Part shown: positions 1-64,000 of the stretch, one piece after another
How positions within the stretch are numbered: the stretch's first letter is position 1
How the letters are laid out: each line of letters opens with the position of its first letter
Assembly (NCBI GenBank): GCA_044222185.1
Contig: JBGANV010000014.1
Coordinates: 1 to 64,000, forward strand
Direction of reading: 5' to 3'
DNA from: Planctomycetota bacterium
Lineage (GTDB): Bacteria > Planctomycetota > GCA-002687715 > CAIWVZ01
Length of the DNA stretch: 64,000 nt
The notes under the pieces: generated by a model
Database searches by the model: none
What the model was told of the DNA's origin: nothing
Seen by the model: the letters and a program-made list of their open reading frames with translations, nothing else
Translations under genes and position numbers: made by a program

Positions 1-4
1 TTTT

Positions 5-92
5 TTTGCCCCCCCGCGGGGGGGCAAACGAGCACGCCTTGAGGGCGTGCTCGAGCAGGGCCGCGCCCTGCCCGGCTCGGAGCCGGGCAGGG
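5..92. repeat. Chain of palindromes/hairpins at the window start
   Basis: Perfect 24-bp palindrome TTTGCCCCCCCGCGGGGGGGCAAA (5-28); CGAGCACGCC..GGCGTGCTCG (29-53); CCCTGCCCGGCTC-G-GAGCCGGGCAGGG (66-92). Confidence 0.75.
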
Positions 93-145
93 AACCCCGC
101 GGCCCTCGACCGAGGCGGCAACTACCCTGACACTGGGGGGACCCG

Positions 146-420
146 GGCCGGCGCAAGCCCGCGGCGCGATGAAAGCGGTCCGCCGATCGCGGCGGTCCCG
201 GAGGTCCCGCCAACCAGCCAGGCGCCCTCGTCGGACTCGGGCAGCCAGGCGCTCCGGAGCGCCGCGTTTCACGCGGCTGGACGGGCGAGGCTCCAGCCTC
301 GGCCCAGGCCGGCGCAAGCCCGCGGCGCGATGAAACCGGTCCGGCGATCTCGGCGGTCCCGGAGGTCCCGCCAACCGGCCAGGCGCCCTCGTCGGACTCG
401 GGCAGCCAGGCGCTCCGGAG
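146..420. repeat. Imperfect direct repeat, 2 x 114 bp (146-259 and 307-420)
   Basis: Both copies run GGCCGGCGCAAGCCC...GCGCTCCGGAG, with 4 mismatches by eye and a 161-bp period. Confidence 0.9.
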
Positions 421-423
421 ACC

Positions 424-1380
424 TCACAGGTCGAGGCGTTCGCCGTCGGCTGCGAGACGGTGGCCGGCGGCGCGGATCAGATCCGCGGCAGCGCCAGCCG
501 GGTCGGCGGCGGGGTTTGAGTGGTTCAGGTGGGTGAACACCACCTTCCGCCGTTCGGATGCAGGCAGCGATGCGAGCCGCGCGATCGTCTCGACGATGAA
601 CGGGTGGGGAATCTCCGACATCGCTCGGCCGGGAAGCTCGGAGCCATCGAAAAACGTGCCGTCGACGAGAGCCTCGTCGGCCTGCGCAAGGAGCGACTCG
701 ATCGGCCGATCCCAGCGCTCCCATTTGTCGATGTCCGGCAGATAGGCGACGGCGCGCGACGGCCCGCGGATCAGGAAGCCCACGGTGTCCGAGTACTCGC
801 CGCGGTGCGGCACCACGAATGGAGTCACGGTCAACCCGGGCGCGAGCGTCACCGGCGTGTCCGGCATCACGGTTTCGATCGTCACGTGATTCGCGCGCAC
901 GAGGAGATCCCACGGGCCGTTCGTCTCGAGGAATCGCCGCATCGACGCCGTCGCGAACACCCGCTGCCCGGCGGCGGCGTATGCCTCGCGGCCCAGGTGG
1001 ATGAGTCCGGCGTAATGGCCGACGTGCGCATGCGTCAGGAAGATCCCGTCGAACAGCGGAGGGCGGCCGCCAGGGTTCGTCGGTTGGGGCCACTCGTGCT
1101 CGCGGGTGAACTCCACCTGCTCGCGGATGTCTGGCGTCGCGTCGAACAGCCAGCGGCGGTGCGATCGCGGATCCACGACCAGGAGTGACGTCGTGAGCCG
1201 ACGCCGCGCTGCGTCCTGACGGGCAGCGACGTCGTTGAGGTCATCCCCCGCGAGCTGGGGCAAGCCACCGTCCTGCGCCGTCCCGAGCACGATCGCATAC
1301 GGCTTTGGCGACGCCGGCGGCGGCGCGACGGCGCAACCGCCGACGAGGATCAGTGCGACGAGCGCGGCGCGCCCCTTCAC
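424..1380 (-). CDS. MBL-fold metallo-hydrolase, PqqB/PhnP-like, probable lipoprotein
   Basis: GTAQDGGLPQ, FDATPD, THAHVGH, DGTFF, HP and HLNHSN motifs; lipobox-like LVGGC; GTG start overlaps the upstream stop (GTGA). Confidence 0.85.
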   Translation of the reverse strand: MKGRAALVALILVGGCAVAPPPASPKPYAIVLGTAQDGGLPQLAGDDLNDVAARQDAARRRLTTSLLVVDPRSHRRWLFDATPDIREQVEFTREHEWPQPTNPGGRPPLFDGIFLTHAHVGHYAGLIHLGREAYAAAGQRVFATASMRRFLETNGPWDLLVRANHVTIETVMPDTPVTLAPGLTVTPFVVPHRGEYSDTVGFLIRGPSRAVAYLPDIDKWERWDRPIESLLAQADEALVDGTFFDGSELPGRAMSEIPHPFIVETIARLASLPASERRKVVFTHLNHSNPAADPAGAAADLIRAAGHRLAADGERLDL

Positions 1381-3710
1381 CGCGCGACGTAGCTCCCACC
1401 CGTGAGCGCCGCGAGTCGCCGCATGAACTCGGCGTTGTGATCCTTGCCGATCCCGATCGTGTGGATGCGCACCTTCTTCTGATCGTTCATGCGCGACATC
1501 TCGGAGATGATCGTGCTCGGCTCGATGAGGCGACCGCGATTCGGTTGTCCGTCGGAGAGGAGGTAGATCGTGTCGAGGGCGACCGTGTTGCGCGAATCTT
1601 TCGTCCCGCGCCCTGCCATCTCGAACGCCTTCTCGAGCGCGTCGAAGATGTTCGTGGCGCCGACGGCCTTGACCTCCTCGGTCCACTTGACCGCCTCGGC
1701 CTTCACTTCCTTCGTGGCCGTGACCATCTTGGGCTTCCACACGCTCACCGTGTCGTCATAGAAGATGATGTTGAAGTTCGCGTCTTCCGGCAGTGATCGG
1801 ATCGACGCGATGAGCTCCTTCTTCGCGGCCTGGATCCGCGAAATCTGACCGGTCAGCCCCGCGACCTCGTTCATCGAGCCGGAGACGTCGAGGACGTAGA
1901 CGAGGCGCTTCGAGCGCGTGGTGATCCCGTAGAAGTTGGTGCCGCCCTTCTTCTCGCCGGGCTCCTTGTCGTCGCCCGCCTGCTCGTGCTTCTTCTTGAC
2001 GAGCGTCGAGAGCGACTTGCCGCTCTCCTGCCACCACTTGTTCCAATCATCCCGTGAGTTGCCCGGCGCGCTGCCCGTGAGATCCTTCAGCGCCTTCAGC
2101 GCCGCCTCACCGATCTCGCCCTTCAGCGCGATGGCTTCGATCATCGGTTGGATCGCGATCTGCCGTTCGAGCCGCGCCAGCGACTTGATGGCGAGGAGTC
2201 GCTCCTCCTTGCTCGCGTGATCGTCGTGGAGGATCTTCGCGAGCGGCAACGCCGCATCGTCGTCGTCCTGGAACCCGAGCGCGTCGAGCGCGGCCATCTT
2301 CAACTTCTTCTGCGACTCGGCCCGCTCCTTCGCGGCCGCCGACATCTTGTCGTCGATCGGCTCGATGGCGAGCGTCGCGAAGCGGGTCAGCATGGCCCGG
2401 ACCGTGGGCTCGCTGACTCCGCCGGCGAGCCGGATGTACTTGCTCAGGAGATAGGCGTCGTCCGCGTCCGCAAGACGCCGCATCGGTTCGAGGAAGAGCC
2501 ACGTCGTCGCGCGATCGCGGATGAGCTTGGGCCTGGTGCTGATCGTCTTGCCGATGACGCCTCTCCGGATGTCCGAGATCTGCTCGGCCATGGCGTCGGG
2601 TTTCTGGTCTGGCGGCGGCGGGGGCGGCGGGACCGACTTCACGCGCCGAGTGACGTCGCGGAATGGATGCACGCCCTCGTCCACCATGAGGCGACGCACA
2701 CCGGCGAGCGTTCCCTTCGCGGCGATGGAGTTGATGGCCGACGTCTTCGCGACGGGGTCCGTTCCGTCCAGTGCCGCGAACGTCTGCTTCAGCGCTTCGC
2801 CTTCCTTCGATGCCCAGTCCTTCCACAACTGTCCGTTGTCGAAGAACGTGACGCCGGAGATGTCCTCCAGGGCTTCGACCAACTCGTCGATCGCGCGGCC
2901 TTCGCTGCCGGCGAGTGCCTCGGCGAGCGCCGTCGTGCCTTCGACGCTCGGCAGCCCGCCGAGCGCGCGCGCGGCCGCGATCTTCACGGTCCACATCTCG
3001 TCCGTGAGCGCCTTCGTGAGGATCGGGACGGTCGTCGTGTCCCCCAATCGGCCCAGTTCGTCGACGGCGGCCGTGCGGACCGCGGCGTCGGTTCCGAGCG
3101 TCGCCATCTCGATCAGCGCGTCGCGGCTCTCCGGCGTGACGCTCGCACCGAAGATGTGAGCGAAGAGGATCTTGTCGTCCGTCGACGTCGCCTTCTGGGC
3201 GGCACCCGCGAGAGACGTCACCTGCTTGGCGCGCTCGGTCGGGTCGAGAGCCGTCAGGAGCCGGCCCAACCCGTCCATCAGCGCGAACTCGAAGGCTTCC
3301 GCGGCGTTCTGTTCGGCGGTGAGCGCAGCGAGTTTCTTCTGCAGCTCCTCTTCCTTCTTCACGGCCGGGTTCGCCGTGCCCGCCGAAACGCCGCGCCCCT
3401 TCGAGTTCTGCTCGTCGACGACCTTCCAGATGTCGCGCCGCTCGGTTCCCGACTTGTTGATGTCCGCGCGGACCTTGCGAACGACCTGCTCCACCTGGCG
3501 GATCGCCGCCACGAACTCCTCGACTCCTCGTCCATCCTTCGTCGCCGCCATGGGCTCGACGGCCGCGATCCGCTGCTCGAGCGTTCCCTGACGGAGGGAC
3601 TCACGGAGCTTCTCCTTCGCCTTGTCGAACCCGATCTCCTGACCCGGGCTGGACGCCGTCGTTGCGAAGAGGACGATCAGTGCGATGGAGGACGCAATGG
3701 GATGGCGCAT
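1377..3710 (-). CDS. Exported HEAT-repeat protein with C-terminal VWA domain
   Basis: Signal peptide; HEAT-like VRTAAVDELGRLG and VKIAAARALG repeats; MIDAS DVSGS, TN, LSDGQP. Confidence 0.88.
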   Translation of the reverse strand: MRHPIASSIALIVLFATTASSPGQEIGFDKAKEKLRESLRQGTLEQRIAAVEPMAATKDGRGVEEFVAAIRQVEQVVRKVRADINKSGTERRDIWKVVDEQNSKGRGVSAGTANPAVKKEEELQKKLAALTAEQNAAEAFEFALMDGLGRLLTALDPTERAKQVTSLAGAAQKATSTDDKILFAHIFGASVTPESRDALIEMATLGTDAAVRTAAVDELGRLGDTTTVPILTKALTDEMWTVKIAAARALGGLPSVEGTTALAEALAGSEGRAIDELVEALEDISGVTFFDNGQLWKDWASKEGEALKQTFAALDGTDPVAKTSAINSIAAKGTLAGVRRLMVDEGVHPFRDVTRRVKSVPPPPPPPDQKPDAMAEQISDIRRGVIGKTISTRPKLIRDRATTWLFLEPMRRLADADDAYLLSKYIRLAGGVSEPTVRAMLTRFATLAIEPIDDKMSAAAKERAESQKKLKMAALDALGFQDDDDAALPLAKILHDDHASKEERLLAIKSLARLERQIAIQPMIEAIALKGEIGEAALKALKDLTGSAPGNSRDDWNKWWQESGKSLSTLVKKKHEQAGDDKEPGEKKGGTNFYGITTRSKRLVYVLDVSGSMNEVAGLTGQISRIQAAKKELIASIRSLPEDANFNIIFYDDTVSVWKPKMVTATKEVKAEAVKWTEEVKAVGATNIFDALEKAFEMAGRGTKDSRNTVALDTIYLLSDGQPNRGRLIEPSTIISEMSRMNDQKKVRIHTIGIGKDHNAEFMRRLAALTGGSYVAR

Positions 3711-3790
3711 CGGGAATCTCGGAAGGGCCCGGCGGACGTCGCATGGCTGAGTGAGGAGGCCTCGCTCGGGGCTGATACTCTACACACCGC

Positions 3791-4300
3791 ATGCCGGTCC
3801 CACGGAGCCCGATCCGCCCCCGAACCTTCCAGCCGCCCCGGCGCGGATCCAACCTGGGCGTCTACATCGCGCTGGGGTTTCTCCCATCCGTCGGCCTGTT
3901 CTGGGCGGCGGTCCTCTACTCGCGAGGTGAGTTGCCGCTGGACAAACTCCCGTCCGGGACCGGCGATCGTCTTTGGGTGTTGGGCGGCCTCCTCGTCGGG
4001 CTGATCCTGGCGGCGCGGCTGACGCTGCCGCCGGTCCACGCGGTCGTCAGCGCGTGCGAGCGCGGGATGCGCCTCCGCGGGGCGGTGCTCCGCGGAAAGA
4101 TCCCCGGCAGCCGGATGCGCGCATTGGTGGAATTCCCGTTCCTGGCGCTGGGCTGGGCCGTGACCTACCCGATCCGGTTCCTGCTCCTGCTTGCGATCCT
4201 CGCGCTGCTGATCCTGATCGCGATCCTGACGGTCCAGCTGTTCAAGCCCACCTTCATGGCGGACTGGTTGCCGTCGTTCATTCGCTCCGGGCCGCGATGA
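3791..4300 (+). CDS. Hypothetical membrane protein
   Basis: 169 aa with 3-4 hydrophobic segments and high-GC codon usage. Confidence 0.7.
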   Translation: MPVPRSPIRPRTFQPPRRGSNLGVYIALGFLPSVGLFWAAVLYSRGELPLDKLPSGTGDRLWVLGGLLVGLILAARLTLPPVHAVVSACERGMRLRGAVLRGKIPGSRMRALVEFPFLALGWAVTYPIRFLLLLAILALLILIAILTVQLFKPTFMADWLPSFIRSGPR

Positions 4301-5006
4301 CCGTGCCGTCCGTCGTGCAATGCACACGGTCGATCTGGAGGCACGTGACCTCGTGCGAGTCGTCCATGCAGACCGTACCCCAGACCTCGAATTCGCGTCC
4401 CTCCCGCAGGCACGTCGCGTAGAACGCCCCGGCGTCGCAGGTCCAGGTCGTGGTCGACGCGGGGGACCGCCCGATCATCGACCGCGCGGAGTTCGCCGGG
4501 GAGCCCGCGATCGCCACCGCAGCCGGCTGATTGGCGCCGTTGGCATCACGCGCCGTGTTCCAGCCGTGCATCACGGCGGGCGACATGCCGTTGCGGACGT
4601 GCTGGCGTGTGCCGGTGGACGTGATCTTCAGATCTTCGACCTGGTCGACGGGGAAGACCTCGCAGAACCGGCCGTGCAGCTTCGCCAGGTCCTGGCGGAA
4701 CTTCTCGCGGCGGACCGAGTGCCGCTCGTAGGCTTCCGTGCTCCCGCGCAGCCATGCGTTGACGAATGCCTCCATGGCGTCGCGAGTTTGGTTCTCCTCC
4801 ATCTCCCGGACCACGCGCGCCCGGCGTTCCTGGGCGAGCACCACGCCCCGGATCACCGTGAAGGTGGTGACGCTCAAGGCGATGAACACCCAGGAGGCGC
4901 GGGTCAGGATTCGCCGGTTCCGGAGCTTCCCTCCGCACCCGTGGCAGTTGCGGGCGTTGTCGTAGACGTAGGTGAAGCAGCTCGGACAGCGGACGATGCG
5001 GGGCAT
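4278..5006 (-). CDS. Zinc-ribbon (CPSC..CHGC) single-pass membrane protein
   Basis: N-terminal CxxC-x10-CxxC followed by a TM helix; alternative start at 5018. Confidence 0.7.
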   Translation of the reverse strand: MPRIVRCPSCFTYVYDNARNCHGCGGKLRNRRILTRASWVFIALSVTTFTVIRGVVLAQERRARVVREMEENQTRDAMEAFVNAWLRGSTEAYERHSVRREKFRQDLAKLHGRFCEVFPVDQVEDLKITSTGTRQHVRNGMSPAVMHGWNTARDANGANQPAAVAIAGSPANSARSMIGRSPASTTTWTCDAGAFYATCLREGREFEVWGTVCMDDSHEVTCLQIDRVHCTTDGTVIAARSE

Positions 5007-5204
5007 GCTGGATCCCATGAGGTTGGCGGGGCCATTCGGCAACCCGCTGGGATTATTGTTGCGCCGCGCATTGTGCCCGCGCGGCGCGCCCTCCGCCAGC
5101 GCGAGTGAGGCTTGCGCGCAGACCGGCTCAGCCGGCAGCGACTGCCGCAACGGGCCGCCGCGCAGGGACTTTCGCCGGTTCGGGCAGCAGCCGCCCGCCC
5201 TGCC

Positions 5205-6308
5205 TCACTTCTTCGCCGGCAGCGACTCGACGGCTGCGAGGCGGATCACGATGGCTTCGATCTTGGGCAACGCTGCCAGCACCAGGGTCCCCGTTCGCTC
5301 CAGGGAGCGGACGGACAGCTTGTCGATCGTGTCCTTGGGCGTGTGCCAGTACTCCCGGTTCCCGTTCGGGCCGTACTCGAAGTCGATGAGATCCATCGCG
5401 AGTACGCCCGCCTCCTTGAACGGGATGTGGTCGTCCGAAACCTCCGTCTGCTGGACGAGGAAGTTCACGCCGAACACGTCCCGTGACGCCTCCTCGAAGA
5501 TCGAGATGAGCTGGGCTGAACAGCTCTTCGGATCGCGGACCAGCGACCAGTCGGCGTCTCCCACCATGTCCAGGAGGACGAAGGCCTTCATGGAGTAGTC
5601 GCGCATGTTCTTCGCGAGATACCGGCTTCCGTAGGTGTTGTCCGGCGTGCCGTCTTCCTGGTTCCCCCAGTCGACGTTGAAGGGCTCCTCGCCGTCCAGG
5701 AACACGAAGTAGTAGGTGACCTCGTTCTCGCGTGCCTTCAGCTTGCGCGCCAGTTCGAAGAGGACGGCGACGGCCGACGCCGAGTCGTTCGCACCGAGAA
5801 ACTTGAAGCCCTCGAAGTACTTCGAGTCGTAGTGGGCGGCGAGAGCGATGGCCTCCGGCCGTTTGCCTGGAAGAACGCCGATGAGATTCGTCATCGCGAA
5901 CTCACCCTTGGGCGTCTTCGCCGTGAAGGGCTGCTCGCGGATGTCCGCGACCCCTGCAGCCGCCAGCTCCGCCTTGATCATGCGTTGAGCCGCCTTGCTG
6001 CCCTCCGTCCCCGCCACGCGGGGGCCGATGTTCAGGATGCGTTCGACCGAGCTCATGATGGCCTTGCCGTCGACCGTCGACGTCCAGGCCTTCTCCTTCT
6101 CCTGGACCTTCTCCGGGACCCGTTCCGGGTCGCGCGGCCACTTGGCCCAGACCACCAGCGCCGCGAGCGCGATGAGACCCGCCCAGGGAAGCCATGCGGG
6201 CATGCGCGACTTGGGTGCCGCCGCCGGCTGAATGGGTTCGGGCTTGGTGGCCAGCTTCTGCTCCGGCGGTTTCGGCTTCGATGATTGACGGTTCTTCGAG
6301 GCGCTCAT
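5205..6308 (-). CDS. M28-family protein, animal-type glutaminyl-peptide cyclotransferase-like, N-terminal TM anchor
   Basis: AHYDSKYF, GANDS, DGEE, YGSRYLA, LLDMVG, DDHIPF and WHT motifs parallel human QC motifs. Confidence 0.85.
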   Translation of the reverse strand: MSASKNRQSSKPKPPEQKLATKPEPIQPAAAPKSRMPAWLPWAGLIALAALVVWAKWPRDPERVPEKVQEKEKAWTSTVDGKAIMSSVERILNIGPRVAGTEGSKAAQRMIKAELAAAGVADIREQPFTAKTPKGEFAMTNLIGVLPGKRPEAIALAAHYDSKYFEGFKFLGANDSASAVAVLFELARKLKARENEVTYYFVFLDGEEPFNVDWGNQEDGTPDNTYGSRYLAKNMRDYSMKAFVLLDMVGDADWSLVRDPKSCSAQLISIFEEASRDVFGVNFLVQQTEVSDDHIPFKEAGVLAMDLIDFEYGPNGNREYWHTPKDTIDKLSVRSLERTGTLVLAALPKIEAIVIRLAAVESLPAKK

Positions 6309-6401
6309 GGGCGGTGTCTCTGGTCTGCGCGGTCTGCGGACTGCGAGCCGCGAATGAAGGCGTTCATGGTATGCACGGCGCTCGCGACCTACCATGCCCG
6401 C

Positions 6402-7352
6402 GTGGTGGACTTCGACGACATAGAAGAGGCAGGGGTCCGGCTTTCGGGAGTGGCTCATCGAACGCCGCTCCTGCGCTCACGCCTGCTCAGTACGGCGTGC
6501 GGCGGGACCGTGCTCCTCAAGGCGGAGAATCAGCAGCGGGGCGGGGCGTTCAAGTTCCGCGGGGCGTTCAACGCCGTCGCCAAGAGCCTGGACCGAGCCC
6601 GCGCCAGCGGGGTGATCACCGGCAGCAGCGGGAACCACGGCCAGGCGTTGGCGCTCGCGGCAGGGCTGCTCGGGGTCCGGGCGATCATCGCCATGCCGAC
6701 CGATGCGGCCGGCGTGAAGGTCGCAGCCGTGCGTGATTACGGTGCGGAGGTCGTCCTCGTCGGTCGCACGAGCGAGGAACGACTGGGCTATGCGGCGGAG
6801 CGTGCGCAACGCGACGGCATGCTCTCGATACCGCCCTATGACCACGAGGACGTCATCGCGGGGCAGGGAACCTGCGGGGCGGAGATCTTCGCGGAGATGC
6901 GGCCCGACGTCGTCCTCGTGCCGACGGGTGGGGGAGGGTTGTTCGCTGGGACGTGCCTCTCGGCCGCGGCGCTCTCGCCCAGTACCGAGGTGTGGGGTGT
7001 CGAGACGGAAGCTGCATGCGACACCTGGAAATCGTTCCGCGAGGGTCAGCGCGTGCGCATCGACCTGCCCGACACCATCGCCGATGGCATGCGGAACCTC
7101 GAACCGGGGAAGCTCACGTTCCCCATCGTCAAGCAGCATGCCCGGGGCGTGATCCTCGTCACAGACGAGGCGGTGCGTGAGGCGATGCGGTTCGTCATGA
7201 CGCGCATGAAACTCGTCGTCGAGCCCACGGGCGCGACGGGCATCGCCGCGCTGATGTCCGGTCGCTTCGATCTCGCCGGTCGGACGGCGGTCGTCATCGT
7301 CAGCGGCGGGAACGTGGACCCGAAGACGTACGCAGCCATTCTCGCGGGATGA
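6402..7352 (+). CDS. PLP-dependent threonine/serine dehydratase (racemase-like), catalytic domain only
   Basis: KAENQQRGGAFKFRGA, SSGNHG, PTGGGGL, EPTGA and SGGN motifs; start approximate. Confidence 0.9.
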   Translation: MVDFDDIEEAGVRLSGVAHRTPLLRSRLLSTACGGTVLLKAENQQRGGAFKFRGAFNAVAKSLDRARASGVITGSSGNHGQALALAAGLLGVRAIIAMPTDAAGVKVAAVRDYGAEVVLVGRTSEERLGYAAERAQRDGMLSIPPYDHEDVIAGQGTCGAEIFAEMRPDVVLVPTGGGGLFAGTCLSAAALSPSTEVWGVETEAACDTWKSFREGQRVRIDLPDTIADGMRNLEPGKLTFPIVKQHARGVILVTDEAVREAMRFVMTRMKLVVEPTGATGIAALMSGRFDLAGRTAVVIVSGGNVDPKTYAAILAG

Positions 7353-7405
7353 CGCGCCGCCGCGAACCTACCCGCACCGAAGCCCCTCGGTTATTCTCCG
7401 CGGCC

Positions 7406-7882
7406 ATGACGACGCAGACGGATCGAGGCTATGTGGACCCCACGGTGACGCAGCTTTCCGTATTCCTGCAGAATCGCGTGGGAGAGTTGCGCGAGGTGCT
7501 TCGCCGACTCGAGCATTCACAAGTGCAGGTGCACGCGCTGTCCGTTGCCGACTCGGTCGATTACGCCATCGTCCGATTGATCGTCGACCAGGTCGAGACG
7601 GCGCGCACCTCGCTGCGGGGCGGCGGATTCGCCGTGAGCGAGAACGCCGTCCTCGCCGTCGGGCTGCCCGCGGAGGGGCGAGGTCTTCTCGCGATCTGCC
7701 AGGCGCTCATCGGCGCCGAAATCAACATCCACTATGCGTATCCCATGTTCACCCGACCCAAGGGCAGCGGAGTGGTCATCGTGAACGTGGACAGCCGCTC
7801 GGTCGCCGCCGACATCCTGAAGAAGGCCGGCTTCGACCTCGTCGACGAGCGCGACCTCGCGCCATCCCGGTACGGGAACTGA
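7406..7882 (+). CDS. Tandem ACT-domain protein
   Basis: QLSVFLQNRVGEL and AEINIHYAYP are typical of the two-ACT family. Confidence 0.8.
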   Translation: MTTQTDRGYVDPTVTQLSVFLQNRVGELREVLRRLEHSQVQVHALSVADSVDYAIVRLIVDQVETARTSLRGGGFAVSENAVLAVGLPAEGRGLLAICQALIGAEINIHYAYPMFTRPKGSGVVIVNVDSRSVAADILKKAGFDLVDERDLAPSRYGN

Positions 7883-8108
7883 CGAGTACCGGTCACCGAG
7901 CCGGGTGGCAGCCGGAGGGCCCGCCCCCAAACCCGATGGCAGGGACGGCTTCACCGTCTCGCGCGTTTCAGGCGTCGACCGGGCGGATTTCGGAGCCGCG
8001 AATCTCGCCGCGGAACCTTGGACGGTCCGGCGGGTTTGGTCCTGTCGAGCGACTTTTCGCACGACCTTGCCTACGATTGGACCGACCGCTTCCCCGGAGT
8101 TCCGTCGC

Positions 8109-9785
8109 ATGACCACTCGACTCTTTCGTTCGATGACCGCACCCATCGTGCCGGCCGCCCTCCTTCTCGCCGTCCTCGCGAGCGACGGAATCGCCCAGGG
8201 TGGACCGCCGCCTCCTCCTCCGCCGCTCCCCCCCGTCAACGCGCCTCCGCAGAACGCGATCACGGAGGCGAAGCGCGTTCTCGGCAAGATCCTGTTCTGG
8301 GAGGAGCAGCTGTCGAGTGACAACACGGTGTCCTGCGGCACGTGCCACAAGCCGAACTTCGGCGGGACCGACTCGCGCCTCGCGATCAACCCAGGCCTCG
8401 ACGGGCTCGTGAACACACCGGACGACGTTCGCGGCTCGCCCGGCGTCGCGCGCACGAATGCGGCTGGTGATTTCGTCCGCGACCCGCTGTTCGCCTTCAA
8501 TGCCCAGATCACGCCGCGTCGCGCGCCCGACTTCGAGATGGGCGCGTACAGCCCGCTCCTCTTCTGGGATGGGCGCGCCGGGCCGTCGTTCACCGACCCG
8601 GTCTCGAACACGGTCGTGATTCCCGTCGGCGGAGCTCTCGAAGCTCAATCGCTGGGCCCGATCCTCGCGAACAACGAGATGGCGCACACGGGCCGCACGT
8701 TCGCGGACGCAGTCACCAAGCTTCAATCGGTGTCGCCACTGAAGCTCGCCACCAACATCCCGCCGGACATGGCCAATGCGATCGCCGCCGCGGGGAGCTA
8801 CCCGGCGTTGTTCCAGACCGCGTTCGGATCGCCGGTCATCTCCGCGCAGCGCATCGCGTTCGCCATCGCGACCTACGAGCGCACGTTGGTTCCGAACCAG
8901 ACGCCGTACGACGCCTGGGCTGCCGGGAACCCGAACGCGCTGACGCAGGTGGAGCTCCAGGGGTTCAACGCGTTCAACAACGTGGGCCGCTGCAACGTCT
9001 GCCACACGGCGCCGACGTTCAGCGACAACACGTTCCGCAACCTGGGGCTGCGCCCCATCGCCGAAGATTCGGGTCGCCAGGCGATCACGAACAACGTGAA
9101 CGATCGCGGCAAGTTCAAGGTGCCGAGCCTGCGCAACGCGGCGCTTCGGTCGCGCTTCATGCACACCGGTGGCATTCCGACGCTCGCGGGAGTGGTCGGG
9201 TTCTACGCAGGAGGCGGCGGTCCGAACCTCGACAACAAGGATCCGGTGCTCGCGGGACTCGCATTCCCACCGCTCGTCGCGCAACAACTCGGCGCGTTCC
9301 TCCAGGCCCTCGTCGATCCGCGCGCGGCGGCAGGCACGTTCCCCTTCGATCGTCCGACGTTGCGCTCGGAAGTCGTTCCGCCGAACTCGAACCGCTTCGG
9401 CCCCTCGACGCCGGGCTCGGGGAACGTTCCGCCGCAGATGCTCGCGACGTCGCCGTTGGCGATCAACGTGCCTGATTGGAAGATCGGGCTCGGGCGCGCG
9501 CTCGGCGGAACGCAGGCGTTCCTCGTGCTCGCGACCAACGACTCGGTGCCGGCGACGAACATCAATGGCCTCCTCGTCAACCTGGACATCAACCAGCTCG
9601 TGACGTCGATCCCCGTTCCGACTTCGGGTGCGGGACCCGACAACGGCGCGGCCACGGTGCACCTCGCGATCGGCAACGCCCCGGCGCTCGTCGGTGCCGA
9701 CGCCTACTTCCAGTGGGTGATCTTGGATCCGGCCGGCGCGGGCGGCGTTTCTGCCTCCCAGGGCGCACGCTTCCAGATCTTCTGA
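8109..9785 (+). CDS. Exported di-heme cytochrome c peroxidase/MauG-family protein with extra C-terminal domain
   Basis: Two CxxCH motifs (CGTCH, CNVCH), LGKILFW, FWDGRA, FKVPSLRN, FMHTG; signal peptide ending GIA|Q. Confidence 0.9.
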   Translation: MTTRLFRSMTAPIVPAALLLAVLASDGIAQGGPPPPPPPLPPVNAPPQNAITEAKRVLGKILFWEEQLSSDNTVSCGTCHKPNFGGTDSRLAINPGLDGLVNTPDDVRGSPGVARTNAAGDFVRDPLFAFNAQITPRRAPDFEMGAYSPLLFWDGRAGPSFTDPVSNTVVIPVGGALEAQSLGPILANNEMAHTGRTFADAVTKLQSVSPLKLATNIPPDMANAIAAAGSYPALFQTAFGSPVISAQRIAFAIATYERTLVPNQTPYDAWAAGNPNALTQVELQGFNAFNNVGRCNVCHTAPTFSDNTFRNLGLRPIAEDSGRQAITNNVNDRGKFKVPSLRNAALRSRFMHTGGIPTLAGVVGFYAGGGGPNLDNKDPVLAGLAFPPLVAQQLGAFLQALVDPRAAAGTFPFDRPTLRSEVVPPNSNRFGPSTPGSGNVPPQMLATSPLAINVPDWKIGLGRALGGTQAFLVLATNDSVPATNINGLLVNLDINQLVTSIPVPTSGAGPDNGAATVHLAIGNAPALVGADAYFQWVILDPAGAGGVSASQGARFQIF

Positions 9786-9803
9786 CGGGCCTCTGATGGC
9801 TTC

Positions 9804-9871
9804 GGGCGACGGGCTGCCGGCCTGTCGCCCAAATTCCTCTGCTGTTAGCCTGCGCGCTCAAACAGCAGAGG
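9804..9871 (+). promoter_or_regulatory. Two hairpins upstream of alaS; the second overlaps the putative RBS
   Basis: GGGCGACGGGC/GCCTGTCGCCC (9804-9830, one G.U pair); CCTCTGCTGTT/AACAGCAGAGG (9836-9871, 11 bp perfect). Confidence 0.45.
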
Positions 9872-9878
9872 CCATGTC

Positions 9879-12536
9879 ATGAAGACGGCGGCGCAGATTC
9901 GCAGCGACTTTCTCGAGTTCTTCCGGCAGCGCGGGCACGCGATCGTCCCTTCCGCGCCCGTCTTTCCACAGGACGACCCGACGCTCCTCTTCACGAACGC
10001 CGGGATGAACCAGTTCAAGGACGTGTTCCTCGGCAACGGGACGCGTCCGTACTCGCGCGCGGCCGATACGCAGAAGTGCATTCGCGTGTCCGGCAAGCAC
10101 AACGATCTCGAGGAGGTGGGGCGCGACACCTACCACCACACGTTCTTCGAGATGCTCGGGAACTGGTCGTTCGGCGACTACTTCAAGCGCGATGCGATCA
10201 AGTGGGCGTGGGAACTCCTGACGAAGGTCTGGGGACTACCCGTCGAGCGTCTGTGGGTCACCGTCTTCGGCGGCGACGAGAAAGACAAGCTTCCGGCCGA
10301 TGCCGAGGCCGAGCGCATCTGGATCGAAGAGGCCGGCGTCCCGCGCGACCGCGTGCTGCGCTTTGGCCGCAAGGACAACTTCTGGGAGATGGGTGACACG
10401 GGACCCTGCGGTCCCTGCACCGAGATCCACATCGACCGCGGCGGTCCGGAGACCAACCCTGCCGACGGCGCGAACCGCAAGACCGGCGTCAATGCCGGCA
10501 ACGAGCGGTTCATGGAGATCTGGAACAACGTCTTCATCGAGTTCAACCGCAAGGCGGACGGCTCGCTGGAGAAGCTGCCGTCGCAGCACGTCGACACGGG
10601 CATGGGTTTCGAACGCGTCGTCGGCGTGATGCAGGGAAAGAAGAGCAACTACGACACGGACGTCTTCACTCCGCTCTTCCGCGTGATCGAGCAGATCACG
10701 GGGAAGACGTACACGAGCAAGCTCGAGAGCGAGACGGACGTGGCGTTCCGCGTGATCGCGGATCACGTGCGCGCGCTCACCGCGGCGATCGCGGACGGGG
10801 CGCTCCCCGGCAACGAAGGACGCAGTTACGTGCTCCGGCGGCTGCTGCGCCGCGCGGCCCGGTTCGGGACGCAGGTGCTCGGCATGCAGGAACCCTTCAT
10901 CTACAAGGTCGTGCCGGCGGTCGTCGCCGTGCTCGGGGACACGTTCCCCGAGATGAAGGCGCGCGAGAAGCACGTGCAGACCGTCATCGAGGCGGAGGAG
11001 AAGGCATTCGCCGTCACGCTCACGAAGGGCGTGGCGTTGTTCGAAGCCGTCGCGGAGAAGGTCGTGGCTTCGGGCTCGCCGTTCATTCCCGGCGAGACGG
11101 CGTACCAGCTCTACGCGACGTACGGATTCCCCCGTGACCTCGTCGACCTCATGGCCCGTGATCGCGGGCTCGAGGTGGACGAAGCGGGTTGGGCGTCCGC
11201 CGAGGACGCGCACAAGACGGCGTCACGCGGTGAAGGCGGCGGCAAGTATCTCGTCGACCCGGACCTGCTCCGCGATCTGCCCCAGACGCAAGTCGCCTGC
11301 TATCGCGACGGCGCCAGCGATGGCACTCAGGCCGACGTGAAGCCGCTGAAGGTGATCGACGGCACGCGCCTCGTGCTCGATCGGACGCCGTTCTACGCCG
11401 AGTCCGGCGGGCAGGTCGGCGATGCGGGCGTGATCGAAGCGCCCGGCTTCCGCTTCGTCGTCACGGACACCCAGAAGATGGGCAAGATCGTGATCCACGT
11501 GGGCAAGCTCGAGCAGGGGAGTGCGGGAGCGCTCCCGGCGAAGGCCACGGCGCGTGTGGATCTCGGCCGGCGCCTCGACACGATGGCGAATCACACGGCG
11601 ACGCACCTGCTGCACTGGGCGTTGCACCAGGTCGTCGGCCATCACGCGACGCAGCAGGGCTCGCTCGTCGCGCCCGATCGCCTTCGGTTCGACTTCACCC
11701 ACACCAAGGGTCTGTCGCTGGAGGAGATCGAGAAGATCGAGGAGCTGGTCAACCGGCGGATCATCGAGGACACCTCGCTCCAGACGACGGTCGAGAACCT
11801 CGCGTCGGCGAAGGCTCGCGGCGTCACCGCGCTCTTCGGCGAGAAGTACGAGGAGAACGTCCGCGTCGTGAACATCGGCGGCTTCTCACAGGAGCTGTGC
11901 GGCGGCACGCACTGCGCGGCGACGGGTCAGATCGGCGCGTTCGCGATCCTCTCCGAGTCGGCGGTCCAGGCTGGCGTGCGGCGGCTCGAGGCCGTGACGC
12001 GCTCGGCTGCGATCAAGCGGTTGCAGGAGCAGCGGCGCGTGCTCAAGGAGGCGGCTGGGTTGCTCAAGGCTTCCGAGGGCGAACTCGCCAAGCGGATCGC
12101 GCAGCTCCAGGATCAATTGAAGGAGGCGCGAAAGGGCGGCGAGCGCGGCCGTCAGGCGGACGTGAATGCCGTGGCGTCCGATCTGCTCGCGAAGGCCAAG
12201 GTCGTCGGCGCGGCGAAGGTGATCGTGTCGCAAGTGGACGTGGCGCCGGAAGCCTTGGCGCAGATCGCCGATGCCCTGCGCAACAACCGCACGGGCGTCG
12301 CCGGGCTGCTCGCATCCGTCGACGACGGCAAGGTGAGCCTGCTCGCGTTCGCCTCGAAGGATCTGGCCGAGTCGAAGAAGGTCCACGCCGGCAACCTCGT
12401 GAAGGAAGTGGCTCCGGTCGTCGGCGGTGGCGGCGGTGGTCGTCCCGATCTCGCCCAGGCCGGAGGCAAGGACGCCTCGCGCATCGCCGACGCTCTCGCG
12501 AAGGCCAGCGAGATCCTGTCGCGCGCGCTGAGTTGA
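9879..12536 (+). CDS. alaS: Alanine--tRNA ligase
   Basis: DPTLLFTNAGMNQFK, HHTFFEMLGNWSFGDYFK, DTGMGFER, editing HTATH and ELCGGTH, C-terminal GGGGGRPDLAQAGG. Confidence 0.99.
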   Translation: MKTAAQIRSDFLEFFRQRGHAIVPSAPVFPQDDPTLLFTNAGMNQFKDVFLGNGTRPYSRAADTQKCIRVSGKHNDLEEVGRDTYHHTFFEMLGNWSFGDYFKRDAIKWAWELLTKVWGLPVERLWVTVFGGDEKDKLPADAEAERIWIEEAGVPRDRVLRFGRKDNFWEMGDTGPCGPCTEIHIDRGGPETNPADGANRKTGVNAGNERFMEIWNNVFIEFNRKADGSLEKLPSQHVDTGMGFERVVGVMQGKKSNYDTDVFTPLFRVIEQITGKTYTSKLESETDVAFRVIADHVRALTAAIADGALPGNEGRSYVLRRLLRRAARFGTQVLGMQEPFIYKVVPAVVAVLGDTFPEMKAREKHVQTVIEAEEKAFAVTLTKGVALFEAVAEKVVASGSPFIPGETAYQLYATYGFPRDLVDLMARDRGLEVDEAGWASAEDAHKTASRGEGGGKYLVDPDLLRDLPQTQVACYRDGASDGTQADVKPLKVIDGTRLVLDRTPFYAESGGQVGDAGVIEAPGFRFVVTDTQKMGKIVIHVGKLEQGSAGALPAKATARVDLGRRLDTMANHTATHLLHWALHQVVGHHATQQGSLVAPDRLRFDFTHTKGLSLEEIEKIEELVNRRIIEDTSLQTTVENLASAKARGVTALFGEKYEENVRVVNIGGFSQELCGGTHCAATGQIGAFAILSESAVQAGVRRLEAVTRSAAIKRLQEQRRVLKEAAGLLKASEGELAKRIAQLQDQLKEARKGGERGRQADVNAVASDLLAKAKVVGAAKVIVSQVDVAPEALAQIADALRNNRTGVAGLLASVDDGKVSLLAFASKDLAESKKVHAGNLVKEVAPVVGGGGGGRPDLAQAGGKDASRIADALAKASEILSRALS

Positions 12537-12590
12537 TCAACCGGAGCGCCAGGCTCGGCCTGGCTGGACCGGCGGGGCACCAGCCCCGCC

Positions 12591-12852
12591 GTGATCGTGG
12601 TGGTCGATCCGGTCGCGGCGGTGGCCAGATGTCAGCGGAACGAAGGTTGGCGGCGGATCCCGGCGAGTCCGGAGGCCTCGCCAACCGGCCGTGTGGAACA
12701 CGGCGCTCCGACACCGCCGCAGGTGTCGCGGTGGCCCAACCCTGTTCTTCGTGAAGCGTGCCCGCCGCTCGGGCCACATGGTGCTCTGGTTCGGCCTCGT
12801 CTTCGGGTTTGGAATCTCCGGGCTGATGAACGTTTGGTGCAGCCAGCAGTGA
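12591..12852 (+). pseudogene. Possible degenerate copy of the downstream membrane-protein gene
   Basis: VIVVVD in one frame and VLWFGLVFGFGISGLMNVWC* in another echo the 12869 protein (VIVVVD ... GIAAGCAIAAGLNTAC). Confidence 0.25.
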
Positions 12853-12868
12853 ACGCTGCGTCCGCGCC

Positions 12869-13219
12869 ATGACGGATCCCAACGCCCACGACGATTTGCC
12901 TCCGCCCGCACCGCCCGATGAACCAGTCGGATGCATCACCGTCTTCGGCACGGTGGGTCTGAGCCTCGTCATCGTGGTCGTCGACGTGACCGTCTGTGGC
13001 GTTGTCGCGTCGTGGCTGCGGACGGTGGGAGCCTCGGGCGCAGGCCAGGCGTGGTGTTTCGCCCCGATTTCCCTCCTCGAGCTGATCGCCGTGATCGTGG
13101 CCCTGCGCCCCATCAATCCGAAGATGTCGCGAGACGCAATCGCGCTGCGGGTCGGCATTGCTGCCGGCTGCGCCATCGCGGCGGGCCTGAACACGGCCTG
13201 CTGGCGTGTGTACGGCTGA
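12869..13219 (+). CDS. Small hypothetical membrane protein
   Basis: 116 aa with a Pro-rich N-terminus and three hydrophobic segments. Confidence 0.6.
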   Translation: MTDPNAHDDLPPPAPPDEPVGCITVFGTVGLSLVIVVVDVTVCGVVASWLRTVGASGAGQAWCFAPISLLELIAVIVALRPINPKMSRDAIALRVGIAAGCAIAAGLNTACWRVYG

Positions 13220-13262
13220 CCGACGTCAGGGCCCGTCTCCCCCCGCCGATACACTCCGCGCC

Positions 13263-13724
13263 ATGGCCACCACCAAACCCTCGCCGAAGAAGAAGGGCAT
13301 GCGGTCGCGCACGCCGTGGGCGACGAAGCTCAGGCCCGACCTGGCACCCCAGGTCATCACCGACATGCGCACGGGCGGCACCATGCTCATCCCGACGCCG
13401 ATGCTCGTGGCCGCCGAGATCCGCAAGGCGCGCCGTGGGAAGCTGATCACCGCTGTCGAGATTCGCGAGCGCCTCGCCGAGGCACACCACGCCGACGTGA
13501 CGTGCCCGATGACCACCGGCATCTTCATCAACATCGTTGCGGGCGCCACGGAGGACGATCGCGCAGCAGGCCGCAAGCTTCTGGCGCCTTGGTGGCGTGT
13601 CGTCGACGCGAAGGGGCGCATCAGCGAGAAGACGCCCCCGGGCCCCGAGCTTCAGGCCAGGTTGCTGCGAGACGAGGGCCACACGGTGTCACAGGTCGGC
13701 AGGCATCGTGTCGTCGATGCGTGA
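13263..13724 (+). CDS. MGMT/alkyltransferase-like DNA-binding protein
   Basis: PWWRVV replaces the catalytic PCHRV; also CPMTTGIF and LRDEGH. Confidence 0.8.
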   Translation: MATTKPSPKKKGMRSRTPWATKLRPDLAPQVITDMRTGGTMLIPTPMLVAAEIRKARRGKLITAVEIRERLAEAHHADVTCPMTTGIFINIVAGATEDDRAAGRKLLAPWWRVVDAKGRISEKTPPGPELQARLLRDEGHTVSQVGRHRVVDA

Positions 13725-14000
13725 CACCAACCCTCGCAGTGCGAGGCGATCGTTTCAGTGGATGAAGACTGTCCGTCGCATGTGATCCACTGCGATACGC
13801 CGTCGCATCCGGTCCGTCAGGATTCAGTCGAGAATGGGTCGCGTCCGATCCAAGAAGTAGATCGTGCCACGCGGCGTAGGCGTGCGCGCGTCTTCACCGC
13901 GGTCGGCGGATGCCGGCTGCGGATTGGGGTTGGTTGGGGAGAACGGACGGTGCGCGACGTTGGATCGTCGCCGGATCCGTCCGTGGCGGAGGAACACTCG

Positions 14001-15500
14001 ATGAACGGAATCCGTTTTCGGTTGCGTGATGCGCGGGACACCGGTGTCGTCGAGCGCAGGGCCGCAGTCGCGGCCCTCATCGCGCTCGTGTTCGGAGTGA
14101 GCCTGCTGCAGAGCTGTGGCAACGACTCCTTCGACGCTCCGGCGAACGCCGAAACGCAGTCGCTCGCACGATGGAACCAGATCTCCATCGATGCGAGCGG
14201 CCTCGATCACACTCCGTCGAACGTGGGGTTGCCTCACGTGTTCGGCCAGCAGGTCGGCCCCTGCCGCGCAGCGCGCGCCATCGCCATCGTCCACATCGCC
14301 ATGTACGACGTCGTGAATGCGATCGAGGGCGGCTTCCAGAGCTACACGGGCCTGGGTCCGGCACAGCCTGGGACGTCGCCGATCGCGGCGATAGCCCAAG
14401 CGGCGCACGACACCCTGTCGGCGTTGTTCCCATCCCAGAGCGCGATCTTCGATTCGGCACTCGCGGAGGACCTGGGCCGCGTGGATTCCGTGGCGGCACG
14501 GAACAAGGGAGTCGTGCTGGGGCAGACGGCGGCAACCGCCATCCTCGCCATGCGCGCGAACGACGGCTCGTCGCAGCCCGAACCGCAGGTGAACCTGGGG
14601 TTCTTGTGCAGCGATCAGCCCGGGTTCTGGCGGCAGGACCCGATCAGCATGCATCCGCTTGCTCTCGGCGCCGATTGGCAACAGGTGACACCATTCGTGA
14701 TGGCGACGGCGCAGCAGTTCCGCGCGCCGACCCCGCCGGCGTTGTCGAGCCCGGAGTATGCCACGGCCTACGACGAGGTGAAGACCCTGGGTGGCGATGG
14801 CGTCATCACGCCGACGACGCGCACGCAAGAACAGACCGAGATCGGAATCTTCTGGGCCTACGACGGCACGCCGAGCCTGTGTGCGCCGCCGCGCCTCTAC
14901 AACCAGATCGCCCTGCAGATCGCGCGCCAACGAGGCACCGAGGGGCTGGACCTCGCACGGTTGCTCATGCTGACGAACGTCGCCATGGCGGACGCAGGGA
15001 TCGCCATCTGGGAATCGAAGTACTACTACCAGCTGTGGCGTCCGATCACGGGCATCCGCGAGTCGGATGCCGGCACGGGCCCGACGGGGCTCGGAGATGG
15101 CAACGCCGCGACGACCGGCGATCCGAACTTCATGCCCCTCGGCGCGCCGGCGAGCAACCTCAACGGTCCGAACTTCACCCCGCCGTTCCCGTCGTACCCA
15201 TCGGGTCACGCCGGCTTCGGTGGCGCGCTCTTCCAGACGTTGCGCCGCTTCTACGGCACGGATGAGATCGCGTTCACGTTCGTCTCGGACGAGTACAACG
15301 GCGTCACGCACGACAACCAGGGGAACGTGAGGCCCTACCTTCCGAGGTCGTTCATGAACCTCAGCGAGGCCGAGGAGGAGAACGGCCAGAGCCGGATCTA
15401 CCTCGGAATCCACTGGTCGTACGACAAGACCGAGGGCATCACGCTCGGCCGGAACGTGGCCGACTGGGTCTTCGACCACTCCGCGCTGCCTGGCTCGTGA
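14001..15500 (+). CDS. Vanadium-dependent haloperoxidase (PAP2 superfamily), probable lipoprotein
   Basis: KYYYQLWRP, PPFPSYPSGH and SRIYLGIHW vanadate-binding motifs; LLQSC lipobox; GGAGG RBS. Confidence 0.9.
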   Translation: MNGIRFRLRDARDTGVVERRAAVAALIALVFGVSLLQSCGNDSFDAPANAETQSLARWNQISIDASGLDHTPSNVGLPHVFGQQVGPCRAARAIAIVHIAMYDVVNAIEGGFQSYTGLGPAQPGTSPIAAIAQAAHDTLSALFPSQSAIFDSALAEDLGRVDSVAARNKGVVLGQTAATAILAMRANDGSSQPEPQVNLGFLCSDQPGFWRQDPISMHPLALGADWQQVTPFVMATAQQFRAPTPPALSSPEYATAYDEVKTLGGDGVITPTTRTQEQTEIGIFWAYDGTPSLCAPPRLYNQIALQIARQRGTEGLDLARLLMLTNVAMADAGIAIWESKYYYQLWRPITGIRESDAGTGPTGLGDGNAATTGDPNFMPLGAPASNLNGPNFTPPFPSYPSGHAGFGGALFQTLRRFYGTDEIAFTFVSDEYNGVTHDNQGNVRPYLPRSFMNLSEAEEENGQSRIYLGIHWSYDKTEGITLGRNVADWVFDHSALPGS

Positions 15501-15509
15501 ACGCGCTGA

Positions 15510-15533
15510 CGGCGTCGCATGAACGCGACGCCG
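15510..15533. terminator. GC hairpin between convergent genes, possible bidirectional terminator
   Basis: CGGCGTCGC/GCGACGCCG 9-bp stem; no U-tract. Confidence 0.3.
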
Positions 15534-15541
15534 CGAGGTCG

Positions 15542-16462
15542 TCAGAGGATCTGCAGTCCCGACGCCTGTGACAGACAGAAGCCGTCGGGCATCGATGGCG
15601 TGAGCATGATCGTCTGCGCGCCGATGAACGTGCCCTGATTCGTGAACGCCGCCGGGATGCTCCCCGGCACGAACGCGTTCTGGAACGCGCCCCCAAACAG
15701 CAGGTTGAAGCTGAGGTGGTTCAGATCGAGGTTGAAGATCTGGCCGTTGGCGGTCGTGAGGCCGAGCGGGAGCATGGGCGTGTTGACCGTGTAGGCCACG
15801 TCCCAGGGTGCGCCGGCCAGTCCCGAGAACGCGATGGTCACGGTCTGCCCGGCCGGCACGGACGTGATCGCCGGCGTGAAACCGTTCGACAGGACGCCGT
15901 CGGCCGTCATGCCGGAGCAGGCCTGATTCGTCTGCCAGGCGACGACGTTGCAGATGATGCGAAACTTCCACGCGAGGCTTTGGAAGGGCCCGCTCCATGA
16001 CGCGCCGGCGTTGAACGACCCGCGATACGGCTGGATCGACGCCGTCGAGGTCACGGGTTCAACTGAAGCCTGGGCGCCGTTCTGCGGACCCCAGACGATC
16101 CAGTACGTCGCGCCCGCCGTGAGGGCGATCGGCGTCGGGAGTGTTGCGCCCTGCCAGTTCGGGGCGCCGGTCATGGACCAGGAGCCGGTGCCGAGGTTCG
16201 TGCCCGGCTGATTCGAGCCGGCATTGTGCGACCAGATCCCGATCGTGTTGGTTCCGCTGCCGATTCCCGTGAAGACCTCGACTCCCGACGCCGTGATGCC
16301 GGAGGGTGCGGTGAAGCGGATGCCGAGAAGGAGGTTTGGTCCCCCCATCGACGTGGCGGGGTCGAACGCGTTGCCTCCGTTCTCCGCGTAACAGGCTTGT
16401 GCGGCCCCGATCGAAACCAGGAGGTCGAGCGCAAGGACGGTGAAGATCATCCGGTGAAGCAT
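15542..16462 (-). CDS. Exported protein with DUF4082-like beta-sandwich and shared C-terminal domain
   Basis: Signal peptide AA|Q; LGIRFTAP..TIGIW..LPTPIALTAGATYWIV pattern; ends QTIMLTPSMPDGFCLSQASGLQIL. Confidence 0.7.
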   Translation of the reverse strand: MLHRMIFTVLALDLLVSIGAAQACYAENGGNAFDPATSMGGPNLLLGIRFTAPSGITASGVEVFTGIGSGTNTIGIWSHNAGSNQPGTNLGTGSWSMTGAPNWQGATLPTPIALTAGATYWIVWGPQNGAQASVEPVTSTASIQPYRGSFNAGASWSGPFQSLAWKFRIICNVVAWQTNQACSGMTADGVLSNGFTPAITSVPAGQTVTIAFSGLAGAPWDVAYTVNTPMLPLGLTTANGQIFNLDLNHLSFNLLFGGAFQNAFVPGSIPAAFTNQGTFIGAQTIMLTPSMPDGFCLSQASGLQIL

Positions 16463-16623
16463 GGCTGGATTCTGCGGTTGTGTGGTCGGGTGAGCGGACG
16501 CCGATGGCGGCGGGCGCGCATTGTAGGCGACTCGCCGGCGGTAGCGCACACGACTCATTTCACTCGACACTATTGCGTCTTGTGGAATGCGGCGTTGAGA
16601 TGTGACCGAAGGAACAGGCTGTC

Positions 16624-19236
16624 GTGCGGACCCTTGCTGTCGTCGTCATCGGGATCGGTATTCTCGTCGGACTGATCGTCCTCTCGTCTCGCGACCTGAG
16701 CGGCGACGGAGCGGACACCCCGCGGTCCATCCCGATGATCGCTCTCACGCCGTCGTTTCCGCTGAACGCGACGCCTCCTGGCGTCCCCGACCAGTCACCG
16801 GTCGGTGTCGTTCGAATCGAGCAGGACGACGCTCAGGTTGGTCCCGACCTACCCGTGACCCCCTCCCTGGACTTCGGTGTGACGGTCCTCGTTCTCGACG
16901 CCGATTTCGCCACGCCCGTGAACGGCGCGGACGTCTATTACGCAACGGCGGCCGATGGCGAGCAGGAGTTCGAGCCGCCGTCCCTGACGCCGGTGGAATC
17001 CGAGCGATGGGCACGCACGCACGGTTTGCGATTCCGGACCAACGAACGCGGCCTCGTTCGCGTTCCGCAGTCGGGAGCGCCGGCACGCGTGATCGTCCGA
17101 AACCGGGAGAAGTCGTGCCGCGCCGTCATCCCAGCCATTGGCTCGACGCGCGTTTCCGTCCTCGTGCGCCCGCCCGTTTCGATCGCGGTGGCGGCGAGCG
17201 GTCCACAGGGTGAGCCCGCGCCCGGAATCCCCTTGCTGATCTCCGCAGAGACCGGCCGGGGCTGGGAACCGATTTCCATCGCCGCGACACGCGCCACGGA
17301 TTCGACTGCGCATTTCGACAACGTGTCGATGCTGCGCGCCCTCGCGCCGTTCACCCGCGTCTCCGTGCGTCCGGCGTATTCGCCGCGCAGCGAGCCGGGA
17401 GTCATGGCAAGCGTCGCGGATTTCATGGCCGAGCGGAAGCGTCTCCATCTGCCGCCGACTGCGAGCGTTTCGGTCAAGCTTCGGATGCCTGACGGTGCCC
17501 CCGTCGGAGTGCAGGGGCGCGTGGGACTGGACGTGATCGGTCCGAACGACCCGTCGACTTCGTTCCTTCGCGAGACACCCGCGTTCCATCGCGCGACCAA
17601 TGCCGACGGTGACGTGACGTTCGAAGGCGTTGCATTGGGGGCGCGCCTCGCGATCCGTGCGACGACTTCCGAAACGACGGCGGCGGAAGTCATCGTCGCG
17701 GGTCCCACGGAGGCCGGTTCGCGGATCCAGGTCGACGTCGCGACGGGCCCTCGCATCCCGAGGGTCCGGGCCCGCCTCGTCACGGAACAGCGGGAGCCCG
17801 TGGCATCACAGGTCGTGACGGTCGTCGCGCGCACGGAATCGGCGTCCGGCCGCGCGTCGGCCGAGTACACGGCGCATTCGGACTCGGCTGGGCGGCTCTC
17901 GCTGCTCCTGCGCGACCTCACCATCGCTGACGTCACCACGCTGCACCTGAGCCTCGGCACGCTGGCCACGGGGCGGACGGCGCGGCAGTCCGTGTCGCTC
18001 CCTCGCTCGGGGCCCGACGGGTCGTTCGAGCTGGGTGACGTCATTCTCGCCCCCATCCCGTTGATCGCCTCCGGCATCGTCACCGACGACGCGGGAACAC
18101 CAGTCGCGGATGCCTCGATCGGCGCGCACCTGGAGCAAGTGGCAGCGGACGCCGCCATCCGACGGCCGTCCGAGTGGTACCTCCCCAAGGATGCAACGGC
18201 GATCTCCGCACCGGACGGCACTTTCACCTTGTACGCGCTCCTTCCGCCGAAACCGCTCGGCCTCGTCGTGTCCACGAGCACGTACCGCGCCGCCGAGCCG
18301 GTTCGCATCACTCCGGGAGTCCGCGGCATCCGACTCGTGATCCCGCGCCCGGGGAATCTCACGGGTCGCGTGGTTGCGCCGGCAGGGTGGCTCCCATCCG
18401 AGTTCCTGGTCCAGTTTGCGCGGAAGGGAGCGGGTCCCGCGCCACGCGCCGGCGGTTCGACGAACGTGATGGAACGCGTGGGACCGGACGGGCGGTTCGC
18501 GCTGAACAAGATGGCGCCGGGCTCTGGTGTCGTGTTCCTCGTGCACGAGAATTCGCGGAGCGAGGCCCTGGTGCGCCTCGACGACGTCGTCGTCGCGAGC
18601 GGCGATGCCGGTCCAGACCCCCGGCTGGCGACGCTGACGGTGCCGGGATCGTCGATGCTGATCACGGCACGTGCGCGCGGCGAACGTGGTGAGCCCATCC
18701 CCGGCACGGCCGTGACCGTGGAGGCGGATGGAAGGCCAGGCCACCATCGACTCGAGAGCCAGGGTTCGGCTTCGTCGGGCGAGGTGCACCTCGCCTTCGC
18801 CGAGCGCAGTCCCAGGACGTTGACGATTCGGGCCCCTGGCCATCGCGCGGTCACCGTCAAGGACGTTCAGGCGGACGTGACGGTGACCTTGACGGATGGC
18901 ATTCCCATCACCGTCCACGTCGCAAACCTGCCGCCATTGTCGATGGCGAGCTGCACGTACCAGGTGAGAGCGAACGACGTCGTCACGCATGAACTTGCCT
19001 CAGCGGTGCTCGACGACTCTGGCAGCGCCGCGCTGAAGATCCCGCATCCCGGGCGGCAGGACCTGCAACTGTTCGTCGTCGACGCCGTCGCAGGCGCGCA
19101 GCCCTGCGGTCCGCCCATGCGGATCGACGTTGCCGACGTCGCGGGTCCCCAGGCGTTCGAGGCGATGCTCGCGCCCGCCAACCTGACGGCGATCACCGGC
19201 GCCGTCGAATTGTTCCGGCGAGCCTCGGCAAAGTGA
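16624..19236 (+). CDS. Membrane-anchored carboxypeptidase-regulatory-like repeat protein
   Basis: N-terminal TM helix; repeated G.V.D..G.PV..A and T...G.F motifs. Confidence 0.75.
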   Translation: MRTLAVVVIGIGILVGLIVLSSRDLSGDGADTPRSIPMIALTPSFPLNATPPGVPDQSPVGVVRIEQDDAQVGPDLPVTPSLDFGVTVLVLDADFATPVNGADVYYATAADGEQEFEPPSLTPVESERWARTHGLRFRTNERGLVRVPQSGAPARVIVRNREKSCRAVIPAIGSTRVSVLVRPPVSIAVAASGPQGEPAPGIPLLISAETGRGWEPISIAATRATDSTAHFDNVSMLRALAPFTRVSVRPAYSPRSEPGVMASVADFMAERKRLHLPPTASVSVKLRMPDGAPVGVQGRVGLDVIGPNDPSTSFLRETPAFHRATNADGDVTFEGVALGARLAIRATTSETTAAEVIVAGPTEAGSRIQVDVATGPRIPRVRARLVTEQREPVASQVVTVVARTESASGRASAEYTAHSDSAGRLSLLLRDLTIADVTTLHLSLGTLATGRTARQSVSLPRSGPDGSFELGDVILAPIPLIASGIVTDDAGTPVADASIGAHLEQVAADAAIRRPSEWYLPKDATAISAPDGTFTLYALLPPKPLGLVVSTSTYRAAEPVRITPGVRGIRLVIPRPGNLTGRVVAPAGWLPSEFLVQFARKGAGPAPRAGGSTNVMERVGPDGRFALNKMAPGSGVVFLVHENSRSEALVRLDDVVVASGDAGPDPRLATLTVPGSSMLITARARGERGEPIPGTAVTVEADGRPGHHRLESQGSASSGEVHLAFAERSPRTLTIRAPGHRAVTVKDVQADVTVTLTDGIPITVHVANLPPLSMASCTYQVRANDVVTHELASAVLDDSGSAALKIPHPGRQDLQLFVVDAVAGAQPCGPPMRIDVADVAGPQAFEAMLAPANLTAITGAVELFRRASAK

Positions 19237-19336
19237 CCCGATCGCCCTCCTTCGCTGGCCACGCCGTCGCCGCACGAACGTGCAGGTGCACCACCCGGTG
19301 CTCGCGCCGATCGGTCGCTCCGGGACCTCGTGCCGC

Positions 19337-21616
19337 ATGAGTTCTGCACGGGTCGTTCTCGCCGTGATGTGTCTCGCCGCGTTCGGTGTCGCGGTGTGGC
19401 TCGTCTCCGACTCGATGCGGACCACCGCGGCGGTCAATCCGATCGCGGTGGACGGAGGCATCACGACGCCCAGGCCAGTCACCGCGGTCGATCGTCCAGG
19501 CGGCGGCGACTCCTCGTTGCGCCCGGTCGTCAGGCCCGTGCCGTTCGCGGCGGCGCAGGACCCCGAGGCCGCGAGTGTTGCGGAGAGTGCCCCCGCAGCG
19601 AATCCCAACGATCTCGCCATCGTCGTGACCGTCGTGACGTTCGACGGCATGCCGGCGGCGCATGCGGCCGTGACGTTCCGCACGCGACGGCGCGGAGCCG
19701 GGGTCATGGAGACCCGAAGGACGTCGGACGTGGGTGTCGTCGTGTTCGGCCCGTGGACGCAGCGCAGCGGTCCCGACCTCGATGACGTCGTCACGATCGA
19801 GTCGGTGTCGGCGCCAGCACCGACGTCCCGTGTCGAGGGCGTGCTCCGCGACCTCCACGCGACGGGCGTGATCCTGCGCCTGCCGCCGACGGGAACGGTC
19901 GTCGTCAACGTTCAATCCTCGGAGCCCGGGCCGCGATCCGCGTCGGTCGGGCTGCGGCGCCTCGGCGAGTTCGTGCCCAAGGATGCGGGCGGCGAAACCC
20001 AACGGGCAAACGACGGCGGCGTCGCGGTGTTTCCCTTCGTACCCCTGAACGCGGTGTTTGCGGTGACCGTCGATCTGGAAGGCTTCGACACTCCGCCGCG
20101 CAAAGCCGTGGGCCCCACCGCCGCGGGCGAATCGGTCACGATCGACGTACCCGTCGGACCGAGGCTTCACGTCGTGCGCGCCCGGATCCTCTCGGGCGAT
20201 GGAAAGCCCCTTTCGTCCGCGTTCATCCGAATCGAGGGCGGGGCGTCCGACAACGCGACCAAGTGGGCCGAGCTCGGCGACGGGACGACGGGCGAGAATG
20301 GAGAGCTCGACTGCCTGTTGCGAGCCGAGCCGATGTCAGGGGCGGCCGAGCTGAGGTTCAGTCGGATCGAGCGCGGTGACGCCGTGGCGGCCGCGAACGT
20401 TCGCCTGCCCGATCCGCTCCCACCGTCGACGATCGACGCGGGCGACGTCAGGCTTCGCGAGGCGCCCGTCGGGGCCGAGGGCATCGTCGTGACGGAGGAC
20501 GGCCGCCCGGCCCAGGACGTCGCGCTCGAGCTCTTCATGCGAAAACCATCGGCGAAGAAACCTGTCGACTGGGTTCCGTCGGGCCGTGTCATGGGCCGCT
20601 CCGGCGCCGATGGCCGATTTCAGCTACGCGGGGTCCTCGCCGGCATCGACGCGAGCATCGAGCTCGCGCTGGGAGTTCGCGATGCCGTCCTGGTGAACCC
20701 CGAGCCCGTTGCGTTCCGCCTCGGCGCGCGCGACCTCCGACTCGTCGTCGCCGTCGGTGCCGGAATCGCAGGTCGAATCGTTCTCCCGGCGACCTGGAGC
20801 GGCGAGGAGTTGGCCGTGACGCTCGAAGCGGGCGGCGAAGGCGGGCGATCGCTCCCCATCCGGATCGACACCGACGGGAACTTCGACGATCGGACGGTGC
20901 CCCGCATGCAAGGGTCGTTCGTGATCCGCCATCCGCGGAAGGGTGGCGACGTCGTACGACGGTTCGATGGGGTCACGATCTCGGCCGATGCCACGGATCC
21001 GAGGCTGCGGGAGATTCACCTCTCGGAGACCTGCCTGCTCGTCGCCGTGCGCGCGCGGGCGCCCGACGGCAGCCCCGTGAACCGGTTCCACGTGGCCGAA
21101 CTGGATGGGTCCGCGCCGAAAGGCTCGGCACCGAGGTACCCCGCGGCCCGCCCGGTCGGCGAGGTTCACCTGGCATTTCCCGACCGTGCGCCGCGATCCC
21201 TCCTCGTCGAAGCGGAGGGGTTCCGCTCGATCCGGCTCGATGGAGTGGTCTCCGACTGCGACGTCGCGCTTCAGGCCGGCCTGCCGGTCGCGTGCGAGGC
21301 CGCCGGGATTCCCGAGTTGGGTTCCGACGCCGTCGTCACCGCCGAGTTCACGTCCGAGTCGAGCGCGTCGCCGATCGACGCGCGTGTCGCTCGCGATGGC
21401 TCCTTCTCCTGTGACCTGCCGAGCGCGGGGCCGTGGCGCATCCACCTGGCAGCATCCGCCGGCAAACCCGGTTTCTCGACCGAGCTCGCGGGCCCGTTCC
21501 AGATCCACGTGAAGGACGTGACCGAAGCACAACGCTTTCACGTGACGCTGAGCGTCGCGGATCGCGCGATCCTGCAGCGATCGGTCGCCGCCGTGCGGGC
21601 GAAGCTCGCGAAATAG
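19337..21616 (+). CDS. Membrane-anchored carboxypeptidase-regulatory-like repeat protein, paralog of the 16624 gene
   Basis: Same architecture; shares LPPT, GPT.AG, DPRL and GEVHLAF...PR.L blocks. Confidence 0.75.
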   Translation: MSSARVVLAVMCLAAFGVAVWLVSDSMRTTAAVNPIAVDGGITTPRPVTAVDRPGGGDSSLRPVVRPVPFAAAQDPEAASVAESAPAANPNDLAIVVTVVTFDGMPAAHAAVTFRTRRRGAGVMETRRTSDVGVVVFGPWTQRSGPDLDDVVTIESVSAPAPTSRVEGVLRDLHATGVILRLPPTGTVVVNVQSSEPGPRSASVGLRRLGEFVPKDAGGETQRANDGGVAVFPFVPLNAVFAVTVDLEGFDTPPRKAVGPTAAGESVTIDVPVGPRLHVVRARILSGDGKPLSSAFIRIEGGASDNATKWAELGDGTTGENGELDCLLRAEPMSGAAELRFSRIERGDAVAAANVRLPDPLPPSTIDAGDVRLREAPVGAEGIVVTEDGRPAQDVALELFMRKPSAKKPVDWVPSGRVMGRSGADGRFQLRGVLAGIDASIELALGVRDAVLVNPEPVAFRLGARDLRLVVAVGAGIAGRIVLPATWSGEELAVTLEAGGEGGRSLPIRIDTDGNFDDRTVPRMQGSFVIRHPRKGGDVVRRFDGVTISADATDPRLREIHLSETCLLVAVRARAPDGSPVNRFHVAELDGSAPKGSAPRYPAARPVGEVHLAFPDRAPRSLLVEAEGFRSIRLDGVVSDCDVALQAGLPVACEAAGIPELGSDAVVTAEFTSESSASPIDARVARDGSFSCDLPSAGPWRIHLAASAGKPGFSTELAGPFQIHVKDVTEAQRFHVTLSVADRAILQRSVAAVRAKLAK

Positions 21617-21633
21617 GCGGCGCCCGGCCTCGG

Positions 21634-22392
21634 TCAGTCACCCATCCCCATGCGGTAGCCGCCCGCGACGTCCAGGTTCACACCAGTGACGTAGCTCGAC
21701 GGATCCAGGAGGAAGAGCGCCGCCTTCGCGATGTCGTCGAGCGTGCCGGGACGGCGGAGCGGAATGACGTGGGCCGGATCGGGCGGCAGGTCCACGGAGT
21801 TCTCGAGCTGGCCCGGCGAGATCATGTTCACGCGGATGTTCCGCGGTGCGAGGCTCTTCGCGAATGCCTTCGTCGCGAGGCAGAGCGCGAGCTTGGTCGC
21901 CTGGTAGGCCGGCGCGCGCATGGACGTGGCGAGGTGGGTCACGCCGGCGTAGCCGAGGTTGATGACGGCGCCGCCAGTCGGCGGAAACAACTCGATCGCG
22001 CGCCTGATGATGGTGATCGGAGCCACGAGGTTCGCTTCGAGAAGGTCGCGCCACTCCCTCTCGCTCGTCTCCTCGATGGGTTTCACGAGGTAGTTGCCCA
22101 CGTTGTTGACGACGATCGAGAGACGATCCGTTTCGCGACGGATCGTCGCCATCATCCCATCGATCGAGTCCTCCCGGAGGAAGTCGGCGGAGACGCACCA
22201 CGCGCGGCGGCCCATGCCGCGGATGGCCGCAGCGACGGTTTCGGCCTCGGACTTCGACGTGTGGTAGTGGACGACGACGTCGGCGCCCGCTCCGGCCAAC
22301 GCGAACGCCAGGTGTCGCCCGAGACGCTTCGCGGCGCCCGTGACCAGTGCGACCTGCCCCGTGAGCAGACCACTGCTCGAGCGGTCGCTCAC
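21634..22392 (-). CDS. Pteridine reductase-like SDR (FolM/PTR1 type)
   Basis: TGAAKRLG, VVVHY, NNVG and YxxxK (YQATK); coupled to folB. Confidence 0.85.
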   Translation of the reverse strand: MSDRSSSGLLTGQVALVTGAAKRLGRHLAFALAGAGADVVVHYHTSKSEAETVAAAIRGMGRRAWCVSADFLREDSIDGMMATIRRETDRLSIVVNNVGNYLVKPIEETSEREWRDLLEANLVAPITIIRRAIELFPPTGGAVINLGYAGVTHLATSMRAPAYQATKLALCLATKAFAKSLAPRNIRVNMISPGQLENSVDLPPDPAHVIPLRRPGTLDDIAKAALFLLDPSSYVTGVNLDVAGGYRMGMGD

Positions 22393-22742
22393 GGCCGGCG
22401 CTCCACGTACACGGCGGGCCAGTTCGCCCGCGGCACGGCGCCGGGCTTCATGATCTTCAAGCCGACGCGCGCCGCCGCGAACTCACGGATGACGAGTGCG
22501 GCCCCTTCCTCCGCGAACGTCTCGAGAAGCTTGTACTTCCGCGTCTTCGCGAGGTTCGTCAACGCGTCCGCGAGGTGGACGTAGTCGACCGTGTCCTTCA
22601 CGTGATCGCTCATCGCCGCTGCGGCGAAGTCCCGATCGAGCGCGCAGTCCACGATGAGGGTCTGCTCCTTCACGCGCTCGTGAGGATAGATCCCGATGAC
22701 GCAGTCGATCTTGAGGCCTTCGATGAAGATCGTGCCGATCAT
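22389..22742 (-). CDS. folB: Dihydroneopterin aldolase
   Basis: IGIYPHER..Q, TVDY, LLETFAE and K.P motifs; 117 aa. Confidence 0.93.
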   Translation of the reverse strand: MIGTIFIEGLKIDCVIGIYPHERVKEQTLIVDCALDRDFAAAAMSDHVKDTVDYVHLADALTNLAKTRKYKLLETFAEEGAALVIREFAAARVGLKIMKPGAVPRANWPAVYVERRP

Positions 22743-23800
22743 GTCGGTCTCCTGAGCAGGCCGCGCGCGGTGGCTTCATCCAACGCGATGCGGGTCGGTT
22801 GATTCAGTCGCAGCTTCAGGGCTTCGTCGATCGTGACCCACCGCGCTTCTTCCAGTTCGTAGTTCGGCTTCAGCTTCGACGGATCGACGGCATGGGAAAC
22901 GTAGTTGATGAGGAGGAAGTGGCGCTTCTGCAGGAACTCGGGGGACTCGATGCAGTCCTGGATCATGAGCATCGTCGAGTTCCGCACGTCGAGGCCCGTC
23001 TCCTCGCGAATCTCGCGCTCGTAGGCGGCGAGCATCGTTTCGCCGTACTCGATCTTGCCCCCGGGGATTCCGAACGTGTCCGACCATTTCCGCGTCCGCA
23101 CGAGGAGGATGCGTCCGTCGGGATGGACGACGATGCCGCCCACGGTCGGAATGACGAGCTTCTGCGTCTGGTACATCCACTCGCGATCGAGGGCGTTGAC
23201 GACGTCGCGCACAGACCCGAACGCGTAGTCGGGGGACGCGGCCGACAGTTTCGATCGGCTCGTGTACCCGTAGAGCGCAGCGCCGGCGCGGACACCGGCG
23301 ATCCGCGCCGCCTCCAGATCGTGGAGCGTGTCGCCCACGTACAGAGTTTCGTCGCGGACGAGCCCGTGGTCCGTGAGCATCCGGGGGAGGACGCCGCGTT
23401 TGTCCGAAGCACCACCGTGGATCTTCGTGAACACGTCGGCGAGCCCCCGCGATCGCAACGTCCGCTCGAGGATCTCCGTCGGCACCGTCGAGAGGATGAA
23501 CAGCCTGATGCCGCGGGTCACGCATCCGTGGAGGAGCGCGTGGACTCCGTCGAAGAGCGGCGCCGAGTCGACGTGTTGGGCATAACGGCGGAAGAACTCG
23601 GCGTCGATGTCGCCGATGGAGACGCCCGGAAGCCGCGACGCGTAGAAACCCTCGACCGGGATCCGGAAGTCGCGGCGGTACGTCTCCAGGTCGACGGCTC
23701 GACCACCGAAGCGGACGAGCGTGTCGTTCGTCGCCGCCAGTGTGACCGTGATGTCGTCGGCCAGCGTGCCGGCCCAATCCAGTACGACTGATGAGATCAA
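22739..23800 (-). CDS. HAD phosphatase-NUDIX hydrolase fusion
   Basis: DWAGT, LST, K and GDTLHD (HAD motifs I-IV); intact Nudix box GKIEYGETMLAAYEREIREETGL; TTG start with AGGAG RBS. Confidence 0.88.
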   Translation of the reverse strand: MISSVVLDWAGTLADDITVTLAATNDTLVRFGGRAVDLETYRRDFRIPVEGFYASRLPGVSIGDIDAEFFRRYAQHVDSAPLFDGVHALLHGCVTRGIRLFILSTVPTEILERTLRSRGLADVFTKIHGGASDKRGVLPRMLTDHGLVRDETLYVGDTLHDLEAARIAGVRAGAALYGYTSRSKLSAASPDYAFGSVRDVVNALDREWMYQTQKLVIPTVGGIVVHPDGRILLVRTRKWSDTFGIPGGKIEYGETMLAAYEREIREETGLDVRNSTMLMIQDCIESPEFLQKRHFLLINYVSHAVDPSKLKPNYELEEARWVTIDEALKLRLNQPTRIALDEATARGLLRRPT

Positions 23801-24142
23801 CGAGACTCCTGCGTGGGTCGGGCACGCTAGCACGATCGCGGATCGGCGGCAGGGGGCTCGGCGGACGCGGTCGATCGAAACGGTCGAGCCCGGTGGCCTC
23901 GCTTGCGGCGAGCTCGGTGCCAGAAACGCGTGACGAAAACGCGGAGCGCGGCTCGCGATCCTCGCACCATTCCGGTGGACATCTGGTTTTGGCGACGCCG
24001 CGGATCGGCCGAGCGCGATCGGCGAAACGCGTCGCCGGGTCGCGGAGGACGGGGTGTCAGCCCTCCTTCACGCTCGTGGTGCGGATCGAGTCCTGGATCG
24101 TCCGAGCGCCGGCATTACCATTCGAGCCCCGACACCGCGCCC

Positions 24143-25048
24143 ATGGATCACCACCGCCTCACCAACCTTCAAGCGCTCGAAGACGAGGCCATCCACGTCT
24201 TTCGCGAGGTGGTGGCCGAGTGCGAGCGTCCCGTGATGCTCTACTCCGCCGGCAAGGATTCGAGCGTGATGCTGCGGCTCGCGCAGAAGGCATTTCGTCC
24301 GGGCCGCATTCCGTTTCCGTTGCTCCACGTCGACACGGGCTTCAAGTTCGCCGAGATGTACGCGTTCCGTGACCGTGTCGCGGCGGAGGCGGGCGTCCAA
24401 CTCCTCGTGCACCGGAATGAGGCGGCCATCGCGAACGGAACGAATCCGTGGGAGCTGGGGACCTCGGCGTGCTGTGCGTTGCTGAAGACGAGAGCCCTCC
24501 TCGATGCACTCACCCGACACGGCTTCACCGCCGCGTTCGGTGGAGCGCGGCGCGACGAGGAGAAGTCGCGGGCGAAGGAGCGCGTCTACTCGTTTCGGGA
24601 TGTGCGCGGTCAGTGGGACCCCCGCAACCAGGGGCCCGAGCTGTGGAACCTCTACAACGGACGGGTCAACGCCGGCGAGACCGTGCGGGTCTTCCCGCTT
24701 TCGAACTGGACCGAGATCGACGTGTGGCACTACATCCACCGCGAGGCGATCGACGTGGTTCCGATGTACTTCGCCAGACCGCGCGCCGTGTTCGAACGTG
24801 GCGCGCAGCTCATCCCCGCCGAACTGGTTCATCCGTCGGTGAAGGATGAACGGCCGTCCATGGTCGTGTGTCGCTTCCGAAGCCTCGGCTGCATCCCTTG
24901 CACGGGTGCCGTGCGGTCGGCGGCGTCGACGGTCCCCGAGATCATCCTCGAGCTGGCCTCGACGCGGAGCTCGGAGCGGATGAACCGTCTCATCGATCAC
25001 GACACGGACGCGTCCATGGAGCAGAAGAAACGCGAGGGCTACTTTTGA
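24143..25048 (+). CDS. cysD: Sulfate adenylyltransferase subunit 2
   Basis: [36 protein letters not shown]-terminal KKREGYF. Confidence 0.97.
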
Positions 25049-26949
25049 CGGACGCCGGGCGGATGCTGCGGCGATTCTCCGAGGCCGACCTCCTGCGAAT
25101 CGCGTCGGCGGGGAGCGTGGATGACGGGAAGTCCACGTTGCTCGGACGACTCCTGCACGATGCGCGAGCGATCCACGACGATCAGCTCGCCCGCGTGGAG
25201 GAGGCGTCGCTGCGCATCGGCGGCTCGAAGATCGATTACGCCTTCGTCCTCGACGGGCTGAAGGCGGAGCGCGAGCAGGGGATCACCATCGACGTCGCCT
25301 ATCGCTCGTTCGCCACCGAACGGCGTCGCTTCCTCATCGCGGATACCCCCGGCCACGAGCAGTACACCCGGAACATGGTCACGGCGGCGTCGACGGCCGA
25401 TCTGGCACTTCTCCTCGTCGACGCGCGGTCCGGCGTCCGTGACCAAACGAAGCGGCATGCGTATCTGGCGTCGCTCCTGGGGATCCGCCACTTCGTCGTC
25501 GTGGTGAACAAGATGGACCTGGTCGGATACGCAGAGGACGCTTTCGAGCGCATCCGCACCGAGTTCTCCGACTTCGCGGAGCGCCTCCAGGTTCCCGACG
25601 TGACCTTCATCCCGGCGAGCGCGATCCACGGAGAGAACGTCGTGGCGTCGGCGCCGTCCATGCCGTGGTATGGGGGACTCACGCTGCTGAAGCAGCTCGA
25701 ATCCGCCTATGCGCCGGGTGCGAGGAACCTGGTGGACCTGCGCCTCCCCGTGCAGTGCGTGATCCGCGCCGGCGATGAACTCCGCCGCTACGCCGGGCAG
25801 CTCGCGTCGGGTGTGGTCAGCGTCGGTGATCCGATCGTCGTCCTGCCGTCGGGGCGCGCGTCACGCGTGCGGTCCATCGAGACGTCCGCCGGTTCTGCCC
25901 AGGTTGCGTTCGCCGGCCAGTCGGTGGCGGTCACGCTTGCCGACGAGATCGACGTAGGGCGCGGCGACGTGCTCGTGGGCGCCGCGGATCCGCCGGCCGT
26001 CACCTCCGAGATCGATGCCGATCTCGTGTGGCTTTGTGATCGCCCGCTCGATCCAGCGCGCACGTACGTGATCAAACACGGCACCTGCGTCACCCGCGCG
26101 CAGATCGGTCGACCCGAGTCTCGCGTCGATCCTCTCGAGCTTCGCCATGAGGCGGCTGCGAGCCTCGCGCTCAACGACGTGGGGCGCGTGCGCCTCGAGA
26201 CCGTGCGACCCCTCGTCGTCGATGCCTACCGGCGCATCCGCGGGACGGGCAGCTTCATCGTCATCGATCCGACGACGAACGTGACGATCGCCGCGGGACT
26301 GATCGTCGATCCGCGGGCCCGGTCGTCCGCGCGCGTCGACGGCGCGCAGCCCGTGAGCCGCAACATCACGCCGACGTCGGGGCAGGTGACGCGCGACGAG
26401 CGCCGGCGCCTTCACGGCCAGAGCGCCGTCACGGTCTGGTTCACGGGCCTCAGCAGCTCCGGCAAGTCGACGCTCGCCTACGCGCTCGAACGCCGACTCG
26501 TGTCCGACGGTCGCCCCTGCTTCGTCCTCGACGGCGACAACCTGCGGCACGGTCTCAACCGCGACCTGGGCTTCAGCCCTGAAGACCGCCGGGAGAACAT
26601 CCGCCGCGCCGCCGAAGTCGCCGCCCTGTTCAACGAGGCCGGTGTGATCGCGATCACGGCGTTCATTTCCCCCTATCGCGCCGATCGCGAATCGGCGCGC
26701 GCCGTCGTCGGCGCCGGCCGCTTCGTCGAGGTGTTCGTCGATGCGCCACTGGCCGTCTGCGAAGAGCGCGATCCGAAGGGTCTCTATCGGAAGGCCCGGG
26801 CCGGCCAGATTCCCGAGTTCACGGGAGTCACGGCGCCGTACGAGGCTCCGCTCGACCCCGCGGTCCACGTCGAGACTCACCGCTCGACGACGACCGAGGG
26901 CGTCGATCGCATCGTCGCTCATCTGCGCGCCATTGGCGTGTTCCCGTAG
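25045..26949 (+). CDS. cysNC: Bifunctional sulfate adenylyltransferase subunit 1 / APS kinase
   Basis: [23 protein letters not shown] and NKMD, then [19 protein letters not shown] and RDPKGLY; TTG overlaps the cysD stop (alternative ATG at 25063). Confidence 0.96.
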
Positions 26950-27110
26950 ACGGAGAGCGGCGGCGCGGCCACGGCCACGAGGCGTGCGGATGCGCACGGT
27001 GCGCCGACCGGCCGGGCGCAGCGACGGCGCGCCACGACTTGTCCCTGGGGCTTCCGCAGAGGGAAATGCGCGCACCGGTCGCCTGACGGGCCAACCGGCA
27101 TGTCGGTTGC

Positions 27111-29759
27111 ATGAGTTCGATTGATGCGCCGCCTTTGGCTGCCTTCGGGAGACTGTGCTCATGTTCCATGACCAGGCCGTCGTTGGCGTCAGGATCCGCG
27201 GGTGCGCGATCCTGGTCGCTCTCTCACGCGTTCGGGGTCGCAGGCGTCGGCGGCGGTCTCCTGAGTTACGGCCTGTCGACTGCGACCGGAACCGTCTATT
27301 CGCAACTCACGTTCGACGACGGCACCGGCCCGGCGTTGTACGTTGCGGGCGATTTCACCGTGGCGGGTGACGTCGCCGCCAACGGCATCGCGTGCCGCAA
27401 GAGCGGGAAATGGCAAGCCCTCGGGGCGGGGCCCGGCGGGCGCGTTTATTGCATGCTCGGATTCAACGACGGAACAGGGCCTGCGTTGTACGCCGGCGGT
27501 GAGTTCGGCGTTGCGCGGTGGAACGGTTCAAGTTGGGCGACGCTCGTCGGACTGCCGGCCACCGTCACGTGTCTGGCCGCCTTCGACGACGGCACGGGTA
27601 ACGCGCTCTACGCGGCCCGGATGGACCCATGCTGCATCGGCATCGTCGCGCGCTACCAGGGTGGCGCCTGGACGATCGTCGGCAGTCTTTCGCTGCCCGG
27701 GTTCCAAGGTGGCTACGCGGCCACGATGGCTGGGTTCGACGATGGAAGCGGGCCCGCGCTCTACGTGGCTGGAGGCTTCTCGACCGTGTCGGGCGTGACC
27801 GCGCCGGGGATCGCACGGTGGAACGGTGCGACGTGGGCGCCAGTCGGTGCGCTGGTTCCTGGCGTGCTCCGCACGCTGGTCGTGTTCGACGACGGCACCG
27901 GCGCCGCGCTCTACCTCGGCTTGACCGGCGTCGGCGGTGCTCCAGGCCTGCGACGGTGGTCGCCGCCCACGTCAACCTGGGCCGCCCTACCCGCTGGGTT
28001 TCTGGGAGCGGTTGCGGGCCTGACGGTGTACCACGGACCTGCGTTCGCGCGCGGGCTGTACGTCGCAGGGAACTTCGTCATCGGCGGGCCGGGCACGACG
28101 CCGGTGGCGAGGTGGAACGCGGGCACGGCGACGCCGCTGCCGATCACGACCGACGGCGCCGTCCGTTCGCTGGAGATCTTCGACGACGGGACGGGAACGT
28201 CGATGTTCGTGGGCGGGGCCTTCACGAAGGCGGGCGCGGTCGATGCCAGCAACCTCGCGCGCTGGAACGGCACGTCGGTGTTTCGTGTCGGTGCCGGTGT
28301 GAACGCACCTGCGACCGCGCTTCTCGTTCATGACGACGGCAGCGGCGCCGCGCTTTACGCGGGCGGCGAGTTCACGAGCATCACGTCCTCCTCCCAGGCC
28401 CACGTCGCGCGTTGGAATGGCAGCGCATGGGCGTCGCTCCAGTCCGGCGTGGACGGGCCCGTGCTCGCGCTCGCGGAGTTCAACGACGGTTCGGGTCTCG
28501 CCCTGTATGCGGGCGGACGTTTTGCGAACGCGGGCGGTGTCCCCGCGTCGAACGTCGCACGCTGGAACGGCACGCAATGGTCCGCGCTCGGCAGTGGCGT
28601 CCAATTGCCCGGCAGCCCCGCGCTGGCCGAGGTGCGTGCGTTCTCCGTATTCAACGATGGCTCCGGCCCGGCGCTCTACGCGGCCGGCGACTTCACGATC
28701 GCGGGTGGGGTCACGGCGACGGGAATCGCCCGATGGAATGGCGGCGCGTGGAGCGCGGTGGGATCCGCGTCGACCGGGCCCGTATCCGCACTCGGTCAAT
28801 TCGATGACGGGTCGGGGCTCGCGCTCTACGCCGGCGGGACCTTCACAACGTCAGGGGCAGGGGGAATCGCGTCCGTTGCCAGGTGGAACGGCTCACAGTG
28901 GTCGGCCGTGCCTGGCAACCCCCTTGCAGCGGGGACATTCAGCGTGCCGGCCGTGCGCGCGCTCACGACCTTCGACGACGGGACGGGTCCGGCCCTCTAC
29001 GTCGGCGGTGAGTTCACGACGCCGCTCAACGGGGGAACCCAGAACGTGGCGCGCTGGAATGGGGCACAGTGGCAAGGTCTGGGTGCCGGCCTGACGGGCG
29101 TCACCACGGCGACGGTGGCGCCGACGGTGGACGCGCTCGTGGTGCATGACGACGGCACGGGCCCGGCGCTCTACGCCGGTGGAAGGTTCAGTACGTCGGG
29201 CACTGCGACGACGTTCAACGACCTCGCGCGGTGGAGCGGTGCCGGTTGGCAACGCGTGCGCGGAGGCGTGCGCGGCACGAACGATCCGGTCGTTCACGCC
29301 CTGTGTTCGTTCAACGACGGTCCTGGCACGGCCCTCTTCGTCGGCGGCCGCTTCACCCTCGCCGACGGGATCGCGTCCGCCTACCTCGCGCGCTGGGCGT
29401 TGCCCCGCGCCGACCTGGCTTTCGTGCAGACCGGTGGTTCGGGGTCCCCGGTGATGGTGAATCAACGGTTCCTCATCCCCGGTGCGGAGTACTACAACGT
29501 CTTCAGCTTCCAGCCGGCACCGCTCGGAGTCGGCACGGGACCGTTCGGCGGGCTGTATGCGAGCAATCCGGCGGCGTTGCTCGCCCAACTACAGATTCCG
29601 CTCGGCATCCTGCCGTTCCATTTCGTCGCGACGTCCACATCCGTGTCCATGGGTCCCTATGCGCTGCCCGTCGGGACTCCGATCGAAGCGATCGACTTCC
29701 GCCTCGTCGGAGGTGCGCCCGGATGCCTGTCGCACGTCGTGGCGTATCTCGTGCAGTGA
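27111..29759 (+). CDS. Repeat beta-propeller surface protein (~14 FDDGxGPALY repeats) with C-terminal domain; start uncertain
   Basis: Repeats of (F/H)(D/N)DG(T/S)G.ALY(A/V)GG.F...ARWNG..W. Confidence 0.85.
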   Translation: MSSIDAPPLAAFGRLCSCSMTRPSLASGSAGARSWSLSHAFGVAGVGGGLLSYGLSTATGTVYSQLTFDDGTGPALYVAGDFTVAGDVAANGIACRKSGKWQALGAGPGGRVYCMLGFNDGTGPALYAGGEFGVARWNGSSWATLVGLPATVTCLAAFDDGTGNALYAARMDPCCIGIVARYQGGAWTIVGSLSLPGFQGGYAATMAGFDDGSGPALYVAGGFSTVSGVTAPGIARWNGATWAPVGALVPGVLRTLVVFDDGTGAALYLGLTGVGGAPGLRRWSPPTSTWAALPAGFLGAVAGLTVYHGPAFARGLYVAGNFVIGGPGTTPVARWNAGTATPLPITTDGAVRSLEIFDDGTGTSMFVGGAFTKAGAVDASNLARWNGTSVFRVGAGVNAPATALLVHDDGSGAALYAGGEFTSITSSSQAHVARWNGSAWASLQSGVDGPVLALAEFNDGSGLALYAGGRFANAGGVPASNVARWNGTQWSALGSGVQLPGSPALAEVRAFSVFNDGSGPALYAAGDFTIAGGVTATGIARWNGGAWSAVGSASTGPVSALGQFDDGSGLALYAGGTFTTSGAGGIASVARWNGSQWSAVPGNPLAAGTFSVPAVRALTTFDDGTGPALYVGGEFTTPLNGGTQNVARWNGAQWQGLGAGLTGVTTATVAPTVDALVVHDDGTGPALYAGGRFSTSGTATTFNDLARWSGAGWQRVRGGVRGTNDPVVHALCSFNDGPGTALFVGGRFTLADGIASAYLARWALPRADLAFVQTGGSGSPVMVNQRFLIPGAEYYNVFSFQPAPLGVGTGPFGGLYASNPAALLAQLQIPLGILPFHFVATSTSVSMGPYALPVGTPIEAIDFRLVGGAPGCLSHVVAYLVQ

Positions 29760-30032
29760 TCGACCGACGCGGCCGCCCTCGACGGGGAGCCCGCGAGCGC
29801 CAGGTGCTCCGAGGATCTCCTCTCGATCGAGCGTGCCTGACTCAGGCCAGCGCGGATTCACGGCAATCCACCTCGGATCGCGAGTCGCGGGCGCCGCGCG
29901 CTCGGGGTCATCGGTCGTGCCCCGACCCCGCCCCGAAAACTCCCGCTCGTGCTGGCGGCACGCGGTTTCCCTGAGATGATGGCGGCGGCTCGGATCGACC
30001 CCGAGGCCAACTCGGGGAAGGAGGCTGCGGCC

Positions 30033-30728
30033 GTGATCATCCCGTTGCGAGCGGAGTCCGGTTCGGATGCGATTCCGGTGGGGACCCTTCTGGTCCTCGC
30101 CGCGAACGTGATCGTCCACGTCGCCAGGTTCGTCGTCGAGACCGATTGGGTCGCAGCGGGGGCGCTCGCGTTCGGGAAGCTTCACCCGCACCAGTGGGTC
30201 ACGAGCCTCTTCCTGCATGACGACTGGCTGCACCTGCTCGGCAACATGCTCTTCCTCTGGGTCTTCGGACTCCTCGTCGAAGCGATCTGCGGTGCGTGGA
30301 AGTTCGTCGTCGTCTTTCTGCTTTCAGGCGTGCTCGCGTCCGCGTTCGAGCAGATCATCATGCTCGACATCAACCCGACGCTCGCCCCGCGCGAAGGGCC
30401 CGCCTACGGATTGGGAGCATCGGGCGCCATCTTCGGGCTCGCCGCCGCGGCGCTGCTGTGGGCGCCGACGGCACGCGTTTCCGGCGTCTACATGATCGGG
30501 ATGCGCGCCGATACGTTCCGAGTGAAGGCCCGGACGCTGGTGGTCGGATACCTCCTGTGGGAACTCGTCGGGCTTGCGATGCTCGGATTCACCATGAGCT
30601 CCGAGCTCGGCCACGTCACGGGCGCCGTCTTCGGGTGGTTGATCGCATACGTGATGCTCAAGCTCCGTTGGGTGAACACCGAGGGATGGGACCTGCTGTC
30701 GGCGAAGAGCGGTCGCACGGCCTGGTGA
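30033..30728 (+). CDS. Rhomboid intramembrane serine protease
   Basis: FLH..WLHLLGNM, GASG and H..GA.FG motifs; GTG start with AAGGAGG RBS. Confidence 0.9.
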   Translation: MIIPLRAESGSDAIPVGTLLVLAANVIVHVARFVVETDWVAAGALAFGKLHPHQWVTSLFLHDDWLHLLGNMLFLWVFGLLVEAICGAWKFVVVFLLSGVLASAFEQIIMLDINPTLAPREGPAYGLGASGAIFGLAAAALLWAPTARVSGVYMIGMRADTFRVKARTLVVGYLLWELVGLAMLGFTMSSELGHVTGAVFGWLIAYVMLKLRWVNTEGWDLLSAKSGRTAW

Positions 30729-30917
30729 CCCGATCGGAACGCCGCTGCAACCTCGACGGCGAGGACGTCCGACGGACCATGGGGCTGGCGCGGCTTCGGC
30801 GTCGGCGGGCGTTGGCCGCCGAACACGCGGAGGCACGGCGATTCCTCGCGTGCCTTTCACGACGCGTGGCGAGCCGGCGACGCCGCGCAGCAAACGTGCG
30901 GCGCGGCGTCCCTGCGA

Positions 30918-33900
30918 TCACGGCACGTAGTAGACGACCGTGAGCGTCGGCGCGCTCCCCGACGTTTCCGCCGAGAAGAAGCCGATGGAGTCCTGAACGG
31001 CGTCGTTGTCGCTCGCCGTCTGGTACCGCAGGCGGATCTGCGTCGGACCTGCGCGGTTCACCGCCGCGAGGCCCGTGGAACCGATCGGCGAATCCGACGC
31101 GGCGCCGTTGGAGGCGGGCACCGTCACCGTCATCCCCTTGCTCACGAAGACGAACCCGCCGGGCGTGTTCTGGAAGTCGTTGACCGCGAGCGCCGTGCTG
31201 GCACCGAAGTACCCGGCAACGATGTCGCCCCAGAGCGAGCCGAACGGGGTGGTGTTGCCAGACGATGCGCCGCGCACGAGGTGAAGCGACGCCGTGTCGA
31301 CGACCGCCGTATCCGGAAGCGTCGACGTGTCGAACGACACGAACCCACGGAACTGCTGCGCCGAGGCGTTGTCGCCCACGCGGATCGCGTTGCCGGTGTT
31401 GTTCGTGGCGTTGGCGCTGCCGCCATTCCCGCCAGTGCCCTCGGTGATCCACCCATCCTCCGCGGCGATGGACGTGAACGTCACCGTGACCAGGGTCTTG
31501 AACACTGCCGTGACCGTGTGAGGTCCGTTCATCGTGAGCGTGGTCGTGAGCGCGGTCGCGTTCGCGATGTCACTTGGTGTTCCGGTGGTGCTCCAACCCA
31601 GGAACTTGCAGCCGGCCGGGGACGTCGCCGTGAGCAGCACGGTGGACCCATGGGGGACGCCGCCGTTGGGCGTGTCCGCGGTCGCGGATCCGCAGCCCGT
31701 CGCGCTCAACGAGAATGCGTGGACTTGCTGGATCTTCGGTGCACCCCACAGCGAGAAGTCGCCTTGCGCCTTGGTTCGGCCGTGGACCTCGAACTCGATG
31801 TCCACCGTCTTGCCGGCGTAGGCCGCGAGTGAGACGTCGCGCCGGCCCGACCACTGGTTCGAGCGCCACTCCGCCGCGAACTCGCGCTTGCGAACGCGCG
31901 TCGCGAGGTCCCGTACCCAGATCGAGTAGTCGACGCCGTCCGCGGAGAGATTGCCGTCCTTGATCCCGATGTAGGTGCTGAGGGCCAGGTCGGCGACGTT
32001 CGGCAGCGTGAGTCGGCGCCAGCGAGCCGTCTTTCGCTGACCCAGGTACGTCGCCGCAGGCTGGGCGATCGACGGCTTGACGACCCCTCCGCAAGCCGCG
32101 GTGTTGTCCACGAAGTGGTTGTTCGCCGTCCCGAAGTCGATGAACTGGAGCTCACCGTTCGTGTCGACGAGCGGATCCGTCCCGTAGATCTTCAGGTTCT
32201 CACCCATCCCGGCGCCTAGCTTCTGGATGAAGTCGTAGGGGAGCGTCACCGCGAGGCTCGATGGTCCTGGGGGCCGAGGCGCGCCCTTCTTCGCCATCAT
32301 CAGCGAGCGGATCTGCGACGTGAAGCTGTTGTTCTTCGCGAGGACGATCTCGCTGGGAACGTAGATCTGGCCGGCGAGCTTCGACGGGTAGATGGCGATC
32401 TGCTCGATGGGAGCTCCGGGCGGCATCGATGCCGCGAGGTCCACGACGAACCACTGCCATGCCGCCGTGTCGGAGTGGATCGGCACGTTCGGGATGAAGA
32501 CGATGTTGCCGGCCGATTGGATCGCCACGTCGATGGTCGTCGGTTTCGCGATCCCCGTCGTGGACGTGAAGTAGGCGAGCAGGCAGAGGTACGGATAGTC
32601 GTCCACGAGCTTGCCGGTCATCACAGGCGACAGGACGACCGCCGCCGGCGTCGTGCTGAACAGCTGGCAGTTGTTCGCGCTGCTACCGCCCGGGCACGGC
32701 GGCGAGGAACCGACCGGGCAGAATCCTCCGGTGGTCCACGTGCCGACACCTGGGACCGAGGAGAAGCCCGTGCACGTGGACTTGTCCCAGGTCCAGCGCA
32801 TCGTCATGTCGAACGCCGGCGCCTCGGTCGAGCCCCAGTACATGGGGCTCAACATCTGGGCACCGTGGGTCCACGTCGATTGAACCGAGTCGATGAAGGC
32901 CTGCGATTCGTCGAACGTGCCGGCGGTGCCCGTGATGTAAGGGCTCCATTCCGGACAGCCCCAGGCATCGTCCATCGCGGCCAGGTTCAGATACTGGGCG
33001 CGGTGGGTCAGCGTGTCGTGCGAGGTGTAGATGGTCACACCGGCGAAGCCCCCGTTGCTGCCGATCTGTTCCCACGAGTCGAGCCACTCCTCGTTGTGAG
33101 GCGTCGCGCGACTCACGTGAACGGACGAATTGGGACCGGCCGCGTGATTGAAGATCCGGTTTCCGGGAACGCCGGCCGACCGGAGCCACGTCACGAACGT
33201 CTCGACGTAATCCTCGAGCACCTTCTCGCGGAAGTTGCACCACAGATGCCAGTACGCCGTCCGCGGCGCGCTCAACAGATGCGGGTAGTTCCGGGGCGGA
33301 TCCACGGCTGCCCAGGTCGCGGGGGGCAGGGTGTGGTCGAAACCGAAGCCGCCCGACGTCGGATAGTCGACGCGGTAGTCGCTCCAGAAGGTCCTCCCGT
33401 CGCCGTTGGAGTCGACGGTCGGCGACGAGTCGTTGTAAACGGTCGAGGCCAGCCAGTTCTGGAACGCCGTGATCATCAGCGGGTTGTAGTCCTGGACCGC
33501 CGGCCGATTCCCGCTCGTCGAATCGTAGGGCTGCTTCGAGAGGGGCGCGCCGCCGCTGAACGAGCCGAAGTGGATCTCCGGGTCGAGCATGAAGCCCGCC
33601 AGCAAACCCTGGTATCGCGGCAGGCTGGCGTACGCGAGGACCTGCTGTGCTCCCATCGTGATGTTGCGCTGCAGGTAGGCCAGGTACTCGGAATGCAGCA
33701 GGCACGGCTGAGCCCACGAGAACGCCGCGAACGATCCCGAGAGGTCGAACGTCGCGGGATCGTCGTCCGGGTCGACGACGTTCGACACGTCGTACATGCA
33801 GTAGCCCTTGCCGCGGGCCTCCATCATCAGGTCGAGGTCGACGTTGTCGGCCGCGAACGAAGCAAAGTTGATGTCAGCGTCGTGCCCCGGCGGCCGCATG

Positions 33901-34469
33901 CCACCGTAGGAGCCTGCGGCCTGAATCTGGAATGCGACGGGGATCCCGGAGTAACGCGCCCACTCGAACGCGGCGATCACGCGCGGCAGCTTGGCGAGCG
34001 TCGGCTGGCCCGTGAACCAGCTGGGCGCATCGTCGTCCGTCGAGCCCGTGAACCCGGTGAGCACCTCCGGAGGCATGTCGGCCATCGTCACGCCCGGGGG
34101 TGCGGGGACCGCCCGCCACTCCGGGCAGCGGTTCGCGAAGTACATGTAGTCCTTCGACTGGCCCTCGGTGATGCTCGAGTACGACAGTTCCACGGCCATG
34201 CCGACCTTGGCGTAGTGTCCGCCGCCGGTCTCGGGCGACGCGTCGCCGCCGCCGGCCATCTTCTTCACCATGGGCGCGACGAAGTTCGGGTCTCCGCCGA
34301 AGACGACGTACATCGTCTGGGAGTAGTCCGTGGATGCGGAGTAGGCCGCCGGCACCGGTGCCGGCGGGGGCGGGTTCGGCGCTGGTGACGGCAACTGCGC
34401 CGTGACGCGTGTGAGCGCCGTCGACACGAGTGCTGCCAGGAGACAGGAGCGAAGGACGCGGTGACTCAT
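30918..34469 (-). CDS. Exported multidomain protein: putative clan GH-A glycoside hydrolase barrel, NPCBM-like domain, B-repeat and DNRLRE/CBM96-like C-terminus
   Basis: Signal peptide TA|Q; LDPEIHF, DYNP...AFQNWL, W.NFRE and WGCPEWSP; DGVDY..W; DGWITEG...FVSFDTSTLP. Confidence 0.65.
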   Translation of the reverse strand: MSHRVLRSCLLAALVSTALTRVTAQLPSPAPNPPPPAPVPAAYSASTDYSQTMYVVFGGDPNFVAPMVKKMAGGGDASPETGGGHYAKVGMAVELSYSSITEGQSKDYMYFANRCPEWRAVPAPPGVTMADMPPEVLTGFTGSTDDDAPSWFTGQPTLAKLPRVIAAFEWARYSGIPVAFQIQAAGSYGGMRPPGHDADINFASFAADNVDLDLMMEARGKGYCMYDVSNVVDPDDDPATFDLSGSFAAFSWAQPCLLHSEYLAYLQRNITMGAQQVLAYASLPRYQGLLAGFMLDPEIHFGSFSGGAPLSKQPYDSTSGNRPAVQDYNPLMITAFQNWLASTVYNDSSPTVDSNGDGRTFWSDYRVDYPTSGGFGFDHTLPPATWAAVDPPRNYPHLLSAPRTAYWHLWCNFREKVLEDYVETFVTWLRSAGVPGNRIFNHAAGPNSSVHVSRATPHNEEWLDSWEQIGSNGGFAGVTIYTSHDTLTHRAQYLNLAAMDDAWGCPEWSPYITGTAGTFDESQAFIDSVQSTWTHGAQMLSPMYWGSTEAPAFDMTMRWTWDKSTCTGFSSVPGVGTWTTGGFCPVGSSPPCPGGSSANNCQLFSTTPAAVVLSPVMTGKLVDDYPYLCLLAYFTSTTGIAKPTTIDVAIQSAGNIVFIPNVPIHSDTAAWQWFVVDLAASMPPGAPIEQIAIYPSKLAGQIYVPSEIVLAKNNSFTSQIRSLMMAKKGAPRPPGPSSLAVTLPYDFIQKLGAGMGENLKIYGTDPLVDTNGELQFIDFGTANNHFVDNTAACGGVVKPSIAQPAATYLGQRKTARWRRLTLPNVADLALSTYIGIKDGNLSADGVDYSIWVRDLATRVRKREFAAEWRSNQWSGRRDVSLAAYAGKTVDIEFEVHGRTKAQGDFSLWGAPKIQQVHAFSLSATGCGSATADTPNGGVPHGSTVLLTATSPAGCKFLGWSTTGTPSDIANATALTTTLTMNGPHTVTAVFKTLVTVTFTSIAAEDGWITEGTGGNGGSANATNNTGNAIRVGDNASAQQFRGFVSFDTSTLPDTAVVDTASLHLVRGASSGNTTPFGSLWGDIVAGYFGASTALAVNDFQNTPGGFVFVSKGMTVTVPASNGAASDSPIGSTGLAAVNRAGPTQIRLRYQTASDNDAVQDSIGFFSAETSGSAPTLTVVYYVP

Positions 34470-34696
34470 CGTGGTCCTCGAAGTCCCAGACGTGCTGGGT
34501 GCTTGGTGGTGCTGTGGGCCACCCGCTCCAATGCCGCGCCCGGGGCAGTCGTTCCCCGACATCGGTTCGCGCCGCTTCGTCAGGCGTGGCGGAAAAAATC
34601 ACGTCGCATCCTCGCCGCGCCGTCGCCTGTCAGGTCAGGGACCGGTCCGGCGACGGCACGGGCTGTGCTGACACGCACGCAGAGGAGACCTCGAAG

Positions 34697-34912
34697 ATGA
34701 TGAAGCCCAATCAGGACGTTCTCGCCGGCAAGTGGAAGCAACTCGTGGGCAAGGCCAAGCAGAAATGGGGCAAACTGACGGACGACGAGCTCCTGCGTAC
34801 CGAGGGCCGCGTGGAACAGCTCACAGGCCTCGTTCAGGAACGGTACGGTAAGGAACGCGCCGCGGCGGCGGCAGAAGTGACCGCCTTCCTCGAGGAGTGC
34901 GGCTGCAACTAG
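34697..34912 (+). CDS. csbD: CsbD-family stress protein
   Basis: GKWKQLVGKAKQKWGKLTDDEL...LVQERYG; GAGGAG RBS. Confidence 0.9.
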   Translation: MMKPNQDVLAGKWKQLVGKAKQKWGKLTDDELLRTEGRVEQLTGLVQERYGKERAAAAAEVTAFLEECGCN

Positions 34913-35088
34913 CGCGCTGTTCACCGGCATCGAACCGCGACGACGCGTCCCATGAGCGTCGTCGCGGCAGCTGCGCGCGACGCCGTTCCGTCGGCGTAGG
35001 CCGATCCTGCGGCGTGCGCCGGCTTGTGGCGTGCCTCACGGTGCGCACCGCCCCGCCGATGCGAGGCGGCTCGGCACGCGTCGAGCGT

Positions 35089-36462
35089 TCATTGCACGGT
35101 GAATCGGATCGCCGGCGACACGCATCCCAGCCCGCCACCCGTCACGTCGAGGCAGATGCCGTCGAACGCGAGCCCGGGTGGAACAGCGAAGGGCCCCGCC
35201 GACGCCGATGTTCGTGCGGCGATGAAGTGGAATGGCTTCACGCCGACGGGCATCCCGATCTGCCAGAGGAGTTCGGTCAGATCGTTCGCGCACAGTCCAA
35301 GCAGCGGGCCGCTTCCCGGATCGCCTCCACAGAGCTGCGTGCTGTACAGGTTGAAGTACTCATGGCCCGGGACCATCTCGCAGTTCGTGATGAACATCGC
35401 GGTTCCCGGCCCACTGGCCTGCACGATCTCGAGGATGGGCCTCGGCGACGACCATCGCGTGAGGTAGCCAGCGGATATGCTGCTGCTGCACGCACACCCA
35501 CCCACGACCAGGCCAGCACGAAAGAGCTGGAAGGTGGCGACGGGCGCGGTGAGACCCGAGTCGAGCGCGTGCCACGAGGTGCCGTTCCATCCCGCAACGC
35601 GGAGTGCTGGTACGCCACCTGCCGTCGTGAACGCTCCACCGGCGATCAGTTCGCCGTCGAACGTCGTGATGGCGCGCACTCCGGAATCCAGACCGGCTCC
35701 GAGCGCATGCCAGTCGACTCCGTCCCACGCCGCGATCCGGTTCGCGGGAATGCCATTCGCCGCCGTGAAATACCCACCGGCGATCAGCTCACCGCCATGG
35801 GTCGCGAGCACTGCGACGTCTCCGTTGATCGATCCCAGCGAACCAGCCGCCGAGGCCATGAACCCGCGGCTGATCTGCGTTTGATGGTTCACGATGTCGA
35901 GTAGCGCCCAGGTCACGTCGTTGCCGTGGCTCGTCACCGCCGTGGGAACGACCATGGTCATCGGCGCATCGACGCTCCACGACGTCCCATTCCAGCGTGC
36001 GCGGACGCCGATCGTGCCCTGATGACCCGGGTCGGAACTCGTCACCGATCCACCGGCGAACAGCGCGCCGTCGTGAACCGTCATCGTTCCGATCGACATC
36101 CCGGCCGTCGGGAGCGGCAGCGGTTGCCATGTCGAACCGGTCCAGGCGGTGAGGCCGCCGCATTCGGCGATCAGAGTCCCGTTCAGCACGGCCAGTTCGC
36201 GAATCGGGTCGGCGACGCCGGCCCCGAGTGCGCTCCACTTGGATCCGTTGAACGCGGCGACATGGCGTGCGGGGACGCCGTCGGCGCTGGTGAACCCACC
36301 GCCTGCGATCAGTCGACCGTCGTAGACCGCGAGCGCCGTCACGGCCCCATCGAACCCCGAACCCACCGTCGACCAGGTCGGGGGAGGACATTGACCCGGA
36401 GTCGCGGGCGCCACGGCGACGAACACCACCAGCACCAACCAGGACGTTTGAAGCCTTGTCAT
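35089..36462 (-). CDS. Exported ~7-blade repeat propeller protein, C-terminal domain shared with the 27111 gene
   Basis: Signal peptide PG|Q; G.LIAGG.FT.A.G.PA..(I/V)A.W.G..W repeats. Confidence 0.85.
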   Translation of the reverse strand: MTRLQTSWLVLVVFVAVAPATPGQCPPPTWSTVGSGFDGAVTALAVYDGRLIAGGGFTSADGVPARHVAAFNGSKWSALGAGVADPIRELAVLNGTLIAECGGLTAWTGSTWQPLPLPTAGMSIGTMTVHDGALFAGGSVTSSDPGHQGTIGVRARWNGTSWSVDAPMTMVVPTAVTSHGNDVTWALLDIVNHQTQISRGFMASAAGSLGSINGDVAVLATHGGELIAGGYFTAANGIPANRIAAWDGVDWHALGAGLDSGVRAITTFDGELIAGGAFTTAGGVPALRVAGWNGTSWHALDSGLTAPVATFQLFRAGLVVGGCACSSSISAGYLTRWSSPRPILEIVQASGPGTAMFITNCEMVPGHEYFNLYSTQLCGGDPGSGPLLGLCANDLTELLWQIGMPVGVKPFHFIAARTSASAGPFAVPPGLAFDGICLDVTGGGLGCVSPAIRFTVQ

Positions 36463-36670
36463 GGTAGCCCCCAGTTCTGCCTGCCGAGCCGAGTCGATCG
36501 TAGAGAGGCGACGGCGGCCGAGGCATGCCTCCTAGGAGGTAGAGCCGCCGCAATGGGCGTAGGCCATTCGGCTTGGGCAGTGCCGGCAGACGAGGTCCGA
36601 CCGACTGGGGCGCGGCAGCCACGCGTTGGAGCGCGCCGCCCTCGCTCTCGTCGCCGATTCGTCCGCGCCT

Positions 36671-36696
36671 GTTAGGTCCGGACCGCGACCGCCTTC
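36671..36696 (+). promoter_or_regulatory. Conserved upstream motif GTTAGGTC-N11-CGCCTTC, copy 1
   Basis: Same motif and spacing upstream of both protease-like paralogs. Confidence 0.55.
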
Positions 36697-36724
36697 TCCT
36701 GGTACCCCATCAGGAGACTCATTC

Positions 36725-39700
36725 ATGATCCCGCGCATCGCCGTGATCTGCCTCGTCGTGTCGGTTTTCGCCGGCGCGCAGATGGCCGACCTCTCACTCC
36801 ACAACGTGCCGGTCGACCTCGCCTCGGGTCCGCGCACGAACCCCACATCGTTCCCGACGATCGTCTGGACGGAGACGCTCGCGTTCCCGGGCACGACGTG
36901 CGTTCAGGTGCATCTCGCCGACCTCGCGCTCCAGGACGAGGACGACGCGCTCGTCGTCACGTCGCTCGGTGACTCCGACCAGCAGGTGCTGCGACTCTCG
37001 AACGTGAAGTTCTGGGAGAACCACTCGGCCTGGTTCAACGGTCCGGGAGTGACGCTCGAACTCCGACTCGCGCCGGGCTCGTCCGGGTCCGTGACCGTGG
37101 ACTCGGCTTGGGTTTCGGCGCCGACGATCGCGCAACCCGACACGATCTGTCAGACGGACGACCGCACCCCGTTTGGAAGCGGCGTGATTTGTCGCCTCGT
37201 GGCGTCGGCGGCACAGACCGGCGGCGGATGCACGGGGTTCCTGGTCACGAACACGTCCATGATCCTCTCGGCCGGAAGTTGCGTGGGTACTCAATTCACC
37301 GTCGCCGAATTCAACTGTCCGTTCTCGACGACGGGCGGTCTGATCGTTCATCCCGCGGTGGCCGAGCAGTTCCCGGTGGACTCGTCGACGATCCTGTCCG
37401 CCAACGGTGCCGCCGGTGCCAACTGGGCCGTCGCGCGGCTCCATCCGAACAGCACGGGCGGGACGGCGGCTGGAGCCCACGGGTTCCTGACCGTCGCCAC
37501 GAGCTACCCGACGCTCGCCAACGTCGCGTGCTCGGTCCGCGGGTATGGCGCCGATGCGTCACCCGACCCCACACGCAACTTCGTATTGCAGAGTGACACG
37601 GCGACGCTCGCGTCCGTGTCCGGTCACGTGCTCCATCACACGTGCGACACGAACACTGGGAGCGAAGGTTCCCCGATCCTCGTCAACAACGAAGTCGTCG
37701 GGATCAACACGCACGGCGGATGCAACCCCACGCCGATCTCGCTCTCGAATGCGGGCACCGGTGTCCTCGAGTCCTCGCTCCAGGTGGCACGGACGGCGAC
37801 CTCGGGTTGCGCCACGGTGACACCGCCGGATGGCAACCCCGTCAACGCGCCGTGCAGCAACACGATCCTCACGATCGTTCCCGTCGCCAGCCAGTGGAAC
37901 GTGGTGGGTGTGAACGGCCCAGGTGACTGGGACGTCGCGGTGAGCGGTGTCTCCTCCACACGACCAGGCGGTTCCGCGGATTTCGTGTTCGCGGACGGAC
38001 GCGCGGGGACGATCCCGCCCGCCAGCGGCAACGTCTTCAACTCCTTCAGCGGTTCGAACGCACCGGTCCAGTTCCGCAGCGAATCGAACATCATCAATGC
38101 GGGCGCTGCCGCCCAGTTCAACTGGAACGCGCTCGACGTCTTCCGCGCGTTCGCGATCAACGTGACCAGCGCGGGCGGTCACGACGTCTTCATCCATGGC
38201 GACCCGCAGTTGACCTACTCGCTCTACACCGCTGCGGGTACGACGGCGTGGCGATCGCGGTCGGCTCTCACACCGACGGCCGCCGGTACGGCTGGCGATG
38301 GTGGGCAGGTCGGAGTGAATCTCCCCGTCGGCGTCCACCTGCTCGTGATCGCGCGGACCGGGGGCGTGGGCACCGTGCCCCAGACTCTCTACACGGTGAA
38401 CGTCTGCCCGTCGGTCGCAGCCGTCACCGTGCCGGTGAACGGGGTCGCGTCATCGACGGCCGCGTGCAACCGGCTGGGCGTGACTCCGGTCTCCGTGCAG
38501 TGGAACGTCGTGATGCTGGGATCGTTGTCCGACTGGAACCTGGGTGTCGGCGCGGCGCAGTCGAATTCGCTCGCGGCGAGCACCGAGTGCGTGGTGGCAA
38601 ACGGAACGCTCGGCGCCGTGACGCCGAACGTCGGATCGGCCTGGCGTGTCGGCGGCAGCCTCGGAGCGACGTTCGAACATCGCACGCCGGCAGCGATCGC
38701 GGTCGGATCGGTTGCGACGACGACGATCCCGGCTGGATCCATCGGGCGCGCATTCGCGTTCACGATCACGACGCCAGGACAGCACGGCATCATGTTCCCC
38801 GTGGCTCCGTCGAGTTTCGCCTGGCAACTCTTCGACGCCGGGACGTCGCCCGCGTGGCGTGCGAAGTCGGCGGCCGTGGCGTCGGGGACCGTATCGGCCA
38901 CGCCGGCGACGGTCACCCTCACCGCGGGTCAGTATCTGCTCGTCGCCCACGCGGAGCCGGGCCCCGTGGCCGCGTCCACGCTCATGCGCGTCCTCGTGGC
39001 TCCGACCGTCGCGACGCTCACGCTCGTGCAGGGGACGACCAACAGCGCCAACGGCGCCGCCACGCCGTTCATCCACACGCCTCAGCCCAACGTCTGGAAC
39101 GTCGTCGCAGCCACCTCCGACGCCACCACCGGCGACGACCTGACGATCGGTGCGGTCGACTCGGCAGGGAGCGGCAACGGAGTCGCCGAGATGCTCGTCG
39201 CCGATGGGCACGCGGGCGTGATCGACGCGACGCCGGGCATCGTGACACGCACCACTGGTGCCGCCTCGATCTCCATCGAACACGCGGTGAGAACCCTCCT
39301 GCCGTTCAATTCCGTGCTCAACGACTCCATGGGAACGGCGGACGTCGTGCGGCTCTACGAGTTCAACGCACCGGTCGCGGCGTCCTACCAGATCGTCGTA
39401 TCGGGCGCTCCGAGCCTGCGTTTCCGCCTCTACGCGCCGAGCGGTTCGTCAGCCTGGGTGCCGAAGCTCTCTTCCATCGCGAACGGACTCGCCAACGGCG
39501 GGACGACGCTCGTGTCGCTCGCGCCGGGAGCCCACGCGCTCGTCGTTCATCGCGACGGTGCGACGGGCACGGCCGCGTCCTACAGCCTCACGGTCACGCC
39601 GGCGCCCAGCGGCCAGCCGGCGATCACCGGACTCTCGCCCGCCACCGTGACTGCCGGTGCCGCCCAGTTCACGCTGACCGTCAACGGCACGGGAATCACG

Positions 39701-41656
39701 CCGTTCTCGTTCGCCAGGTTCGACGGCGTTTCGCTTCCGTCGTCGAGCCCCGCGGCGGGCACGGTGGAGGCGATCGTGCCGGCCCAGCTCGTGACCACCG
39801 GCGGTGTTCACACGATCACGCTCGTGAACGGACCCCCCGGCGGCGGGACGTCGAGCGGCATGACCTTCACGGTGAACAACCCCGCACCGACGCTGGCGTC
39901 GGTCGCCGCGGCAGTTCCGCTGGGCACCAGCGGCACGGTCACCGTCGACGGATCGGGTTTCGTGGCCGGCGGCTCCATCGTTCGCTGGGGTACGACCGAC
40001 CTCGCGACGACGTTCGTTTCGTCGACGCAGCTCACGGCCGCGTTGCCGGCAGCGGTGAACGTCGTCGTCGGCCCCGTCGCCGTGCGCGTCGTCAACGGCG
40101 CACCGGGGGGCGGGGCGTCTGGCGCGATCAACGTGCAGAGCCCGTTCCCCACGCCATCGCTGACGTCGCTGTCTCCGTCGACGCTTCTGGTCGGCTCGTC
40201 GAGCGCGACCATCACGGTCTTCGGCACCGGCTTCTTCGCCGGAGCGTCCACGGGCAATGTGAACGGACTGCCCGTCGCCACGACCGTCTCGAGCCAGACG
40301 GCGATGGACATCACCATTCCGGCGGCGTCGCTCACGACGCCCGGGTCCCGCTCGATCGTCGTCACGACGACGGGACCCGGCGGGGGAGCCTCGAACACGC
40401 TGCAGCTCCTCGTGAACTACCCGCTTCCGACCGTCACCGGAATCTCACCGAGCTCGGCGCTCGTCGGTTCGGGCCCGGCCGTCGTCACGGTCACGGGCAC
40501 CGGCTTCGTCGCGAACCAGTCCCTCGTGACGGTGGATGGGACTCCCATCACGACGACCGTGCAGTCGGCGACGCAGGCGCAGGCCACGTTGAGCTCCGCC
40601 GTGCTGAACACGGCTCACTCCGTGCAGCTGCGGATGCAGAACCCGCCGCCGGGCGGTGGAGCCTCGAATGCGATGGCCTTCACGATCCAAAACCCGACGC
40701 CCGTGATCACGGGGTTGTCGCAGACGTCGTTCGCGTTCGGCGCGGCGTCCGCGCCCCTGGCCATCACCTGCACGGGCCTCGTGCCCGGTGCGACGGCCAC
40801 GTGGAACAACACGCCGATCGGCGTGTTCGAATCTTCACCGGGTGTGCTCACGGGGACGGTGCCGACGACGCTCCTCGCGATCCCAGGTCCGGTCTCCATC
40901 GTCGTCCAGAATCCGGCGCCGAACACGGGGCCGTCGGCGCCCGTGGCTGCAAGCGTGGACGGGCCACGGCTGACGGCCATCTCGCCGTCGGTGATGCCGA
41001 TCCTCCTGCCGGGATCCCTGCCACAGGTCGTGACGCTGACGGGTTCGAACTTCGCACCGACGTCGCAGGCCTGGGCCGATGGCATCGCGTTGCCTGGGGC
41101 ATTCAACAGCTCCACGTCGATGACCGTCCTCATCGGGCCGTCGATCCAGGGCGCGCTTCGGCCCGGCGCGCTGGCGATCGTCGTCCAGACGACGATCGGT
41201 CCCGTCAGGCTCCAATCGAACGCACGGGCGCTCGTCATGGGATCCGGCAACAACCAGGGCACGTTCCAATACGTTCCCGTGGACGCCGGTCCCGGGACGC
41301 CGGTCACGTTCCGCTTCGAAGGCATGTTGCCCGGCGCGCCGATCACCGTGATCGCGGACCTCACCGCGCCGCTGCCGCTCGCACCGTTCCCGGATGCCTC
41401 GACCAACATGGTCCTGTCCGTCTACGCATCCATGCTTCCCGTCGTCGACGGGTTGGGGCTGTTCGGACCTCCGGCGCCGGTCACGACGACCTTCGATCCC
41501 GCGGCTACGGCACCCGGCGGGGTTTTCGAGATCCCAGGGCTCGTGATCCCCAACCCACCGCTTGGCGTCGACGCGGCGCTCCAGGCCGTCGTCCTCGATC
41601 CATCGAGTCCGATCGGATTGAGGCTCACCTGGGCGCGTTTCCCGCTGTCTCTCTGA
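36725..41656 (+). CDS. Large exported trypsin-fold pseudoprotease with 3 WNVV repeats, 6 IPT/TIG domains and C-terminal domain
   Basis: CTGFL..SAGSC, NWAVARL, DT.TGSEGSP, GINTHGGC; P.IT.LSP Ig-like repeats; AGGAG RBS. Confidence 0.85.
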   Translation: MIPRIAVICLVVSVFAGAQMADLSLHNVPVDLASGPRTNPTSFPTIVWTETLAFPGTTCVQVHLADLALQDEDDALVVTSLGDSDQQVLRLSNVKFWENHSAWFNGPGVTLELRLAPGSSGSVTVDSAWVSAPTIAQPDTICQTDDRTPFGSGVICRLVASAAQTGGGCTGFLVTNTSMILSAGSCVGTQFTVAEFNCPFSTTGGLIVHPAVAEQFPVDSSTILSANGAAGANWAVARLHPNSTGGTAAGAHGFLTVATSYPTLANVACSVRGYGADASPDPTRNFVLQSDTATLASVSGHVLHHTCDTNTGSEGSPILVNNEVVGINTHGGCNPTPISLSNAGTGVLESSLQVARTATSGCATVTPPDGNPVNAPCSNTILTIVPVASQWNVVGVNGPGDWDVAVSGVSSTRPGGSADFVFADGRAGTIPPASGNVFNSFSGSNAPVQFRSESNIINAGAAAQFNWNALDVFRAFAINVTSAGGHDVFIHGDPQLTYSLYTAAGTTAWRSRSALTPTAAGTAGDGGQVGVNLPVGVHLLVIARTGGVGTVPQTLYTVNVCPSVAAVTVPVNGVASSTAACNRLGVTPVSVQWNVVMLGSLSDWNLGVGAAQSNSLAASTECVVANGTLGAVTPNVGSAWRVGGSLGATFEHRTPAAIAVGSVATTTIPAGSIGRAFAFTITTPGQHGIMFPVAPSSFAWQLFDAGTSPAWRAKSAAVASGTVSATPATVTLTAGQYLLVAHAEPGPVAASTLMRVLVAPTVATLTLVQGTTNSANGAATPFIHTPQPNVWNVVAATSDATTGDDLTIGAVDSAGSGNGVAEMLVADGHAGVIDATPGIVTRTTGAASISIEHAVRTLLPFNSVLNDSMGTADVVRLYEFNAPVAASYQIVVSGAPSLRFRLYAPSGSSAWVPKLSSIANGLANGGTTLVSLAPGAHALVVHRDGATGTAASYSLTVTPAPSGQPAITGLSPATVTAGAAQFTLTVNGTGITPFSFARFDGVSLPSSSPAAGTVEAIVPAQLVTTGGVHTITLVNGPPGGGTSSGMTFTVNNPAPTLASVAAAVPLGTSGTVTVDGSGFVAGGSIVRWGTTDLATTFVSSTQLTAALPAAVNVVVGPVAVRVVNGAPGGGASGAINVQSPFPTPSLTSLSPSTLLVGSSSATITVFGTGFFAGASTGNVNGLPVATTVSSQTAMDITIPAASLTTPGSRSIVVTTTGPGGGASNTLQLLVNYPLPTVTGISPSSALVGSGPAVVTVTGTGFVANQSLVTVDGTPITTTVQSATQAQATLSSAVLNTAHSVQLRMQNPPPGGGASNAMAFTIQNPTPVITGLSQTSFAFGAASAPLAITCTGLVPGATATWNNTPIGVFESSPGVLTGTVPTTLLAIPGPVSIVVQNPAPNTGPSAPVAASVDGPRLTAISPSVMPILLPGSLPQVVTLTGSNFAPTSQAWADGIALPGAFNSSTSMTVLIGPSIQGALRPGALAIVVQTTIGPVRLQSNARALVMGSGNNQGTFQYVPVDAGPGTPVTFRFEGMLPGAPITVIADLTAPLPLAPFPDASTNMVLSVYASMLPVVDGLGLFGPPAPVTTTFDPAATAPGGVFEIPGLVIPNPPLGVDAALQAVVLDPSSPIGLRLTWARFPLSL

Positions 41657-41709
41657 TCGGCGCGCGCGTGGCTTGCCCGGGCTCTCCCGGGCGAGTCTGC
41701 GTTTTTCCC

Positions 41710-41735
41710 GTTAGGTCTCGGCGGGGCTCGCCTTC
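41710..41735 (+). promoter_or_regulatory. Conserved upstream motif GTTAGGTC-N11-CGCCTTC, copy 2
   Basis: Ends 27 nt before the ATG, versus 28 nt for copy 1. Confidence 0.55.
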
Positions 41736-41762
41736 ATAGGGGCTCCTCACCGGAGTTTCCTC

Positions 41763-44700
41763 ATGCGAGCCCGAACCGTCGCCCTCCTCCTGTCGTTCGT
41801 CGCTTCGTCCGTGGTCGGCCAGCAGGCGAGTCTGCCTCTTGCGAACCATCCCGTGCGCGCCAGTTCCGGTGTGCGACAGAACACGGGCAGCTCTGCCATC
41901 GAAACCGTGTGGACTGAGACCATCTCCGTCGCCTCGGCGACGTCCATCCAGCTTCAGTTTCAGGGCATCCAGCTCGGCGACGAGCGTGACGCGCTCGTCG
42001 TCACGAGTCGCTGGGACGGCCAGCAGCAGGCGCTGACGTCGAGCAACCTGAAGTTCTGGGCCAACCACTCGGCCTGGTTCAACGGCTCGGCCGTCACGGT
42101 CGAGTTGCGACTCGCGCCGGGATCGAGCGGGTACGCGCTCGTGGATTCGGCGTGGTTCATGGGGTCGATCGCCATGGTCCCCGAATCGCTGTGCGCCGGT
42201 GACAATCGGGCGTTGTACACCGATGCGCGAATCTGCCGACTCATCGCGTCCGCCGGTCAGACCGCCGGCGGTTGCACCGGGTTCCTCGGCGCTGCGTCGT
42301 CGACGATCTTCTCGGCGGGGAGCTGCGTCGGGTCACAGTTCACGATCGCCGAGTTCAGCTGCCCGGCGTCGACGGCGGGCGGTCTCATCGTTCATCCGCC
42401 CGTCTCCGAACAGTTCCCCGTCGACGCGTCGACGGTGCACTCGAACAACGGGGCCGCGGGAGCGAACTGGGCCGTGGCCCGGCTCCACCCGAACAGCACG
42501 GGACAGACGGCTGCCGGGCTTCATGGCGTCTTCACGTTGCTGCCGCTGGCGCAGCCCTACCCGGCCAACGGAGCGGCGCTGACGGTCGCCGGCTTCGGGA
42601 CGGATACGACGCCGGACGCCACGCGCAACTACGTCCTGCAGTCCGCCGCAGGGACCGTGCAGGCACCGATCACGTCGAACCTGATCACTCACGATGCGGA
42701 CACGGCCACAGGAGGCGAGGGGTCGCCGATTCTCGTCGGCACGACGGTGGTCGGCGTGAACACGCACGGCGGATGCACGGCGTTCCCAGGGCTCGGGAAC
42801 AACGCGGGCACCGGCATCCAGGAGGGCGCGCTCCAGTCCGCGTTCAGCAGCATCAAGGGCTGCGCGACGACTTCGCTCGCAGCCAACACCCCGCAGGCGC
42901 TCACCTGTTCACCGACGGTGTTCTCGTTCGTCCCGAACGCATCGCAGTGGAACGTGGTCGGCGTCGGCGGCACGACGGACTGGGATGTCGAGATCGGAAC
43001 CGCATCGTCGAGCCGCAACGGGACTCAGTCCGACTTCGTCTTCGTCGACGGCCGCGCTGGCGCGTTGGCGCCGATCTCGGGAGTCGCGACGGACATCGGC
43101 GCATTCGCGAACGGCACGATCCACTTCGCCAGCGAATCGGCGACCGTCGTCGACGACGCGCCAGCCAGCTTCACCTGGAGCTCGACTGCGGCGCTGCGCG
43201 TCTTCGCGGTGAACGTCACGAGTGCCGGCCTCCACGACGTCCTGGTCGCTGGCGACCCGACGCTCCAGTATTCGCTCTACGCGCCCAACGGCACGACGGC
43301 TTGGCGTTCGCGCGGCACGGAGACGCCGCTCTCGGCGGGGAATCTGGGCGGCGCTCCGGTGGGCGTCACCATGGGGCTGGGCGTGCATCTGCTCGTCATC
43401 AGCCGCGCGGGCGGCCCTGGCACGCCATCGAACCCCACGTTCACGATCCATGTCTGCCACCACGCGACGGTCTCGCCCGCCCTCAACGGAACGCCCGTGA
43501 ACGTCAACGCCTGCGCCCAGGTCAGCCTGCCGTCGTCTGCGGGTTGGAACGTCGTGTCCGTGTCCACGCCTGCGACGGCAAACTGGAACGTCTGCTTCGA
43601 CTCGGCGCAATCGCTTCGCACGGGGAGCGCGACGGACTTCGTCATCGCGCGGGGAGTGCCGTCTCTCGTGAGCGGCATGGTCTGGCGTCAATCCGGCTCG
43701 GCGTCGGGAGCGGTCGAGTATCAGAGCGACGTCGCGTTGACGCTCGGCGCACCGACGCCCGTGTCGTTTCCGGCTGGGAGTTCCGTCCGCGTCCTTTCGT
43801 TCCAGGCCGCGGTCGCCGGCAACTACGACATCTCGTTCCCCACGGGATCGGCGAGCCTGAAATGGAGGCTCTTCGATCACGGCACCATCGGTCAGTGGCG
43901 CTCCAGCGATGATGCAACGGCGAGCGGCACGCTGTCGGCGTTCCCGACGACGGTCTCTCTCGTGAGCGGCATCAACGCCCTCGTCATCTTCGGCGAGCCG
44001 GGACCGCTCGCGGTGGGAACGACGTGCACGGTTCGCGTTTGCGCGACGCCCGTGCCGGTGACGCTCACGCAGGGTGTGGGAACTCCGCTCGCTCCCATCT
44101 GCGCCGACCTCACCCACACGCCCGAGGGCGGATTCTGGAACGCGATCGCCGTAGTCCCTGACTCCGTGGGCGCCGCCGATCTCTACGTCGGCACCACGGC
44201 GGCGGTGCAGCCGGGCTTCGGGCAGTGCGAACTCGTGGTGGCGAACGGTCACGTCGGGACGGTTCCCGCCGTGAACGCGCTGGCCGTCCGTACGTCCGTC
44301 CTGGGGACGATGGCGGCCGAACACGCCGCACGACTGACGCTCGCGTCGGCCACTCCGCTCGCCGACTCGTTCGCCGCGACGGATGTCGTCCGCATCTACG
44401 AGTTCCCGGTGACCGTGGCCGCGACCCACCAGATCACGGTGAGCGGCGCGCCGGCGCTGCGTTGGGCGGCCTTCGACTCCAACACGGGCGCCGGATGGGT
44501 GACGCGCGCGACGGCCGTCGCATCGGGGACTGGCGACGGCGTGTCGGTTGGCGCCACGTTCACGATCGGGACGGCGGCCATCGCCGTCTTCCGCGAGCCG
44601 AACGCCTCGACGCCCGTCACGTTCGCCGTCACCTGCGGTCCGCCCGCACAGCCCGCTCCAACCGTCACGTCCATCTCGCCGACGTTGGTGCAGGTGGGCA

Positions 44701-46694
44701 CGAACGGCATCACGGTGACCGCGAACGGATCGGGCATGACCCAGTTCAGCACGCTCTTCGTCGACGGGACGCCATTCCCGACGACGTTCATCTCCGCCGC
44801 GAGCGTTTCGGCGCCGTATGGTGCGGCGTTGCTGCAGGTCCCCGGGTTCCACACGGTGACCGTCGTGAATCCGCCGCCGGGCGGCGGGACGTCGAGCCAA
44901 CTGACGTTCGCCGTCAACGCGATCGCTCCGAGCCTCACTGCAGCCACGTGTGGGGCCGTGCTCGGAACCGCAGGCACGGTGACGGCGACGGGCGCGAACT
45001 TCGTTCCCGGGCTGACCATCCTTCGGTGGGCGGGAACGGACCTCGCGACGACGGTGATCTCACCGACGCAAATGACGGCCGTGCTTCCGGCCTCGGTGAA
45101 CATCCTCGGCGGAACGGTGAGCGTGCGCGCGTTCACGCCTCCGCCCGGAGGCGGCCAGAGCGCGACGTTCCCCGTCCTCAACCCCGCGCCGGCACCGACG
45201 ATCACCAGCGTGTCGCCCACGTCGCTCCTCGCAGGATCGCCGACCACGCAATTCACGATCACGGGGACGGGGTTCTTCCAGGGCGCATCCGGACTGACCG
45301 TGACGGGAAGCGGACTGAGTCCCACGGTGGTGAACTCCACGCTCATCCAGGTGAACGTACCGGCGAGCCTTCTCGCGCAGGCCGGCAACAAGACGGTGAT
45401 CGTCACGAACGCGGCTCCTGGCGGCGGACAGTCGAACACGGTGGGGTTCACCGTGTTCAACGCGCTGCCAACCATCGCGTCCGTGACGCCGAGTTCGGCC
45501 ACGGTCGGAGACGCGCCGACGACGATCACCGTCGTGGGTACGGGGTTCGTCGCGCTGACGAGCCTGAAGATCGATGGCACGGGCATCAACCTCGGCGTCG
45601 TCTCGCCGACGCAGATGCACGGTCTGATTCCGGCGGGCTTCCTCGCCGCGCCGGGTGTGCACTCGCTCACGGTGAACAATCCTCCTCCTGGCGGCGGGAC
45701 GTCCGCGTCCGTTCCGTTCGTCGTGAATGCGCCCGCGCCCGCGATCACCTCCGCGACTCCCACGAGCTTCGCGTTCGGCGGCGCGCAGACGGCGATCACT
45801 CTCAACTGCACGAACCTGCTGGTCGGCGCCACCGCCACGTGGAATGGCACCCCGCTCTCGGGCTTCGTCACGAGCCCAGGCGTCTACACCGGCATCGTTC
45901 CGAGCACGCTGCTCGGTCAGCCTGGTCCGGCAACCGTCGTCATCGCGAACCCGGCGCCGGCGCTGGGTCCGTCGGCCCCCGTGACGGTCGTGGTGGAGAA
46001 GCCGCGGATCCAGTCGCTCTCCATTCCGGGAATCCCCATCCTCACGCCCGCGTCGCCACCGCAGGCCATCGGCATCACGGGCAGCTTCTTCGCGTCGACG
46101 ACACGCGTCTTCGCCGACGGCACCCTGCTGCCGACCACTCCGATCTCGCCGACCCAGCTCACGGCATCCGTTCCCGCGAGCGTCCTGGGAACGCAGCGTC
46201 CCGGTGCACTCGCGATCACCGTCCAGACGTTCGTCGGTGCCACGAAGGCTCAATCCAATTCCCACGCCCTGCTCGTTGGAGGCTTCAGCAATCAGGGGAC
46301 GTTCCAACTCGTGCCGGTCGACGCCGGTCCGGGCGACTTCGCCACGTTCCGATTCGAAGGCACGGCGCCCGGCGTTCCGATCACCGTGCTCGCGGACCTC
46401 ACGGGACCCGCGCCGCTGGCGCCGTTCCCCGACCCGGCGACGAACCAGGTGCTCGGGGTCTGGCAGTCGATCCTCCCGGTGATCGACGGCATCGGTCTCC
46501 TCGGTCCGCCACTCCCGGTCACCACGGTCTTCGATCCGGACGCGACGGCGCCGGGCGGTGTCTTCGAGATCCCGAACCTCCAGGTGCCGAACCCGCCACT
46601 CGGGATCAGTGCAGTGTTGCAGGCCGTCGTTCCCGATCCATCGACTCCCATCGGTCTGCGCCTCACGTGGGCGCGCTTTCCGCTCGCGCTTTGA
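41763..46694 (+). CDS. Tandem paralog: exported trypsin-fold pseudoprotease with IPT/TIG domains
   Basis: SAGSC, NWAVARL and TGGEGSP; colinear with the 36725 gene; ends IGLRLTWARFPLAL. Confidence 0.85.
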   Translation: MRARTVALLLSFVASSVVGQQASLPLANHPVRASSGVRQNTGSSAIETVWTETISVASATSIQLQFQGIQLGDERDALVVTSRWDGQQQALTSSNLKFWANHSAWFNGSAVTVELRLAPGSSGYALVDSAWFMGSIAMVPESLCAGDNRALYTDARICRLIASAGQTAGGCTGFLGAASSTIFSAGSCVGSQFTIAEFSCPASTAGGLIVHPPVSEQFPVDASTVHSNNGAAGANWAVARLHPNSTGQTAAGLHGVFTLLPLAQPYPANGAALTVAGFGTDTTPDATRNYVLQSAAGTVQAPITSNLITHDADTATGGEGSPILVGTTVVGVNTHGGCTAFPGLGNNAGTGIQEGALQSAFSSIKGCATTSLAANTPQALTCSPTVFSFVPNASQWNVVGVGGTTDWDVEIGTASSSRNGTQSDFVFVDGRAGALAPISGVATDIGAFANGTIHFASESATVVDDAPASFTWSSTAALRVFAVNVTSAGLHDVLVAGDPTLQYSLYAPNGTTAWRSRGTETPLSAGNLGGAPVGVTMGLGVHLLVISRAGGPGTPSNPTFTIHVCHHATVSPALNGTPVNVNACAQVSLPSSAGWNVVSVSTPATANWNVCFDSAQSLRTGSATDFVIARGVPSLVSGMVWRQSGSASGAVEYQSDVALTLGAPTPVSFPAGSSVRVLSFQAAVAGNYDISFPTGSASLKWRLFDHGTIGQWRSSDDATASGTLSAFPTTVSLVSGINALVIFGEPGPLAVGTTCTVRVCATPVPVTLTQGVGTPLAPICADLTHTPEGGFWNAIAVVPDSVGAADLYVGTTAAVQPGFGQCELVVANGHVGTVPAVNALAVRTSVLGTMAAEHAARLTLASATPLADSFAATDVVRIYEFPVTVAATHQITVSGAPALRWAAFDSNTGAGWVTRATAVASGTGDGVSVGATFTIGTAAIAVFREPNASTPVTFAVTCGPPAQPAPTVTSISPTLVQVGTNGITVTANGSGMTQFSTLFVDGTPFPTTFISAASVSAPYGAALLQVPGFHTVTVVNPPPGGGTSSQLTFAVNAIAPSLTAATCGAVLGTAGTVTATGANFVPGLTILRWAGTDLATTVISPTQMTAVLPASVNILGGTVSVRAFTPPPGGGQSATFPVLNPAPAPTITSVSPTSLLAGSPTTQFTITGTGFFQGASGLTVTGSGLSPTVVNSTLIQVNVPASLLAQAGNKTVIVTNAAPGGGQSNTVGFTVFNALPTIASVTPSSATVGDAPTTITVVGTGFVALTSLKIDGTGINLGVVSPTQMHGLIPAGFLAAPGVHSLTVNNPPPGGGTSASVPFVVNAPAPAITSATPTSFAFGGAQTAITLNCTNLLVGATATWNGTPLSGFVTSPGVYTGIVPSTLLGQPGPATVVIANPAPALGPSAPVTVVVEKPRIQSLSIPGIPILTPASPPQAIGITGSFFASTTRVFADGTLLPTTPISPTQLTASVPASVLGTQRPGALAITVQTFVGATKAQSNSHALLVGGFSNQGTFQLVPVDAGPGDFATFRFEGTAPGVPITVLADLTGPAPLAPFPDPATNQVLGVWQSILPVIDGIGLLGPPLPVTTVFDPDATAPGGVFEIPNLQVPNPPLGISAVLQAVVPDPSTPIGLRLTWARFPLAL

Positions 46695-46715
46695 CGGATG
46701 CGGGATGGCTCCGCC

Positions 46716-49700
46716 TCACCGCCGCGAATCGGGCGCAGCGTCGGTTCGCTCGGCGACGAGGCGGCCGCCGAACCGCCACATCGCGGACCTCGGCGACATG
46801 CGAAGCCGCGTCACGGTGTAGAAGTTCTCCGGGTTGTTGTTCACCGCTGCGCCGCCCTTCAGCGCTGCGGTGCCCAGGTCGTGGTTGACCACGTCGGGGA
46901 TCACCCATTCGCTCAGCGATCCGGCCATGTCGAACGCACCGAACGGCGATTCGTCCACGGGGAAGCTCATGGAGCGTGAGTAGGTCGATCTCGCGAGCGC
47001 GTACCGCGAGCTCACCCACGACTGCGAGAGGAAGGACCCGAACGGGTAGAGCCGTCCGTCGGCACCGCGGGCAGCCTTCTCCCACTCGATCTCGCGCGGG
47101 ATCCGGTAGCGCCACGGTCGGCCCGCCTTCGAGTCGACGTCCGTTCGCCACGCCGCGTAGGCCTCCAACGCCGCGAAGGTGAGGCCGCGCGCGGGAAGGA
47201 CTGCCTCCGTGTCGGCGACCTGCCAGGGTTTCCCGGGGCCGGGGGGAGTGAGCTCCGCATCGGGGGCATCGCCCGGCAGCGCGCTTCGCGGTGCGAAGGC
47301 ACGCGCCGACTGAGGCCCGATCGCGTTGAGGAACTCCGCGTATTCAGCCCAGTTGATTTCGTGATCCTGGATCCAGAACTCCGGAAGCGTCGCGACGCGC
47401 GACTCGCAGGCGTCGAAGAACCGGACCTCCGTGGGAGTCCCGCCCACTCGGGCAGGCCCGGCCGGAACGTGGACGAACCCCTTGGGGCTGAAACCCGGGG
47501 GACGCAGCGTCACGTCGAGCTTGACCGTCGAGCCGCGTTCGACGCGAACGGGCAGGCGTTGCAGTTCGAACCCGTCGTGGCGGACGACGGCGAGGTACGA
47601 GCCCACTTCGAGCTCGCGGTGGAACCCTGAGCCCGAGCCGACACGTGTCTGCGGCGACGTGAGGACGGGTGCGACGGTCACGCGGAGTTCGCTCTCGCCG
47701 TCGAGTACGCGGTCGACGAGGATTCCGTCGCGAAGCAGGCGCGCCCGCTTGCCTGCGAGCGCCGGGAGCTCGGCCGTCGACGTGAGCGTCACGCCTTCGA
47801 CCGCGACGAGCACGTCGCCGGGGAGAAGGTCCGCGGACGTCGTTCGGATGACCTGCAGGCACGGCGCCCCGGGCTCCAGGTCGGACCAGCGGCCTTCCAA
47901 CGGGACGGGAACGAGACGACGCGGCGCATCGGCGCTGACCGACGAAGCCTCGCGGTAACGCAAGAGGTGGATCTCCGCGTCGCTCGGCTGTGCGCGGATT
48001 TCGAGCACGCCACCGAGAAGCTCCGCCGTGAACCTCCCATCGCGGTCGGCGCGACGGAGCGCCTCGCGGATCGCATCGGCCGCGCGCGTGTCGCCGAGGC
48101 GTTCCGCCTCATGCAGCCGTTCGGCGTGCAGCCCGCACACGACGTCCGCGGCGCCCGGTACGTCGGGCGCGCGCTTCAACGCTTCCGTGATCGTCTCCGG
48201 AATGCCGAACGTGAGCTCGTCGATCTCCTGGATCAGCCGCGGGATCTCGGCGTCGAGTCGCTGGAGGCGCTGCTCTTCTTTCGGGTCCAGATGGGAGAGC
48301 GTGGCGATCGTCTTCAACTTCGACAGCTCGGCCTCGACCTCGATGGTGTGACGTTGCAGCTTGCGGAAGCGGTCGAGTCGGGAAAGGGCGTCGGCGACCA
48401 ACTCCGCGGCATCGCGCAGGGCGAGCGCACGCGTGGTCCGTTCGCGGAGGGCGAGAACTCGCGGGTCCGTACCGCGCAGTGCGAGCGCGCGACCGGCGCA
48501 TGCCGCAGCCGTCTCCGGGTCCTCGCGGTCGAGCGCGGCGACGGCGCTCGCGATCTCGGCCTCGAATCGCCGCCCATCGGCGATCACCCGCCAGGCCTCG
48601 ACGACCAGGTACGTCGCGAGCGTGAGGGAGAGAGCCGCTGCGACGGCCGCGGTGCGGGGACGTCGGCGAATCGCCCGCGTCATGCGGACGCGGAGCGCGG
48701 GCGGCCGCGCCCGGATCGGGCGGAGGTCGATCAGCGCTTCGAGGTCGGCGACGAGTTCGGCGGCGCTCGCAAACCGCGCCTCGGGATCGCGCTCGAGGGA
48801 CTTCGCCACGACGACCTCCACGTCGCGGGGGAGACTCGGAACGAGCTGGCGAAGGGGGACCGGATCGGTGGTGAGGATCGCGTTCAGCACCTGCTCGGAC
48901 GTTCCGCCGGGGAACGGCGGCCTGCCCGCGAGCATCTCGTAGAGCGTTGCGCCCAAGGACCAGATGTCCGTGCGAGCGTCGAGCGCGCCCCGGGCTTCCA
49001 CCTGTTCGGGGGACGCGTAGTGAGGAGTGCCGCGGAACACGCCCGTGAGGGTGAGCGTTTCTCCCAGGTCGCCGCGGGCGAGGCCGAAGTCGGTGAGTAC
49101 CGCCCTGCCTTGCGGAGTGATGCGGATGTTCGACGGTTTGATGTCCCGGTGGATCACGCCCGCCGCGTGCGCGGCTGCGAGCCCGCGGGCGATGTCGAGC
49201 GCGATGCGAACGGCGTCCATGGGATTGGGACGCGATCCGATACCGTCGCGCAGCAACTCGTCGAGACCGCGGCCTGGAACGTACTCCATGGCGACGAAGA
49301 CCGTGCCGTTCGCCTCGCCAGCCGAGATGGCCGTGACGACGTTGGGATGCTGTACGCGTCCGAGCGCCTCGGCTTCACGAAGGAGACGTTCGCGCGCTTC
49401 GCGTGTCGTCGCGAGCGTCGCGTGGAGGACCTTCACGGCGACACGACGCTTGAGCGACGGCTGCGCGGCGAGCCAGACCACACCCATGCCGCCCTCGCCC
49501 AGCGGCTCGATGAGGTGGAACTCTCCGAGACGGTCACCGCCATTGACCTGTGACGTGGCCGAAGCAACTCGCGGAGCCTCGTCCGGAGAGCCGGCGAGCA
49601 CGCGCAGCTGGTGACGCTCCTCCTCCGTCAACTCCGGGTGGGCGGCGAGAAAGCCCTCGAGGTCCAATGGCTCGCCCGAGAACAGCTTTTCGAGTGCGGC

Positions 49701-49736
49701 GTCGAACGCCGCGGATGCGGATGGATCCGAGGACAC
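46716..49736 (-). CDS. Hanks-type Ser/Thr kinase with TM helix and C-terminal FGE-sulfatase-like domain
   Basis: GEGGMG, VAVK, HRDIKPSN, DFGLA and GTPHYASPE; EWEKAARG.DGR.YPFG and DMAGSLSEW. Confidence 0.92.
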   Translation of the reverse strand: MSSDPSASAAFDAALEKLFSGEPLDLEGFLAAHPELTEEERHQLRVLAGSPDEAPRVASATSQVNGGDRLGEFHLIEPLGEGGMGVVWLAAQPSLKRRVAVKVLHATLATTREARERLLREAEALGRVQHPNVVTAISAGEANGTVFVAMEYVPGRGLDELLRDGIGSRPNPMDAVRIALDIARGLAAAHAAGVIHRDIKPSNIRITPQGRAVLTDFGLARGDLGETLTLTGVFRGTPHYASPEQVEARGALDARTDIWSLGATLYEMLAGRPPFPGGTSEQVLNAILTTDPVPLRQLVPSLPRDVEVVVAKSLERDPEARFASAAELVADLEALIDLRPIRARPPALRVRMTRAIRRRPRTAAVAAALSLTLATYLVVEAWRVIADGRRFEAEIASAVAALDREDPETAAACAGRALALRGTDPRVLALRERTTRALALRDAAELVADALSRLDRFRKLQRHTIEVEAELSKLKTIATLSHLDPKEEQRLQRLDAEIPRLIQEIDELTFGIPETITEALKRAPDVPGAADVVCGLHAERLHEAERLGDTRAADAIREALRRADRDGRFTAELLGGVLEIRAQPSDAEIHLLRYREASSVSADAPRRLVPVPLEGRWSDLEPGAPCLQVIRTTSADLLPGDVLVAVEGVTLTSTAELPALAGKRARLLRDGILVDRVLDGESELRVTVAPVLTSPQTRVGSGSGFHRELEVGSYLAVVRHDGFELQRLPVRVERGSTVKLDVTLRPPGFSPKGFVHVPAGPARVGGTPTEVRFFDACESRVATLPEFWIQDHEINWAEYAEFLNAIGPQSARAFAPRSALPGDAPDAELTPPGPGKPWQVADTEAVLPARGLTFAALEAYAAWRTDVDSKAGRPWRYRIPREIEWEKAARGADGRLYPFGSFLSQSWVSSRYALARSTYSRSMSFPVDESPFGAFDMAGSLSEWVIPDVVNHDLGTAALKGGAAVNNNPENFYTVTRLRMSPRSAMWRFGGRLVAERTDAAPDSRR

Positions 49737-49942
49737 GCCCGAATCCTACCCCGCACCCTGGCCGCCCGGAGGCAGGGCGTTCCGCGATCGTTCTCGGGGG
49801 CGGCACGACCTCTTGGTGCACGTGCCCTGGCGCCGGTCGTCCGCCATCCCTGCGGGCGCCAGCGCGCACGCCTCGCGCCCAGGGGGGACGTGTGCGGCTT
49901 CATGCGCCGTGCGAGGTCACCCCGCGCCGCGTACGCCGAGTC

Positions 49943-50521
49943 TCATCTCTTGCGGGTGTAGGTCTCAGTCACCGTGATGCCGTCCTGCGAATCGGGGCGC
50001 GTCATCACGACGGTGAAGTGATCGTCGTCGACCATGGTCACGACCGCATCGGTCGTCGTCGTCCTGTCCGGGAACGACTGCTCCGTCCCTCGATAATGAA
50101 CGCTCTTGCCGTCATCCGACGCCGTCCCGGTGAGCGTCGTCATCGCCGGCGACTTGCTGAACGCCCACGTGGCTTCGAATCGCTTCGCGGCTGCGTTGTA
50201 ACTGTGCATCTGGAGACCCGACGCCGGCTGGCCGGAGACGTCGACGTTGAACCGCGCCAGCACGATCTTTCCCTCGAGTTCGGAGGTGAAGACCGCGTCG
50301 CCCTTCGCCTCGAACTGGAGTGCGCCGCGATGCTCGTAGCGGACCGCGTAGGCCCAGTTCCCGACGCGCTTCGCGAGGAACGCGCTGCCGTCCGAATCGC
50401 TCGGCGCGGCGGCCGCCGAGGTCGTCGCGGTTTCGGACGGCGATCGACCGTGGTGGTCCGCGATGTAGCCCGCGATGGCGATGACGGCGCAGCAGGTGAC
50501 GGTGAGAGGAACGCTCGACAT
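49943..50521 (-). CDS. DUF1579-like exported beta-barrel protein
   Basis: FLAKRVGNW, YNAAAKRFEATW and C-terminal ETYTRK pattern; hydrophobic N-terminus. Confidence 0.6.
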   Translation of the reverse strand: MSSVPLTVTCCAVIAIAGYIADHHGRSPSETATTSAAAAPSDSDGSAFLAKRVGNWAYAVRYEHRGALQFEAKGDAVFTSELEGKIVLARFNVDVSGQPASGLQMHSYNAAAKRFEATWAFSKSPAMTTLTGTASDDGKSVHYRGTEQSFPDRTTTTDAVVTMVDDDHFTVVMTRPDSQDGITVTETYTRKR

Positions 50522-50594
50522 GGGGGAGCCCTCCGATGCGGGTAGCGTGGCGGAATCGACTTGCGAGAGGGTATCGCAGCAGGGGATCGCAACC

Positions 50595-52142
50595 ATGCAC
50601 AGCAGAAGGTTCGCCGGCTCCATGGCTTTCTTCGGAATCCTGGCGCTCACGTGCGCGTCGAGTCTGCGCGTTCCCGGCCAGCAGATCGGCGGAGCCGCAT
50701 ACGAGCGCGCCGAACTGTCTCGCCGACTCCTCCGCGCCGAGGAGGCCTGGGCGCGTTTTCCGAAGCGCCACGCGATGGCGATTCCGGCGCTGAACGCGGC
50801 CGTCGGGGCCTACTTCGGGCGCGGCGGTGTGGAGGCGGCGCGCCAGCTCGACGCGGCCTCCGGAGTGCTCTGGGACGATGGCGACGATCCGGGCGCGGTC
50901 TGGTCACGCTCGCGGTCCGTACTTCCAGTTCCATCGCTCGTGGACCGAGCGCGTTTCACCCGTTCGGAAGCGCGGATCCGGATCGCGCCGCTGTATGACC
51001 CGCGCCTCGGGGATGCGCACGGCAAGCTCCTGATGACCGTGAGCGCGGGGAGTCGTTCCACGTGCCTGGCGGAACCCCTCGCCTACGACACCCGCGAGAT
51101 CGACGTCCTGTTGGTCAGCGGCGATGCCAAACCCGTGAATCGATCCGCGAAGCGTCAGGAGTTCGTGCTGCCGATCGATCTGCCCGCGGGCGACGTCGAT
51201 CTCACGGTGACGCTCGCCGTGCCTCCGCCATCGTCGCCGACCCCCGCGGATCCTGACGGCATGCACGGTCGTTTCGCGACGCTGAACGTGGGCGTCGTCG
51301 ACCGTCTCGAGGAACGGCTGACCTCTCTCGAGTCCGCAGCCGACGACGCGACCGATCCGGACGTGGGAGCGACGCTCGCGTTGCGCGTGCAGATCCTCCG
51401 CGACCTCGCATCGGGCAAGCCCGGCGAGACGCTCCTGCAATCGGCCTCGCTGCTCGAACGGACGGAGGTGCTGGCGAAGCGCGCGTCCGCCAGCGATGCC
51501 ATGCGCGGTCTCGTCGGCGATCAGCTCGTCGCGGGCCCGCGCGGTCGGCGGACCCGTGACGTGACCCGTGTCCTCGTGCCCGACGGACGACCCGCCGACA
51601 CACCGCTGCCGCTCGTCATCGCCGTTCACGGAACAGGCGGGAGCGAGAACATGTTCTTCGAGGCCTACGACCGCGGTCACGTCGCGCGGTCGTCCCGCGA
51701 GCGCGGGTGGATGCTCGCCGCGCCGCGGGGGCCGGTCTCGATGTCGACGCGGCACATCGACGAGGCCCTCCGGCTCGCGGCCCGATTGCATGCCGTGGAT
51801 CGAAGGCGCGTCTTCCTGATCGGTCATTCACTCGGCGCCGGGCAGGTGGCTGCGGCGGCGGCACTCGCGCCGCAGCGGTTCGCCGCAGTTGCCCTGGTCA
51901 GCGGTGGACTCCTGACCGGTGTTTCTCCGGGGCCGAAGGACCTGCCCACGTTCGTGGGAATCGGCGCGGATGACCCGCTGTTTGGTGCTCGCCGTACCGC
52001 CGCGTCACGTCCCGAGTCATACCCCGGCTCGCAGCCGGCTCTTCGCGTCGACCGCGTCTATCCGAACGTCGAGCACGTGATGATCATGCACGAGTGTCTC
52101 GACGACGTGATGGAGTTCTTCGATCGCGTCGCGAAGCTGTAG
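50595..52142 (+). CDS. Exported alpha/beta hydrolase (esterase/PHB-depolymerase-like C-terminal domain)
   Basis: PLVIAVHGTGG, GHSLG nucleophile elbow, G.DD and EH. Confidence 0.85.
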   Translation: MHSRRFAGSMAFFGILALTCASSLRVPGQQIGGAAYERAELSRRLLRAEEAWARFPKRHAMAIPALNAAVGAYFGRGGVEAARQLDAASGVLWDDGDDPGAVWSRSRSVLPVPSLVDRARFTRSEARIRIAPLYDPRLGDAHGKLLMTVSAGSRSTCLAEPLAYDTREIDVLLVSGDAKPVNRSAKRQEFVLPIDLPAGDVDLTVTLAVPPPSSPTPADPDGMHGRFATLNVGVVDRLEERLTSLESAADDATDPDVGATLALRVQILRDLASGKPGETLLQSASLLERTEVLAKRASASDAMRGLVGDQLVAGPRGRRTRDVTRVLVPDGRPADTPLPLVIAVHGTGGSENMFFEAYDRGHVARSSRERGWMLAAPRGPVSMSTRHIDEALRLAARLHAVDRRRVFLIGHSLGAGQVAAAAALAPQRFAAVALVSGGLLTGVSPGPKDLPTFVGIGADDPLFGARRTAASRPESYPGSQPALRVDRVYPNVEHVMIMHECLDDVMEFFDRVAKL

Positions 52143-52150
52143 CCTGCGCG

Positions 52151-54523
52151 CTACTTCTTCGTGTCGCTGGGGAGCAGGCGGACCGGGCTGAGATCGAGAT
52201 AGGCCTTCCCCGAGACGTTCGTGCAGTGGACCGCCACCACGTTCTTCCCGGGCCGGAGCGCGGCCTTCGCGTCGTCGCTGATGGGAAGGTCGAAGTACCC
52301 GTTCATGGAATACCCGGGCGAGCGGGCGGCGAGCACGCCGTTGATGTACACCTCCGCGTCGTCGTCGTGAGCGAGGACGAGGCGGATCTCTCCCGGATCG
52401 CCCTTGGGCAACGTGAAGTCGCGCCGGATCCAGATCTCGGGCGTCTTCCACTCGGTGCGAACGGGGCAGTAGGGGGACGATTGGTTGCCGAACCCCGCGG
52501 CACCGGTCTTCCAGGCGCCGTCCTCGAAGCCGGTGGCGAACCAGTCGGCCGGCGGTTCGTCGAGCGCGTATTTCCACACGACCGGCGACTGGCGCGCCGG
52601 AGGAAGCAGGATTTCGCGCGGTGCGGTGGCCGTCGCCGACGCTGCATCCGGCGGTGGCGAGTCCTCGAGGAACGCCTCGATGGACTTGAACCCCGCCAGA
52701 TTCCCTTCGCCGGTCCCCGGGTAGACGCTGACGATCTTCACCTGGATCGACGTCACGCTGCGCACCGGGAACGCGATGCGTTGTTTGCGCCGCGTCGTGT
52801 CGTCGAGGACGAGCGGCAGCGGCGCATCGTCGTTGATGCGAACCTCGATGTTCTTGGGCCGTGCCCAGTGCTTGTCGTTGTCGCCATAGAGGTGCGCCGA
52901 AGTCAGCTTGATGCAGTTCATCCGCACGCCTGGGCGCATGGCGAGTTGGATCCACGGCGCCGGATCCTCCCGCTTGGGCAGCCAGCTCGTCCCGAAGTGG
53001 CCGTCGGTGACGCGCTCGGCCGCGCGCTCTGGGTCGTAGGTGCTCGACGCGGTGACGGATGCGCGGGCGGCGGTGAGGAGGTTCTTGCCTGCATCGCGGA
53101 TCGCTTCGCGATGCCAAGGTTCCTCGGCGTCGTTGACGACGAGCGTGACGACGTTCGAATCGACGGTGTCGGTGACGACGCCGTCCGGGGGACCGATCTG
53201 CAATCGGGCGCGGAGCTTCAGCGTGCCGTTGCGCGTGATCACGTGGCGGAGGCTCGACGCCGGGCTGACGAGCTCCGAGTCCGCCGGCAGCGGGATGTCC
53301 GCGACGACGTCGTCGTCGAGCAGCCACGCGATGGACTTGGCCTTCTTTCCCGCCGCGAGCGCCGATTTCACGGGATCTCCGAGAACGCGGATCCACGCCG
53401 TCAGCGGATTCGCACGATCGGTGCCGATCGTGAAGGCCGCGTTCGCCGCGGCGTCCTCCGTGGCGGCGGGGCGCGACGCCGGCGCGGCCTTGCCTCCGCT
53501 CACGCGCGACGCCCGGCGGAGGAACAGCAGCGCGAAGCACGTGTCGTCGTCGCCCCAGCCCCACGAGCCGTCGGCCTTCTGCGCGGCGACGATCGCCGTC
53601 GCACCCTCCGGATACCACCAGTGCGCCCCGATCTGCTCGCGCTCGGTGAACGCGCAGAACCGCTCGAGCGCATAGAGGTAGTAGTAGAGCCAGCGGTTGT
53701 TGACGTCGCCCTGGACGTGCAGATCGACCATCTTGTCCACGGCCCAGTGCTGATCGAGCCAAGTCACGCCGCGGTTCACGGACGCTTCGATCTTGTGCTT
53801 CAGATCCAGCGGAAGTCGCTCGCCGAGGGATTCGGCGCAGACCGTAAGCACGGTCATGCCCGCGACCGTCATGCTCGCGGAGGGCCTGTCTCCCTTGCGA
53901 TACCCCCAGCCGCCGTAGCTCTGCTGCTGGTCGATCATGTCCTCCGCGACAGAGGTCCAGAACACGGCGGAGCCGGTCTTGTATCCCGAGAGCCTTGCGG
54001 CGCGCAGGCCGAGGACCGCGTACTGCGTGTTCGAGAGGTCGGTCCAGGCGGCGTCGGTGCCGTCGTGGCTGCGTGGATACCCCCATCGCGGACCCACCTT
54101 CTCGATCCCGTTGCCGACCTGTTTGACGATGCGATCGGCGAGGAGCTTCACGTCCTTCTGAGGACGCGCGTCGCCGACGGCCATCCACGCCATGAGGTTG
54201 CAGCCGAGATCGTAGGTGCGCGTCGCGGGCCACGACTTCATGGATGCCAGCGCGGCGCGCGCGGCCGGGTGCGTCGGCGGCACGTCACACTTGAGCAGGG
54301 TGTACAGCGCGAGCGCCGTCATGCCGTGGTACTGCTCGGGCTGGGGGCCGCGCCACGACCCGTCGACCTCCTGGGCTTTCATCAACCAGGCCACACCTTT
54401 TTCGATGGCCTTGTCGACGGCGGCCCCGCTGGGGCCGGCGGGTCGCACCTGGCCGCGAGCGCAGAAGGTCGCGAGGCAGGCCGCGATGGACAGCGCGAAG
54501 AGACGAGCGAGATGAGGGGGCAT
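52151..54523 (-). CDS. Exported alpha/alpha-toroid (prenyltransferase/squalene-oxidase repeat) protein with discoidin and galactose-binding-like domains
   Basis: Q..DGSW repeats, DLSNTQYA and YYYLYALER; TASS..A..DG...T.W; W.TG.AGFG, IWIRRDF and HDDDAEVYING. Confidence 0.8.
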   Translation of the reverse strand: MPPHLARLFALSIAACLATFCARGQVRPAGPSGAAVDKAIEKGVAWLMKAQEVDGSWRGPQPEQYHGMTALALYTLLKCDVPPTHPAARAALASMKSWPATRTYDLGCNLMAWMAVGDARPQKDVKLLADRIVKQVGNGIEKVGPRWGYPRSHDGTDAAWTDLSNTQYAVLGLRAARLSGYKTGSAVFWTSVAEDMIDQQQSYGGWGYRKGDRPSASMTVAGMTVLTVCAESLGERLPLDLKHKIEASVNRGVTWLDQHWAVDKMVDLHVQGDVNNRWLYYYLYALERFCAFTEREQIGAHWWYPEGATAIVAAQKADGSWGWGDDDTCFALLFLRRASRVSGGKAAPASRPAATEDAAANAAFTIGTDRANPLTAWIRVLGDPVKSALAAGKKAKSIAWLLDDDVVADIPLPADSELVSPASSLRHVITRNGTLKLRARLQIGPPDGVVTDTVDSNVVTLVVNDAEEPWHREAIRDAGKNLLTAARASVTASSTYDPERAAERVTDGHFGTSWLPKREDPAPWIQLAMRPGVRMNCIKLTSAHLYGDNDKHWARPKNIEVRINDDAPLPLVLDDTTRRKQRIAFPVRSVTSIQVKIVSVYPGTGEGNLAGFKSIEAFLEDSPPPDAASATATAPREILLPPARQSPVVWKYALDEPPADWFATGFEDGAWKTGAAGFGNQSSPYCPVRTEWKTPEIWIRRDFTLPKGDPGEIRLVLAHDDDAEVYINGVLAARSPGYSMNGYFDLPISDDAKAALRPGKNVVAVHCTNVSGKAYLDLSPVRLLPSDTKK

Positions 54524-54639
54524 GCGCCACAGAATAGGGGGAGGAGTCACGGCTGGAGGGCAGACATGCTAACCCGGCCGCGTATGATGCGCGCCGTCTC
54601 GGACGCCGCGGGGGCCTATCTCTCGCCGCACGCGCAACG

Positions 54640-55140
54640 ATGAGCGACCACTCCAATCGACTGTTGTTTCCCTACCGTCCCAGATCCCGGGAGATGTGGA
54701 TCTATGCCGGGTTGAGTGCGGCCATGAGCGCATCGGCCTGGACCGTGGGCGGTCTGCATCCCAGCGGTGCATTCGCAGGACTTTTCGGTGGCGATCGGGA
54801 CGCCGTATCCGTGATCGCGGCGATCCTCCTGGCCGGGATCGCGCTCCTGTTCGTCGCGCTCGGACTCGGCCGCTTCTGGATCCGCGCCGTGCTGGCCGTG
54901 ACTGCCGACACGTTGTTCGTTCCCGCCGGCTTTGCATGGCGCGATCACACAGCGCTTCGCCTCAACGCCATCGACACCGTCAAGGTCGTTCACTTCCTCG
55001 GAACCAGGCACGCCTACATCGGCTCGGGTTGCGTGAAGGCTCGCTTCGACGGCGACTGCCTGCCCGACAACGCAAGCTTCGATCGCGTGGTCGACCTCAT
55101 TCTCGCTCGCGCCCCGCAGGCCGTGTCGACGTTTCCGTGA
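54640..55140 (+). CDS. Hypothetical two-TM membrane protein
   Basis: Two hydrophobic helices followed by a small beta-rich domain. Confidence 0.55.
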   Translation: MSDHSNRLLFPYRPRSREMWIYAGLSAAMSASAWTVGGLHPSGAFAGLFGGDRDAVSVIAAILLAGIALLFVALGLGRFWIRAVLAVTADTLFVPAGFAWRDHTALRLNAIDTVKVVHFLGTRHAYIGSGCVKARFDGDCLPDNASFDRVVDLILARAPQAVSTFP

Positions 55141-58138
55141 GGCTGCGGACACGGAACGGCCTCTTCTCCTCGGGGCCGATCGTGATGCGCACCTCCTGGC
55201 CGGCATGGCTTTCCGAGATCGTGGCCAGCGTGTCACCGCGCCTCGGCCCGACGGTCGCGATGAACCGGTAACGGCCGGGCACGAGCCGCATGGTGAGTTC
55301 CGACTGGTTTGAGTCGCGAGGTGTCCCCGCACCAGTCCAAGCGGTCACGAGTCGGCCCCCGTCTTCGTCTTCGACGGAGAAGCCCGCTTGGGCGCCCTGA
55401 TCGGCGGCAGAGTGCTCGCTTCGCAAGGTGACTCGGACGCCCGCTCTGACGACGAGTGTGGCGCGCGTGGTTTCGCCCGGCAGGACATCGACGGGAAATC
55501 GTTGCGGCGCGACGTCCGCTCCCGAAACCGCGACGATGTATCGCCCGGGCGCAAGCCGATCGGCGCAGAGTCCGTCTGGTTCGCGGCGGAACGTCAGGTC
55601 CGACCAGCCCTGCTTGCCGGGGCGACGGACGACGGCCGTCAGGTTCTTGAGCGAGGCACCATCCTCCGAGCAGAACCGCGCCTCGATCGCGCCCCCGGGT
55701 GACAGCCTCACCGCGGCCAGGTCCCAGGTCTCACCCGCGAGCAACATTCGTTCTCCGATGGGTTCGACCTGACCCTCGGGAGCGGAGATCTGGACCGTGT
55801 ATTTCGAGGGCATCAGCGGGCCGAGGCGGAACGCTCCGGTCTGATCCACCGCGACCTCGCTGCCGAAATTCGCCTCATCCAGGGTGGCCCGGGCCTGGAC
55901 CGTCGCGGCGCCGGCCGCGGTGCCGTCGATGCCGATCACCCGACCCACGATGAACGCGGAGGGAAGCCGGCTGGGAGGGATCCTCGCGACGACCTCATCG
56001 CCGCCGGGAGTGACGTCCGCTACCCGACCGATCTCGACGTTTTGCGCGGACGGTCCACGGACCACCACCGTCACGGCGGCCGTCGACGGAAGGAGCAACG
56101 CGGTCTGTCCATTGCGGTCGGTGAAGCCACCGACGGGCGCACTGCGACGGCCCGTGACGCTGACCTCGCTCCGGGGGCGCAGCACCTCGGTCCAGCAGTT
56201 GGCGACCGGCGCGTTGCTCTCGTCGACGACACGCAGGCGCAGGACCCTGTCCGGTTCGAAGACGGGGTTCCATCGGATCACGGCCCCGGTGGGCTCGGGC
56301 AATTCGGCCGTGAGAGTCCCGAAGCCCGGGCTCCAGAACGCTGCCCAACGGACGTTTCGCGACAGCCCGGAAATTGCGAACGCTCCGTCCGCGGCTACGA
56401 CCATCGTTGCGGCCGACGTGAACTCCGTTTCACCGACTCGGAGCAGTCCCGACACGGGTTCGCCGGTACTGCGACGCGCGGTGCCTTCGAGGCGGATTCC
56501 CCGCGGCAGCCGGGCGTGTACGGTCTGGCGCTCGCCCTCTTCGATCTGCACTCCACATTCGAACGCGTCGAGCCCGAGCGAAGAGACGTGCACGTCCCAT
56601 CGATCCGCCGGAAGGGACTCGATGAGGGCGATGCCATCACCGTCTGCTTCGGCGTGGCGCGCGTAACGGGTCCGGGTCCGTGCTCCGCTGGCCTCGGGAA
56701 GGTCACCGGAACCCGACACGACACGAATCCGCGCGTAGGGGATTGGTCGACCGTCCGGATCGGTGACCACCACACTGAGGCTGCCGGCTCCGGCCGCAAG
56801 CACGAGGCGGACGGCGCGGCGCGCGTTGCCGAACGCCCAGTGCGCGTTGACGGCCTTGACGAGGTGCCAGCCGCTCAACTCGGCGCCCACGAGCACGTCG
56901 TCGCCGTCGACCTCGATGGCGAAGCGTCCGGCAGCATCCGATTGAACGCCGGACAGCGAACGGCCGTCGTTTGCCTGGGCGTTACTCGTCAGCCACACCG
57001 CGGCGCCCGAGACTGGCGTTCCGTCGTTGGCGACCACGAGCCCGTCGATGACGAAGCGCGGCGTAATCGAAATCCCGATGTCGACCGTGCGGTCGGCGAC
57101 GACGGTCGCCGTGGAGGTGTCTTTGCTCCGATCCGTCGTCAGTCGATAGCCGTCAGGTGCGAGGTTGTCGAACGTCGCCGAGCCGTCGACGCCGCTCACG
57201 CTTCGGCGGAGCAAACTGCCGTCGATGCCCGCGCCGACGCTCACGACGACGCCGGCGAGCGGCGCGCGAGTGTCCTTCCGATGCACGTGAACCGTGAGCC
57301 GGCCAGTGGTCCGTGGGTCGTGGAATGGCACGACCACGATCCCGGCTTCATCCCTCGGGCGGGACTCCGCGCCCAGGATGCCGCCGCGAGCCTGTGGGAA
57401 GCGGGGCGCCGTGGACACGGTCTCGCGCACATCGACCGGCGCTGAAGGGCCGCGCGGAACATCCGCATTCTCGTGTCGTGCCAGGTATGCCACGCCGGCA
57501 AGCAGGCACAGGGCCGCCACTCCAATCGCAACCTGCGATTTCGTCATGATCGCGACTCCGCTTGCGACGGCGACCGTCGTTCCCGCACCGGCTTTCGCGG
57601 CGAACCCCGATCCGCAGAGTGGAAGCAGCGCGAACTTCCAATCTCCCGCGTGGCCTTCGCCCAGCCGTTCGCGCAACTGCTCGATTGCGCGCCGAAGCCG
57701 CGTGCGCACGGTCTCGACGGGCACACCGAGCCGCGCGGCGATGTGGCGGGGCGGGAGTCCCTCGAAGTAACGCAAGAGAACGACGGCGCGGGAATCCGAA
57801 CCCAGTGCGAGCACGGTGTCGACCAGGGCTCGTCGCGCGTGCTCGCGTTCGAGGATCTCGCCGGTGCCGTCGCAGCGACTCGGCGACGGGGCGCGCCGCT
57901 CATGCCGCTCCCTCCGCGCGCGGGAAGTCGCCGTGTTCGACGCGAGCCGGCGCACGATCGTCGCGAGCCACGCCTTGACGGACACCACGTGATGGACCGG
58001 GCGACGTGCGACGGCCAGCCAGACGTTCTGCGCGAGGTCATCCGCGTCGCCCTCGTCGTCGACGAGTCGACGCGCCAAGGCCCGGACGAAGCCGTCGTGT
58101 TCGGTCAACTCCCGGTGATCCAGGCGCATCGGATTCAT
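55097..58138 (-). CDS. ECF sigma factor fused via a TM helix to carboxypeptidase-regulatory-like repeats
   Basis: Region 2 DADDLAQ..W..AWL; region 4 LRYFEGL...IA..LGVPVETVRTRLRRA; TM helix; repeats. Alternative start at 58162. Confidence 0.88.
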   Translation of the reverse strand: MNPMRLDHRELTEHDGFVRALARRLVDDEGDADDLAQNVWLAVARRPVHHVVSVKAWLATIVRRLASNTATSRARRERHERRAPSPSRCDGTGEILEREHARRALVDTVLALGSDSRAVVLLRYFEGLPPRHIAARLGVPVETVRTRLRRAIEQLRERLGEGHAGDWKFALLPLCGSGFAAKAGAGTTVAVASGVAIMTKSQVAIGVAALCLLAGVAYLARHENADVPRGPSAPVDVRETVSTAPRFPQARGGILGAESRPRDEAGIVVVPFHDPRTTGRLTVHVHRKDTRAPLAGVVVSVGAGIDGSLLRRSVSGVDGSATFDNLAPDGYRLTTDRSKDTSTATVVADRTVDIGISITPRFVIDGLVVANDGTPVSGAAVWLTSNAQANDGRSLSGVQSDAAGRFAIEVDGDDVLVGAELSGWHLVKAVNAHWAFGNARRAVRLVLAAGAGSLSVVVTDPDGRPIPYARIRVVSGSGDLPEASGARTRTRYARHAEADGDGIALIESLPADRWDVHVSSLGLDAFECGVQIEEGERQTVHARLPRGIRLEGTARRSTGEPVSGLLRVGETEFTSAATMVVAADGAFAISGLSRNVRWAAFWSPGFGTLTAELPEPTGAVIRWNPVFEPDRVLRLRVVDESNAPVANCWTEVLRPRSEVSVTGRRSAPVGGFTDRNGQTALLLPSTAAVTVVVRGPSAQNVEIGRVADVTPGGDEVVARIPPSRLPSAFIVGRVIGIDGTAAGAATVQARATLDEANFGSEVAVDQTGAFRLGPLMPSKYTVQISAPEGQVEPIGERMLLAGETWDLAAVRLSPGGAIEARFCSEDGASLKNLTAVVRRPGKQGWSDLTFRREPDGLCADRLAPGRYIVAVSGADVAPQRFPVDVLPGETTRATLVVRAGVRVTLRSEHSAADQGAQAGFSVEDEDGGRLVTAWTGAGTPRDSNQSELTMRLVPGRYRFIATVGPRRGDTLATISESHAGQEVRITIGPEEKRPFRVRSLTETSTRPAGRERE

Positions 58139-58205
58139 TGGTTTGCTCCGCCCATGAGACATCGCTCCGAGCGGAATCGGTTCCCATCTTCGCCGAACCG
58201 GGACG

Positions 58206-58231
58206 AACCGAGCGAAAGTTGTCCAAGTTCC
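58206..58231 (-). promoter_or_regulatory. Candidate ECF promoter GGAAC-N18-GTT facing the ECF gene
   Basis: Minus strand reads GGAAC TTGGACAACTTTCGCTCG GTT. Confidence 0.35.
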
Positions 58232-58344
58232 GGGCCGGACGGTCATCAGTCATCGGCGACGTGCGCGTCGAGTCCCCCGTGCAGTCTGCGATGCGCGCCA
58301 GTCCGAGTCCGCCGAATTGTCGGCTGGCTCGCCGAGGTCCGATC

Positions 58345-59658
58345 ATGAAAACGCTCTCCACTGCCTGCGTCGGCTTCATCCTTCTCCCGTTGGTCGTCAG
58401 CGGCGGATCTCAGGCGCAGTCGTGCGTCTCGACGGACGACGGGTTCGATCTCGGCTGCTGCACGGTGGCCGCGCCCACGATCCCGCCATTCCCCGCGAAA
58501 TCGCTCTTCGCCACCTATGGCCGGCTGATCGGCTGCACGCCCAACACGGCGAACGTCGCCGTGACGCTCAGTCCGCCGTCGTTCCTCCTCTGCGACTTCG
58601 CACTCGTGCAGGTGAATGCGACGTTCCTGGGCAGCAACGACACCATCACCGGTACGCTCTTCGCCAAGTACTCCCGGACGTGGTTGGATTCGACGACCTC
58701 CAGCGGGATCACGCAGATCTGGCGACTGCTGGTGAACGGTGATCTCACGTGCACGCCGGGGTCGGCGACGACGCCCTGTGCGTCCAGTCTTCCATCCTGT
58801 TCCTTCGCCTCGCCGGGCTACCCCGTTCACTTCGACGGCCACATCGACTACCAGTGCGACCCGAACACCGCCGGCAACTACTTCGTGTCGTTCAGCCTGA
58901 ATCACTTCCAGGGCTGCATCTCGCACGCACCCTGGTCGTGCAGTCCGCTCAGCGGCATCACGGCTCACGATCACGCGAGCTACCACCTGGTCGGACCGGC
59001 GCCGTTCACGTTCCTCTCGGGCGCGCCGGCACCGAGTGGCGCGATGTTCGGCGACGCCGTCCGCGCCTCCCAGCTCCACCTCACGCCCGCACCGGCCGTC
59101 TACCAGTGCTACAGCGAAGCGAAGACCGATCCGCTCGTGAGCGGGATGGCGACGAGTTCGAGCGCCGGGTGCTCGTGCGCGTCGATCAACCCGTGCACGA
59201 GCCTGGCGATCCCGTGCTCGTCCACGGGCTGCTACGAGAACGTCTCGCCGCTCGGGCTCGTGTGCTGTCCGATCCCCGGAACCAACACGTTCACGCCCTT
59301 GCCAGTCTCGGGGACACCCGTCGCGGCGACGGGGATGATCGCGCTCAAGCTGGGCTCATGGAGCGGGCAACCGAACTACCCCTACTCGGCGAACCTCACG
59401 ATCTACTTCGGAGTGCTCCAGTATCAGGACCCATGCTTCCTCGCGAACTGGAACCTGCACGTCGTGACGGGCGTCGGCACGTCGAACGTGGTCTGCATGA
59501 CCTACAACTCGTCGGCGTCGCCGTGCTCCCTCGCCGGACTCCAGACGCAGGCCGCGATCGATCTGCAGAACGTGCTCCCATTGAACAATCCGTCGCTCCC
59601 GCCCGGCTACGGCTGCCTGGCAGCATCGGACGTGGTGTGGAACCTGAACGTGTTCTGA
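58345..59658 (+). CDS. Exported Cys-rich hypothetical protein
   Basis: Signal peptide QA|Q; about 23 Cys in the mature chain; strong coding codon bias. Confidence 0.8.
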   Translation: MKTLSTACVGFILLPLVVSGGSQAQSCVSTDDGFDLGCCTVAAPTIPPFPAKSLFATYGRLIGCTPNTANVAVTLSPPSFLLCDFALVQVNATFLGSNDTITGTLFAKYSRTWLDSTTSSGITQIWRLLVNGDLTCTPGSATTPCASSLPSCSFASPGYPVHFDGHIDYQCDPNTAGNYFVSFSLNHFQGCISHAPWSCSPLSGITAHDHASYHLVGPAPFTFLSGAPAPSGAMFGDAVRASQLHLTPAPAVYQCYSEAKTDPLVSGMATSSSAGCSCASINPCTSLAIPCSSTGCYENVSPLGLVCCPIPGTNTFTPLPVSGTPVAATGMIALKLGSWSGQPNYPYSANLTIYFGVLQYQDPCFLANWNLHVVTGVGTSNVVCMTYNSSASPCSLAGLQTQAAIDLQNVLPLNNPSLPPGYGCLAASDVVWNLNVF

Positions 59659-59775
59659 CGATCCTGAGCGTCTCGACGAGTTCGCCCGCTGGGGCGGCGG
59701 CGCGCCTGTATGATCCCTCCGCGTCAGCCCGGAAGATGTCGCGCGCGCCAGCGCACGACGCGAGGAGGAACTCAG

Positions 59776-61605
59776 ATGCGGCGACTGCCCCTGATCGTGC
59801 TCGTGGTCGTGTCGATCGTCGGTGCGCAGCAGCCCAACTCGATCGGAGGACGACTCGCCTGGAACGGCGTCGATGGGCCACCGTGGCCGATCGCTGCGCT
59901 CGTGAACGGCCAAGGCGGCGCCGTGACGCTCGAGATCGGCGGTTCGACGCAGCAGCCATTCGCGCTGGTGGTCTCACGCGCGGGGTTGCTGAGTAGCGGG
60001 CTCGCGACGCCGCACGGAGTCCTCGACGTGGATCTGGCGACCTTCGAATGGGTCGCGGATGGGCTGTCGCCCGCGGGCGGCCCGCTCGACGCGCTCGCCG
60101 TGCTCGATCCGTCGGGGCGTCGCGTGTTCGTCGCACCCATCCTGCCGACGAGCAGCACGGCGCTCGGTGCGTGGCAGGCAGCCGTCGCCGATCCGGCGAG
60201 CCCGTTCGGAATGACGCTCACCGCGGCGACCGCGCTCGCGCTCTCTCAACTCCCGGGGACGGCGATCTACGTGTCGTCATCGACGGGCTCGCCCTCCAAT
60301 CCCGGGTCGGCGTCGGCGCCGCTGGCGACGATCACGGCGGGCGTGGCGGCGTCGGTGTCGCACGGCGTTCCTCATCCGCCCGTGTTCGTGGCGGCGGGAA
60401 CCTACGTTGAATCGCTCACGATCCCTGCGGGTCTGTCGCTGCATGGCGGATTGGATTCACAGGGCTGGCACTACGCGGGCAACGCCACGTCGACCGTTCT
60501 GGTCGGTACGTCACCGGCCGTCATCGCGTCCGCAAGCGGAGCTTCGGCGTCGATCACGGGCATGACGTTCGTCGCGTCGTCACCCTCGCAGGCCGGTGCG
60601 TCCTCGATCGCCGTGCGCGTCGTCGGATCGGGCTCGGGCCTGACGTTCGAGAGCTGCCGATTCCACGCGGCGAACGCCGCGGCCGGAACGAACGGTGTCG
60701 CGGGCGCAGCGGGGGCAGTTGGCGAAGACGGGCACTACGAGCTTTGGTGGAGTTATACGTCGATCTGGAATCAATCGGCGCTTCTCGGGCAGCCCGGCAA
60801 CGGAGCGCGGCCGGGTGGCGCCGGCGGCGACGGCGGGCGCGTGAACGGATTTCCGTACGACGGGCAGGCGGGACAGACGGCGCCGCTCGGTGGAGGTGCT
60901 GGCGGATTCGGAAGCCAGATGATCGGCGGGTTTCCGCCGAACAACGGAGCCTCGGGGCCCGGCGCGGGACAGCCGGGCGCGGCCGGCGCGCCGGGCGCAC
61001 ATGGCATCGCGTCGAGCGTCGCCGGGCTCGTCGTCAACGGCGCGTGGACCGCGGCGCCGCCAGCCGGTGATGGTGTGATCGGCGGGCTTGGACTGGGTGG
61101 AGGCGGAGGCGGCGGAAGCTGCACCTACGCCGGCATGAATGGCCATTGCGGTGGCGGGGGCGGTGCTGGCGGAAGTCCTGGTGCCGGTGGCCTCGGTGGC
61201 TGGAATGGTGGCGCGTCGATTGCCGTGCTCGTCGTCGATGCGTCGCCCACGTTCCGCGGATGCGATCTCGTCGCCGGAACTGGCGGCGTGGGCGGAAGCG
61301 GGGGCGCCGGCGGTGCGGGTGGAGCTGGTGGAGTGGGCGGCGGGTCGTTCCTCGGGAGCGTCGTTCCTCACGGCGCTCACGGCGGTGCGGGCGGGGCTGG
61401 CGGACCGGGTGGCGGAGGCGGAGGCGGTGCGGGCGGTCCGAGCTGGTGCATGTTCCGCGCGGGCGCGAGCCAGCCGGTCGTCTCGTCGTCCGTCATGTTT
61501 TCCACGAGCCAGGGCGGAGCGGGCGGTTCGGGCGGAGCGCGGGGCGATGGTTTGACGGTCGCGCCGAGCGGCGCCGCGGGCGCGTCCGGCGCCCTGGGCC
61601 CCTGA
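59776..61605 (+). CDS. Exported protein with DUF1565/beta-helix-like region and long Gly-rich repeats
   Basis: IYVS..G...NPGS...PLATI and VAAGTYVE; GGAGGAGG tracts; GGAGG RBS. Confidence 0.8.
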   Translation: MRRLPLIVLVVVSIVGAQQPNSIGGRLAWNGVDGPPWPIAALVNGQGGAVTLEIGGSTQQPFALVVSRAGLLSSGLATPHGVLDVDLATFEWVADGLSPAGGPLDALAVLDPSGRRVFVAPILPTSSTALGAWQAAVADPASPFGMTLTAATALALSQLPGTAIYVSSSTGSPSNPGSASAPLATITAGVAASVSHGVPHPPVFVAAGTYVESLTIPAGLSLHGGLDSQGWHYAGNATSTVLVGTSPAVIASASGASASITGMTFVASSPSQAGASSIAVRVVGSGSGLTFESCRFHAANAAAGTNGVAGAAGAVGEDGHYELWWSYTSIWNQSALLGQPGNGARPGGAGGDGGRVNGFPYDGQAGQTAPLGGGAGGFGSQMIGGFPPNNGASGPGAGQPGAAGAPGAHGIASSVAGLVVNGAWTAAPPAGDGVIGGLGLGGGGGGGSCTYAGMNGHCGGGGGAGGSPGAGGLGGWNGGASIAVLVVDASPTFRGCDLVAGTGGVGGSGGAGGAGGAGGVGGGSFLGSVVPHGAHGGAGGAGGPGGGGGGGAGGPSWCMFRAGASQPVVSSSVMFSTSQGGAGGSGGARGDGLTVAPSGAAGASGALGP

Positions 61606-61902
61606 TCTCGAAGAAGAACTGCTCACCTGACACTCCTTCGAATCGGTTCGGAAACGGCGGCAGATCGTCATCAGCCGGACCGGTCGAGACGACCGGCCGT
61701 CCTGCCAGAGGCCCGGCGCGTTGCGCGGGCCTTTGGCGCTCCGTAATCGCCGCGTCCACCGCGGCTCCGTGATCGGTGGGTCCGCCGGCGGTCCGTGACC
61801 GGCTTGGCCTCGAGCGGTCGGCCGACGAGGGGGCTCTCAGGAACTCGCAGGGGGAACGGATCGACTCGCAACCGACGGACGACTACACTTCCGGCCCAAG
61901 CC

Positions 61903-62979
61903 ATGATCAAACCCATGCTCAGTCTCGTCGGGCTCGCCGGGCTCGTCCTCGCTCAGGGGCTCACACCCGCGGCCACGGAACCGGTGACCCGCAGCTACCG
62001 GGTCCGCCAGCAGGTGATGCTCACGGAGATTCCCAAGGACTCGAAGGACGTCCGCTGGTGGATCGCCGTTCCTGACGACGATCGCTACCAGCAGATCCTC
62101 GATCTGTCGGTCGTCTCCGCGCCGGGCGAATGGAAATTCGTTCGCGAGGGCGATCACGGCAACCGGTTCCTCGCCGTGCACATCACGGCGCCGACGACCT
62201 CGGCAGCCGAAGTCACCGTCGAGTTCACCGTTCGTCGACGCGCGTCGTTCGTCGACATCGACGCAACGCGCGTCGGGATCCTGACGAATGCGCAGCGGCA
62301 CCTCTTCGCGGAGGAACTCCGGCGTGACGCTCCGCACATGGAGGTCACGCCGACGATCCAGAAGGTCGCCGACGACGCCTGCGGCAAGGAAGCGAACCTC
62401 TACACCCAGTGCCGGACGCTTCTCGAGCGGGTGGCGACCATCGCGGACCACTACTCGAAGGATCCCACCAAGCCCAAGTGCGGCGTCGGCGACGCCGGCA
62501 ACTGCCTCGCGAACGGCGGTGGATGCTGCACCGATCTCCATTCGCTCTTCATCGCGTTGGCTCGTGCCCGCGGCATCCCGGCCCGCCTCCAGATGGGCTA
62601 TCGCCTGCTCGAGAAGAACGAGGGCAAGGAAGTCGATCCGGGGTATCGCTGCTGGCCCGAGTACTTCCTCCCCGGCTACGGCTGGGTGGCTGCCGACGTC
62701 GTCGAAGCCGACGCCCCCGAAGGCACGGGCCAGGCACGCTGGTACACGGGGCTTTCCGAGCGGCGGCTCTGGCTCAACGAGGGGCGCGAGTTCGATCTGA
62801 CTCCTCGCAAGGCGGCGGCGCGCGTCAACACCATGGTCATCGGCTATGCGGAGATCGACGGCGTGCCCGCGCGCGTCCTGCCCGAGGGCGATCGGCTGCC
62901 GCAACTGTCGCGAAAGATCCTGTTCACGTCGATTCCTCCGAGCGGCCCCACGGCGCTGTCGTCATCGAACGTGAAGTGA
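61903..62979 (+). CDS. Exported transglutaminase-like protein
   Basis: GCCTDLHSLFIALARARGIPAR, GYRCWPEY and GWVAAD. Confidence 0.85.
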   Translation: MIKPMLSLVGLAGLVLAQGLTPAATEPVTRSYRVRQQVMLTEIPKDSKDVRWWIAVPDDDRYQQILDLSVVSAPGEWKFVREGDHGNRFLAVHITAPTTSAAEVTVEFTVRRRASFVDIDATRVGILTNAQRHLFAEELRRDAPHMEVTPTIQKVADDACGKEANLYTQCRTLLERVATIADHYSKDPTKPKCGVGDAGNCLANGGGCCTDLHSLFIALARARGIPARLQMGYRLLEKNEGKEVDPGYRCWPEYFLPGYGWVAADVVEADAPEGTGQARWYTGLSERRLWLNEGREFDLTPRKAAARVNTMVIGYAEIDGVPARVLPEGDRLPQLSRKILFTSIPPSGPTALSSSNVK

Positions 62980-63035
62980 TCGCAGGGCATCGCGGCCGCG
63001 CGGCGACGGCCGTTCGAGATCGGATGGAGAAGGGA

Positions 63036-64000
63036 ATGATGCGTACGACGATCGTGCTCTGCGTGATCTCGGCGGCACTGCTCGCCCAGAACGACCCGGC
63101 CCTCGAATCGCGGATCGCGGACCTGGAAGCCCGCAACCGCGAGATCCTCGATCGACTGAGCCGTGCCGAGGCGCGCAACGCAGCGCTCACCGACGAGCTG
63201 CGCGAAGTCAAGGATGCCGAAGCGGATGCCGCCGTCGATCGCATGGTGGCCACGTGCGTCGCGCGCACGGCGGACAACCTCACGTTCAAGGATCTGGTGC
63301 GTTCCGGGAACCGGCTGAAGTTCTACGGCCACCTCGCGCTTCACGCCTATTACGACTCGGCCCGCCTCGACCAGGCCGTCAACCCGTTGTTCGTCGTCCC
63401 GGAGAACGGTGTCGCCGCCCACGGCAACGACGATCAGTTCGCCTACGACGCGCGCCTCACGCGCTTCGGATTCGACGTCGACGCCGGAAAGATCGGCGAC
63501 GCGAACGTCACCGGAAGGCTGGAGACCGACTTCTCCAACTTCCCGGCGGGCATCTCCGAGTCACGCGAGACTCCGCGCATTCGCCTCGCGTACCTCGACC
63601 TGGACTTCGGCGCTCTGGGGTTGCGATTCGGTCAGGACTGGGACGTCGCTTCGCCGCTCAATCCATCCGTCGACGCGCAGAACGTGCTCTGGAATACGGG
63701 CAACCTGGGAGATCGGCGCCCGCAGATCCAGGCGCGTTTGAAGGAAGGTGATCCGAAGGAGTTCGCCTGGGACGCGAAACTCGCGCTCGGGCTCGGTGGC
63801 GCGATCGACAATCGCGACCTCGATCCTGCGGTGTCGGGAGTCTCGACCGAGCGCGATGGGTTCGACGTGGGCCACCCCAACGTCGAAGCGCGCGTGGGCA
63901 TGACGACGGCGTCCTGGGTCGACGGCAAGTCGATCTCCGCAGGCGTGTGGGGCTACTTCGCGGGAATCGAAACGGACACGGCGTTCGATGGGCGCCACAC
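63036..64000 (+). CDS. DcaP-like outer-membrane porin with N-terminal coiled coil (runs off the window; absent from the ORF track)
   Basis: Open frame MMRTTIVLCVISAALLA|QND..., then KFYG, ARLTRFGF, GRLETDF, RIRLAY, GQDW and GDRRPQ. Confidence 0.8.
   Translation, partial: MMRTTIVLCVISAALLAQNDPALESRIADLEARNREILDRLSRAEARNAALTDELREVKDAEADAAVDRMVATCVARTADNLTFKDLVRSGNRLKFYGHLALHAYYDSARLDQAVNPLFVVPENGVAAHGNDDQFAYDARLTRFGFDVDAGKIGDANVTGRLETDFSNFPAGISESRETPRIRLAYLDLDFGALGLRFGQDWDVASPLNPSVDAQNVLWNTGNLGDRRPQIQARLKEGDPKEFAWDAKLALGLGGAIDNRDLDPAVSGVSTERDGFDVGHPNVEARVGMTTASWVDGKSISAGVWGYFAGIETDTAFDGRH

Follow-up and report, generated by a model that had tools for sequence, protein, structure and literature searches.

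The closest described system is the Q-rule of Bacteroidetes, in which Gln occupies the +1 position of most signal peptidase I substrates and has a proposed role in protecting exported proteins (PMC5837995 and PMC10653852, both in their accessible parts). In these parts the rule is presented as specific to Bacteroidetes and is explained by the proteolytic lifestyle of these bacteria, and the pathway is demonstrated in Porphyromonas gingivalis. A text search found Planctomycetes mentioned in the accessible text of neither paper, and the supplements to PMC5837995 hold no Planctomycetes or Acidobacteria names. The Q-rule literature that we found concerns P. gingivalis, oral bacteria or Bacteroidetes throughout. 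A literature search for a planctomycete Q-rule gave nothing relevant among the papers listed, and one for Fimbriiglobus together with glutaminyl cyclase found no literature, the paper behind PDB entries 7D18 and 7D1B lying outside the reach of both. These two entries, released in 2021, come from an Acidobacteriales bacterium and from the planctomycete Fimbriiglobus ruber, respectively; M28 cyclases beyond Bacteroidetes, one from a planctomycete included, are thus already recognised as enzymes.

The 64 kb window described here (the whole stretch of DNA that was analysed; GC content 68%) shares with the Bacteroidetes system the Gln at +1 of most signal peptidase I substrates, and the same protective role is proposed for it; it differs in phylum. 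The source is probably a planctomycete, an uncultured bacterium of high GC content. The initial annotation had suggested this lineage, and the organism names of the nearest homologues agree with it: the nearest named homologues are metagenome-assembled genomes of Planctomycetota or Phycisphaerae, which places the host outside Bacteroidetes. The nearest relatives of the cyclase are metagenomic sequences at 50–64% identity; in a scan of genome contigs the best of the matches listed has 44% identity, and no close relative is among them.

Thirteen exported proteins encoded in the window carry Gln directly after the signal peptide. They are listed here with a slash at the cleavage site; the positions given in the initial annotation are gene starts and the cleavage sites lie elsewhere.

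3639–3710, minus strand (gene 1377–3710): 23-residue signal peptide of a HEAT/VWA protein, SPG/Q (scan, Pfam)
8109–8198, plus strand (gene 8109–9785): 29-residue signal peptide of a di-haem cytochrome c peroxidase, GIA/Q (scan, Pfam)
16397–16462, minus strand (gene 15542–16462): 21-residue signal peptide of a DUF4082 protein, GAA/Q (scan, Pfam)
34395–34469, minus strand (gene 30918–34469): 24-residue signal peptide of an 1183-residue protein, VTA/Q (scan, Pfam search)
36391–36462, minus strand (gene 35089–36462): 23-residue signal peptide of a beta-propeller (DUF5122) protein, TPG/Q (scan, Pfam)
36725–36781, plus strand (gene 36725–41656): 18-residue signal peptide of giant protein 1, AGA/Q (scan)
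41763–41822, plus strand (gene 41763–46694): 19-residue signal peptide of giant protein 2, a tandem paralogue of giant protein 1, VVG/Q (scan)
50595–50681, plus strand (gene 50595–52142): 28-residue signal peptide of an alpha/beta hydrolase, VPG/Q (scan, Pfam)
54449–54523, minus strand (gene 52151–54523): 24-residue signal peptide of a 790-residue prenyltransferase-like protein, ARG/Q (scan)
58345–58419, plus strand (gene 58345–59658): signal peptide of 22 or 24 residues of a Cys-rich 437-residue protein, GGS/Q or SQA/Q (scan)
59776–59829, plus strand: 17-residue signal peptide of the protein of gene 59776–61605, VGA/Q (scan)
61903–61956, plus strand (gene 61903–62979): 17-residue signal peptide of a transglutaminase-like protein, VLA/Q (scan, Pfam)
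63039–63089, plus strand: 16-residue signal peptide of a protein cut by the window end, LLA/Q (scan)

All 13 junctions claimed in the initial annotation are present in the translations. The small-residue rule for positions −3 and −1 is satisfied at every one of them, and all but one of the 13 signal peptides are otherwise free of Gln. The −1 residue is Gly in five cases and Ser or Ala in the protein starting at 58345, so that five or six of the 13 lack Ala at this position, whereas in a Prevotella control −1 is almost always Ala. The gene at 63039 has alternative starts at 63024 and 63036. The site of the protein starting at 54523 is ambiguous, with a rival lipobox-like IAA/C upstream of ARG/Q; signal peptidase I is favoured because the junction is A/Q or G/Q in each of the five full-length proteins most closely related to it and none of these is flagged as a lipoprotein.

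These sites had been assigned by eye, with no signal-peptide predictor, and the Gln pattern might be an artefact of that procedure or of amino-acid composition. The N-termini were compared with the output of our own scanner, which ignores the +1 residue and requires a basic n-region, a hydrophobic core free of charged residues and a permitted pair of residues at −3 and −1. In the window it returned 19 N-termini that resemble signal peptides; in 13 of them, exactly the 13 claimed, Gln follows an allowed site. Two of the six candidates with no Gln are lipoproteins (start 1380, minus strand, VGG/C; start 14001, plus strand, LQS/C). The candidate at 6354 (plus strand) is a false positive, a cytoplasmic PLP enzyme (Pfam PALP), and those at 3791, 16624 and 19337 (all plus strand) are membrane anchors by appearance. 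After curation, 13 of 16 non-lipoprotein candidates have Gln, which bears out the description of the pattern as covering nearly every non-lipoprotein export substrate; this fraction, counted in one 64 kb window of one genome, falls within the published range for Bacteroidetes (mean 71%, from the accessible part of the literature).

The count lies well above shuffles. A Gln site occurs in 12 of the 17 unfiltered non-lipoprotein candidates, against a mean of 2.9 after shuffling of residues (maximum 9 in 200 shuffles; binomial tail 1.6e-6), and in 11 of 15 filtered candidates, where shuffling gives 2.6 on average (at most 8 in 300 shuffles; binomial tail 2.9e-6). Among the allowed sites Gln is the residue that occurs most often at +1, with a share of 0.51–0.54 when the distribution is estimated by EM, compared with a background of about 0.04. 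The same scanner applied to Prevotella, in which the Q-rule is known, found Gln in 13 of 30 (shuffle mean 4.0), and a Ralstonia megaplasmid of similar GC content, the negative control, was at chance level (5 of 30; shuffle mean 6.1). An E. coli control (2/8 unfiltered, 2/4 filtered) was too small a sample for use. The scanner is crude and is not SignalP: published values are about 60–77%, compared with 13 of 30 here in Prevotella, and we read this shortfall as meaning that roughly half of the scanner candidates are not true signal peptides.

Several of the proteins have alternative allowed sites upstream (for example TTA/SS, APA/TP and ASS/VV), and a rule that picks the single best site blind to +1 takes such alternatives in about half of the cases, leaving Gln next to the site in only 5 of 17 unfiltered or 5 of 15 filtered candidates. 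The −1 and −3 weights of the scanner favour Ala at −1, and the best-site rule undercounts Gln in this window; the headline counts rest on the any-allowed-site rule together with the shuffles and controls. Beyond these, homologue families hold Gln exactly at the junction while the flanks vary on both sides. An artefact of site assignment or composition is thus largely refuted, and we regard it as extremely improbable.

The candidate enzyme for modification of these N-termini is encoded in the same window.

5205–6308, minus strand, stop codon included: predicted glutaminyl cyclase gene (M28 fold, type II or animal-type), 367 residues
5271–5888, minus strand: M28 catalytic domain, residues 141–346 (Pfam PF04389; D175, E207, E208, D247, D293, H322)
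6147–6203, minus strand: single N-terminal membrane helix of the cyclase, residues 36–54, after a basic 35-residue tail

The start at 6308 is supported by close homologues, which begin at the aligned Met; an in-frame upstream ATG at 6458 is not common to them. The match to PF04389 has an E-value of 1.7e-32, and the cyclase motifs quoted in the initial annotation are all found (HYDSKYF at 159, GANDS at 172, DGEE at 205, DDHIPF at 292 and WHT at 321). An alignment of 28 relatives shows no variation at D175, E207, E208, D247, D293, W321 or H322, and the zinc and catalytic residues of the cyclases are accordingly retained. We take D293 to be the counterpart of human Asp305, a residue also named in PDB entry titles. 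The mapping to the human enzyme was made by motif rather than by direct alignment with the human sequence: the zinc ligands D175 (GANDS), E208 (DGEE) and H322 (WHT) correspond to human Asp159, Glu202 and His330, the catalytic acids E207 and D247 to Glu201 and Asp248, and W321 sits in the motif of Trp329, with the roles of the human residues as given in the accessible part of PMC7948796. According to the same source, the second acidic zinc ligand, which is Glu in the window enzyme and in the human enzyme, is Asp in bacteroidal enzymes. The zinc-ligand motifs also align with those of fly isoQC.

M28 is mostly an aminopeptidase family, and the product might instead be an ordinary membrane-anchored di-zinc aminopeptidase. 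Either activity would fit the animal-type orthologues (PMC5837995, accessible part), and sequence by itself cannot fully tell the two apart in this fold. The di-zinc aminopeptidases YwaD (6hc6), Aneurinibacillus 2ek8 and LapA have the fold and the Pfam family in common with the window enzyme, and there are weak NCBIfam matches to aminopeptidases (LapA, 1.3e-4; 21 bits, where the cut-off is 600). The best of the PDB sequence matches is the cyclase 7D18 (1.9e-37, 132 bits), followed by 7D1B (8.7e-20) and then by insect, human and P. gingivalis cyclases, whereas the best match named only as an aminopeptidase, B. subtilis YwaD, has 54 bits (1.2e-13), and 2ek8 (5.5e-7) and LapA (8.7e-4) are far weaker. 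The human cyclase, at about 60 bits over a partial alignment, is close to YwaD.

The AlphaFold model (pLDDT 89.7) superposes on bacterial cyclases with Foldseek TM scores of 0.82–0.85 on the target, with 7D18 at 1.2e-25 (TM 0.85, about 33% identity) and 7D1B at 8.8e-23 (about 26% identity). Among the 49 Foldseek matches listed, 47 are glutaminyl cyclases by entry title and none is YwaD, 2ek8 or LapA; the other two, 3tc8 and 4fuu, are Bacteroidales structural-genomics M28 entries, and 4fuu has the same sequence as the B. thetaiotaomicron cyclase entries. By both kinds of match the protein groups with deposited glutaminyl cyclases and not with aminopeptidases, as had been proposed. The Glu-Asp-Asp set of human cyclase catalysis is invariant here, and the Gln-first exported proteome forms an evident substrate pool for a cyclase. 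An aminopeptidase is, on this evidence, very unlikely, and the product of gene 5205–6308 is predicted from its fold, motifs and relatives to be a type II glutaminyl cyclase.

The membrane anchor described in the initial annotation is present and predicted to be N-in. The best 19-residue hydrophobic window is 36–54, its N-terminal flank contains eight Lys and Arg compared with two Asp and Glu, and a helix spans residues 39–55 in the AlphaFold model. From this predicted N-in/C-out topology, the catalytic domain should lie outside the cytoplasm. The window cyclase lacks a lipobox and has the membrane helix with its long basic cytoplasmic tail in its place, in contrast to the P. gingivalis enzyme (PgQC), a lipobox lipoprotein, and to Bacteroidetes more widely, where about 80% of animal-type orthologues are lipoproteins (PMC5837995, accessible part). 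Of 120 cyclase relatives, 25 were scored as having the same tail followed by a helix, and these are the nearest ones barring three exceptions among 45 inspected rows; a lipobox occurs in 40 of the 120, more distant relatives. The lipoprotein anchor is typical of the Bacteroidetes system and is not mechanistically essential. Human Golgi isoQC (QPCTL; 3pb4 and related entries) has the same fold and motifs as the window enzyme and, we assume, is likewise held by an N-terminal signal-anchor helix, with no lipid and no cleaved signal peptide. It differs in being a eukaryotic Golgi enzyme that acts on selected substrates rather than on a whole exported proteome.

The Gln at the junction was followed through three families of homologues. 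In the cytochrome c peroxidase family (120 homologues listed, window protein included) 106 of the 107 N-termini that resemble signal peptides keep it, even though the sequence varies on either side, in the signal peptide and in the Pro/Gly-rich mature end; of the 15 homologues whose organism is named, 14 belong to Planctomycetota or Phycisphaerae. In the transglutaminase-like family, which spans mixed phyla, 32 of 87 signal-peptide-like N-termini have Gln, and three named Opitutus proteins lack it. Among 150 relatives of the 790-residue protein, 68 have Gln, 29 do not and 53 have no detectable signal peptide. The near-complete retention in the Planctomycetota peroxidase family, set against 32 of 87 in the mixed-phylum family, argues that Gln tracks lineage and not protein family. 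The rule thus appears in the lineage of the window and, as judged from one protein family, in many uncultured Planctomycetota.

It does not hold across the phylum, as Gln follows none of the three clear signal peptides of a Singulisphaera plasmid. A Phycisphaera mikurensis plasmid has Gln after one of two; these plasmids of cultured Planctomycetota encode few signal peptides, and Gln was called on them by eye. Four Planctomycetota loci (1/8 unfiltered, 1/2 filtered) contain too few signal peptides to judge. Elsewhere, loci with a related cyclase show moderate enrichment in Acidobacteriota (45 of 137) and, graded likewise, in Methylomirabilota (5 of 24), and no enrichment in a group of other or uncertain assignment (3 of 25).

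The cyclase gene alone is consequently no predictor of a strong rule, a point in favour of the view that the signal peptidase I of this lineage prefers Gln at +1, or that mature N-termini are under selection of another kind, with the M28 enzyme acting on unrelated substrates and pyroglutamate forming spontaneously. What ties the enzyme to the pattern is co-occurrence on one contig. N-terminal Gln does cyclise slowly unaided, so that the pattern does not strictly require a cyclase. Against this view, we know of no signal peptidase preference for Gln at +1, the Bacteroidetes pattern has been tied experimentally to the cyclase (PMC5837995, PMC10653852), and the predicted outer-face location of the window enzyme matches that of the P. 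gingivalis enzyme (PMC5837995), again from the accessible parts of these papers. We consider such a cyclase-independent origin unlikely.

Taken together, the sites, the enzyme and the homologues make it likely, in our judgement, that a Bacteroidetes-type Q-rule with a cyclase of its own exists in a planctomycete lineage, presumably with pyroglutamate capping as its outcome. The pathway would be the same two-step N-terminal capping as described for Bacteroidetes. Type I signal peptides with Gln after the −3/−1 site, read from the sequence in about four-fifths of the Sec substrates, would be cleaved first; the helix-anchored M28 zinc cyclase, placed by homology on the outer face of the membrane beside signal peptidase I, would then convert the fresh N-terminal Gln to pyroglutamate and ammonia. 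By analogy with the P. gingivalis work, the cap may shield periplasmic, outer-membrane and secreted proteins from aminopeptidases.

A broader reading, to which we lend somewhat less than even confidence, is that pyroglutamate capping of signal peptidase I substrates reaches beyond Bacteroidetes and may be a recurrent, cyclase-linked trait of double-membraned bacteria. A large branch of uncultured Planctomycetota, with its own clade of helix-anchored cyclases, would have it almost throughout; Acidobacteriota and Methylomirabilota with related cyclases would have it in part. The rule would then have had more than one origin or episode of spread, and the frequency of Gln at +1 could mark the trait in genomes. 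The helix-anchored clade lends itself readily to expression and assay. For the planctomycete lineage itself, a capping pathway, if confirmed, would bring pyroglutamate capping to a phylum that is abundant in the environment, and both signal-peptide prediction and N-terminal proteomics should then allow for an N-terminus that is blocked and lighter by 17 Da. An equally strong rule with its own cyclase variant in planctomycetes would also weaken the explanation of the Q-rule by a proteolytic lifestyle.

The window has a GC content of 68%. Its M28 protein gene was delimited as follows.

5205-6308, minus strand, M28 protein gene encoding 367 residues, defined by the open reading frame and a homologue-aligned start

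The longest open reading frame begins at 6458; the start at 6308 was preferred because its Met aligns with the first residue of the close homologues. Pfam places Peptidase_M28 over residues 141-346 (1.7e-32), and the NCBIfam aminopeptidase matches are all sub-threshold (e.g. LapA, 21 bits versus a cut-off of 600). When all PDB chains were searched by sequence, the top match was 7d18 (1.9e-37, 132 bits), followed by 7d1b, the Drosophila and human (iso)glutaminyl cyclases and the P. gingivalis and T. forsythia cyclases (1e-20 to 1e-13); the top match titled aminopeptidase alone was B. subtilis YwaD (1.2e-13). A confident AlphaFold model built with 28 relatives as input (pLDDT 89.7, pTM 0.81) has 7d18, 'Acidobacteriales bacterium glutaminyl cyclase', as its leading Foldseek neighbour (E 1.2e-25, TM 0.85 on target), then 7d1b, 'Fimbriiglobus ruber glutaminyl cyclase', and cyclases of P. 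gingivalis, Drosophila, human (Golgi-resident), T. forsythia and tick. Of the 49 matches listed, 47 are titled as cyclases; 3tc8 and 4fuu, the two that are not, are structural-genomics entries for Bacteroidales M28 proteins, and the 4fuu sequence is identical to that of 7d1d and 7d1e, both cyclase entries from B. thetaiotaomicron. Fimbriiglobus ruber, the source of 7d1b, is a planctomycete, so the phylum already has a cyclase known as an enzyme.

The animal-type cyclase motifs quoted in the initial annotation are present at residues 159, 172, 205, 292 and 321, and H159, Y160, D161, D175, D205, G206, E207, E208, D247, D292, D293, W321 and H322 are invariant across the 28-sequence alignment. In the human cyclase the zinc ligands are Asp159, Glu202 and His330, Glu201 and Asp248 are catalytic, and Phe325 and Trp329 line the site (available text of PMC7948796). 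Matched by motif, human Asp159, Glu202, His330, Glu201, Asp248 and Trp329 correspond to D175, E208, H322, E207, D247 and W321 of the window enzyme, which likewise has the Glu-Glu pair; in the bacteroidal cyclases, according to the same text, Glu202 is replaced by Asp, whereas the window enzyme has Glu. In sequence and modelled fold the M28 protein passes as a type II glutaminyl cyclase, with predicted activity.

An anchor placing this enzyme outside the cytoplasm had also been proposed. The top hydrophobic window spans residues 36-54 (modelled helix 39-55) and follows a tail, residues 1-35, with eight Lys/Arg and two Asp/Glu. By the positive-inside rule the basic tail would be cytoplasmic and the catalytic domain outside, so that tail and helix predict the proposed topology. 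Classed by N-terminus, 120 listed relatives comprise 25 with a long basic tail and helix, 40 with a lipobox, as in the P. gingivalis enzyme, 52 with a short n-region and three without a hydrophobic N-terminus. Bar three exceptions among 45 inspected entries, the tail-plus-helix relatives are the nearest ones (approximately 50-64% identity); the helix anchor thus marks the cyclase's own clade. Directly downstream on the same strand, 4278-5018 (minus strand) encodes a 246-residue protein without a Pfam match, with a zinc-ribbon-like N-terminus (Cys-X2-Cys...Cys-X2-Cys) and one hydrophobic segment, which may be co-transcribed with the cyclase.

Signal peptides were sought with our own scanner, which is blind to the first mature residue (+1). 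A candidate needs a start codon, an n-region no longer than 25 residues with net positive charge, an eight-residue core free of charges with a mean hydropathy of 2.0 or more and, no further than 14 residues past the core, one or more sites with -1 drawn from A/G/S/C/T and -3 from A/V/S/T/G/I/L/C; its coding frame is also checked by third-position GC. The residue sets and weights used approximate the -3/-1 rule. The window yielded 19 candidates; Gln follows an allowed site in 13 of them, the same 13 that had been claimed by eye, all found in the sequence with signal peptides of 16-29 residues. The remaining six comprise two lipoproteins, three probable membrane anchors and one PLP enzyme, cytoplasmic by Pfam and rejected as a false positive. 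After curation 13 of 16 candidates have Gln, in agreement with the claim that it follows nearly every non-lipoprotein signal peptide here.

Chance levels were obtained by permuting the 30 residues past the core. An allowed site precedes Gln in 12 of the 17 non-lipoprotein candidates (shuffle mean 2.9, maximum 9; 200 shuffles) and, after filtering against second hydrophobic segments and over-long cores, in 11 of 15 (mean 2.6, maximum 8; 300 shuffles); the binomial tails for the window counts are about 2e-6. Prevotella sp. oral taxon 299 (200 kb), from the phylum with the published rule of Gln at +1 (the Q-rule), gave 13/30 against a shuffle mean of 4.0, and a Ralstonia megaplasmid (200 kb, similar GC) gave 5/30 against 6.1, the chance level; E. 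coli (50 kb) gave 2/4, a sample too small for use. Published Q-values for Bacteroidetes are approximately 60-77% (available text of PMC5837995), so the Prevotella count suggests that about half of the scanner candidates are not true signal peptides and that the scanner is therefore conservative.

One outcome counts against the Q-rule reading: the best single site, chosen blind to +1, precedes Gln in just 5/17 window proteins, or 5/15 after filtering. Gly occupies -1 in five of the 13 Gln sites, and the scanner weights favour Ala. These sites (gene starts 3710, 36462, 50595, 41763 and 54523; three have Pro-Gly before Gln) are atypical of signal peptidase I, and the Prevotella control differs; PG-Q and G-Q junctions are seen again in homologues.

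The Gln could belong to the lineage or to particular protein families. For the di-haem cytochrome c peroxidase of gene 8109, 120 homologues are listed, including the window's own (47-62% identity), and 14 of the 15 named organisms are Planctomycetota or Phycisphaerae. An allowed site precedes Gln in 106 of the 107 with a signal-peptide-like N-terminus, and most of the 13 that fail the n-region rule also show A-Q by eye; the signal peptides and Pro/Gly-rich mature ends are highly variable. Homologues of the transglutaminase-like protein of gene 61903 (P0241-P0360; 59-67% identity) come from mixed phyla, with three named Opitutus and one Planctomycetes. Just 32 of 87 have Gln at the junction and the three from Opitutus have Ala, Asp or Gly in its place, so Gln is not a trait of this family, which, split by Gln presence, could probe which lineages keep the Q-rule. 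The prenyltransferase-like family of gene 54523 (150 representatives) has 68 with Gln, 29 with another residue and 53 in which no signal peptide was detected; among full-length relatives the five closest show A-Q or G-Q and none of them is flagged as a lipoprotein, which resolves the lipobox ambiguity of this gene towards signal peptidase I.

A genome scan found at least 80 loci bearing related cyclases (L001-L080), none above 44% identity among the matches listed, to which the following counts also refer. Four Planctomycetota loci gave 1/8 with Gln unfiltered and 1/2 filtered. Gln was found in 45/137 at 52 Acidobacteriota loci (shuffle mean 20.8, maximum 31), with sub-groups at 31-40% and Vicinamibacteria, Terriglobia and Blastocatellia each at 32-40%, and in 5/24 at nine Methylomirabilota loci (mean 1.5, maximum 5); this moderate excess hints at a partial Q-rule in both groups. 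It was not enriched at 15 other or uncertain loci (3/25). A Singulisphaera plasmid had Gln at +1 in 0/3 clear signal peptides and a Phycisphaera mikurensis plasmid in 1/2. Together with the locus counts, these values argue that the Q-rule is not phylum-wide, and the locus counts that a related cyclase alone does not predict a strong one.

Several other genes were noted. The tandem paralogues 36725-41656 and 41763-46694 (both plus strand; 1643 residues each, 48% identity over the full length) lack Pfam matches; each has a signal peptide followed by Gln and a C-terminal half resembling many Ig-like repeats. An 863-residue beta-propeller (27168-29756, plus strand) has DUF5122/Rax2-type Pfam matches in common with the exported protein 35089-36462; the scanner finds no classical signal peptide in it, but the N-terminus is weakly hydrophobic and ends with VYS before Gln. 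A 1006-residue protein (46716-49736, minus strand) fuses a Ser/Thr protein kinase to an FGE-sulfatase (formylglycine-generating enzyme-like) domain. The product of 55097-58162 (minus strand) joins an ECF-type sigma factor (regions 2 and 4) in one chain to an extension of about 850 residues with a hydrophobic segment and repeated CarboxypepD_reg domains, and looks like a sigma factor joined with an anti-sigma factor or sensor. The stretches 24143-26946 (plus strand) and 21637-23800 (minus strand) hold housekeeping genes (by Pfam, PAPS reductase-family, FolB, short-chain dehydrogenase and a HAD-NUDIX fusion), including a sulfate-activation gene that pairs an EF-Tu-type GTPase domain with an APS kinase domain; the gene for alanyl-tRNA synthetase is at 9879-12536.

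At the sequence level, the window combines type I signal peptides of the ordinary kind, followed by Gln at +1, with a membrane-tethered enzyme of the cyclase type. Gln would become exposed upon Sec export and signal peptidase I cleavage; at the outer face of the cytoplasmic membrane it would be turned into pyroglutamate by the cyclase, with loss of ammonia, and this cap would shield the exported proteins from aminopeptidases. In P. gingivalis such protection has been demonstrated, and Gln replacement lowers protein levels (available text of PMC10653852 and PMC5837995). The window system would work like that of Bacteroidetes, but it lies outside that phylum and its cyclase lacks a lipoprotein anchor. 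The available text of PMC5837995 covers Bacteroidetes, Chlorobi, Spirochaetes, Chlamydiae and Cyanobacteria, with isolated high Q-values in Ignavibacterium and a few cyanobacteria, and that of PMC10653852 states the rule for Bacteroidetes and denies it for other phyla. No Q-rule in Planctomycetes was reported in the literature searched, which left out the source publication of 7D18/7D1B. Taken together, the 13 Gln sites and the cyclase-type enzyme support, at the computational level, the proposal of a Bacteroidetes-like system: a Q-rule and its cyclase, with a distinct anchor, in a planctomycete lineage. This is relevant to protein export, planctomycete cell biology and the bacterial cyclases.

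Follow-up and report, generated by a model that had tools for sequence, protein, structure and literature searches.

A HAD-Nudix fusion protein linked to FolB as a candidate for pterin dephosphorylation in folate biosynthesis

We describe a protein family in which a HAD domain and a Nudix domain are joined in one polypeptide, encoded beside dihydroneopterin aldolase (FolB). Because the HAD-Nudix fusion adjoins, and is sometimes fused to, the genome's only FolB, it is probably an enzyme that removes phosphates, the last one included, from the pterin intermediate leading to folate. That it would act directly before FolB, on dihydroneopterin triphosphate, is strongly supported by comparative genomics. 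For the proposed pathway as a whole, in which dephosphorylation by the Nudix and HAD domains would feed FolB and a short-chain reductase (SDR) would serve as an accessory, we estimate a probability of about 55%.

Materials and Methods

The window is the whole stretch of DNA analyzed, 64,000 nucleotides of a planctomycetal contig; the fusion gene, folB and the SDR gene, with their domains and motifs, lie on its reverse strand. Related loci were collected from other, species-representative genomes by an alignment-based scan, yielding 153 non-redundant loci, of which the 146 with at least 400 bp of downstream DNA were considered assessable. Since they comprise the 80 most similar loci per scan, close relatives included, they are not independent samples. 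A locus search with a single protein returned unrelated Nudix or HAD fragments only.

Results

The fusion gene (22739..23800) encodes 353 aa plus stop and is followed by folB (22389..22742; 117 aa, ATG start with GGAGA upstream) and by a gene for a FolM/PTR1-type SDR (21634..22392; 252 aa, GTG start). At the fusion/folB junction, ACATGATC, the ATG and TGA share positions 22739-22742 (an ATGA overlap), and at the folB/SDR junction, CCGTGAGC, the GTG and TGA share 22389-22392 (GTGA), bearing out an initial annotation of three genes joined by 4-nt stop/start overlaps. The longest open reading frame for the fusion is 22739..23833, beginning at GTG 23833; database homologues and the sequence itself, with an AGGAG 7 nt upstream, place the start at TTG 23800, the end coordinate first given for the unit. 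One database homologue (P0001, 353 aa) is 100% identical. Public databases label the homologues in general terms only ('NUDIX domain-containing protein', 'phosphoglycolate phosphatase'). The AlphaFold model of the fusion has a mean pLDDT of 92.3 and a pTM of 0.82.

In the window the three genes stand as a self-contained unit: upstream lie a cysD-like gene (PAPS_reduct), transcribed divergently, and a cysN/cysC-like gene, and downstream a convergent 778-aa open reading frame. The upstream region common to the fusion and the cysD-like gene (23801..23902) contains the AGGAG ribosome-binding site. Between 19000 and 27000 there was no Rfam match at E ≤ 1, that is, no riboswitch or other RNA element, and a scan of 21300-24300 that may not suit the host organism found no sigma-70-like promoter or terminator.

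The HAD-Nudix/FolB arrangement recurs in many other genomes and is therefore far beyond chance. In 123 of the 146 assessable cases, drawn from the 80 highest-similarity loci of each scan, a same-strand FolB lies no more than 1 kb beyond the Nudix domain, and in 118 no more than 150 bp; the other 23 lack FolB over that 1-kb range. Five genomes without an adjacent FolB were searched, and two of these, metagenome-assembled and of unestablished completeness, gave no FolB match. Judging by record labels, the loci stem from Verrucomicrobiota, Planctomycetota, Fibrobacterota, Pseudomonadota, Acidobacteriota-type and Methylomirabilota genomes, and no neighboring gene besides FolB recurred across phyla. 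In several loci the association has gone as far as fusion: HAD, Nudix and FolB share one 468-aa frame in a planctomycete of the window's own order (L184) and 502-aa frames in three Verrucomicrobiaceae (L151, L156, L167), while a 294-aa frame (L182) unites Nudix and FolB. A quick IQ-TREE tree calls for at least two origins of the triple fusion. Linkage to folB, the point on which the initial annotation had made its proposal depend, is thus conserved, both in gene order and in triple fusions in two lineages. One scan detected the family in no fewer than 544 species-level genomes; of 101 genomes sampled from the phylum of the window, only 5 carried it. The cultured species Haloferula sargassicola (L131) is among the carriers.

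The adjacent aldolase is a FolB, scoring 96.1 bits on PF02152 (cut-off 31.8) and, barely over the threshold, 73.6 bits on TIGR00525 (cut-off 72.15); with 33.2 bits on NF008418 (cut-off 152), it does not classify as FolX. Its best solved relatives, aligned end to end, are the gammaproteobacterial FolB structures 3o1k, 3r2e and 2o90. It is the sole FolB match in the window's genome, and the adjacent FolB is likewise the sole copy in five of five other carriers tested (six of six with the window's genome). In agreement with the initial observation that folE, folK and folP are not adjacent, these genes and folA are absent from the window and lie elsewhere in the genome (folE, folK, folP and folA on contigs C1, C3, C14 and C6, respectively).

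The Nudix domain (22742..23158, residues 215-353) scores 70.7 bits on Pfam NUDIX (PF00293, cut-off 21.1), and its predicted fold matches NudI and NUDX1 structures. Its Nudix box, GX5EX7REUXEEXGU (22991..23059, residues 248-270), falls in invariant alignment columns, among them G248, E254, R262, E263, E266 and E267, and GX5EX7REXXEE is intact in all 153 related loci, these being the 80 most similar per scan. Further motifs characteristic of the family are TVGG, KWS..WGIPGGK, QDCIE.PEF and LNxPTR. The isolated domain does not classify as NudB (25.5 bits against the NF006961 cut-off of 103). The window's genome contains no NudB orthologue above that cut-off, the best match being one of 29.8 bits on another contig, and NudB structures are not among the 60 sequence matches listed. 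On NAD diphosphatase and MutT models the domain scores equally well or better; since all these scores are far below the cut-offs, sequence alone names no substrate. Arabidopsis NUDX1, which we take to be the plant FolQ homologue, is among the top few distinct solved relatives (E about 1e-11). The best reading is that the Nudix domain is a predicted dihydroneopterin-triphosphate pyrophosphatase that is not a NudB orthologue. The family might already be recorded as a FolQ form among the FolQ/FolQ1/FolQ2 variants (supplements; PMC1971073, PMC6593275).

The HAD domain (23159..23800, residues 1-214), recognized by alignment and by Pfam HAD_2 (63.1 bits, cut-off 23.8), carries a C1-type helical cap. 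Its motif I reads DWAGT (23765..23779, residues 8-12): the nucleophile D8 is kept and the general acid/base at Asp+2 is replaced by Ala, a departure from DxDx(T/V) of HAD phosphatases. Translation and alignment agree here with the initial annotation, which had reported a motif I without the second Asp, as well as HAD motifs and an intact Nudix box in one polypeptide, in which Pfam likewise places both domains. The departure is a property of the family, for DW[S/A]GT occurs in 142 of 142 HAD domains of other loci (138 Ser, 4 Ala). According to the alignment, D8, T12, S104, K134, D157 and D161 constitute the HAD core; motifs II, III and IV (GDxxxD) are kept, with S104 nearly invariant and K134, G156, D157 and D161 invariant. 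Family-specific invariant positions are W9, D16, T20, T24, F45, P48, F52 and F69. The aromatic residues among these (W9, F45, F52, F69), joined by the nearly invariant Y41 and Y53, give the cap a character that would be suited to stacking on a pterin ring.

Among solved structures, COG0546 phosphatases come closest, 2ah5, 3mc1 and 2nyv being examples, with a Foldseek probability of 1.00 and target-normalized TM-scores of 0.74-0.83 against 2ah5, 3mc1 and 4ex7. Structure searches returned generic COG0546 and MutT-like neighbors only, with no substrate-specific match. Because these nearest solved relatives all have DxD and motif I lacks Asp+2, a changed chemistry or substrate of the HAD domain is possible. 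Phosphoglycolate phosphatase models score far below their cut-offs (at best NF009699, 59.5 bits against 368; TIGR01449, 52.4 against 180). Phosphonoacetaldehyde hydrolase (PhnX), the mechanism of which requires a cap-domain Lys for Schiff-base formation, was considered and rejected: TIGR01422 matches with 17.1 bits against 220, over residues 2-15 (motif I) only, and the alignment reveals no invariant Lys in the cap.

Asp+2 donates a proton to poor (alcohol) leaving groups. HAD enzymes acting on phosphoryl donors with good leaving groups dispense with it, as in the P-type ATPases (DKTGT), and the pyrophosphatase/phosphoramidase LHPP has Ser at that position. Such precedents, and the absence of Asp+2, mostly in favor of Ser, from every one of the HAD domains compared, leave room for a variant of our reading in which the Nudix domain acts as proposed and the HAD domain cleaves a phosphoanhydride (the pyrophosphate set free by the Nudix domain, or else terminal phosphates on the tri- or diphosphate), general phosphatases taking the monoester. 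Matches to the model of the pyrophosphatase PpaX (at 40.8 bits far short of the cut-off of 218) and to the Bacteroides HAD pyrophosphatase structures 3qu4/3qu2 point the same way, as does the dispensability of the HAD domain in some lineages. We nevertheless regard this variant as unlikely. The matches to PpaX and BT2127-type enzymes do not exceed those to other COG0546 members, and the enzymes in question keep DxD; the aromatic-rich, invariant cap hints at an organic substrate, not an inorganic one; and a fused pyrophosphatase would bring no obvious benefit, since cells have abundant inorganic pyrophosphatase. Moreover, in drimenol synthase the HAD domain reads DXG where DXD is usual, and yet it strips both phosphates of drimenyl diphosphate stepwise, the final monoester included (PMC12232559). 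It is a precedent for phosphatase activity without Asp+2 and shows that loss of this residue need not prevent activity.

Some clusters do without the HAD domain. A stand-alone Nudix gene, about 50% identical to the fused domain, precedes folB in five Fibrobacterota loci (L103-L107) and in one further locus (L161). An orthologous HAD domain was not found in five Nudix-only genomes (four of Fibrobacterota and the Nudix-FolB genome G061), in which the best HAD matches reach 38-65 bits, against 250-280 for orthologous domains. Two stand-alone clusters (L103 and L105) were inspected for a replacement; no other phosphatase gene stands beside them, and their neighbors (PEGA, NAGidase, L-PSP and UbiD-type genes) offered none. 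Of the two domains, Nudix alone is essential to the association with FolB. The initial annotation had credited the fusion with both dephosphorylation steps; of these predicted assignments the first is the firmer, while the second is only probable, given that the HAD domain is absent from the Fibrobacterota clusters and from the genomes of that group that were searched.

The third gene of the unit matches Pfam adh_short_C2 with 143.6 bits (cut-off 27). The best of 225 NCBIfam families is the TmpR/FolM-like NF012208, at 213.5 bits under its cut-off of 325, and the next match, pteridine reductase PRK09135 (151 bits), lies 62 bits lower. A PDB sequence search returned generic SDRs only. Residues 18-25, TGAAKRLG (22318..22341), correspond to the TGX3RXG signature of FolM, TmpR and PTR1, which is found in all 14 cluster-linked SDRs. 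In PMC1971073, TGX3RXG is said to replace the SDR motif TGX3GXG in FolM/PTR1-type pteridine reductases, and folM-like genes clustered with pterin genes are predicted to make tetrahydropterins.

The reductase bears on the question of what the unit is for. The window's genome has a canonical DHFR, so the SDR is not needed for folate reduction, and a role as DHFR replacement was ruled out for this genome. The SDR is, moreover, translationally coupled in the window, and the three-gene order recurs in Planctomycetota and Pseudomonadota, the Fibrobacterota clusters showing Nudix-FolB-reductase without the HAD domain. Together with the prediction cited above, these observations agree with a module that feeds the FolM-like SDR and is devoted to a tetrahydropterin cofactor, be it tetrahydromonapterin or tetrahydroneopterin. 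A reduced pterin cofactor instead of folate had in fact been put forward in the initial annotation; we now consider it quite improbable. FolB is the only copy in a genome that has folE, folK, folP and folA, and folK and folP need its product; in the assessable loci, the 80 most similar per scan, the SDR follows in only 14 of 146, against 123 for FolB; and Biopterin_H (aromatic amino-acid hydroxylase), a potential consumer of the reduced pterin, was not found in the genome, which is 93.8% complete. The sole FolB, the folate genes elsewhere in the genome and the rarity of the SDR argue that the core serves folate, and the SDR looks like an added branch on it. Both uses could coexist, dihydroneopterin being an intermediate common to the two.

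Two further explanations dispense with a pterin substrate for part or all of the fusion. The protein could be a general house-cleaning enzyme for nucleotides or metabolites that came to lie beside folB by a historical accident of descent or transfer. Its best Nudix family matches (NAD diphosphatase, MutT and NudI-type models), the generic annotations of its homologues and the loci without an adjacent FolB are in keeping with this, but we think it very improbable: FolB adjacency is kept across several phyla while all other neighbors vary, the triple fusion arose independently at least twice and is accompanied by a Nudix-FolB fusion, and stand-alone Nudix orthologues keep the FolB neighbor. Least probable of all is that FolB takes dihydroneopterin monophosphate and the HAD domain dephosphorylates the glycolaldehyde phosphate released, which would agree with the phosphoglycolate phosphatases as best HAD family matches (2-phosphoglycolate being the oxidized analogue) and with the fit of motif I to the first 14 positions of TIGR01422 (the substrate of phosphonoacetaldehyde hydrolase being the C-P analogue), but these matches are all far under their cut-offs, the cap lacks the invariant Lys for a phosphonatase Schiff base, and the window's FolB is an ordinary member of a family whose characterized enzymes act on dephosphorylated substrate.

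Discussion

We thus favor sequential dephosphorylation of dihydroneopterin triphosphate by the HAD-Nudix protein ahead of FolB. In the predicted order of reactions, 7,8-dihydroneopterin triphosphate would be supplied by GTP cyclohydrolase I, whose gene lies at another site in the genome. The Nudix domain would cut it to the monophosphate with release of pyrophosphate, so that the FolQ/NudB step would fall to a distinct Nudix family. The HAD domain would then free the last phosphate through an aspartyl-phosphate on D8, and the dihydroneopterin formed would be converted by the translationally coupled FolB to 6-hydroxymethyl-dihydropterin for FolK and FolP. In a side reaction, FolB may epimerize dihydroneopterin to dihydromonapterin. 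As an accessory branch in a minority of lineages, the FolM-type SDR would reduce a dihydropterin, probably dihydromonapterin or dihydroneopterin, to the tetrahydropterin.

As the HAD domain lacks Asp+2, the proton must come from a different donor, for which D16 (invariant in the family) and H160 (nearly so) are candidates, or catalysis must depend on the substrate. More tentatively, and at somewhat less than even odds, the HAD domain could be the missing dedicated dihydroneopterin monophosphate phosphatase, forming with Nudix and FolB a module, encoded in certain bacteria as one polypeptide, that takes the triphosphate to 6-hydroxymethyl-dihydropterin without free intermediates, its general acid moved or dispensed with in the DWSGT motif.

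To our knowledge, the last dephosphorylation step of the pterin branch has never been given a dedicated gene. As described in two studies, the folQ/nudB pyrophosphatase gene is missing in most genomes and the last phosphate is ascribed to 'non-specific phosphatases' (PMC1971073, PMC4161248). The HAD-Nudix family offers a concrete, expressible candidate for both poorly assigned steps, and a conserved operon with fusions to the next enzyme is about the strongest evidence that comparative genomics can give. If our reading is correct, a pathway hole would be filled for Verrucomicrobiota and parts of Planctomycetota, Fibrobacterota and Pseudomonadota, with better predictions of vitamin prototrophy; the family would provide a natural example of a HAD phosphatase working without Asp+2; and a compact two- or three-domain cassette would become available for the engineering of pterin and folate production. 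Owing to its patchy occurrence in the window's phylum, the family is not a general solution to the missing-folQ problem. In the literature covered, which did not extend to subscription journals, no paper was found that links a HAD-Nudix fusion to the making of pterins or folate.

Among known systems, FolQ (Lactococcus lactis YlgG) and NUDX1 likewise have a Nudix fold, an intact Nudix box and the same predicted reaction in a folate-gene context, the L. lactis protein being compared by description only. NUDX1 structures (5gp0, 6dby, 6fl4) are among the closest solved relatives, yet only about 25% identical in the Foldseek alignment, and the window's domain differs from both proteins in its fusion to HAD and in its own motifs. 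E. coli NudB shares the superfamily and the proposed reaction without being orthologous, as its model score shows. The Nudix FolQ fused to FolB in Parachlamydia (PMC1971073 Table 2, SEED folate subsystem) resembles, by its description, the Nudix-FolB fusion and the triple fusions reported here; the text of PMC1971073 on it makes no mention of a HAD domain. Parachlamydia is a member of the same PVC group of phyla. The COG0546 phosphatases (Gph, PpaX, CbbY, AlnB) have the same fold, C1 cap, motifs II-IV and nucleophile Asp, and differ in DxDGT against DW[S/A]GT, in equivalog cut-offs that the window's domain falls far short of, and in the fusion of the latter to Nudix.

The drimenol synthase AsDMS is bifunctional too, with a C1-capped HAD domain that lacks Asp+2 and finishes a pathway by phosphate removal; its partner is a terpene cyclase and its substrate an isoprenoid diphosphate, and we claim likeness at the superfamily level only. 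In the FolX/FolM tetrahydromonapterin pathway of E. coli and Pseudomonas, for which we know of no assigned phosphatases, a TGX3RXG FolM reductase is likewise clustered with a FolB-family protein. The window differs in having FolB instead of FolX and an SDR below the FolM-like cut-off, and in the order of events: dephosphorylation would precede epimerization here, whereas it follows epimerization in the FolX/FolM pathway.

Organization of the operon in the window

Three tightly packed genes lie on the minus strand of the window. The first encodes a fusion of an N-terminal HAD domain to a C-terminal Nudix domain (longest ORF 22739..23833, gene taken as 22739..23800), and it is followed by folB (22389..22742, 117 aa; Pfam FolB) and a 252-aa short-chain reductase (21634..22392; Pfam SDR). 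HAD_2 and NUDIX are both matched within one chain (Pfam). The start of the fusion gene was set at 23800, since P0001, a database protein identical to the fusion, is 353 aa long and the TTG at 23800 is preceded by AGGAG at 7 nt. The fusion/folB junction consists of ATGA (22739-22742) and the folB/reductase junction of GTGA (22389-22392). The trio with overlapping junctions described in the initial annotation is thus present in all its elements, and its coordinate 23800 is retained.

The operon forms a closed unit, with divergent genes upstream and, downstream, a convergent large ORF without clear family. The upstream genes (+) encode a cysD-like PAPS_reduct-domain protein (23903-25048) and a 693-aa protein with GTP_EFTU and APS kinase domains, resembling a cysN/cysC fusion (24868-26949); as these long ORFs overlap, their true starts probably lie further downstream. 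No RNA family was detected around the operon (Rfam, 19000-27000, E ≤ 1), nor any promoter-like or terminator-like site between 21300 and 24300, where the sigma-70-like consensus used may not suit this organism. The surroundings hold three large (+) ORFs, the convergent downstream one (778 aa) included, at 16624-19236 (870 aa), 19280-21616 (778 aa) and 27111-29759 (882 aa), with weak family matches (CarboxypepD_reg; DUF4198, below cut-off; Rax2-type beta-propeller). By eye, the 882-aa protein contains a repeat unit '...FDDGTG.ALY.GG.F....ARWNG..W...'.

The reductase is nearest to the FolM/TmpR-type dihydropteridine reductases of NCBIfam, at 213.5 bits (below the 325-bit cut-off; next family 151). 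It carries TGAAKRLG, which fits TGX3RXG, the signature of PTR1 and FolM according to de Crécy-Lagard et al. (PMC1971073).

Motifs and family relationships of the fusion protein

In an alignment of 30 homologues, the HAD nucleophile D8, T12, S104 (motif II), K134 (motif III) and G156/D157/D161 (motif IV) are invariant or nearly so, and E254, R262, E263, E266 and E267 of the Nudix box are invariant. HAD motif I reads DW[S/A]GT. Its position +2, two residues past the nucleophile, is normally the general acid/base Asp of HAD enzymes and is never Asp in this alignment. Of the 142 HAD domains examinable in the related loci described below (two more are cut at the 5' end), 138 have DWSGT as motif I and 4 have DWAGT, and GX5EX7REXXEE is intact in all 153 Nudix domains. 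Both the DWAGT motif lacking its second Asp and the intact Nudix box, as first reported, are therefore confirmed.

An AlphaFold model built on the alignment is confident (mean pLDDT 92.3, pTM 0.82). According to PDB sequence and fold searches, the HAD half resembles the COG0546 phosphatases 2ah5, 3mc1, 2nyv, AlnB and CbbY. These relatives have DxDGT in both alignments displayed, whereas the window protein has DWAGT. The HAD domain falls under every equivalog cut-off, and identification as a phosphonatase was rejected, the match being limited to motif I. Neighbours of the Nudix half in these searches are small MutT-like enzymes (4dyw, 3id9, 4kyx, NudI and Arabidopsis NUDX1); the domain is not an orthologue of NudB (25.5 bits vs a cut-off of 103). 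Public names for family members are generic.

Conservation of the folB linkage

Relatives were collected by scanning one genome per species with the alignment; at least 544 relatives occurred among the 600 pattern matches listed, and the best 80 were kept. A further 80 loci came from a second scan that started from stand-alone Nudix orthologues. Six loci on contigs already included were left out and L061, returned by both scans, was counted once, giving 153 non-redundant loci; these are the most similar relatives and no random sample, and kin among them are not independent. One of the loci, L131, comes from a cultured carrier, Haloferula sargassicola NBRC 104335. FolB was called with an HMM derived from the initial hits.

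The initial annotation had tied its proposal to conservation of the folB linkage, and this linkage is indeed widespread: a same-strand FolB lies within 1 kb in 123 of the 146 loci whose sequence extends 400 bp or more past the Nudix domain, and within 150 bp in 118. FolB accompanies 115 of 137 HAD-Nudix architectures, 6 of 7 Nudix-only architectures and both 5'-truncated loci. All neighbours other than FolB differ by lineage. Fourteen loci, and also L183-L185, have a FolM-type reductase after FolB; by record labels, the reductase-bearing loci belong to Planctomycetota, Pseudomonadota and Fibrobacterota.

The 23 loci without FolB within 1 kb, one of which has it at 2.2 kb, fall mostly in the Verrucomicrobia subdivision 6 / Methylacidiphilales group. 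In about 9-11 loci of this group, represented by L056:6103-6342 (+) and L071:3646-4809 (-), the gene after the fusion encodes not FolB but a small CDGSH iron-sulfur protein; an IMPDH/GMP-reductase-like gene comes next on the opposite strand, and a carbamoyl-phosphate synthase large subunit is encoded upstream. Elsewhere, in Pseudomonadales-labelled loci (L016:554-1294 (+), likewise L017 and L019), a same-strand gene directly upstream of the fusion matches Vut_1 (Pfam PF02592, 'putative vitamin uptake transporter') at 173 bits; this is the YhhQ queuosine-precursor transporter family, so the neighbour may be a link to another GTP cyclohydrolase product.

Several organism labels of metagenome genomes are clearly unreliable, namely Klebsiella (L113, L135, L137), Bifidobacterium/Bifidobacteriaceae (L106, L107, L168, L169) and Akkermansia muciniphila (L051, L060, L175). 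Against their labels, the Nudix domains of L135, L137, L169, L051, L060 and L175 fall among freshwater and soil Verrucomicrobiota in the tree, and phylum tallies from such labels are unreliable.

The association also extends to gene fusions. HAD, Nudix and FolB share a single 468-aa frame in a planctomycete of the window's order (L184:2321-3724 (+), reductase next) and a 502-aa frame in Verrucomicrobiaceae (L151, L156 and L167:3350-4855 (+)), and another Planctomycetota genome has a 294-aa frame containing Nudix and FolB but no HAD (L182:2497-3378 (-)). A quick maximum-likelihood tree of Nudix domains, in which many forks are poorly supported, requires at least two origins of the triple fusion and places the window's protein together with further Planctomycetota and a set from Pseudomonadota (SH-aLRT 98). 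Within the window's phylum, the Nudix family was found in only 5 of 101 sampled genomes, two of which are those of L184 and L182.

The Nudix-FolB pair as core module

FolB comes immediately after a stand-alone Nudix orthologue in five Fibrobacterota loci (L103-L107), four of which have the reductase next as well. No HAD domain lies within 4 kb of these Nudix genes, and no other phosphatase family was found in the two stand-alone clusters examined. In five genomes with Nudix but without HAD (four of the Fibrobacterota genomes and the Nudix-FolB genome G061), the best HAD matches elsewhere reach only 38-65 bits, vs 250-280 bits for orthologous domains. Because such HAD-less clusters exist in genomes without an orthologous HAD elsewhere, the Nudix-FolB pair is the core and the HAD domain a frequent, dispensable addition. 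At the L107 locus, the Nudix match (L189, G109:C4:35540-35926) lies within a 415-aa open frame vs a gene of about 150 aa; this frame may reflect an N-terminal extension or no more than a long run without stop codons.

Such dispensability would be expected if a specific enzyme is required for the first dephosphorylation, whereas general phosphatases can also carry out the second; some other accessory function of the HAD domain would account for it equally well.

Proposed pathway and alternatives

The most economical reading is a sequence of Nudix, HAD and FolB steps with FolM as a side branch. The Nudix domain would release pyrophosphate from dihydroneopterin triphosphate, the HAD domain would hydrolyse the monophosphate via an aspartyl-phosphate on D8, FolB would perform the aldol cleavage, and in the window's lineage the FolM-type enzyme would reduce a dihydropterin. 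The main difficulty for a HAD phosphatase is the absent Asp at position +2, and a rival reading directs this domain at a phosphoanhydride or pyrophosphate instead. Candidate substitute proton donors, judged from sequence, are D16 and H160; D16 is invariant in the family and stands opposite Ser in 2ah5, the best-matching DxD relative. The difficulty is weakened by drimenol synthase, whose HAD-like domain likewise lacks this Asp, having DXG for DXD, yet converts drimenyl diphosphate stepwise to the alcohol (PMC12232559).

A glycolaldehyde-phosphate route is a further rival, as is a house-cleaning enzyme without tie to pterins. In five of five other carriers tested (by label three Verrucomicrobiota, one Pseudomonadales and one Fibrobacteria), the FolB beside the fusion is the only FolB match, as is the operon's FolB in the window's genome (7.08 Mb, 93.8% complete). 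Among five genomes without a fusion-adjacent FolB, three have FolB elsewhere and two, which may be incomplete, gave no match. The earlier suggestion of a module dedicated to a reduced pterin cofactor rather than folate is not favoured: folE, folK, folP and folA are on other contigs of the window's genome, and no Biopterin_H hydroxylase was found in this 93.8% complete assembly.

No NudB-type protein above cut-off was found in the window's genome either, and the Nudix domain quite probably serves the FolQ step. Of the original proposal that the fusion performs both dephosphorylations, the FolB link and the first step are largely supported, and the second is plausible though unproven; we rate the two-step reading as a whole slightly above even (roughly 0.55).

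Comparison with known systems

The FolQ role of Nudix enzymes is established in L. lactis and plants, and that of NudB in E. coli, where nudB mutants have lowered folate. For Parachlamydia, PMC1971073 tabulates a fusion of FolQ to FolB, and the last phosphatase is still drawn as non-specific in reviews and pathway papers (PMC1971073, PMC4161248). FolQ, FolQ1 and FolQ2 variants, FolQ2 being of HD type, are listed in curated subsystem tables (PMC6593275), and these may already include the Nudix part of the window's type. The openly accessible literature searched yielded no account of a HAD-Nudix fusion in pterin or folate synthesis. Against this background, the window's protein would combine a Nudix domain from a separate FolQ family with an atypical HAD domain, the latter being a plausible candidate for the monophosphatase still lacking an assignment.

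Follow-up and report, generated by a model that had tools for sequence, protein, structure and literature searches.

The window analysed here, 64,000 nucleotides from a Planctomycetota bacterium (contig JBGANV010000014.1), includes two adjacent genes whose giant products carry a trypsin-like domain in which all three catalytic residues have been replaced, and replaced in the same way. What does a protease-like domain do once its catalytic residues are gone? The original prediction, made from the sequence alone, proposed either a surface-displayed pseudoprotease or a rewired Ser/Asn/Glu site with new chemistry. Based on structural models, family alignments and trees, we find that the two proteins have most likely lost the ability to cut and are pseudoproteases, with an old protease fold now serving for binding.

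Two tandem genes with the same architecture

The two giant open reading frames of the original prediction both exist, at 1643 amino acids each. Gene A (36725..41656, protein P0003) and its paralog gene B (41763..46694, protein P0002) are on the forward strand, as are all features given below, and an AGGAGA lies 7 nt upstream of the gene A ATG at 36725. The two proteins are 48% identical over their full length and have the same domain order: signal peptide, N-terminal beta domain, glutamyl-endopeptidase-like S1 domain (the head), three repeats of approximately 195 residues, six CoaZ/TIG-like repeats, and a conserved C-terminal domain. The repeats and the C-terminal domain together amount to about 1280 residues outside the S1 domain. 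Between the two genes there is a terminator-like hairpin (41670..41697) with a 12-bp stem, 9 of them GC, followed by TGCGTTTTTC; across the region such hairpins are not in excess, with 4 found versus 3.9 expected from shuffles.

The neighbours of the pair are beta-propeller proteins, a rhomboid and a kinase, and amongst them there is no evident partner gene for the heads. The window shows no toxin gene and no partner resembling UmbB or UmbC, and the two genes are not linked in the genome to an active paralog, only to each other. The source organism is present in activated-sludge and bioreactor metagenomes. Metagenome contigs from independent runs span the three substituted codons, and no difference is listed at these positions; because these independent contigs agree, the substitutions described below are not an assembly error. 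Some apparent joints in the metagenome contigs (88% likeness, with sides of 20-27 letters) were attributed to repeats matching one another or to sequence from other organisms.

Each chain starts with a predicted signal peptide. For A, residues 1-22 or so (36725..36790), read directly from the translation, have a basic N-terminal end, a hydrophobic core and the sequence AGAQMA, which suggests Sec export of both proteins. Next comes a prodomain-like N-terminal beta domain (residues 25-131 of A, 36797..37117), delimited by the AlphaFold2 model and by family conservation. The domain is all-beta in the model with pLDDT mostly above 93, and it is kept across the family; the isolated domain has no Pfam match at E-values up to 10. 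The acidic D139 of A directly precedes the residue that lines up with the first residue of the mature chain in V8 and in the glutamyl endopeptidase. Among the rows listed, 35/41 have a Glu or Asp directly before the equivalent of that residue (in V8, GluBI), and an acidic residue at this predicted prodomain junction is retained in both triad-less copies (D in A, E in B). Processing in trans may thus occur at the conserved acidic residue, before T140 in A and S141 in B.

A glutamyl-endopeptidase fold

The head of A (residues 140-362, 37142..37810) is assigned to subfamily S1B, the V8 or glutamyl-endopeptidase-like proteases, by VIA-align, Foldseek and the Trypsin_2 profile. The AlphaFold2 model that includes it has a pLDDT of 86.7 and a pTM of 0.85, and it displays the chymotrypsin-type double beta-barrel characteristic of S1B. 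The top Foldseek match of the model is the V8 protease (1qy6, E-value 1.7e-10, TM 0.75 on the target). Superposition of model residues 140-362 on 1p3e and 1qy6 with VIA-align gives a Z score of 23.6, with an rmsd of 2.4-2.5 over 196-198 residues, so that the retention of the S1 scaffold, an earlier claim for which structure prediction and superposition had been suggested as a check, is borne out.

Sequence searches agree with the models. The family profile matches Esp, GluBI and V8 with E-values between 1.5e-13 and 6e-13, and its D and GNSGSP motifs align onto those of the solved glutamyl endopeptidases; phmmer pairs tgsEgsp of gene A with sgnSgsp of SplB. The full-length A and B proteins have no Pfam match. 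The isolated domain of A aligns to all of Trypsin_2 (PF13365, profile positions 1-144) with 24.3 bits and an E-value of 5.7e-5, below the cut-off of 27.6. Since homologs P0004, P0009 and P0016 pass that cut-off, the two heads are homologous to Trypsin_2 by transitivity.

Replacement of the catalytic site

The motifs reported for the two proteins (AGSC, NWAVARL, GSEGSP/GGEGSP) are all present in the translations, and the changed positions, read as His to Ser, Asp to Asn and Ser to Glu, do fall on the catalytic columns: in the family alignment these three columns are His, Asp and Ser (HDS) in 145/161 members, and both window proteins are Ser, Asn, Glu (S/N/E). In A, the catalytic His is replaced by Ser185 (AGT, 37277..37279), the Asp by Asn233 (AAC, 37421..37423), and the Ser nucleophile by Glu314 (GAA, 37664..37666), with G312 kept two residues earlier. 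The corresponding residues of B are Ser187 (AGC, 42321..42323), Asn235 (AAC, 42465..42467) and Glu319 (GAG, 42717..42719). A fourth replacement concerns the histidine of the GIH motif, a probable equivalent of His213 of the S1 pocket, which is Asn328 in A (37706..37708) and Asn333 in B (42759..42761). The family GIH aligns with the IGIH of Esp, and its His is probably equivalent to the His213 whose role in glutamyl endopeptidases is described in a review (PMC5508998). In two counts, this S1-site His is present in 126/145 and in 110/110 HDS rows, and it is lost more often in members with a broken triad (6/16 versus 19/145, and 6/11 versus 0/110).

Beyond these positions the head is well preserved. 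Taking as conserved any column shared by at least 85% of the 145 HDS homologs, there are 47, of which copy B retains 42 and copy A 41. The departures in both copies are (A numbering) H185S, V198C, D233N, S314E and H328N, with G293A additionally in copy A. Both copies retain G312, G315, C169 and C186, where the glycines would be the scaffold of the oxyanion hole and the cysteines the His-loop disulfide. Having lost the Ser nucleophile, the His that serves as general base, the Asp that orients it and the His of the S1 pocket, the two heads should no longer be able to act as serine proteases.

Selection on the head

The head is under purifying selection. Between A and B it is 62% identical, with dN of 0.32, dS of about 1.05 and dN/dS of about 0.3, and it is the second most conserved part of the proteins (repeats 2 and 3 are at 33-36%, and the overall identity is 48%). 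This conservation between paralogs means that the head is still used; a structural function and a new enzymatic one would account for it equally well. We use dN/dS only for comparing domains, as dS is saturated at about 1 and the GC3 of gene A is 0.86; for the same reasons we rejected it as a test of the three substituted codons. It had been argued that the synonymous codon differences between the copies suggest selection for the new residues. The codons match the original reading exactly (AGT at 37277 and AGC at 42321; GAA at 37664 and GAG at 42717), and the argument drawn from them is weak, given inheritance from one ancestor, dS of about 1, and motifs that are conserved otherwise. Better evidence that S/N/E is selected comes from its independent recurrence in another dead clade and from its retention in the pair at 55% N-terminal identity.

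Repeats, stalk and conserved C-terminus

Downstream of the head of A there are three repeats, possibly PPC-like (residues 366-565, 570-763 and 786-962; 37820..39610), identified by self-blastp with E-values of 1e-15 and 1e-14. These are the three repeats of about 190 residues noted originally, and they are real, at approximately 195 residues each. The hints to their identity are weak leads: PPC (PF04151) matches repeat 3 only (E-value 0.071) and homolog P0016 below cut-off (E-value 0.0084), and repeat 1 in the ESM Atlas leads weakly to PPC and Por_Secre_tail with low shared-feature counts. Isolated repeat 1 has no Pfam match at E-values up to 10.

Residues 965-1500 of A (39617..41224) include six repeats matching NCBIfam NF058597, CoaZ_rpt_PGGG, with boundaries set by self-blastp. 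The two window proteins score 309.4 and 284.1 bits, in six stretches each, for a domain of about 88 residues with a curated cut-off of 30 bits. Pfam TIG (PF01833) is below threshold on the window proteins, where only TIG_SUH appears at an E-value of 0.039; it does pass on homologs P0004 (five stretches, E-value 3.8e-28) and P0013. Thus the count of six in the earlier description as IPT/TIG domains stands, and the repeats are better named CoaZ (PGGG), TIG-like by way of their homologs.

The C-terminal domain of A (residues 1501-1643, 41225..41653, ending in GLRLTWARFPLSL) is the part most conserved between A and B, at 73% identity, and each of the genome's 15 large paralogs has it. It belongs to no known family by profile searches, nor by Pfam on the isolated segment at E-values up to 10. 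In the ESM Atlas it falls only in unnamed, mostly planctomycetal clusters, which we take as leads only. An AlphaFold2 model of the domain from the 15 paralogs has a pLDDT of 53.4 and was judged unusable, and chance-level Pfam matches to S100PBPR, Shr-like_HID and HTH_66 on isolated segments were rejected. The domain is probably an anchoring or export module. Among the literature matches listed, the term choice-of-anchor is absent for Planctomycetota, and those for giant genes are only general works on planctomycetes.

Triad loss across the family

The family consists of 1507 representative clusters, 150 of which were among the matches listed, and it is probably planctomycetal. The 7-Mb genome of the source organism alone has 17 copies: 11 HDS, 2 SNE, 3 HDD and 1 QNA (one-letter codes for the three catalytic positions). 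A triad other than HDS is found in 11/39 proteins of at least 1000 residues versus 5/122 shorter ones. The dead members cover the states SNE, HDD, SDI, QDA, NNS, QNA, LDQ, QDS, RDE, FNF, SDA, QDN, SNA and PNA.

The window pair is not the only S/N/E lineage. In the trees, a second, unrelated dead clade also bears it, and an AU test rejects a single origin (delta lnL 187.7, p-value 5.5e-52), hence S/N/E arose independently at least twice. Close orthologs of the pair with S/N/E were not found in a search for homologs of near length (the best non-paralog is 41% identical), in the genomes of 30 relatives (best match 42% identical), or in a scan of genome contigs (10 loci at 35% or less); a search for shorter homologs scored nothing. 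Glu at the nucleophile position occurs in five sequences, four of which also have the Ser and the Asn, the fifth being R-D-E. From the TCS serine codon of the family, Glu takes at least two nucleotide changes, and the whole S/N/E set takes at least five from CAY/GAY/TCS.

S/N/E recurs without being obligatory. Relatives within the other SNE clade read SDA, QDA, QDN, SNA and QDS, other dead lineages read QNA, NNS, RDE, LDQ, FNF, SDI, HDD and PNA, and members of the other dead clade at 62% identity differ at one or three triad positions, whereas the window pair, 55% identical in the N-terminal part, agrees in all three. Because the dead relatives and lineages vary in this way, S/N/E cannot be called a motif that has become fixed, and this speaks against a rewiring of the catalytic site.

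What the heads may do

The reading that we favour, with a probability of roughly 0.55, is that the A and B heads are non-catalytic binding heads on secreted stalks, working like UmbA or MamO. Each gene would produce a Sec-exported, elongated protein with a stalk of six Ig-like CoaZ/TIG repeats, a geometry suggested by the domain order. In most family members the head would be a real serine protease; in A and B the former substrate cleft is most likely kept as a non-catalytic site for an extended peptide or protein at the tip of the stalk. We propose the cleft as a binding site because the fold, the His-loop cysteines, the nucleophile glycines and nearly all of the conserved residues are held under purifying selection. 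Binding through the cleft would serve capture, adhesion, or partnering with the 11 intact paralogs. The pseudoprotease part of the original prediction is thus well supported, by the S1/V8-like fold, the replacement of the triad together with the S1-pocket His, the 41-42 of 47 conserved columns kept, and purifying selection. Surface display is predicted from the signal peptide, the Ig-like stalk and the conserved C-terminal domain.

A head that has become a vestige is a considerably less likely account: the large stalk proteins would work through their other domains (the repeats, the Ig stalk and the C-terminal domain), the head would survive only to help folding or to cap the structure, and S/N/E would be one of several fillings that a dead site tolerates. 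Triad loss in the family is indeed frequent and varied, close relatives in one dead clade differ at all three positions, and Ser (TCS) can reach Glu or Asp through Ala (GCS) by single steps, Ala being the commonest state beside Glu. A mere cap sits poorly with the second most conserved part of the protein (62% identity, dN/dS about 0.3) and with 42 (B) and 41 (A) of 47 family-conserved columns kept, including the Gly flanking the nucleophile position; nor would tolerance lead one to expect that the pair, whose N-terminal parts are 55% identical, still holds S, N and E when the other dead clade changes at 62%. The independent recurrence of S/N/E, and a Glu at least two changes away, hint at something more specific than tolerance, and this weighs against the binding-head reading too. 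It is somewhat more doubtful still that the heads are regulators or decoys, a sub-functionalised duplicate pair that would serve one of the 11 HDS paralogs as partner, activator or shield, or that soaks up inhibitors or is a substrate processed in trans. The abundance of intact copies in the genome and the acidic junction residue kept in both dead copies are in line with this, and scabies-mite inactivated protease paralogues, which have a decoy-like role, are among the structural matches (3h7t and 3h7o, Z scores 18.8-18.9). MamO likewise is required for MamE-dependent proteolysis, and its own triad is dispensable for this (PMC4794232). The locus speaks against it, with beta-propeller proteins, a rhomboid and a kinase as neighbours and an active paralog nowhere linked.

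The rewired site of the original prediction is unlikely. In it, Ser185, Asn233 and Glu314, with Asn328, would form a new centre, with Glu314 as general base or nucleophile that makes use of the intact oxyanion hole, or as part of an oxygen-ligand site for Ca2+, Mg2+ or an amine. What speaks for it are the independent origins (the AU test above), the five or more nucleotide changes needed, the company of Ser and Asn in four of the five Glu sequences, the recurrence of an acidic nucleophile replacement in several lineages (SNE, RDE, HDD) and the glycines kept around position 314. Catalytic residues, however, would not turn over as they do amongst the sisters of the other SNE proteins (SDA, QDA, SNA, QDN, QDS). 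The S1 His, lost in the window pair, is retained in P0043, also SNE, so the site is not uniform; the lineages that converge are few, and since Ala and Asn offer routes of one step at a time, the convergence is less improbable than the count of changes implies. Nor is a Glu nucleophile known to us in any hydrolase of the trypsin fold, which we count against this explanation. A further idea, to which we give equally little credence, is that S/N/E is more than a tolerated filling and that dead V8-like heads converge on it as their end point, a new oxygen-lined functional centre that would have evolved at least twice. Here the His would be lost and the Ser become Ala, and then Asp to Asn and Ala to Glu would occur together, so that the single buried negative charge moves from position 102 to 195. 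The Glu carboxylate would sit in the intact oxyanion hole, and Asn328 would help form an oxygen-lined site for a cation, an amine, a substrate, or Glu-based hydrolysis. If so, the His-Asp-Asp variants would be a second such experiment in the family.

The pair belongs to a large uncharacterised family of secreted V8-like proteases, apparently planctomycetal, in which catalysis has been dropped many times, mainly in long stalk-bearing forms. With Ser/Asn/Glu recurring in unrelated branches, the family is a natural series for the conversion of a protease cleft into a binding site. It allows one to ask which residues stabilise a dead site, for instance a carboxylate that fills the oxyanion hole once the charge of Asp102 has moved to 195. 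More speculatively, such proteins, being abundant and presumably exposed at the surface, may matter for protein capture or floc adhesion in sludge and bioreactors.

Comparison with known systems

Trypsin-fold pseudoenzymes are well known in animals; to our knowledge, few bacterial ones have been worked out (MamO and UmbA). The eukaryotic HGF, haptoglobin and SMIPP-S have a chymotrypsin fold with a mutated triad and bind proteins, and SMIPP-S are also a multigene expansion. Eukaryotic pseudoproteases appear among our structural matches (1si5_H, 4f4o_C and 3h7t_B, Z scores 17.7-19.1). Unlike the window pair, they belong to subfamily S1A, are eukaryotic and carry other substitutions; we know of no eukaryotic S1 pseudoprotease with the S/N/E set.

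The closest catalytic relatives are the S1B glutamyl endopeptidases V8/GluV8 of S. aureus, Esp of S. epidermidis and GluBI of Bacillus intermedius, whose fold the heads share (Z score 23.6). Like the family, they have the motifs GxSGSP and GIH, a disulfide in the His loop and a D-R close to the start of the mature chain, as well as an N-terminal pro-region ending in an acidic residue. The window proteins differ from them in the Ser/Asn/Glu triad, in the Asn that takes the place of the S1 His, and in the about 1280 extra residues.

Amongst bacteria, MamO is a repurposed trypsin-fold pseudoprotease, and according to the MamO paper (PMC4794232) such pseudoproteases arose independently in three taxa. 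Like the window pair it is a pseudoprotease of the Trypsin_2 superfamily, and the same source has it arising by duplication beside an active paralog. Unlike the pair, it is described there (PMC4794232) as HtrA-type and membrane-associated, with a TauE domain and a metal bound by a surface di-His away from the triad.

The other bacterial case is UmbA of the Streptomyces umbrella toxin particles, a secreted, triad-incomplete trypsin fold that sits at the tip of a larger assembly beside binding domains. Its trypsin-like domains lack the full triad and have no activity, and the N-terminus of UmbB is bound in their major cleft (PMC11062931). Umb chains are found among our structural matches (8w20_C and 9oee_A, Z scores 18.7 and 18.1, 21% identity). 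The window proteins differ from UmbA in coming from another phylum and in consisting of one long chain that carries an Ig stalk and lacks a lectin domain. The A and B heads have the trypsin fold without a complete triad that characterises UmbA-like modules, and by analogy they may have a binding role as well.

Two tandem genes

Genes A (36725-41656) and B (41763-46694), both on the + strand of a window with 68% G+C, are open reading frames of 1643 aa each whose products are 48% identical end to end. A typical signal peptide begins at the ATG of gene A at 36725, with AGGAGA upstream at the right distance; both point to this start, and a TTG in a longer frame (from 36626) is unlikely to be in use. 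Between the genes stands a strong terminator-like hairpin (41670-41697, a 12-bp stem followed by a T-run), so that A and B may be transcribed separately. Across the region as a whole, terminator-like sites show no excess over shuffles.

The locus is present in independent activated-sludge and bioreactor metagenome runs. Twenty metagenome rows from 8 studies contain all or part of it, and at least half of the sampled words are found in 7 rows, one of which may be the assembly's own source. All six triad codons are covered by contigs of three runs (X2, X6 and X9), and the 40 differences listed (of 53 in total) all lie outside these codons. The triad substitutions are therefore real sequence and not an assembly artefact. 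In one contig of run X9 three extra nucleotides (CCC) follow 36939 and lengthen the N-terminal domain of gene A in frame, which suggests length variation between strains.

Converging on gene B, with about 20 bp between the stops, is a gene for a 1006-aa protein (46716-49736, -) with a Ser/Thr protein kinase domain (E = 1.3e-45) and a C-terminal FGE-sulfatase (formylglycine-generating-enzyme-like) domain. Upstream of the pair lie large probable secreted proteins (27111-29759, +; 30918-34562, -; 35089-36462, -), a cluster in which two are Rax2/DUF5122 beta-propellers and one, of 1214 aa, has a divergent InlB B-repeat. The window also holds a rhomboid protease gene (29949-30728) and sulfate-activation genes (23903-26949, +), a PAPS-reductase-family protein followed by an overlapping CysN/CysC-type fusion (GTPase and APS kinase).

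A V8-type head with a replaced triad

A and B each carry a V8-type S1 domain as their head. In an AlphaFold2 model of gene A, covering aa 1-392 and made from 69 sequences (pLDDT 86.7, pTM 0.85), a beta domain (aa 25-131) precedes a second, beta-rich one. The top Foldseek ranks are V8 protease, Esp, the Bacillus intermedius glutamyl endopeptidase and Spl proteases (E from 1.7e-10 to about 1e-8). In an independent structural search, all against representatives, 1p3e and 1qy6 score Z 23.6 (rmsd 2.4-2.5 over 196-198 residues), with model residues 140-362 covering chain residues 1-215 and 1-212, respectively. By sequence, gene A matches SplB weakly (phmmer, E = 0.0018), and the family profile finds Esp, GluBI and V8 with E values between 1.5e-13 and 6e-13. 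The homologs P0004, P0009 and P0016 pass the Trypsin_2 cut-off; the isolated window head aligns to the whole profile at 24.3 bits, just short of the 27.6 required.

In a family alignment of 161 sequences (15 near-length homologs and the best 150 of an exhaustive search, with overlaps), 145 have His/Asp/Ser (HDS) at the three catalytic columns, and A and B both have Ser/Asn/Glu (SNE), so the replacement described in the original prediction is real. Among 47 columns whose conservation across the 145 HDS rows is 85% or more, A and B jointly deviate only at H185S, V198C, D233N, S314E and H328N (gene A numbering), and A also at G293A; both retain the cysteines of the His loop and the glycines flanking the former nucleophile. 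H328 is the His of a GIH motif, aligned with IGIH of Esp, and we infer that it is the equivalent of His213, which a review names as the residue conserved best in the S1 site of glutamyl endopeptidases (PMC5508998). With the triad and the S1 His replaced in both copies, the heads must, judging by sequence, be dead as serine proteases, and the earlier pseudoprotease reading gains support. The triad codons cited in that prediction agree with our comparison of A and B; the argument built on them, for selection on the new residues, is itself weak.

Modules beyond the head

A Pfam scan of full-length A and B gives no match. Self-comparison of A bears out both predicted repeat series: three repeats of about 195 aa (aa 366-565, 570-763 and 786-962; E 1e-15 and 1e-14), for which a PPC-like character is a weak lead, and six of about 90 aa, spanning aa 965 to about 1500. 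The six are CoaZ_rpt_PGGG repeats, present in both A and B (NCBIfam; 309 and 284 bits, cut-off 30). The last ~143 aa (41225-41653 in A, 46266-46691 in B) form a domain, with the motif GFRLTWAR, common to the 15 large paralogs among the genome's 17. It matches no known family, its structural model is too poor for use (pLDDT 53), and the atlas clusters closest to it consist of unnamed proteins of 98-122 aa, most of them from Planctomycetota. We regard it as a candidate sorting or anchoring module of the family.

Comparison of A with B puts this C-terminal domain first in conservation (73% identity) and the head second, at 62% (dN 0.32, dS about 1.05; with dS saturated and codon usage biased, the ranking of modules alone is meaningful). 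Identity is 50% in the N-domain, 49, 36 and 33% in repeats 1-3, and 47% in the CoaZ stalk. Since a relic would not rank second in conservation, the dead head is, on this comparison, still in use.

A heavily expanded family

At a threshold of E = 1e-3 the exhaustive search finds 1507 representative clusters, of which 1073 remain at 1e-10. In the matches listed (the best 150 of the 1507 representatives; 120 of 272 hits), homologs carry names such as Planctomycetota/Phycisphaerae MAG protein, "V8-like Glu-specific endopeptidase" and "GC-type dockerin domain-anchored protein". The window's genome (7.08 Mb, 16 contigs, 93.8% complete) has 17 members, 15 of them in open frames of 1395-1836 aa; 11 are HDS, 2 SNE (the window pair), 3 HDD and 1 QNA. 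A second tandem pair, with intact HDS, lies on contig C7 (613176-614357 and 618342-619481, both -, 5 kb apart). Copy number in 30 relatives' genomes ranges from 0 to 8, and 20 of them have the family. None of the 30 holds a close ortholog of the window pair (best identity 42%), a search for near-length proteins returns nothing above 41% identity besides the paralog, and a search for shorter homologs has no match.

Triad loss is concentrated in the large proteins, with 11/39 of those of at least 1000 aa versus 5/122 shorter ones, a descriptive count and not a test, the rows being kin. Members with H-D-D, in which Asp (GAC) stands for Ser, include C7:505424-506593 (+), C6:802721-803824 (-), C14:436567-437529 (+), P0014, P0027 and P0073. 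The sisters P0014 and P0027 both keep H-D-D although they have diverged well (end branches 0.48 and 0.54), a pattern that seems to fit maintenance of an alternative site better than decay.

Recurrence of Ser/Asn/Glu

A second dead group, of 1212-1236-aa proteins, joins the same N-domain and dead V8-like head to another C-terminal architecture (PF21959 and PF14339, DUF4394), and two of its members, P0043 and P0167, are also SNE. In trees of the N-terminal 450 aa ("quick" searches), the window pair (support 100) is nested in the large-protein clade (98), and the second dead clade (100) falls in the other half, among HDS rows. An AU test (delta lnL 187.7, p = 5.5e-52) rejects the tree joining the four SNE rows, a group defined by the trait after the first tree had been seen.

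Such recurrence is what new Ser/Asn/Glu chemistry, as proposed in the original prediction, would have in its favor. The HDS paralogs of the genome use CAY, GAY and TCS codons, so that S/N/E takes a minimum of 5 nucleotide changes; with TAG a stop codon, Ala is the obligatory intermediate between Ser and Glu. Ser and Asn accompany Glu in all but one of the 5 Glu-bearing sequences (the fifth is R-D-E). The window paralogs have kept all three residues at 55% N-terminal identity, whereas P0043 differs from P0163 at 1/3 positions and from P0164 at 3/3, at 61-62% identity. Against this, the triads in the second dead clade, which has eight members, are SNE, SDA, QDA, SNE, QDS, QDN, QDA and SNA, and other dead lineages have QNA, NNS, RDE, LDQ, FNF, SDI, HDD, QDA and PNA. 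Turnover of this kind is not expected of catalytic residues. Moreover, Ala is the commonest neighbor state, which makes Ala to Glu and Asp to Asn single steps, and the S1 His is retained in P0043 but absent from the window pair. We thus consider a new catalytic center improbable. S/N/E is instead a recurrent, and probably stabilizing, filling of a dead site, in which the one buried negative charge seems to have been kept and shifted from Asp102 to position 195. In the second dead clade (P0043, P0163-P0168), three of the four members in which Ser replaces His also have Asn for Asp (P0163 is S-D-A), and all four with Gln in place of His have Asp, which suggests that the substitutions are coupled.

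A predicted binding head

By appearance, A and B are predicted to be Sec-exported stalks, in which a C-terminal domain that may serve for anchoring or export would be followed by six Ig-like repeats, three larger beta repeats and the head at the far end. HDS members presumably make their head as the pro-form of a protease directed at Glu/Asp. Glu or Asp stands just before the residue aligned with mature residue 1 of V8/GluBI in 35 of the 41 rows listed (D in A, E in B), resembling the Glu(-1) autoprocessing site that the same review, in part, describes for Glu-SGP (PMC5508998). A and B cannot process themselves, and any processing would need an active paralog.

We favor, at a probability of about 0.55, a head that acts as a non-catalytic peptide- or protein-binding module, on the strength of its conservation despite being dead and of two precedents, UmbA and MamO. 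A merely structural head comes next and is rather unlikely; a role in regulating the active paralogs, or as a decoy for them, is more doubtful still, and the rewired site ranks last. A and B represent a bacterial S1 pseudoprotease in an uncharacterized, heavily expanded family with recurrent Ser/Asn/Glu replacement.

Both precedents are trypsin folds. MamO, as described, arose by duplication followed by loss of catalysis and gain of a binding function, with pseudoproteases convergent in three taxa (PMC4794232); A and B share with it the duplication and the catalytic loss. UmbA, according to the relevant part of its description, is a secreted bacterial dead trypsin fold with no complete triad and no activity, whose major cleft holds the N-terminus of UmbB (PMC11062931). 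The A and B heads are like it in fold and in their incomplete triad, and an Umb1 chain and UmbA4 have the highest identity in our list of structural hits (21%; Z 18.7 and 18.1). By analogy, UmbA is the best-documented guide to what a secreted bacterial dead trypsin fold may do.
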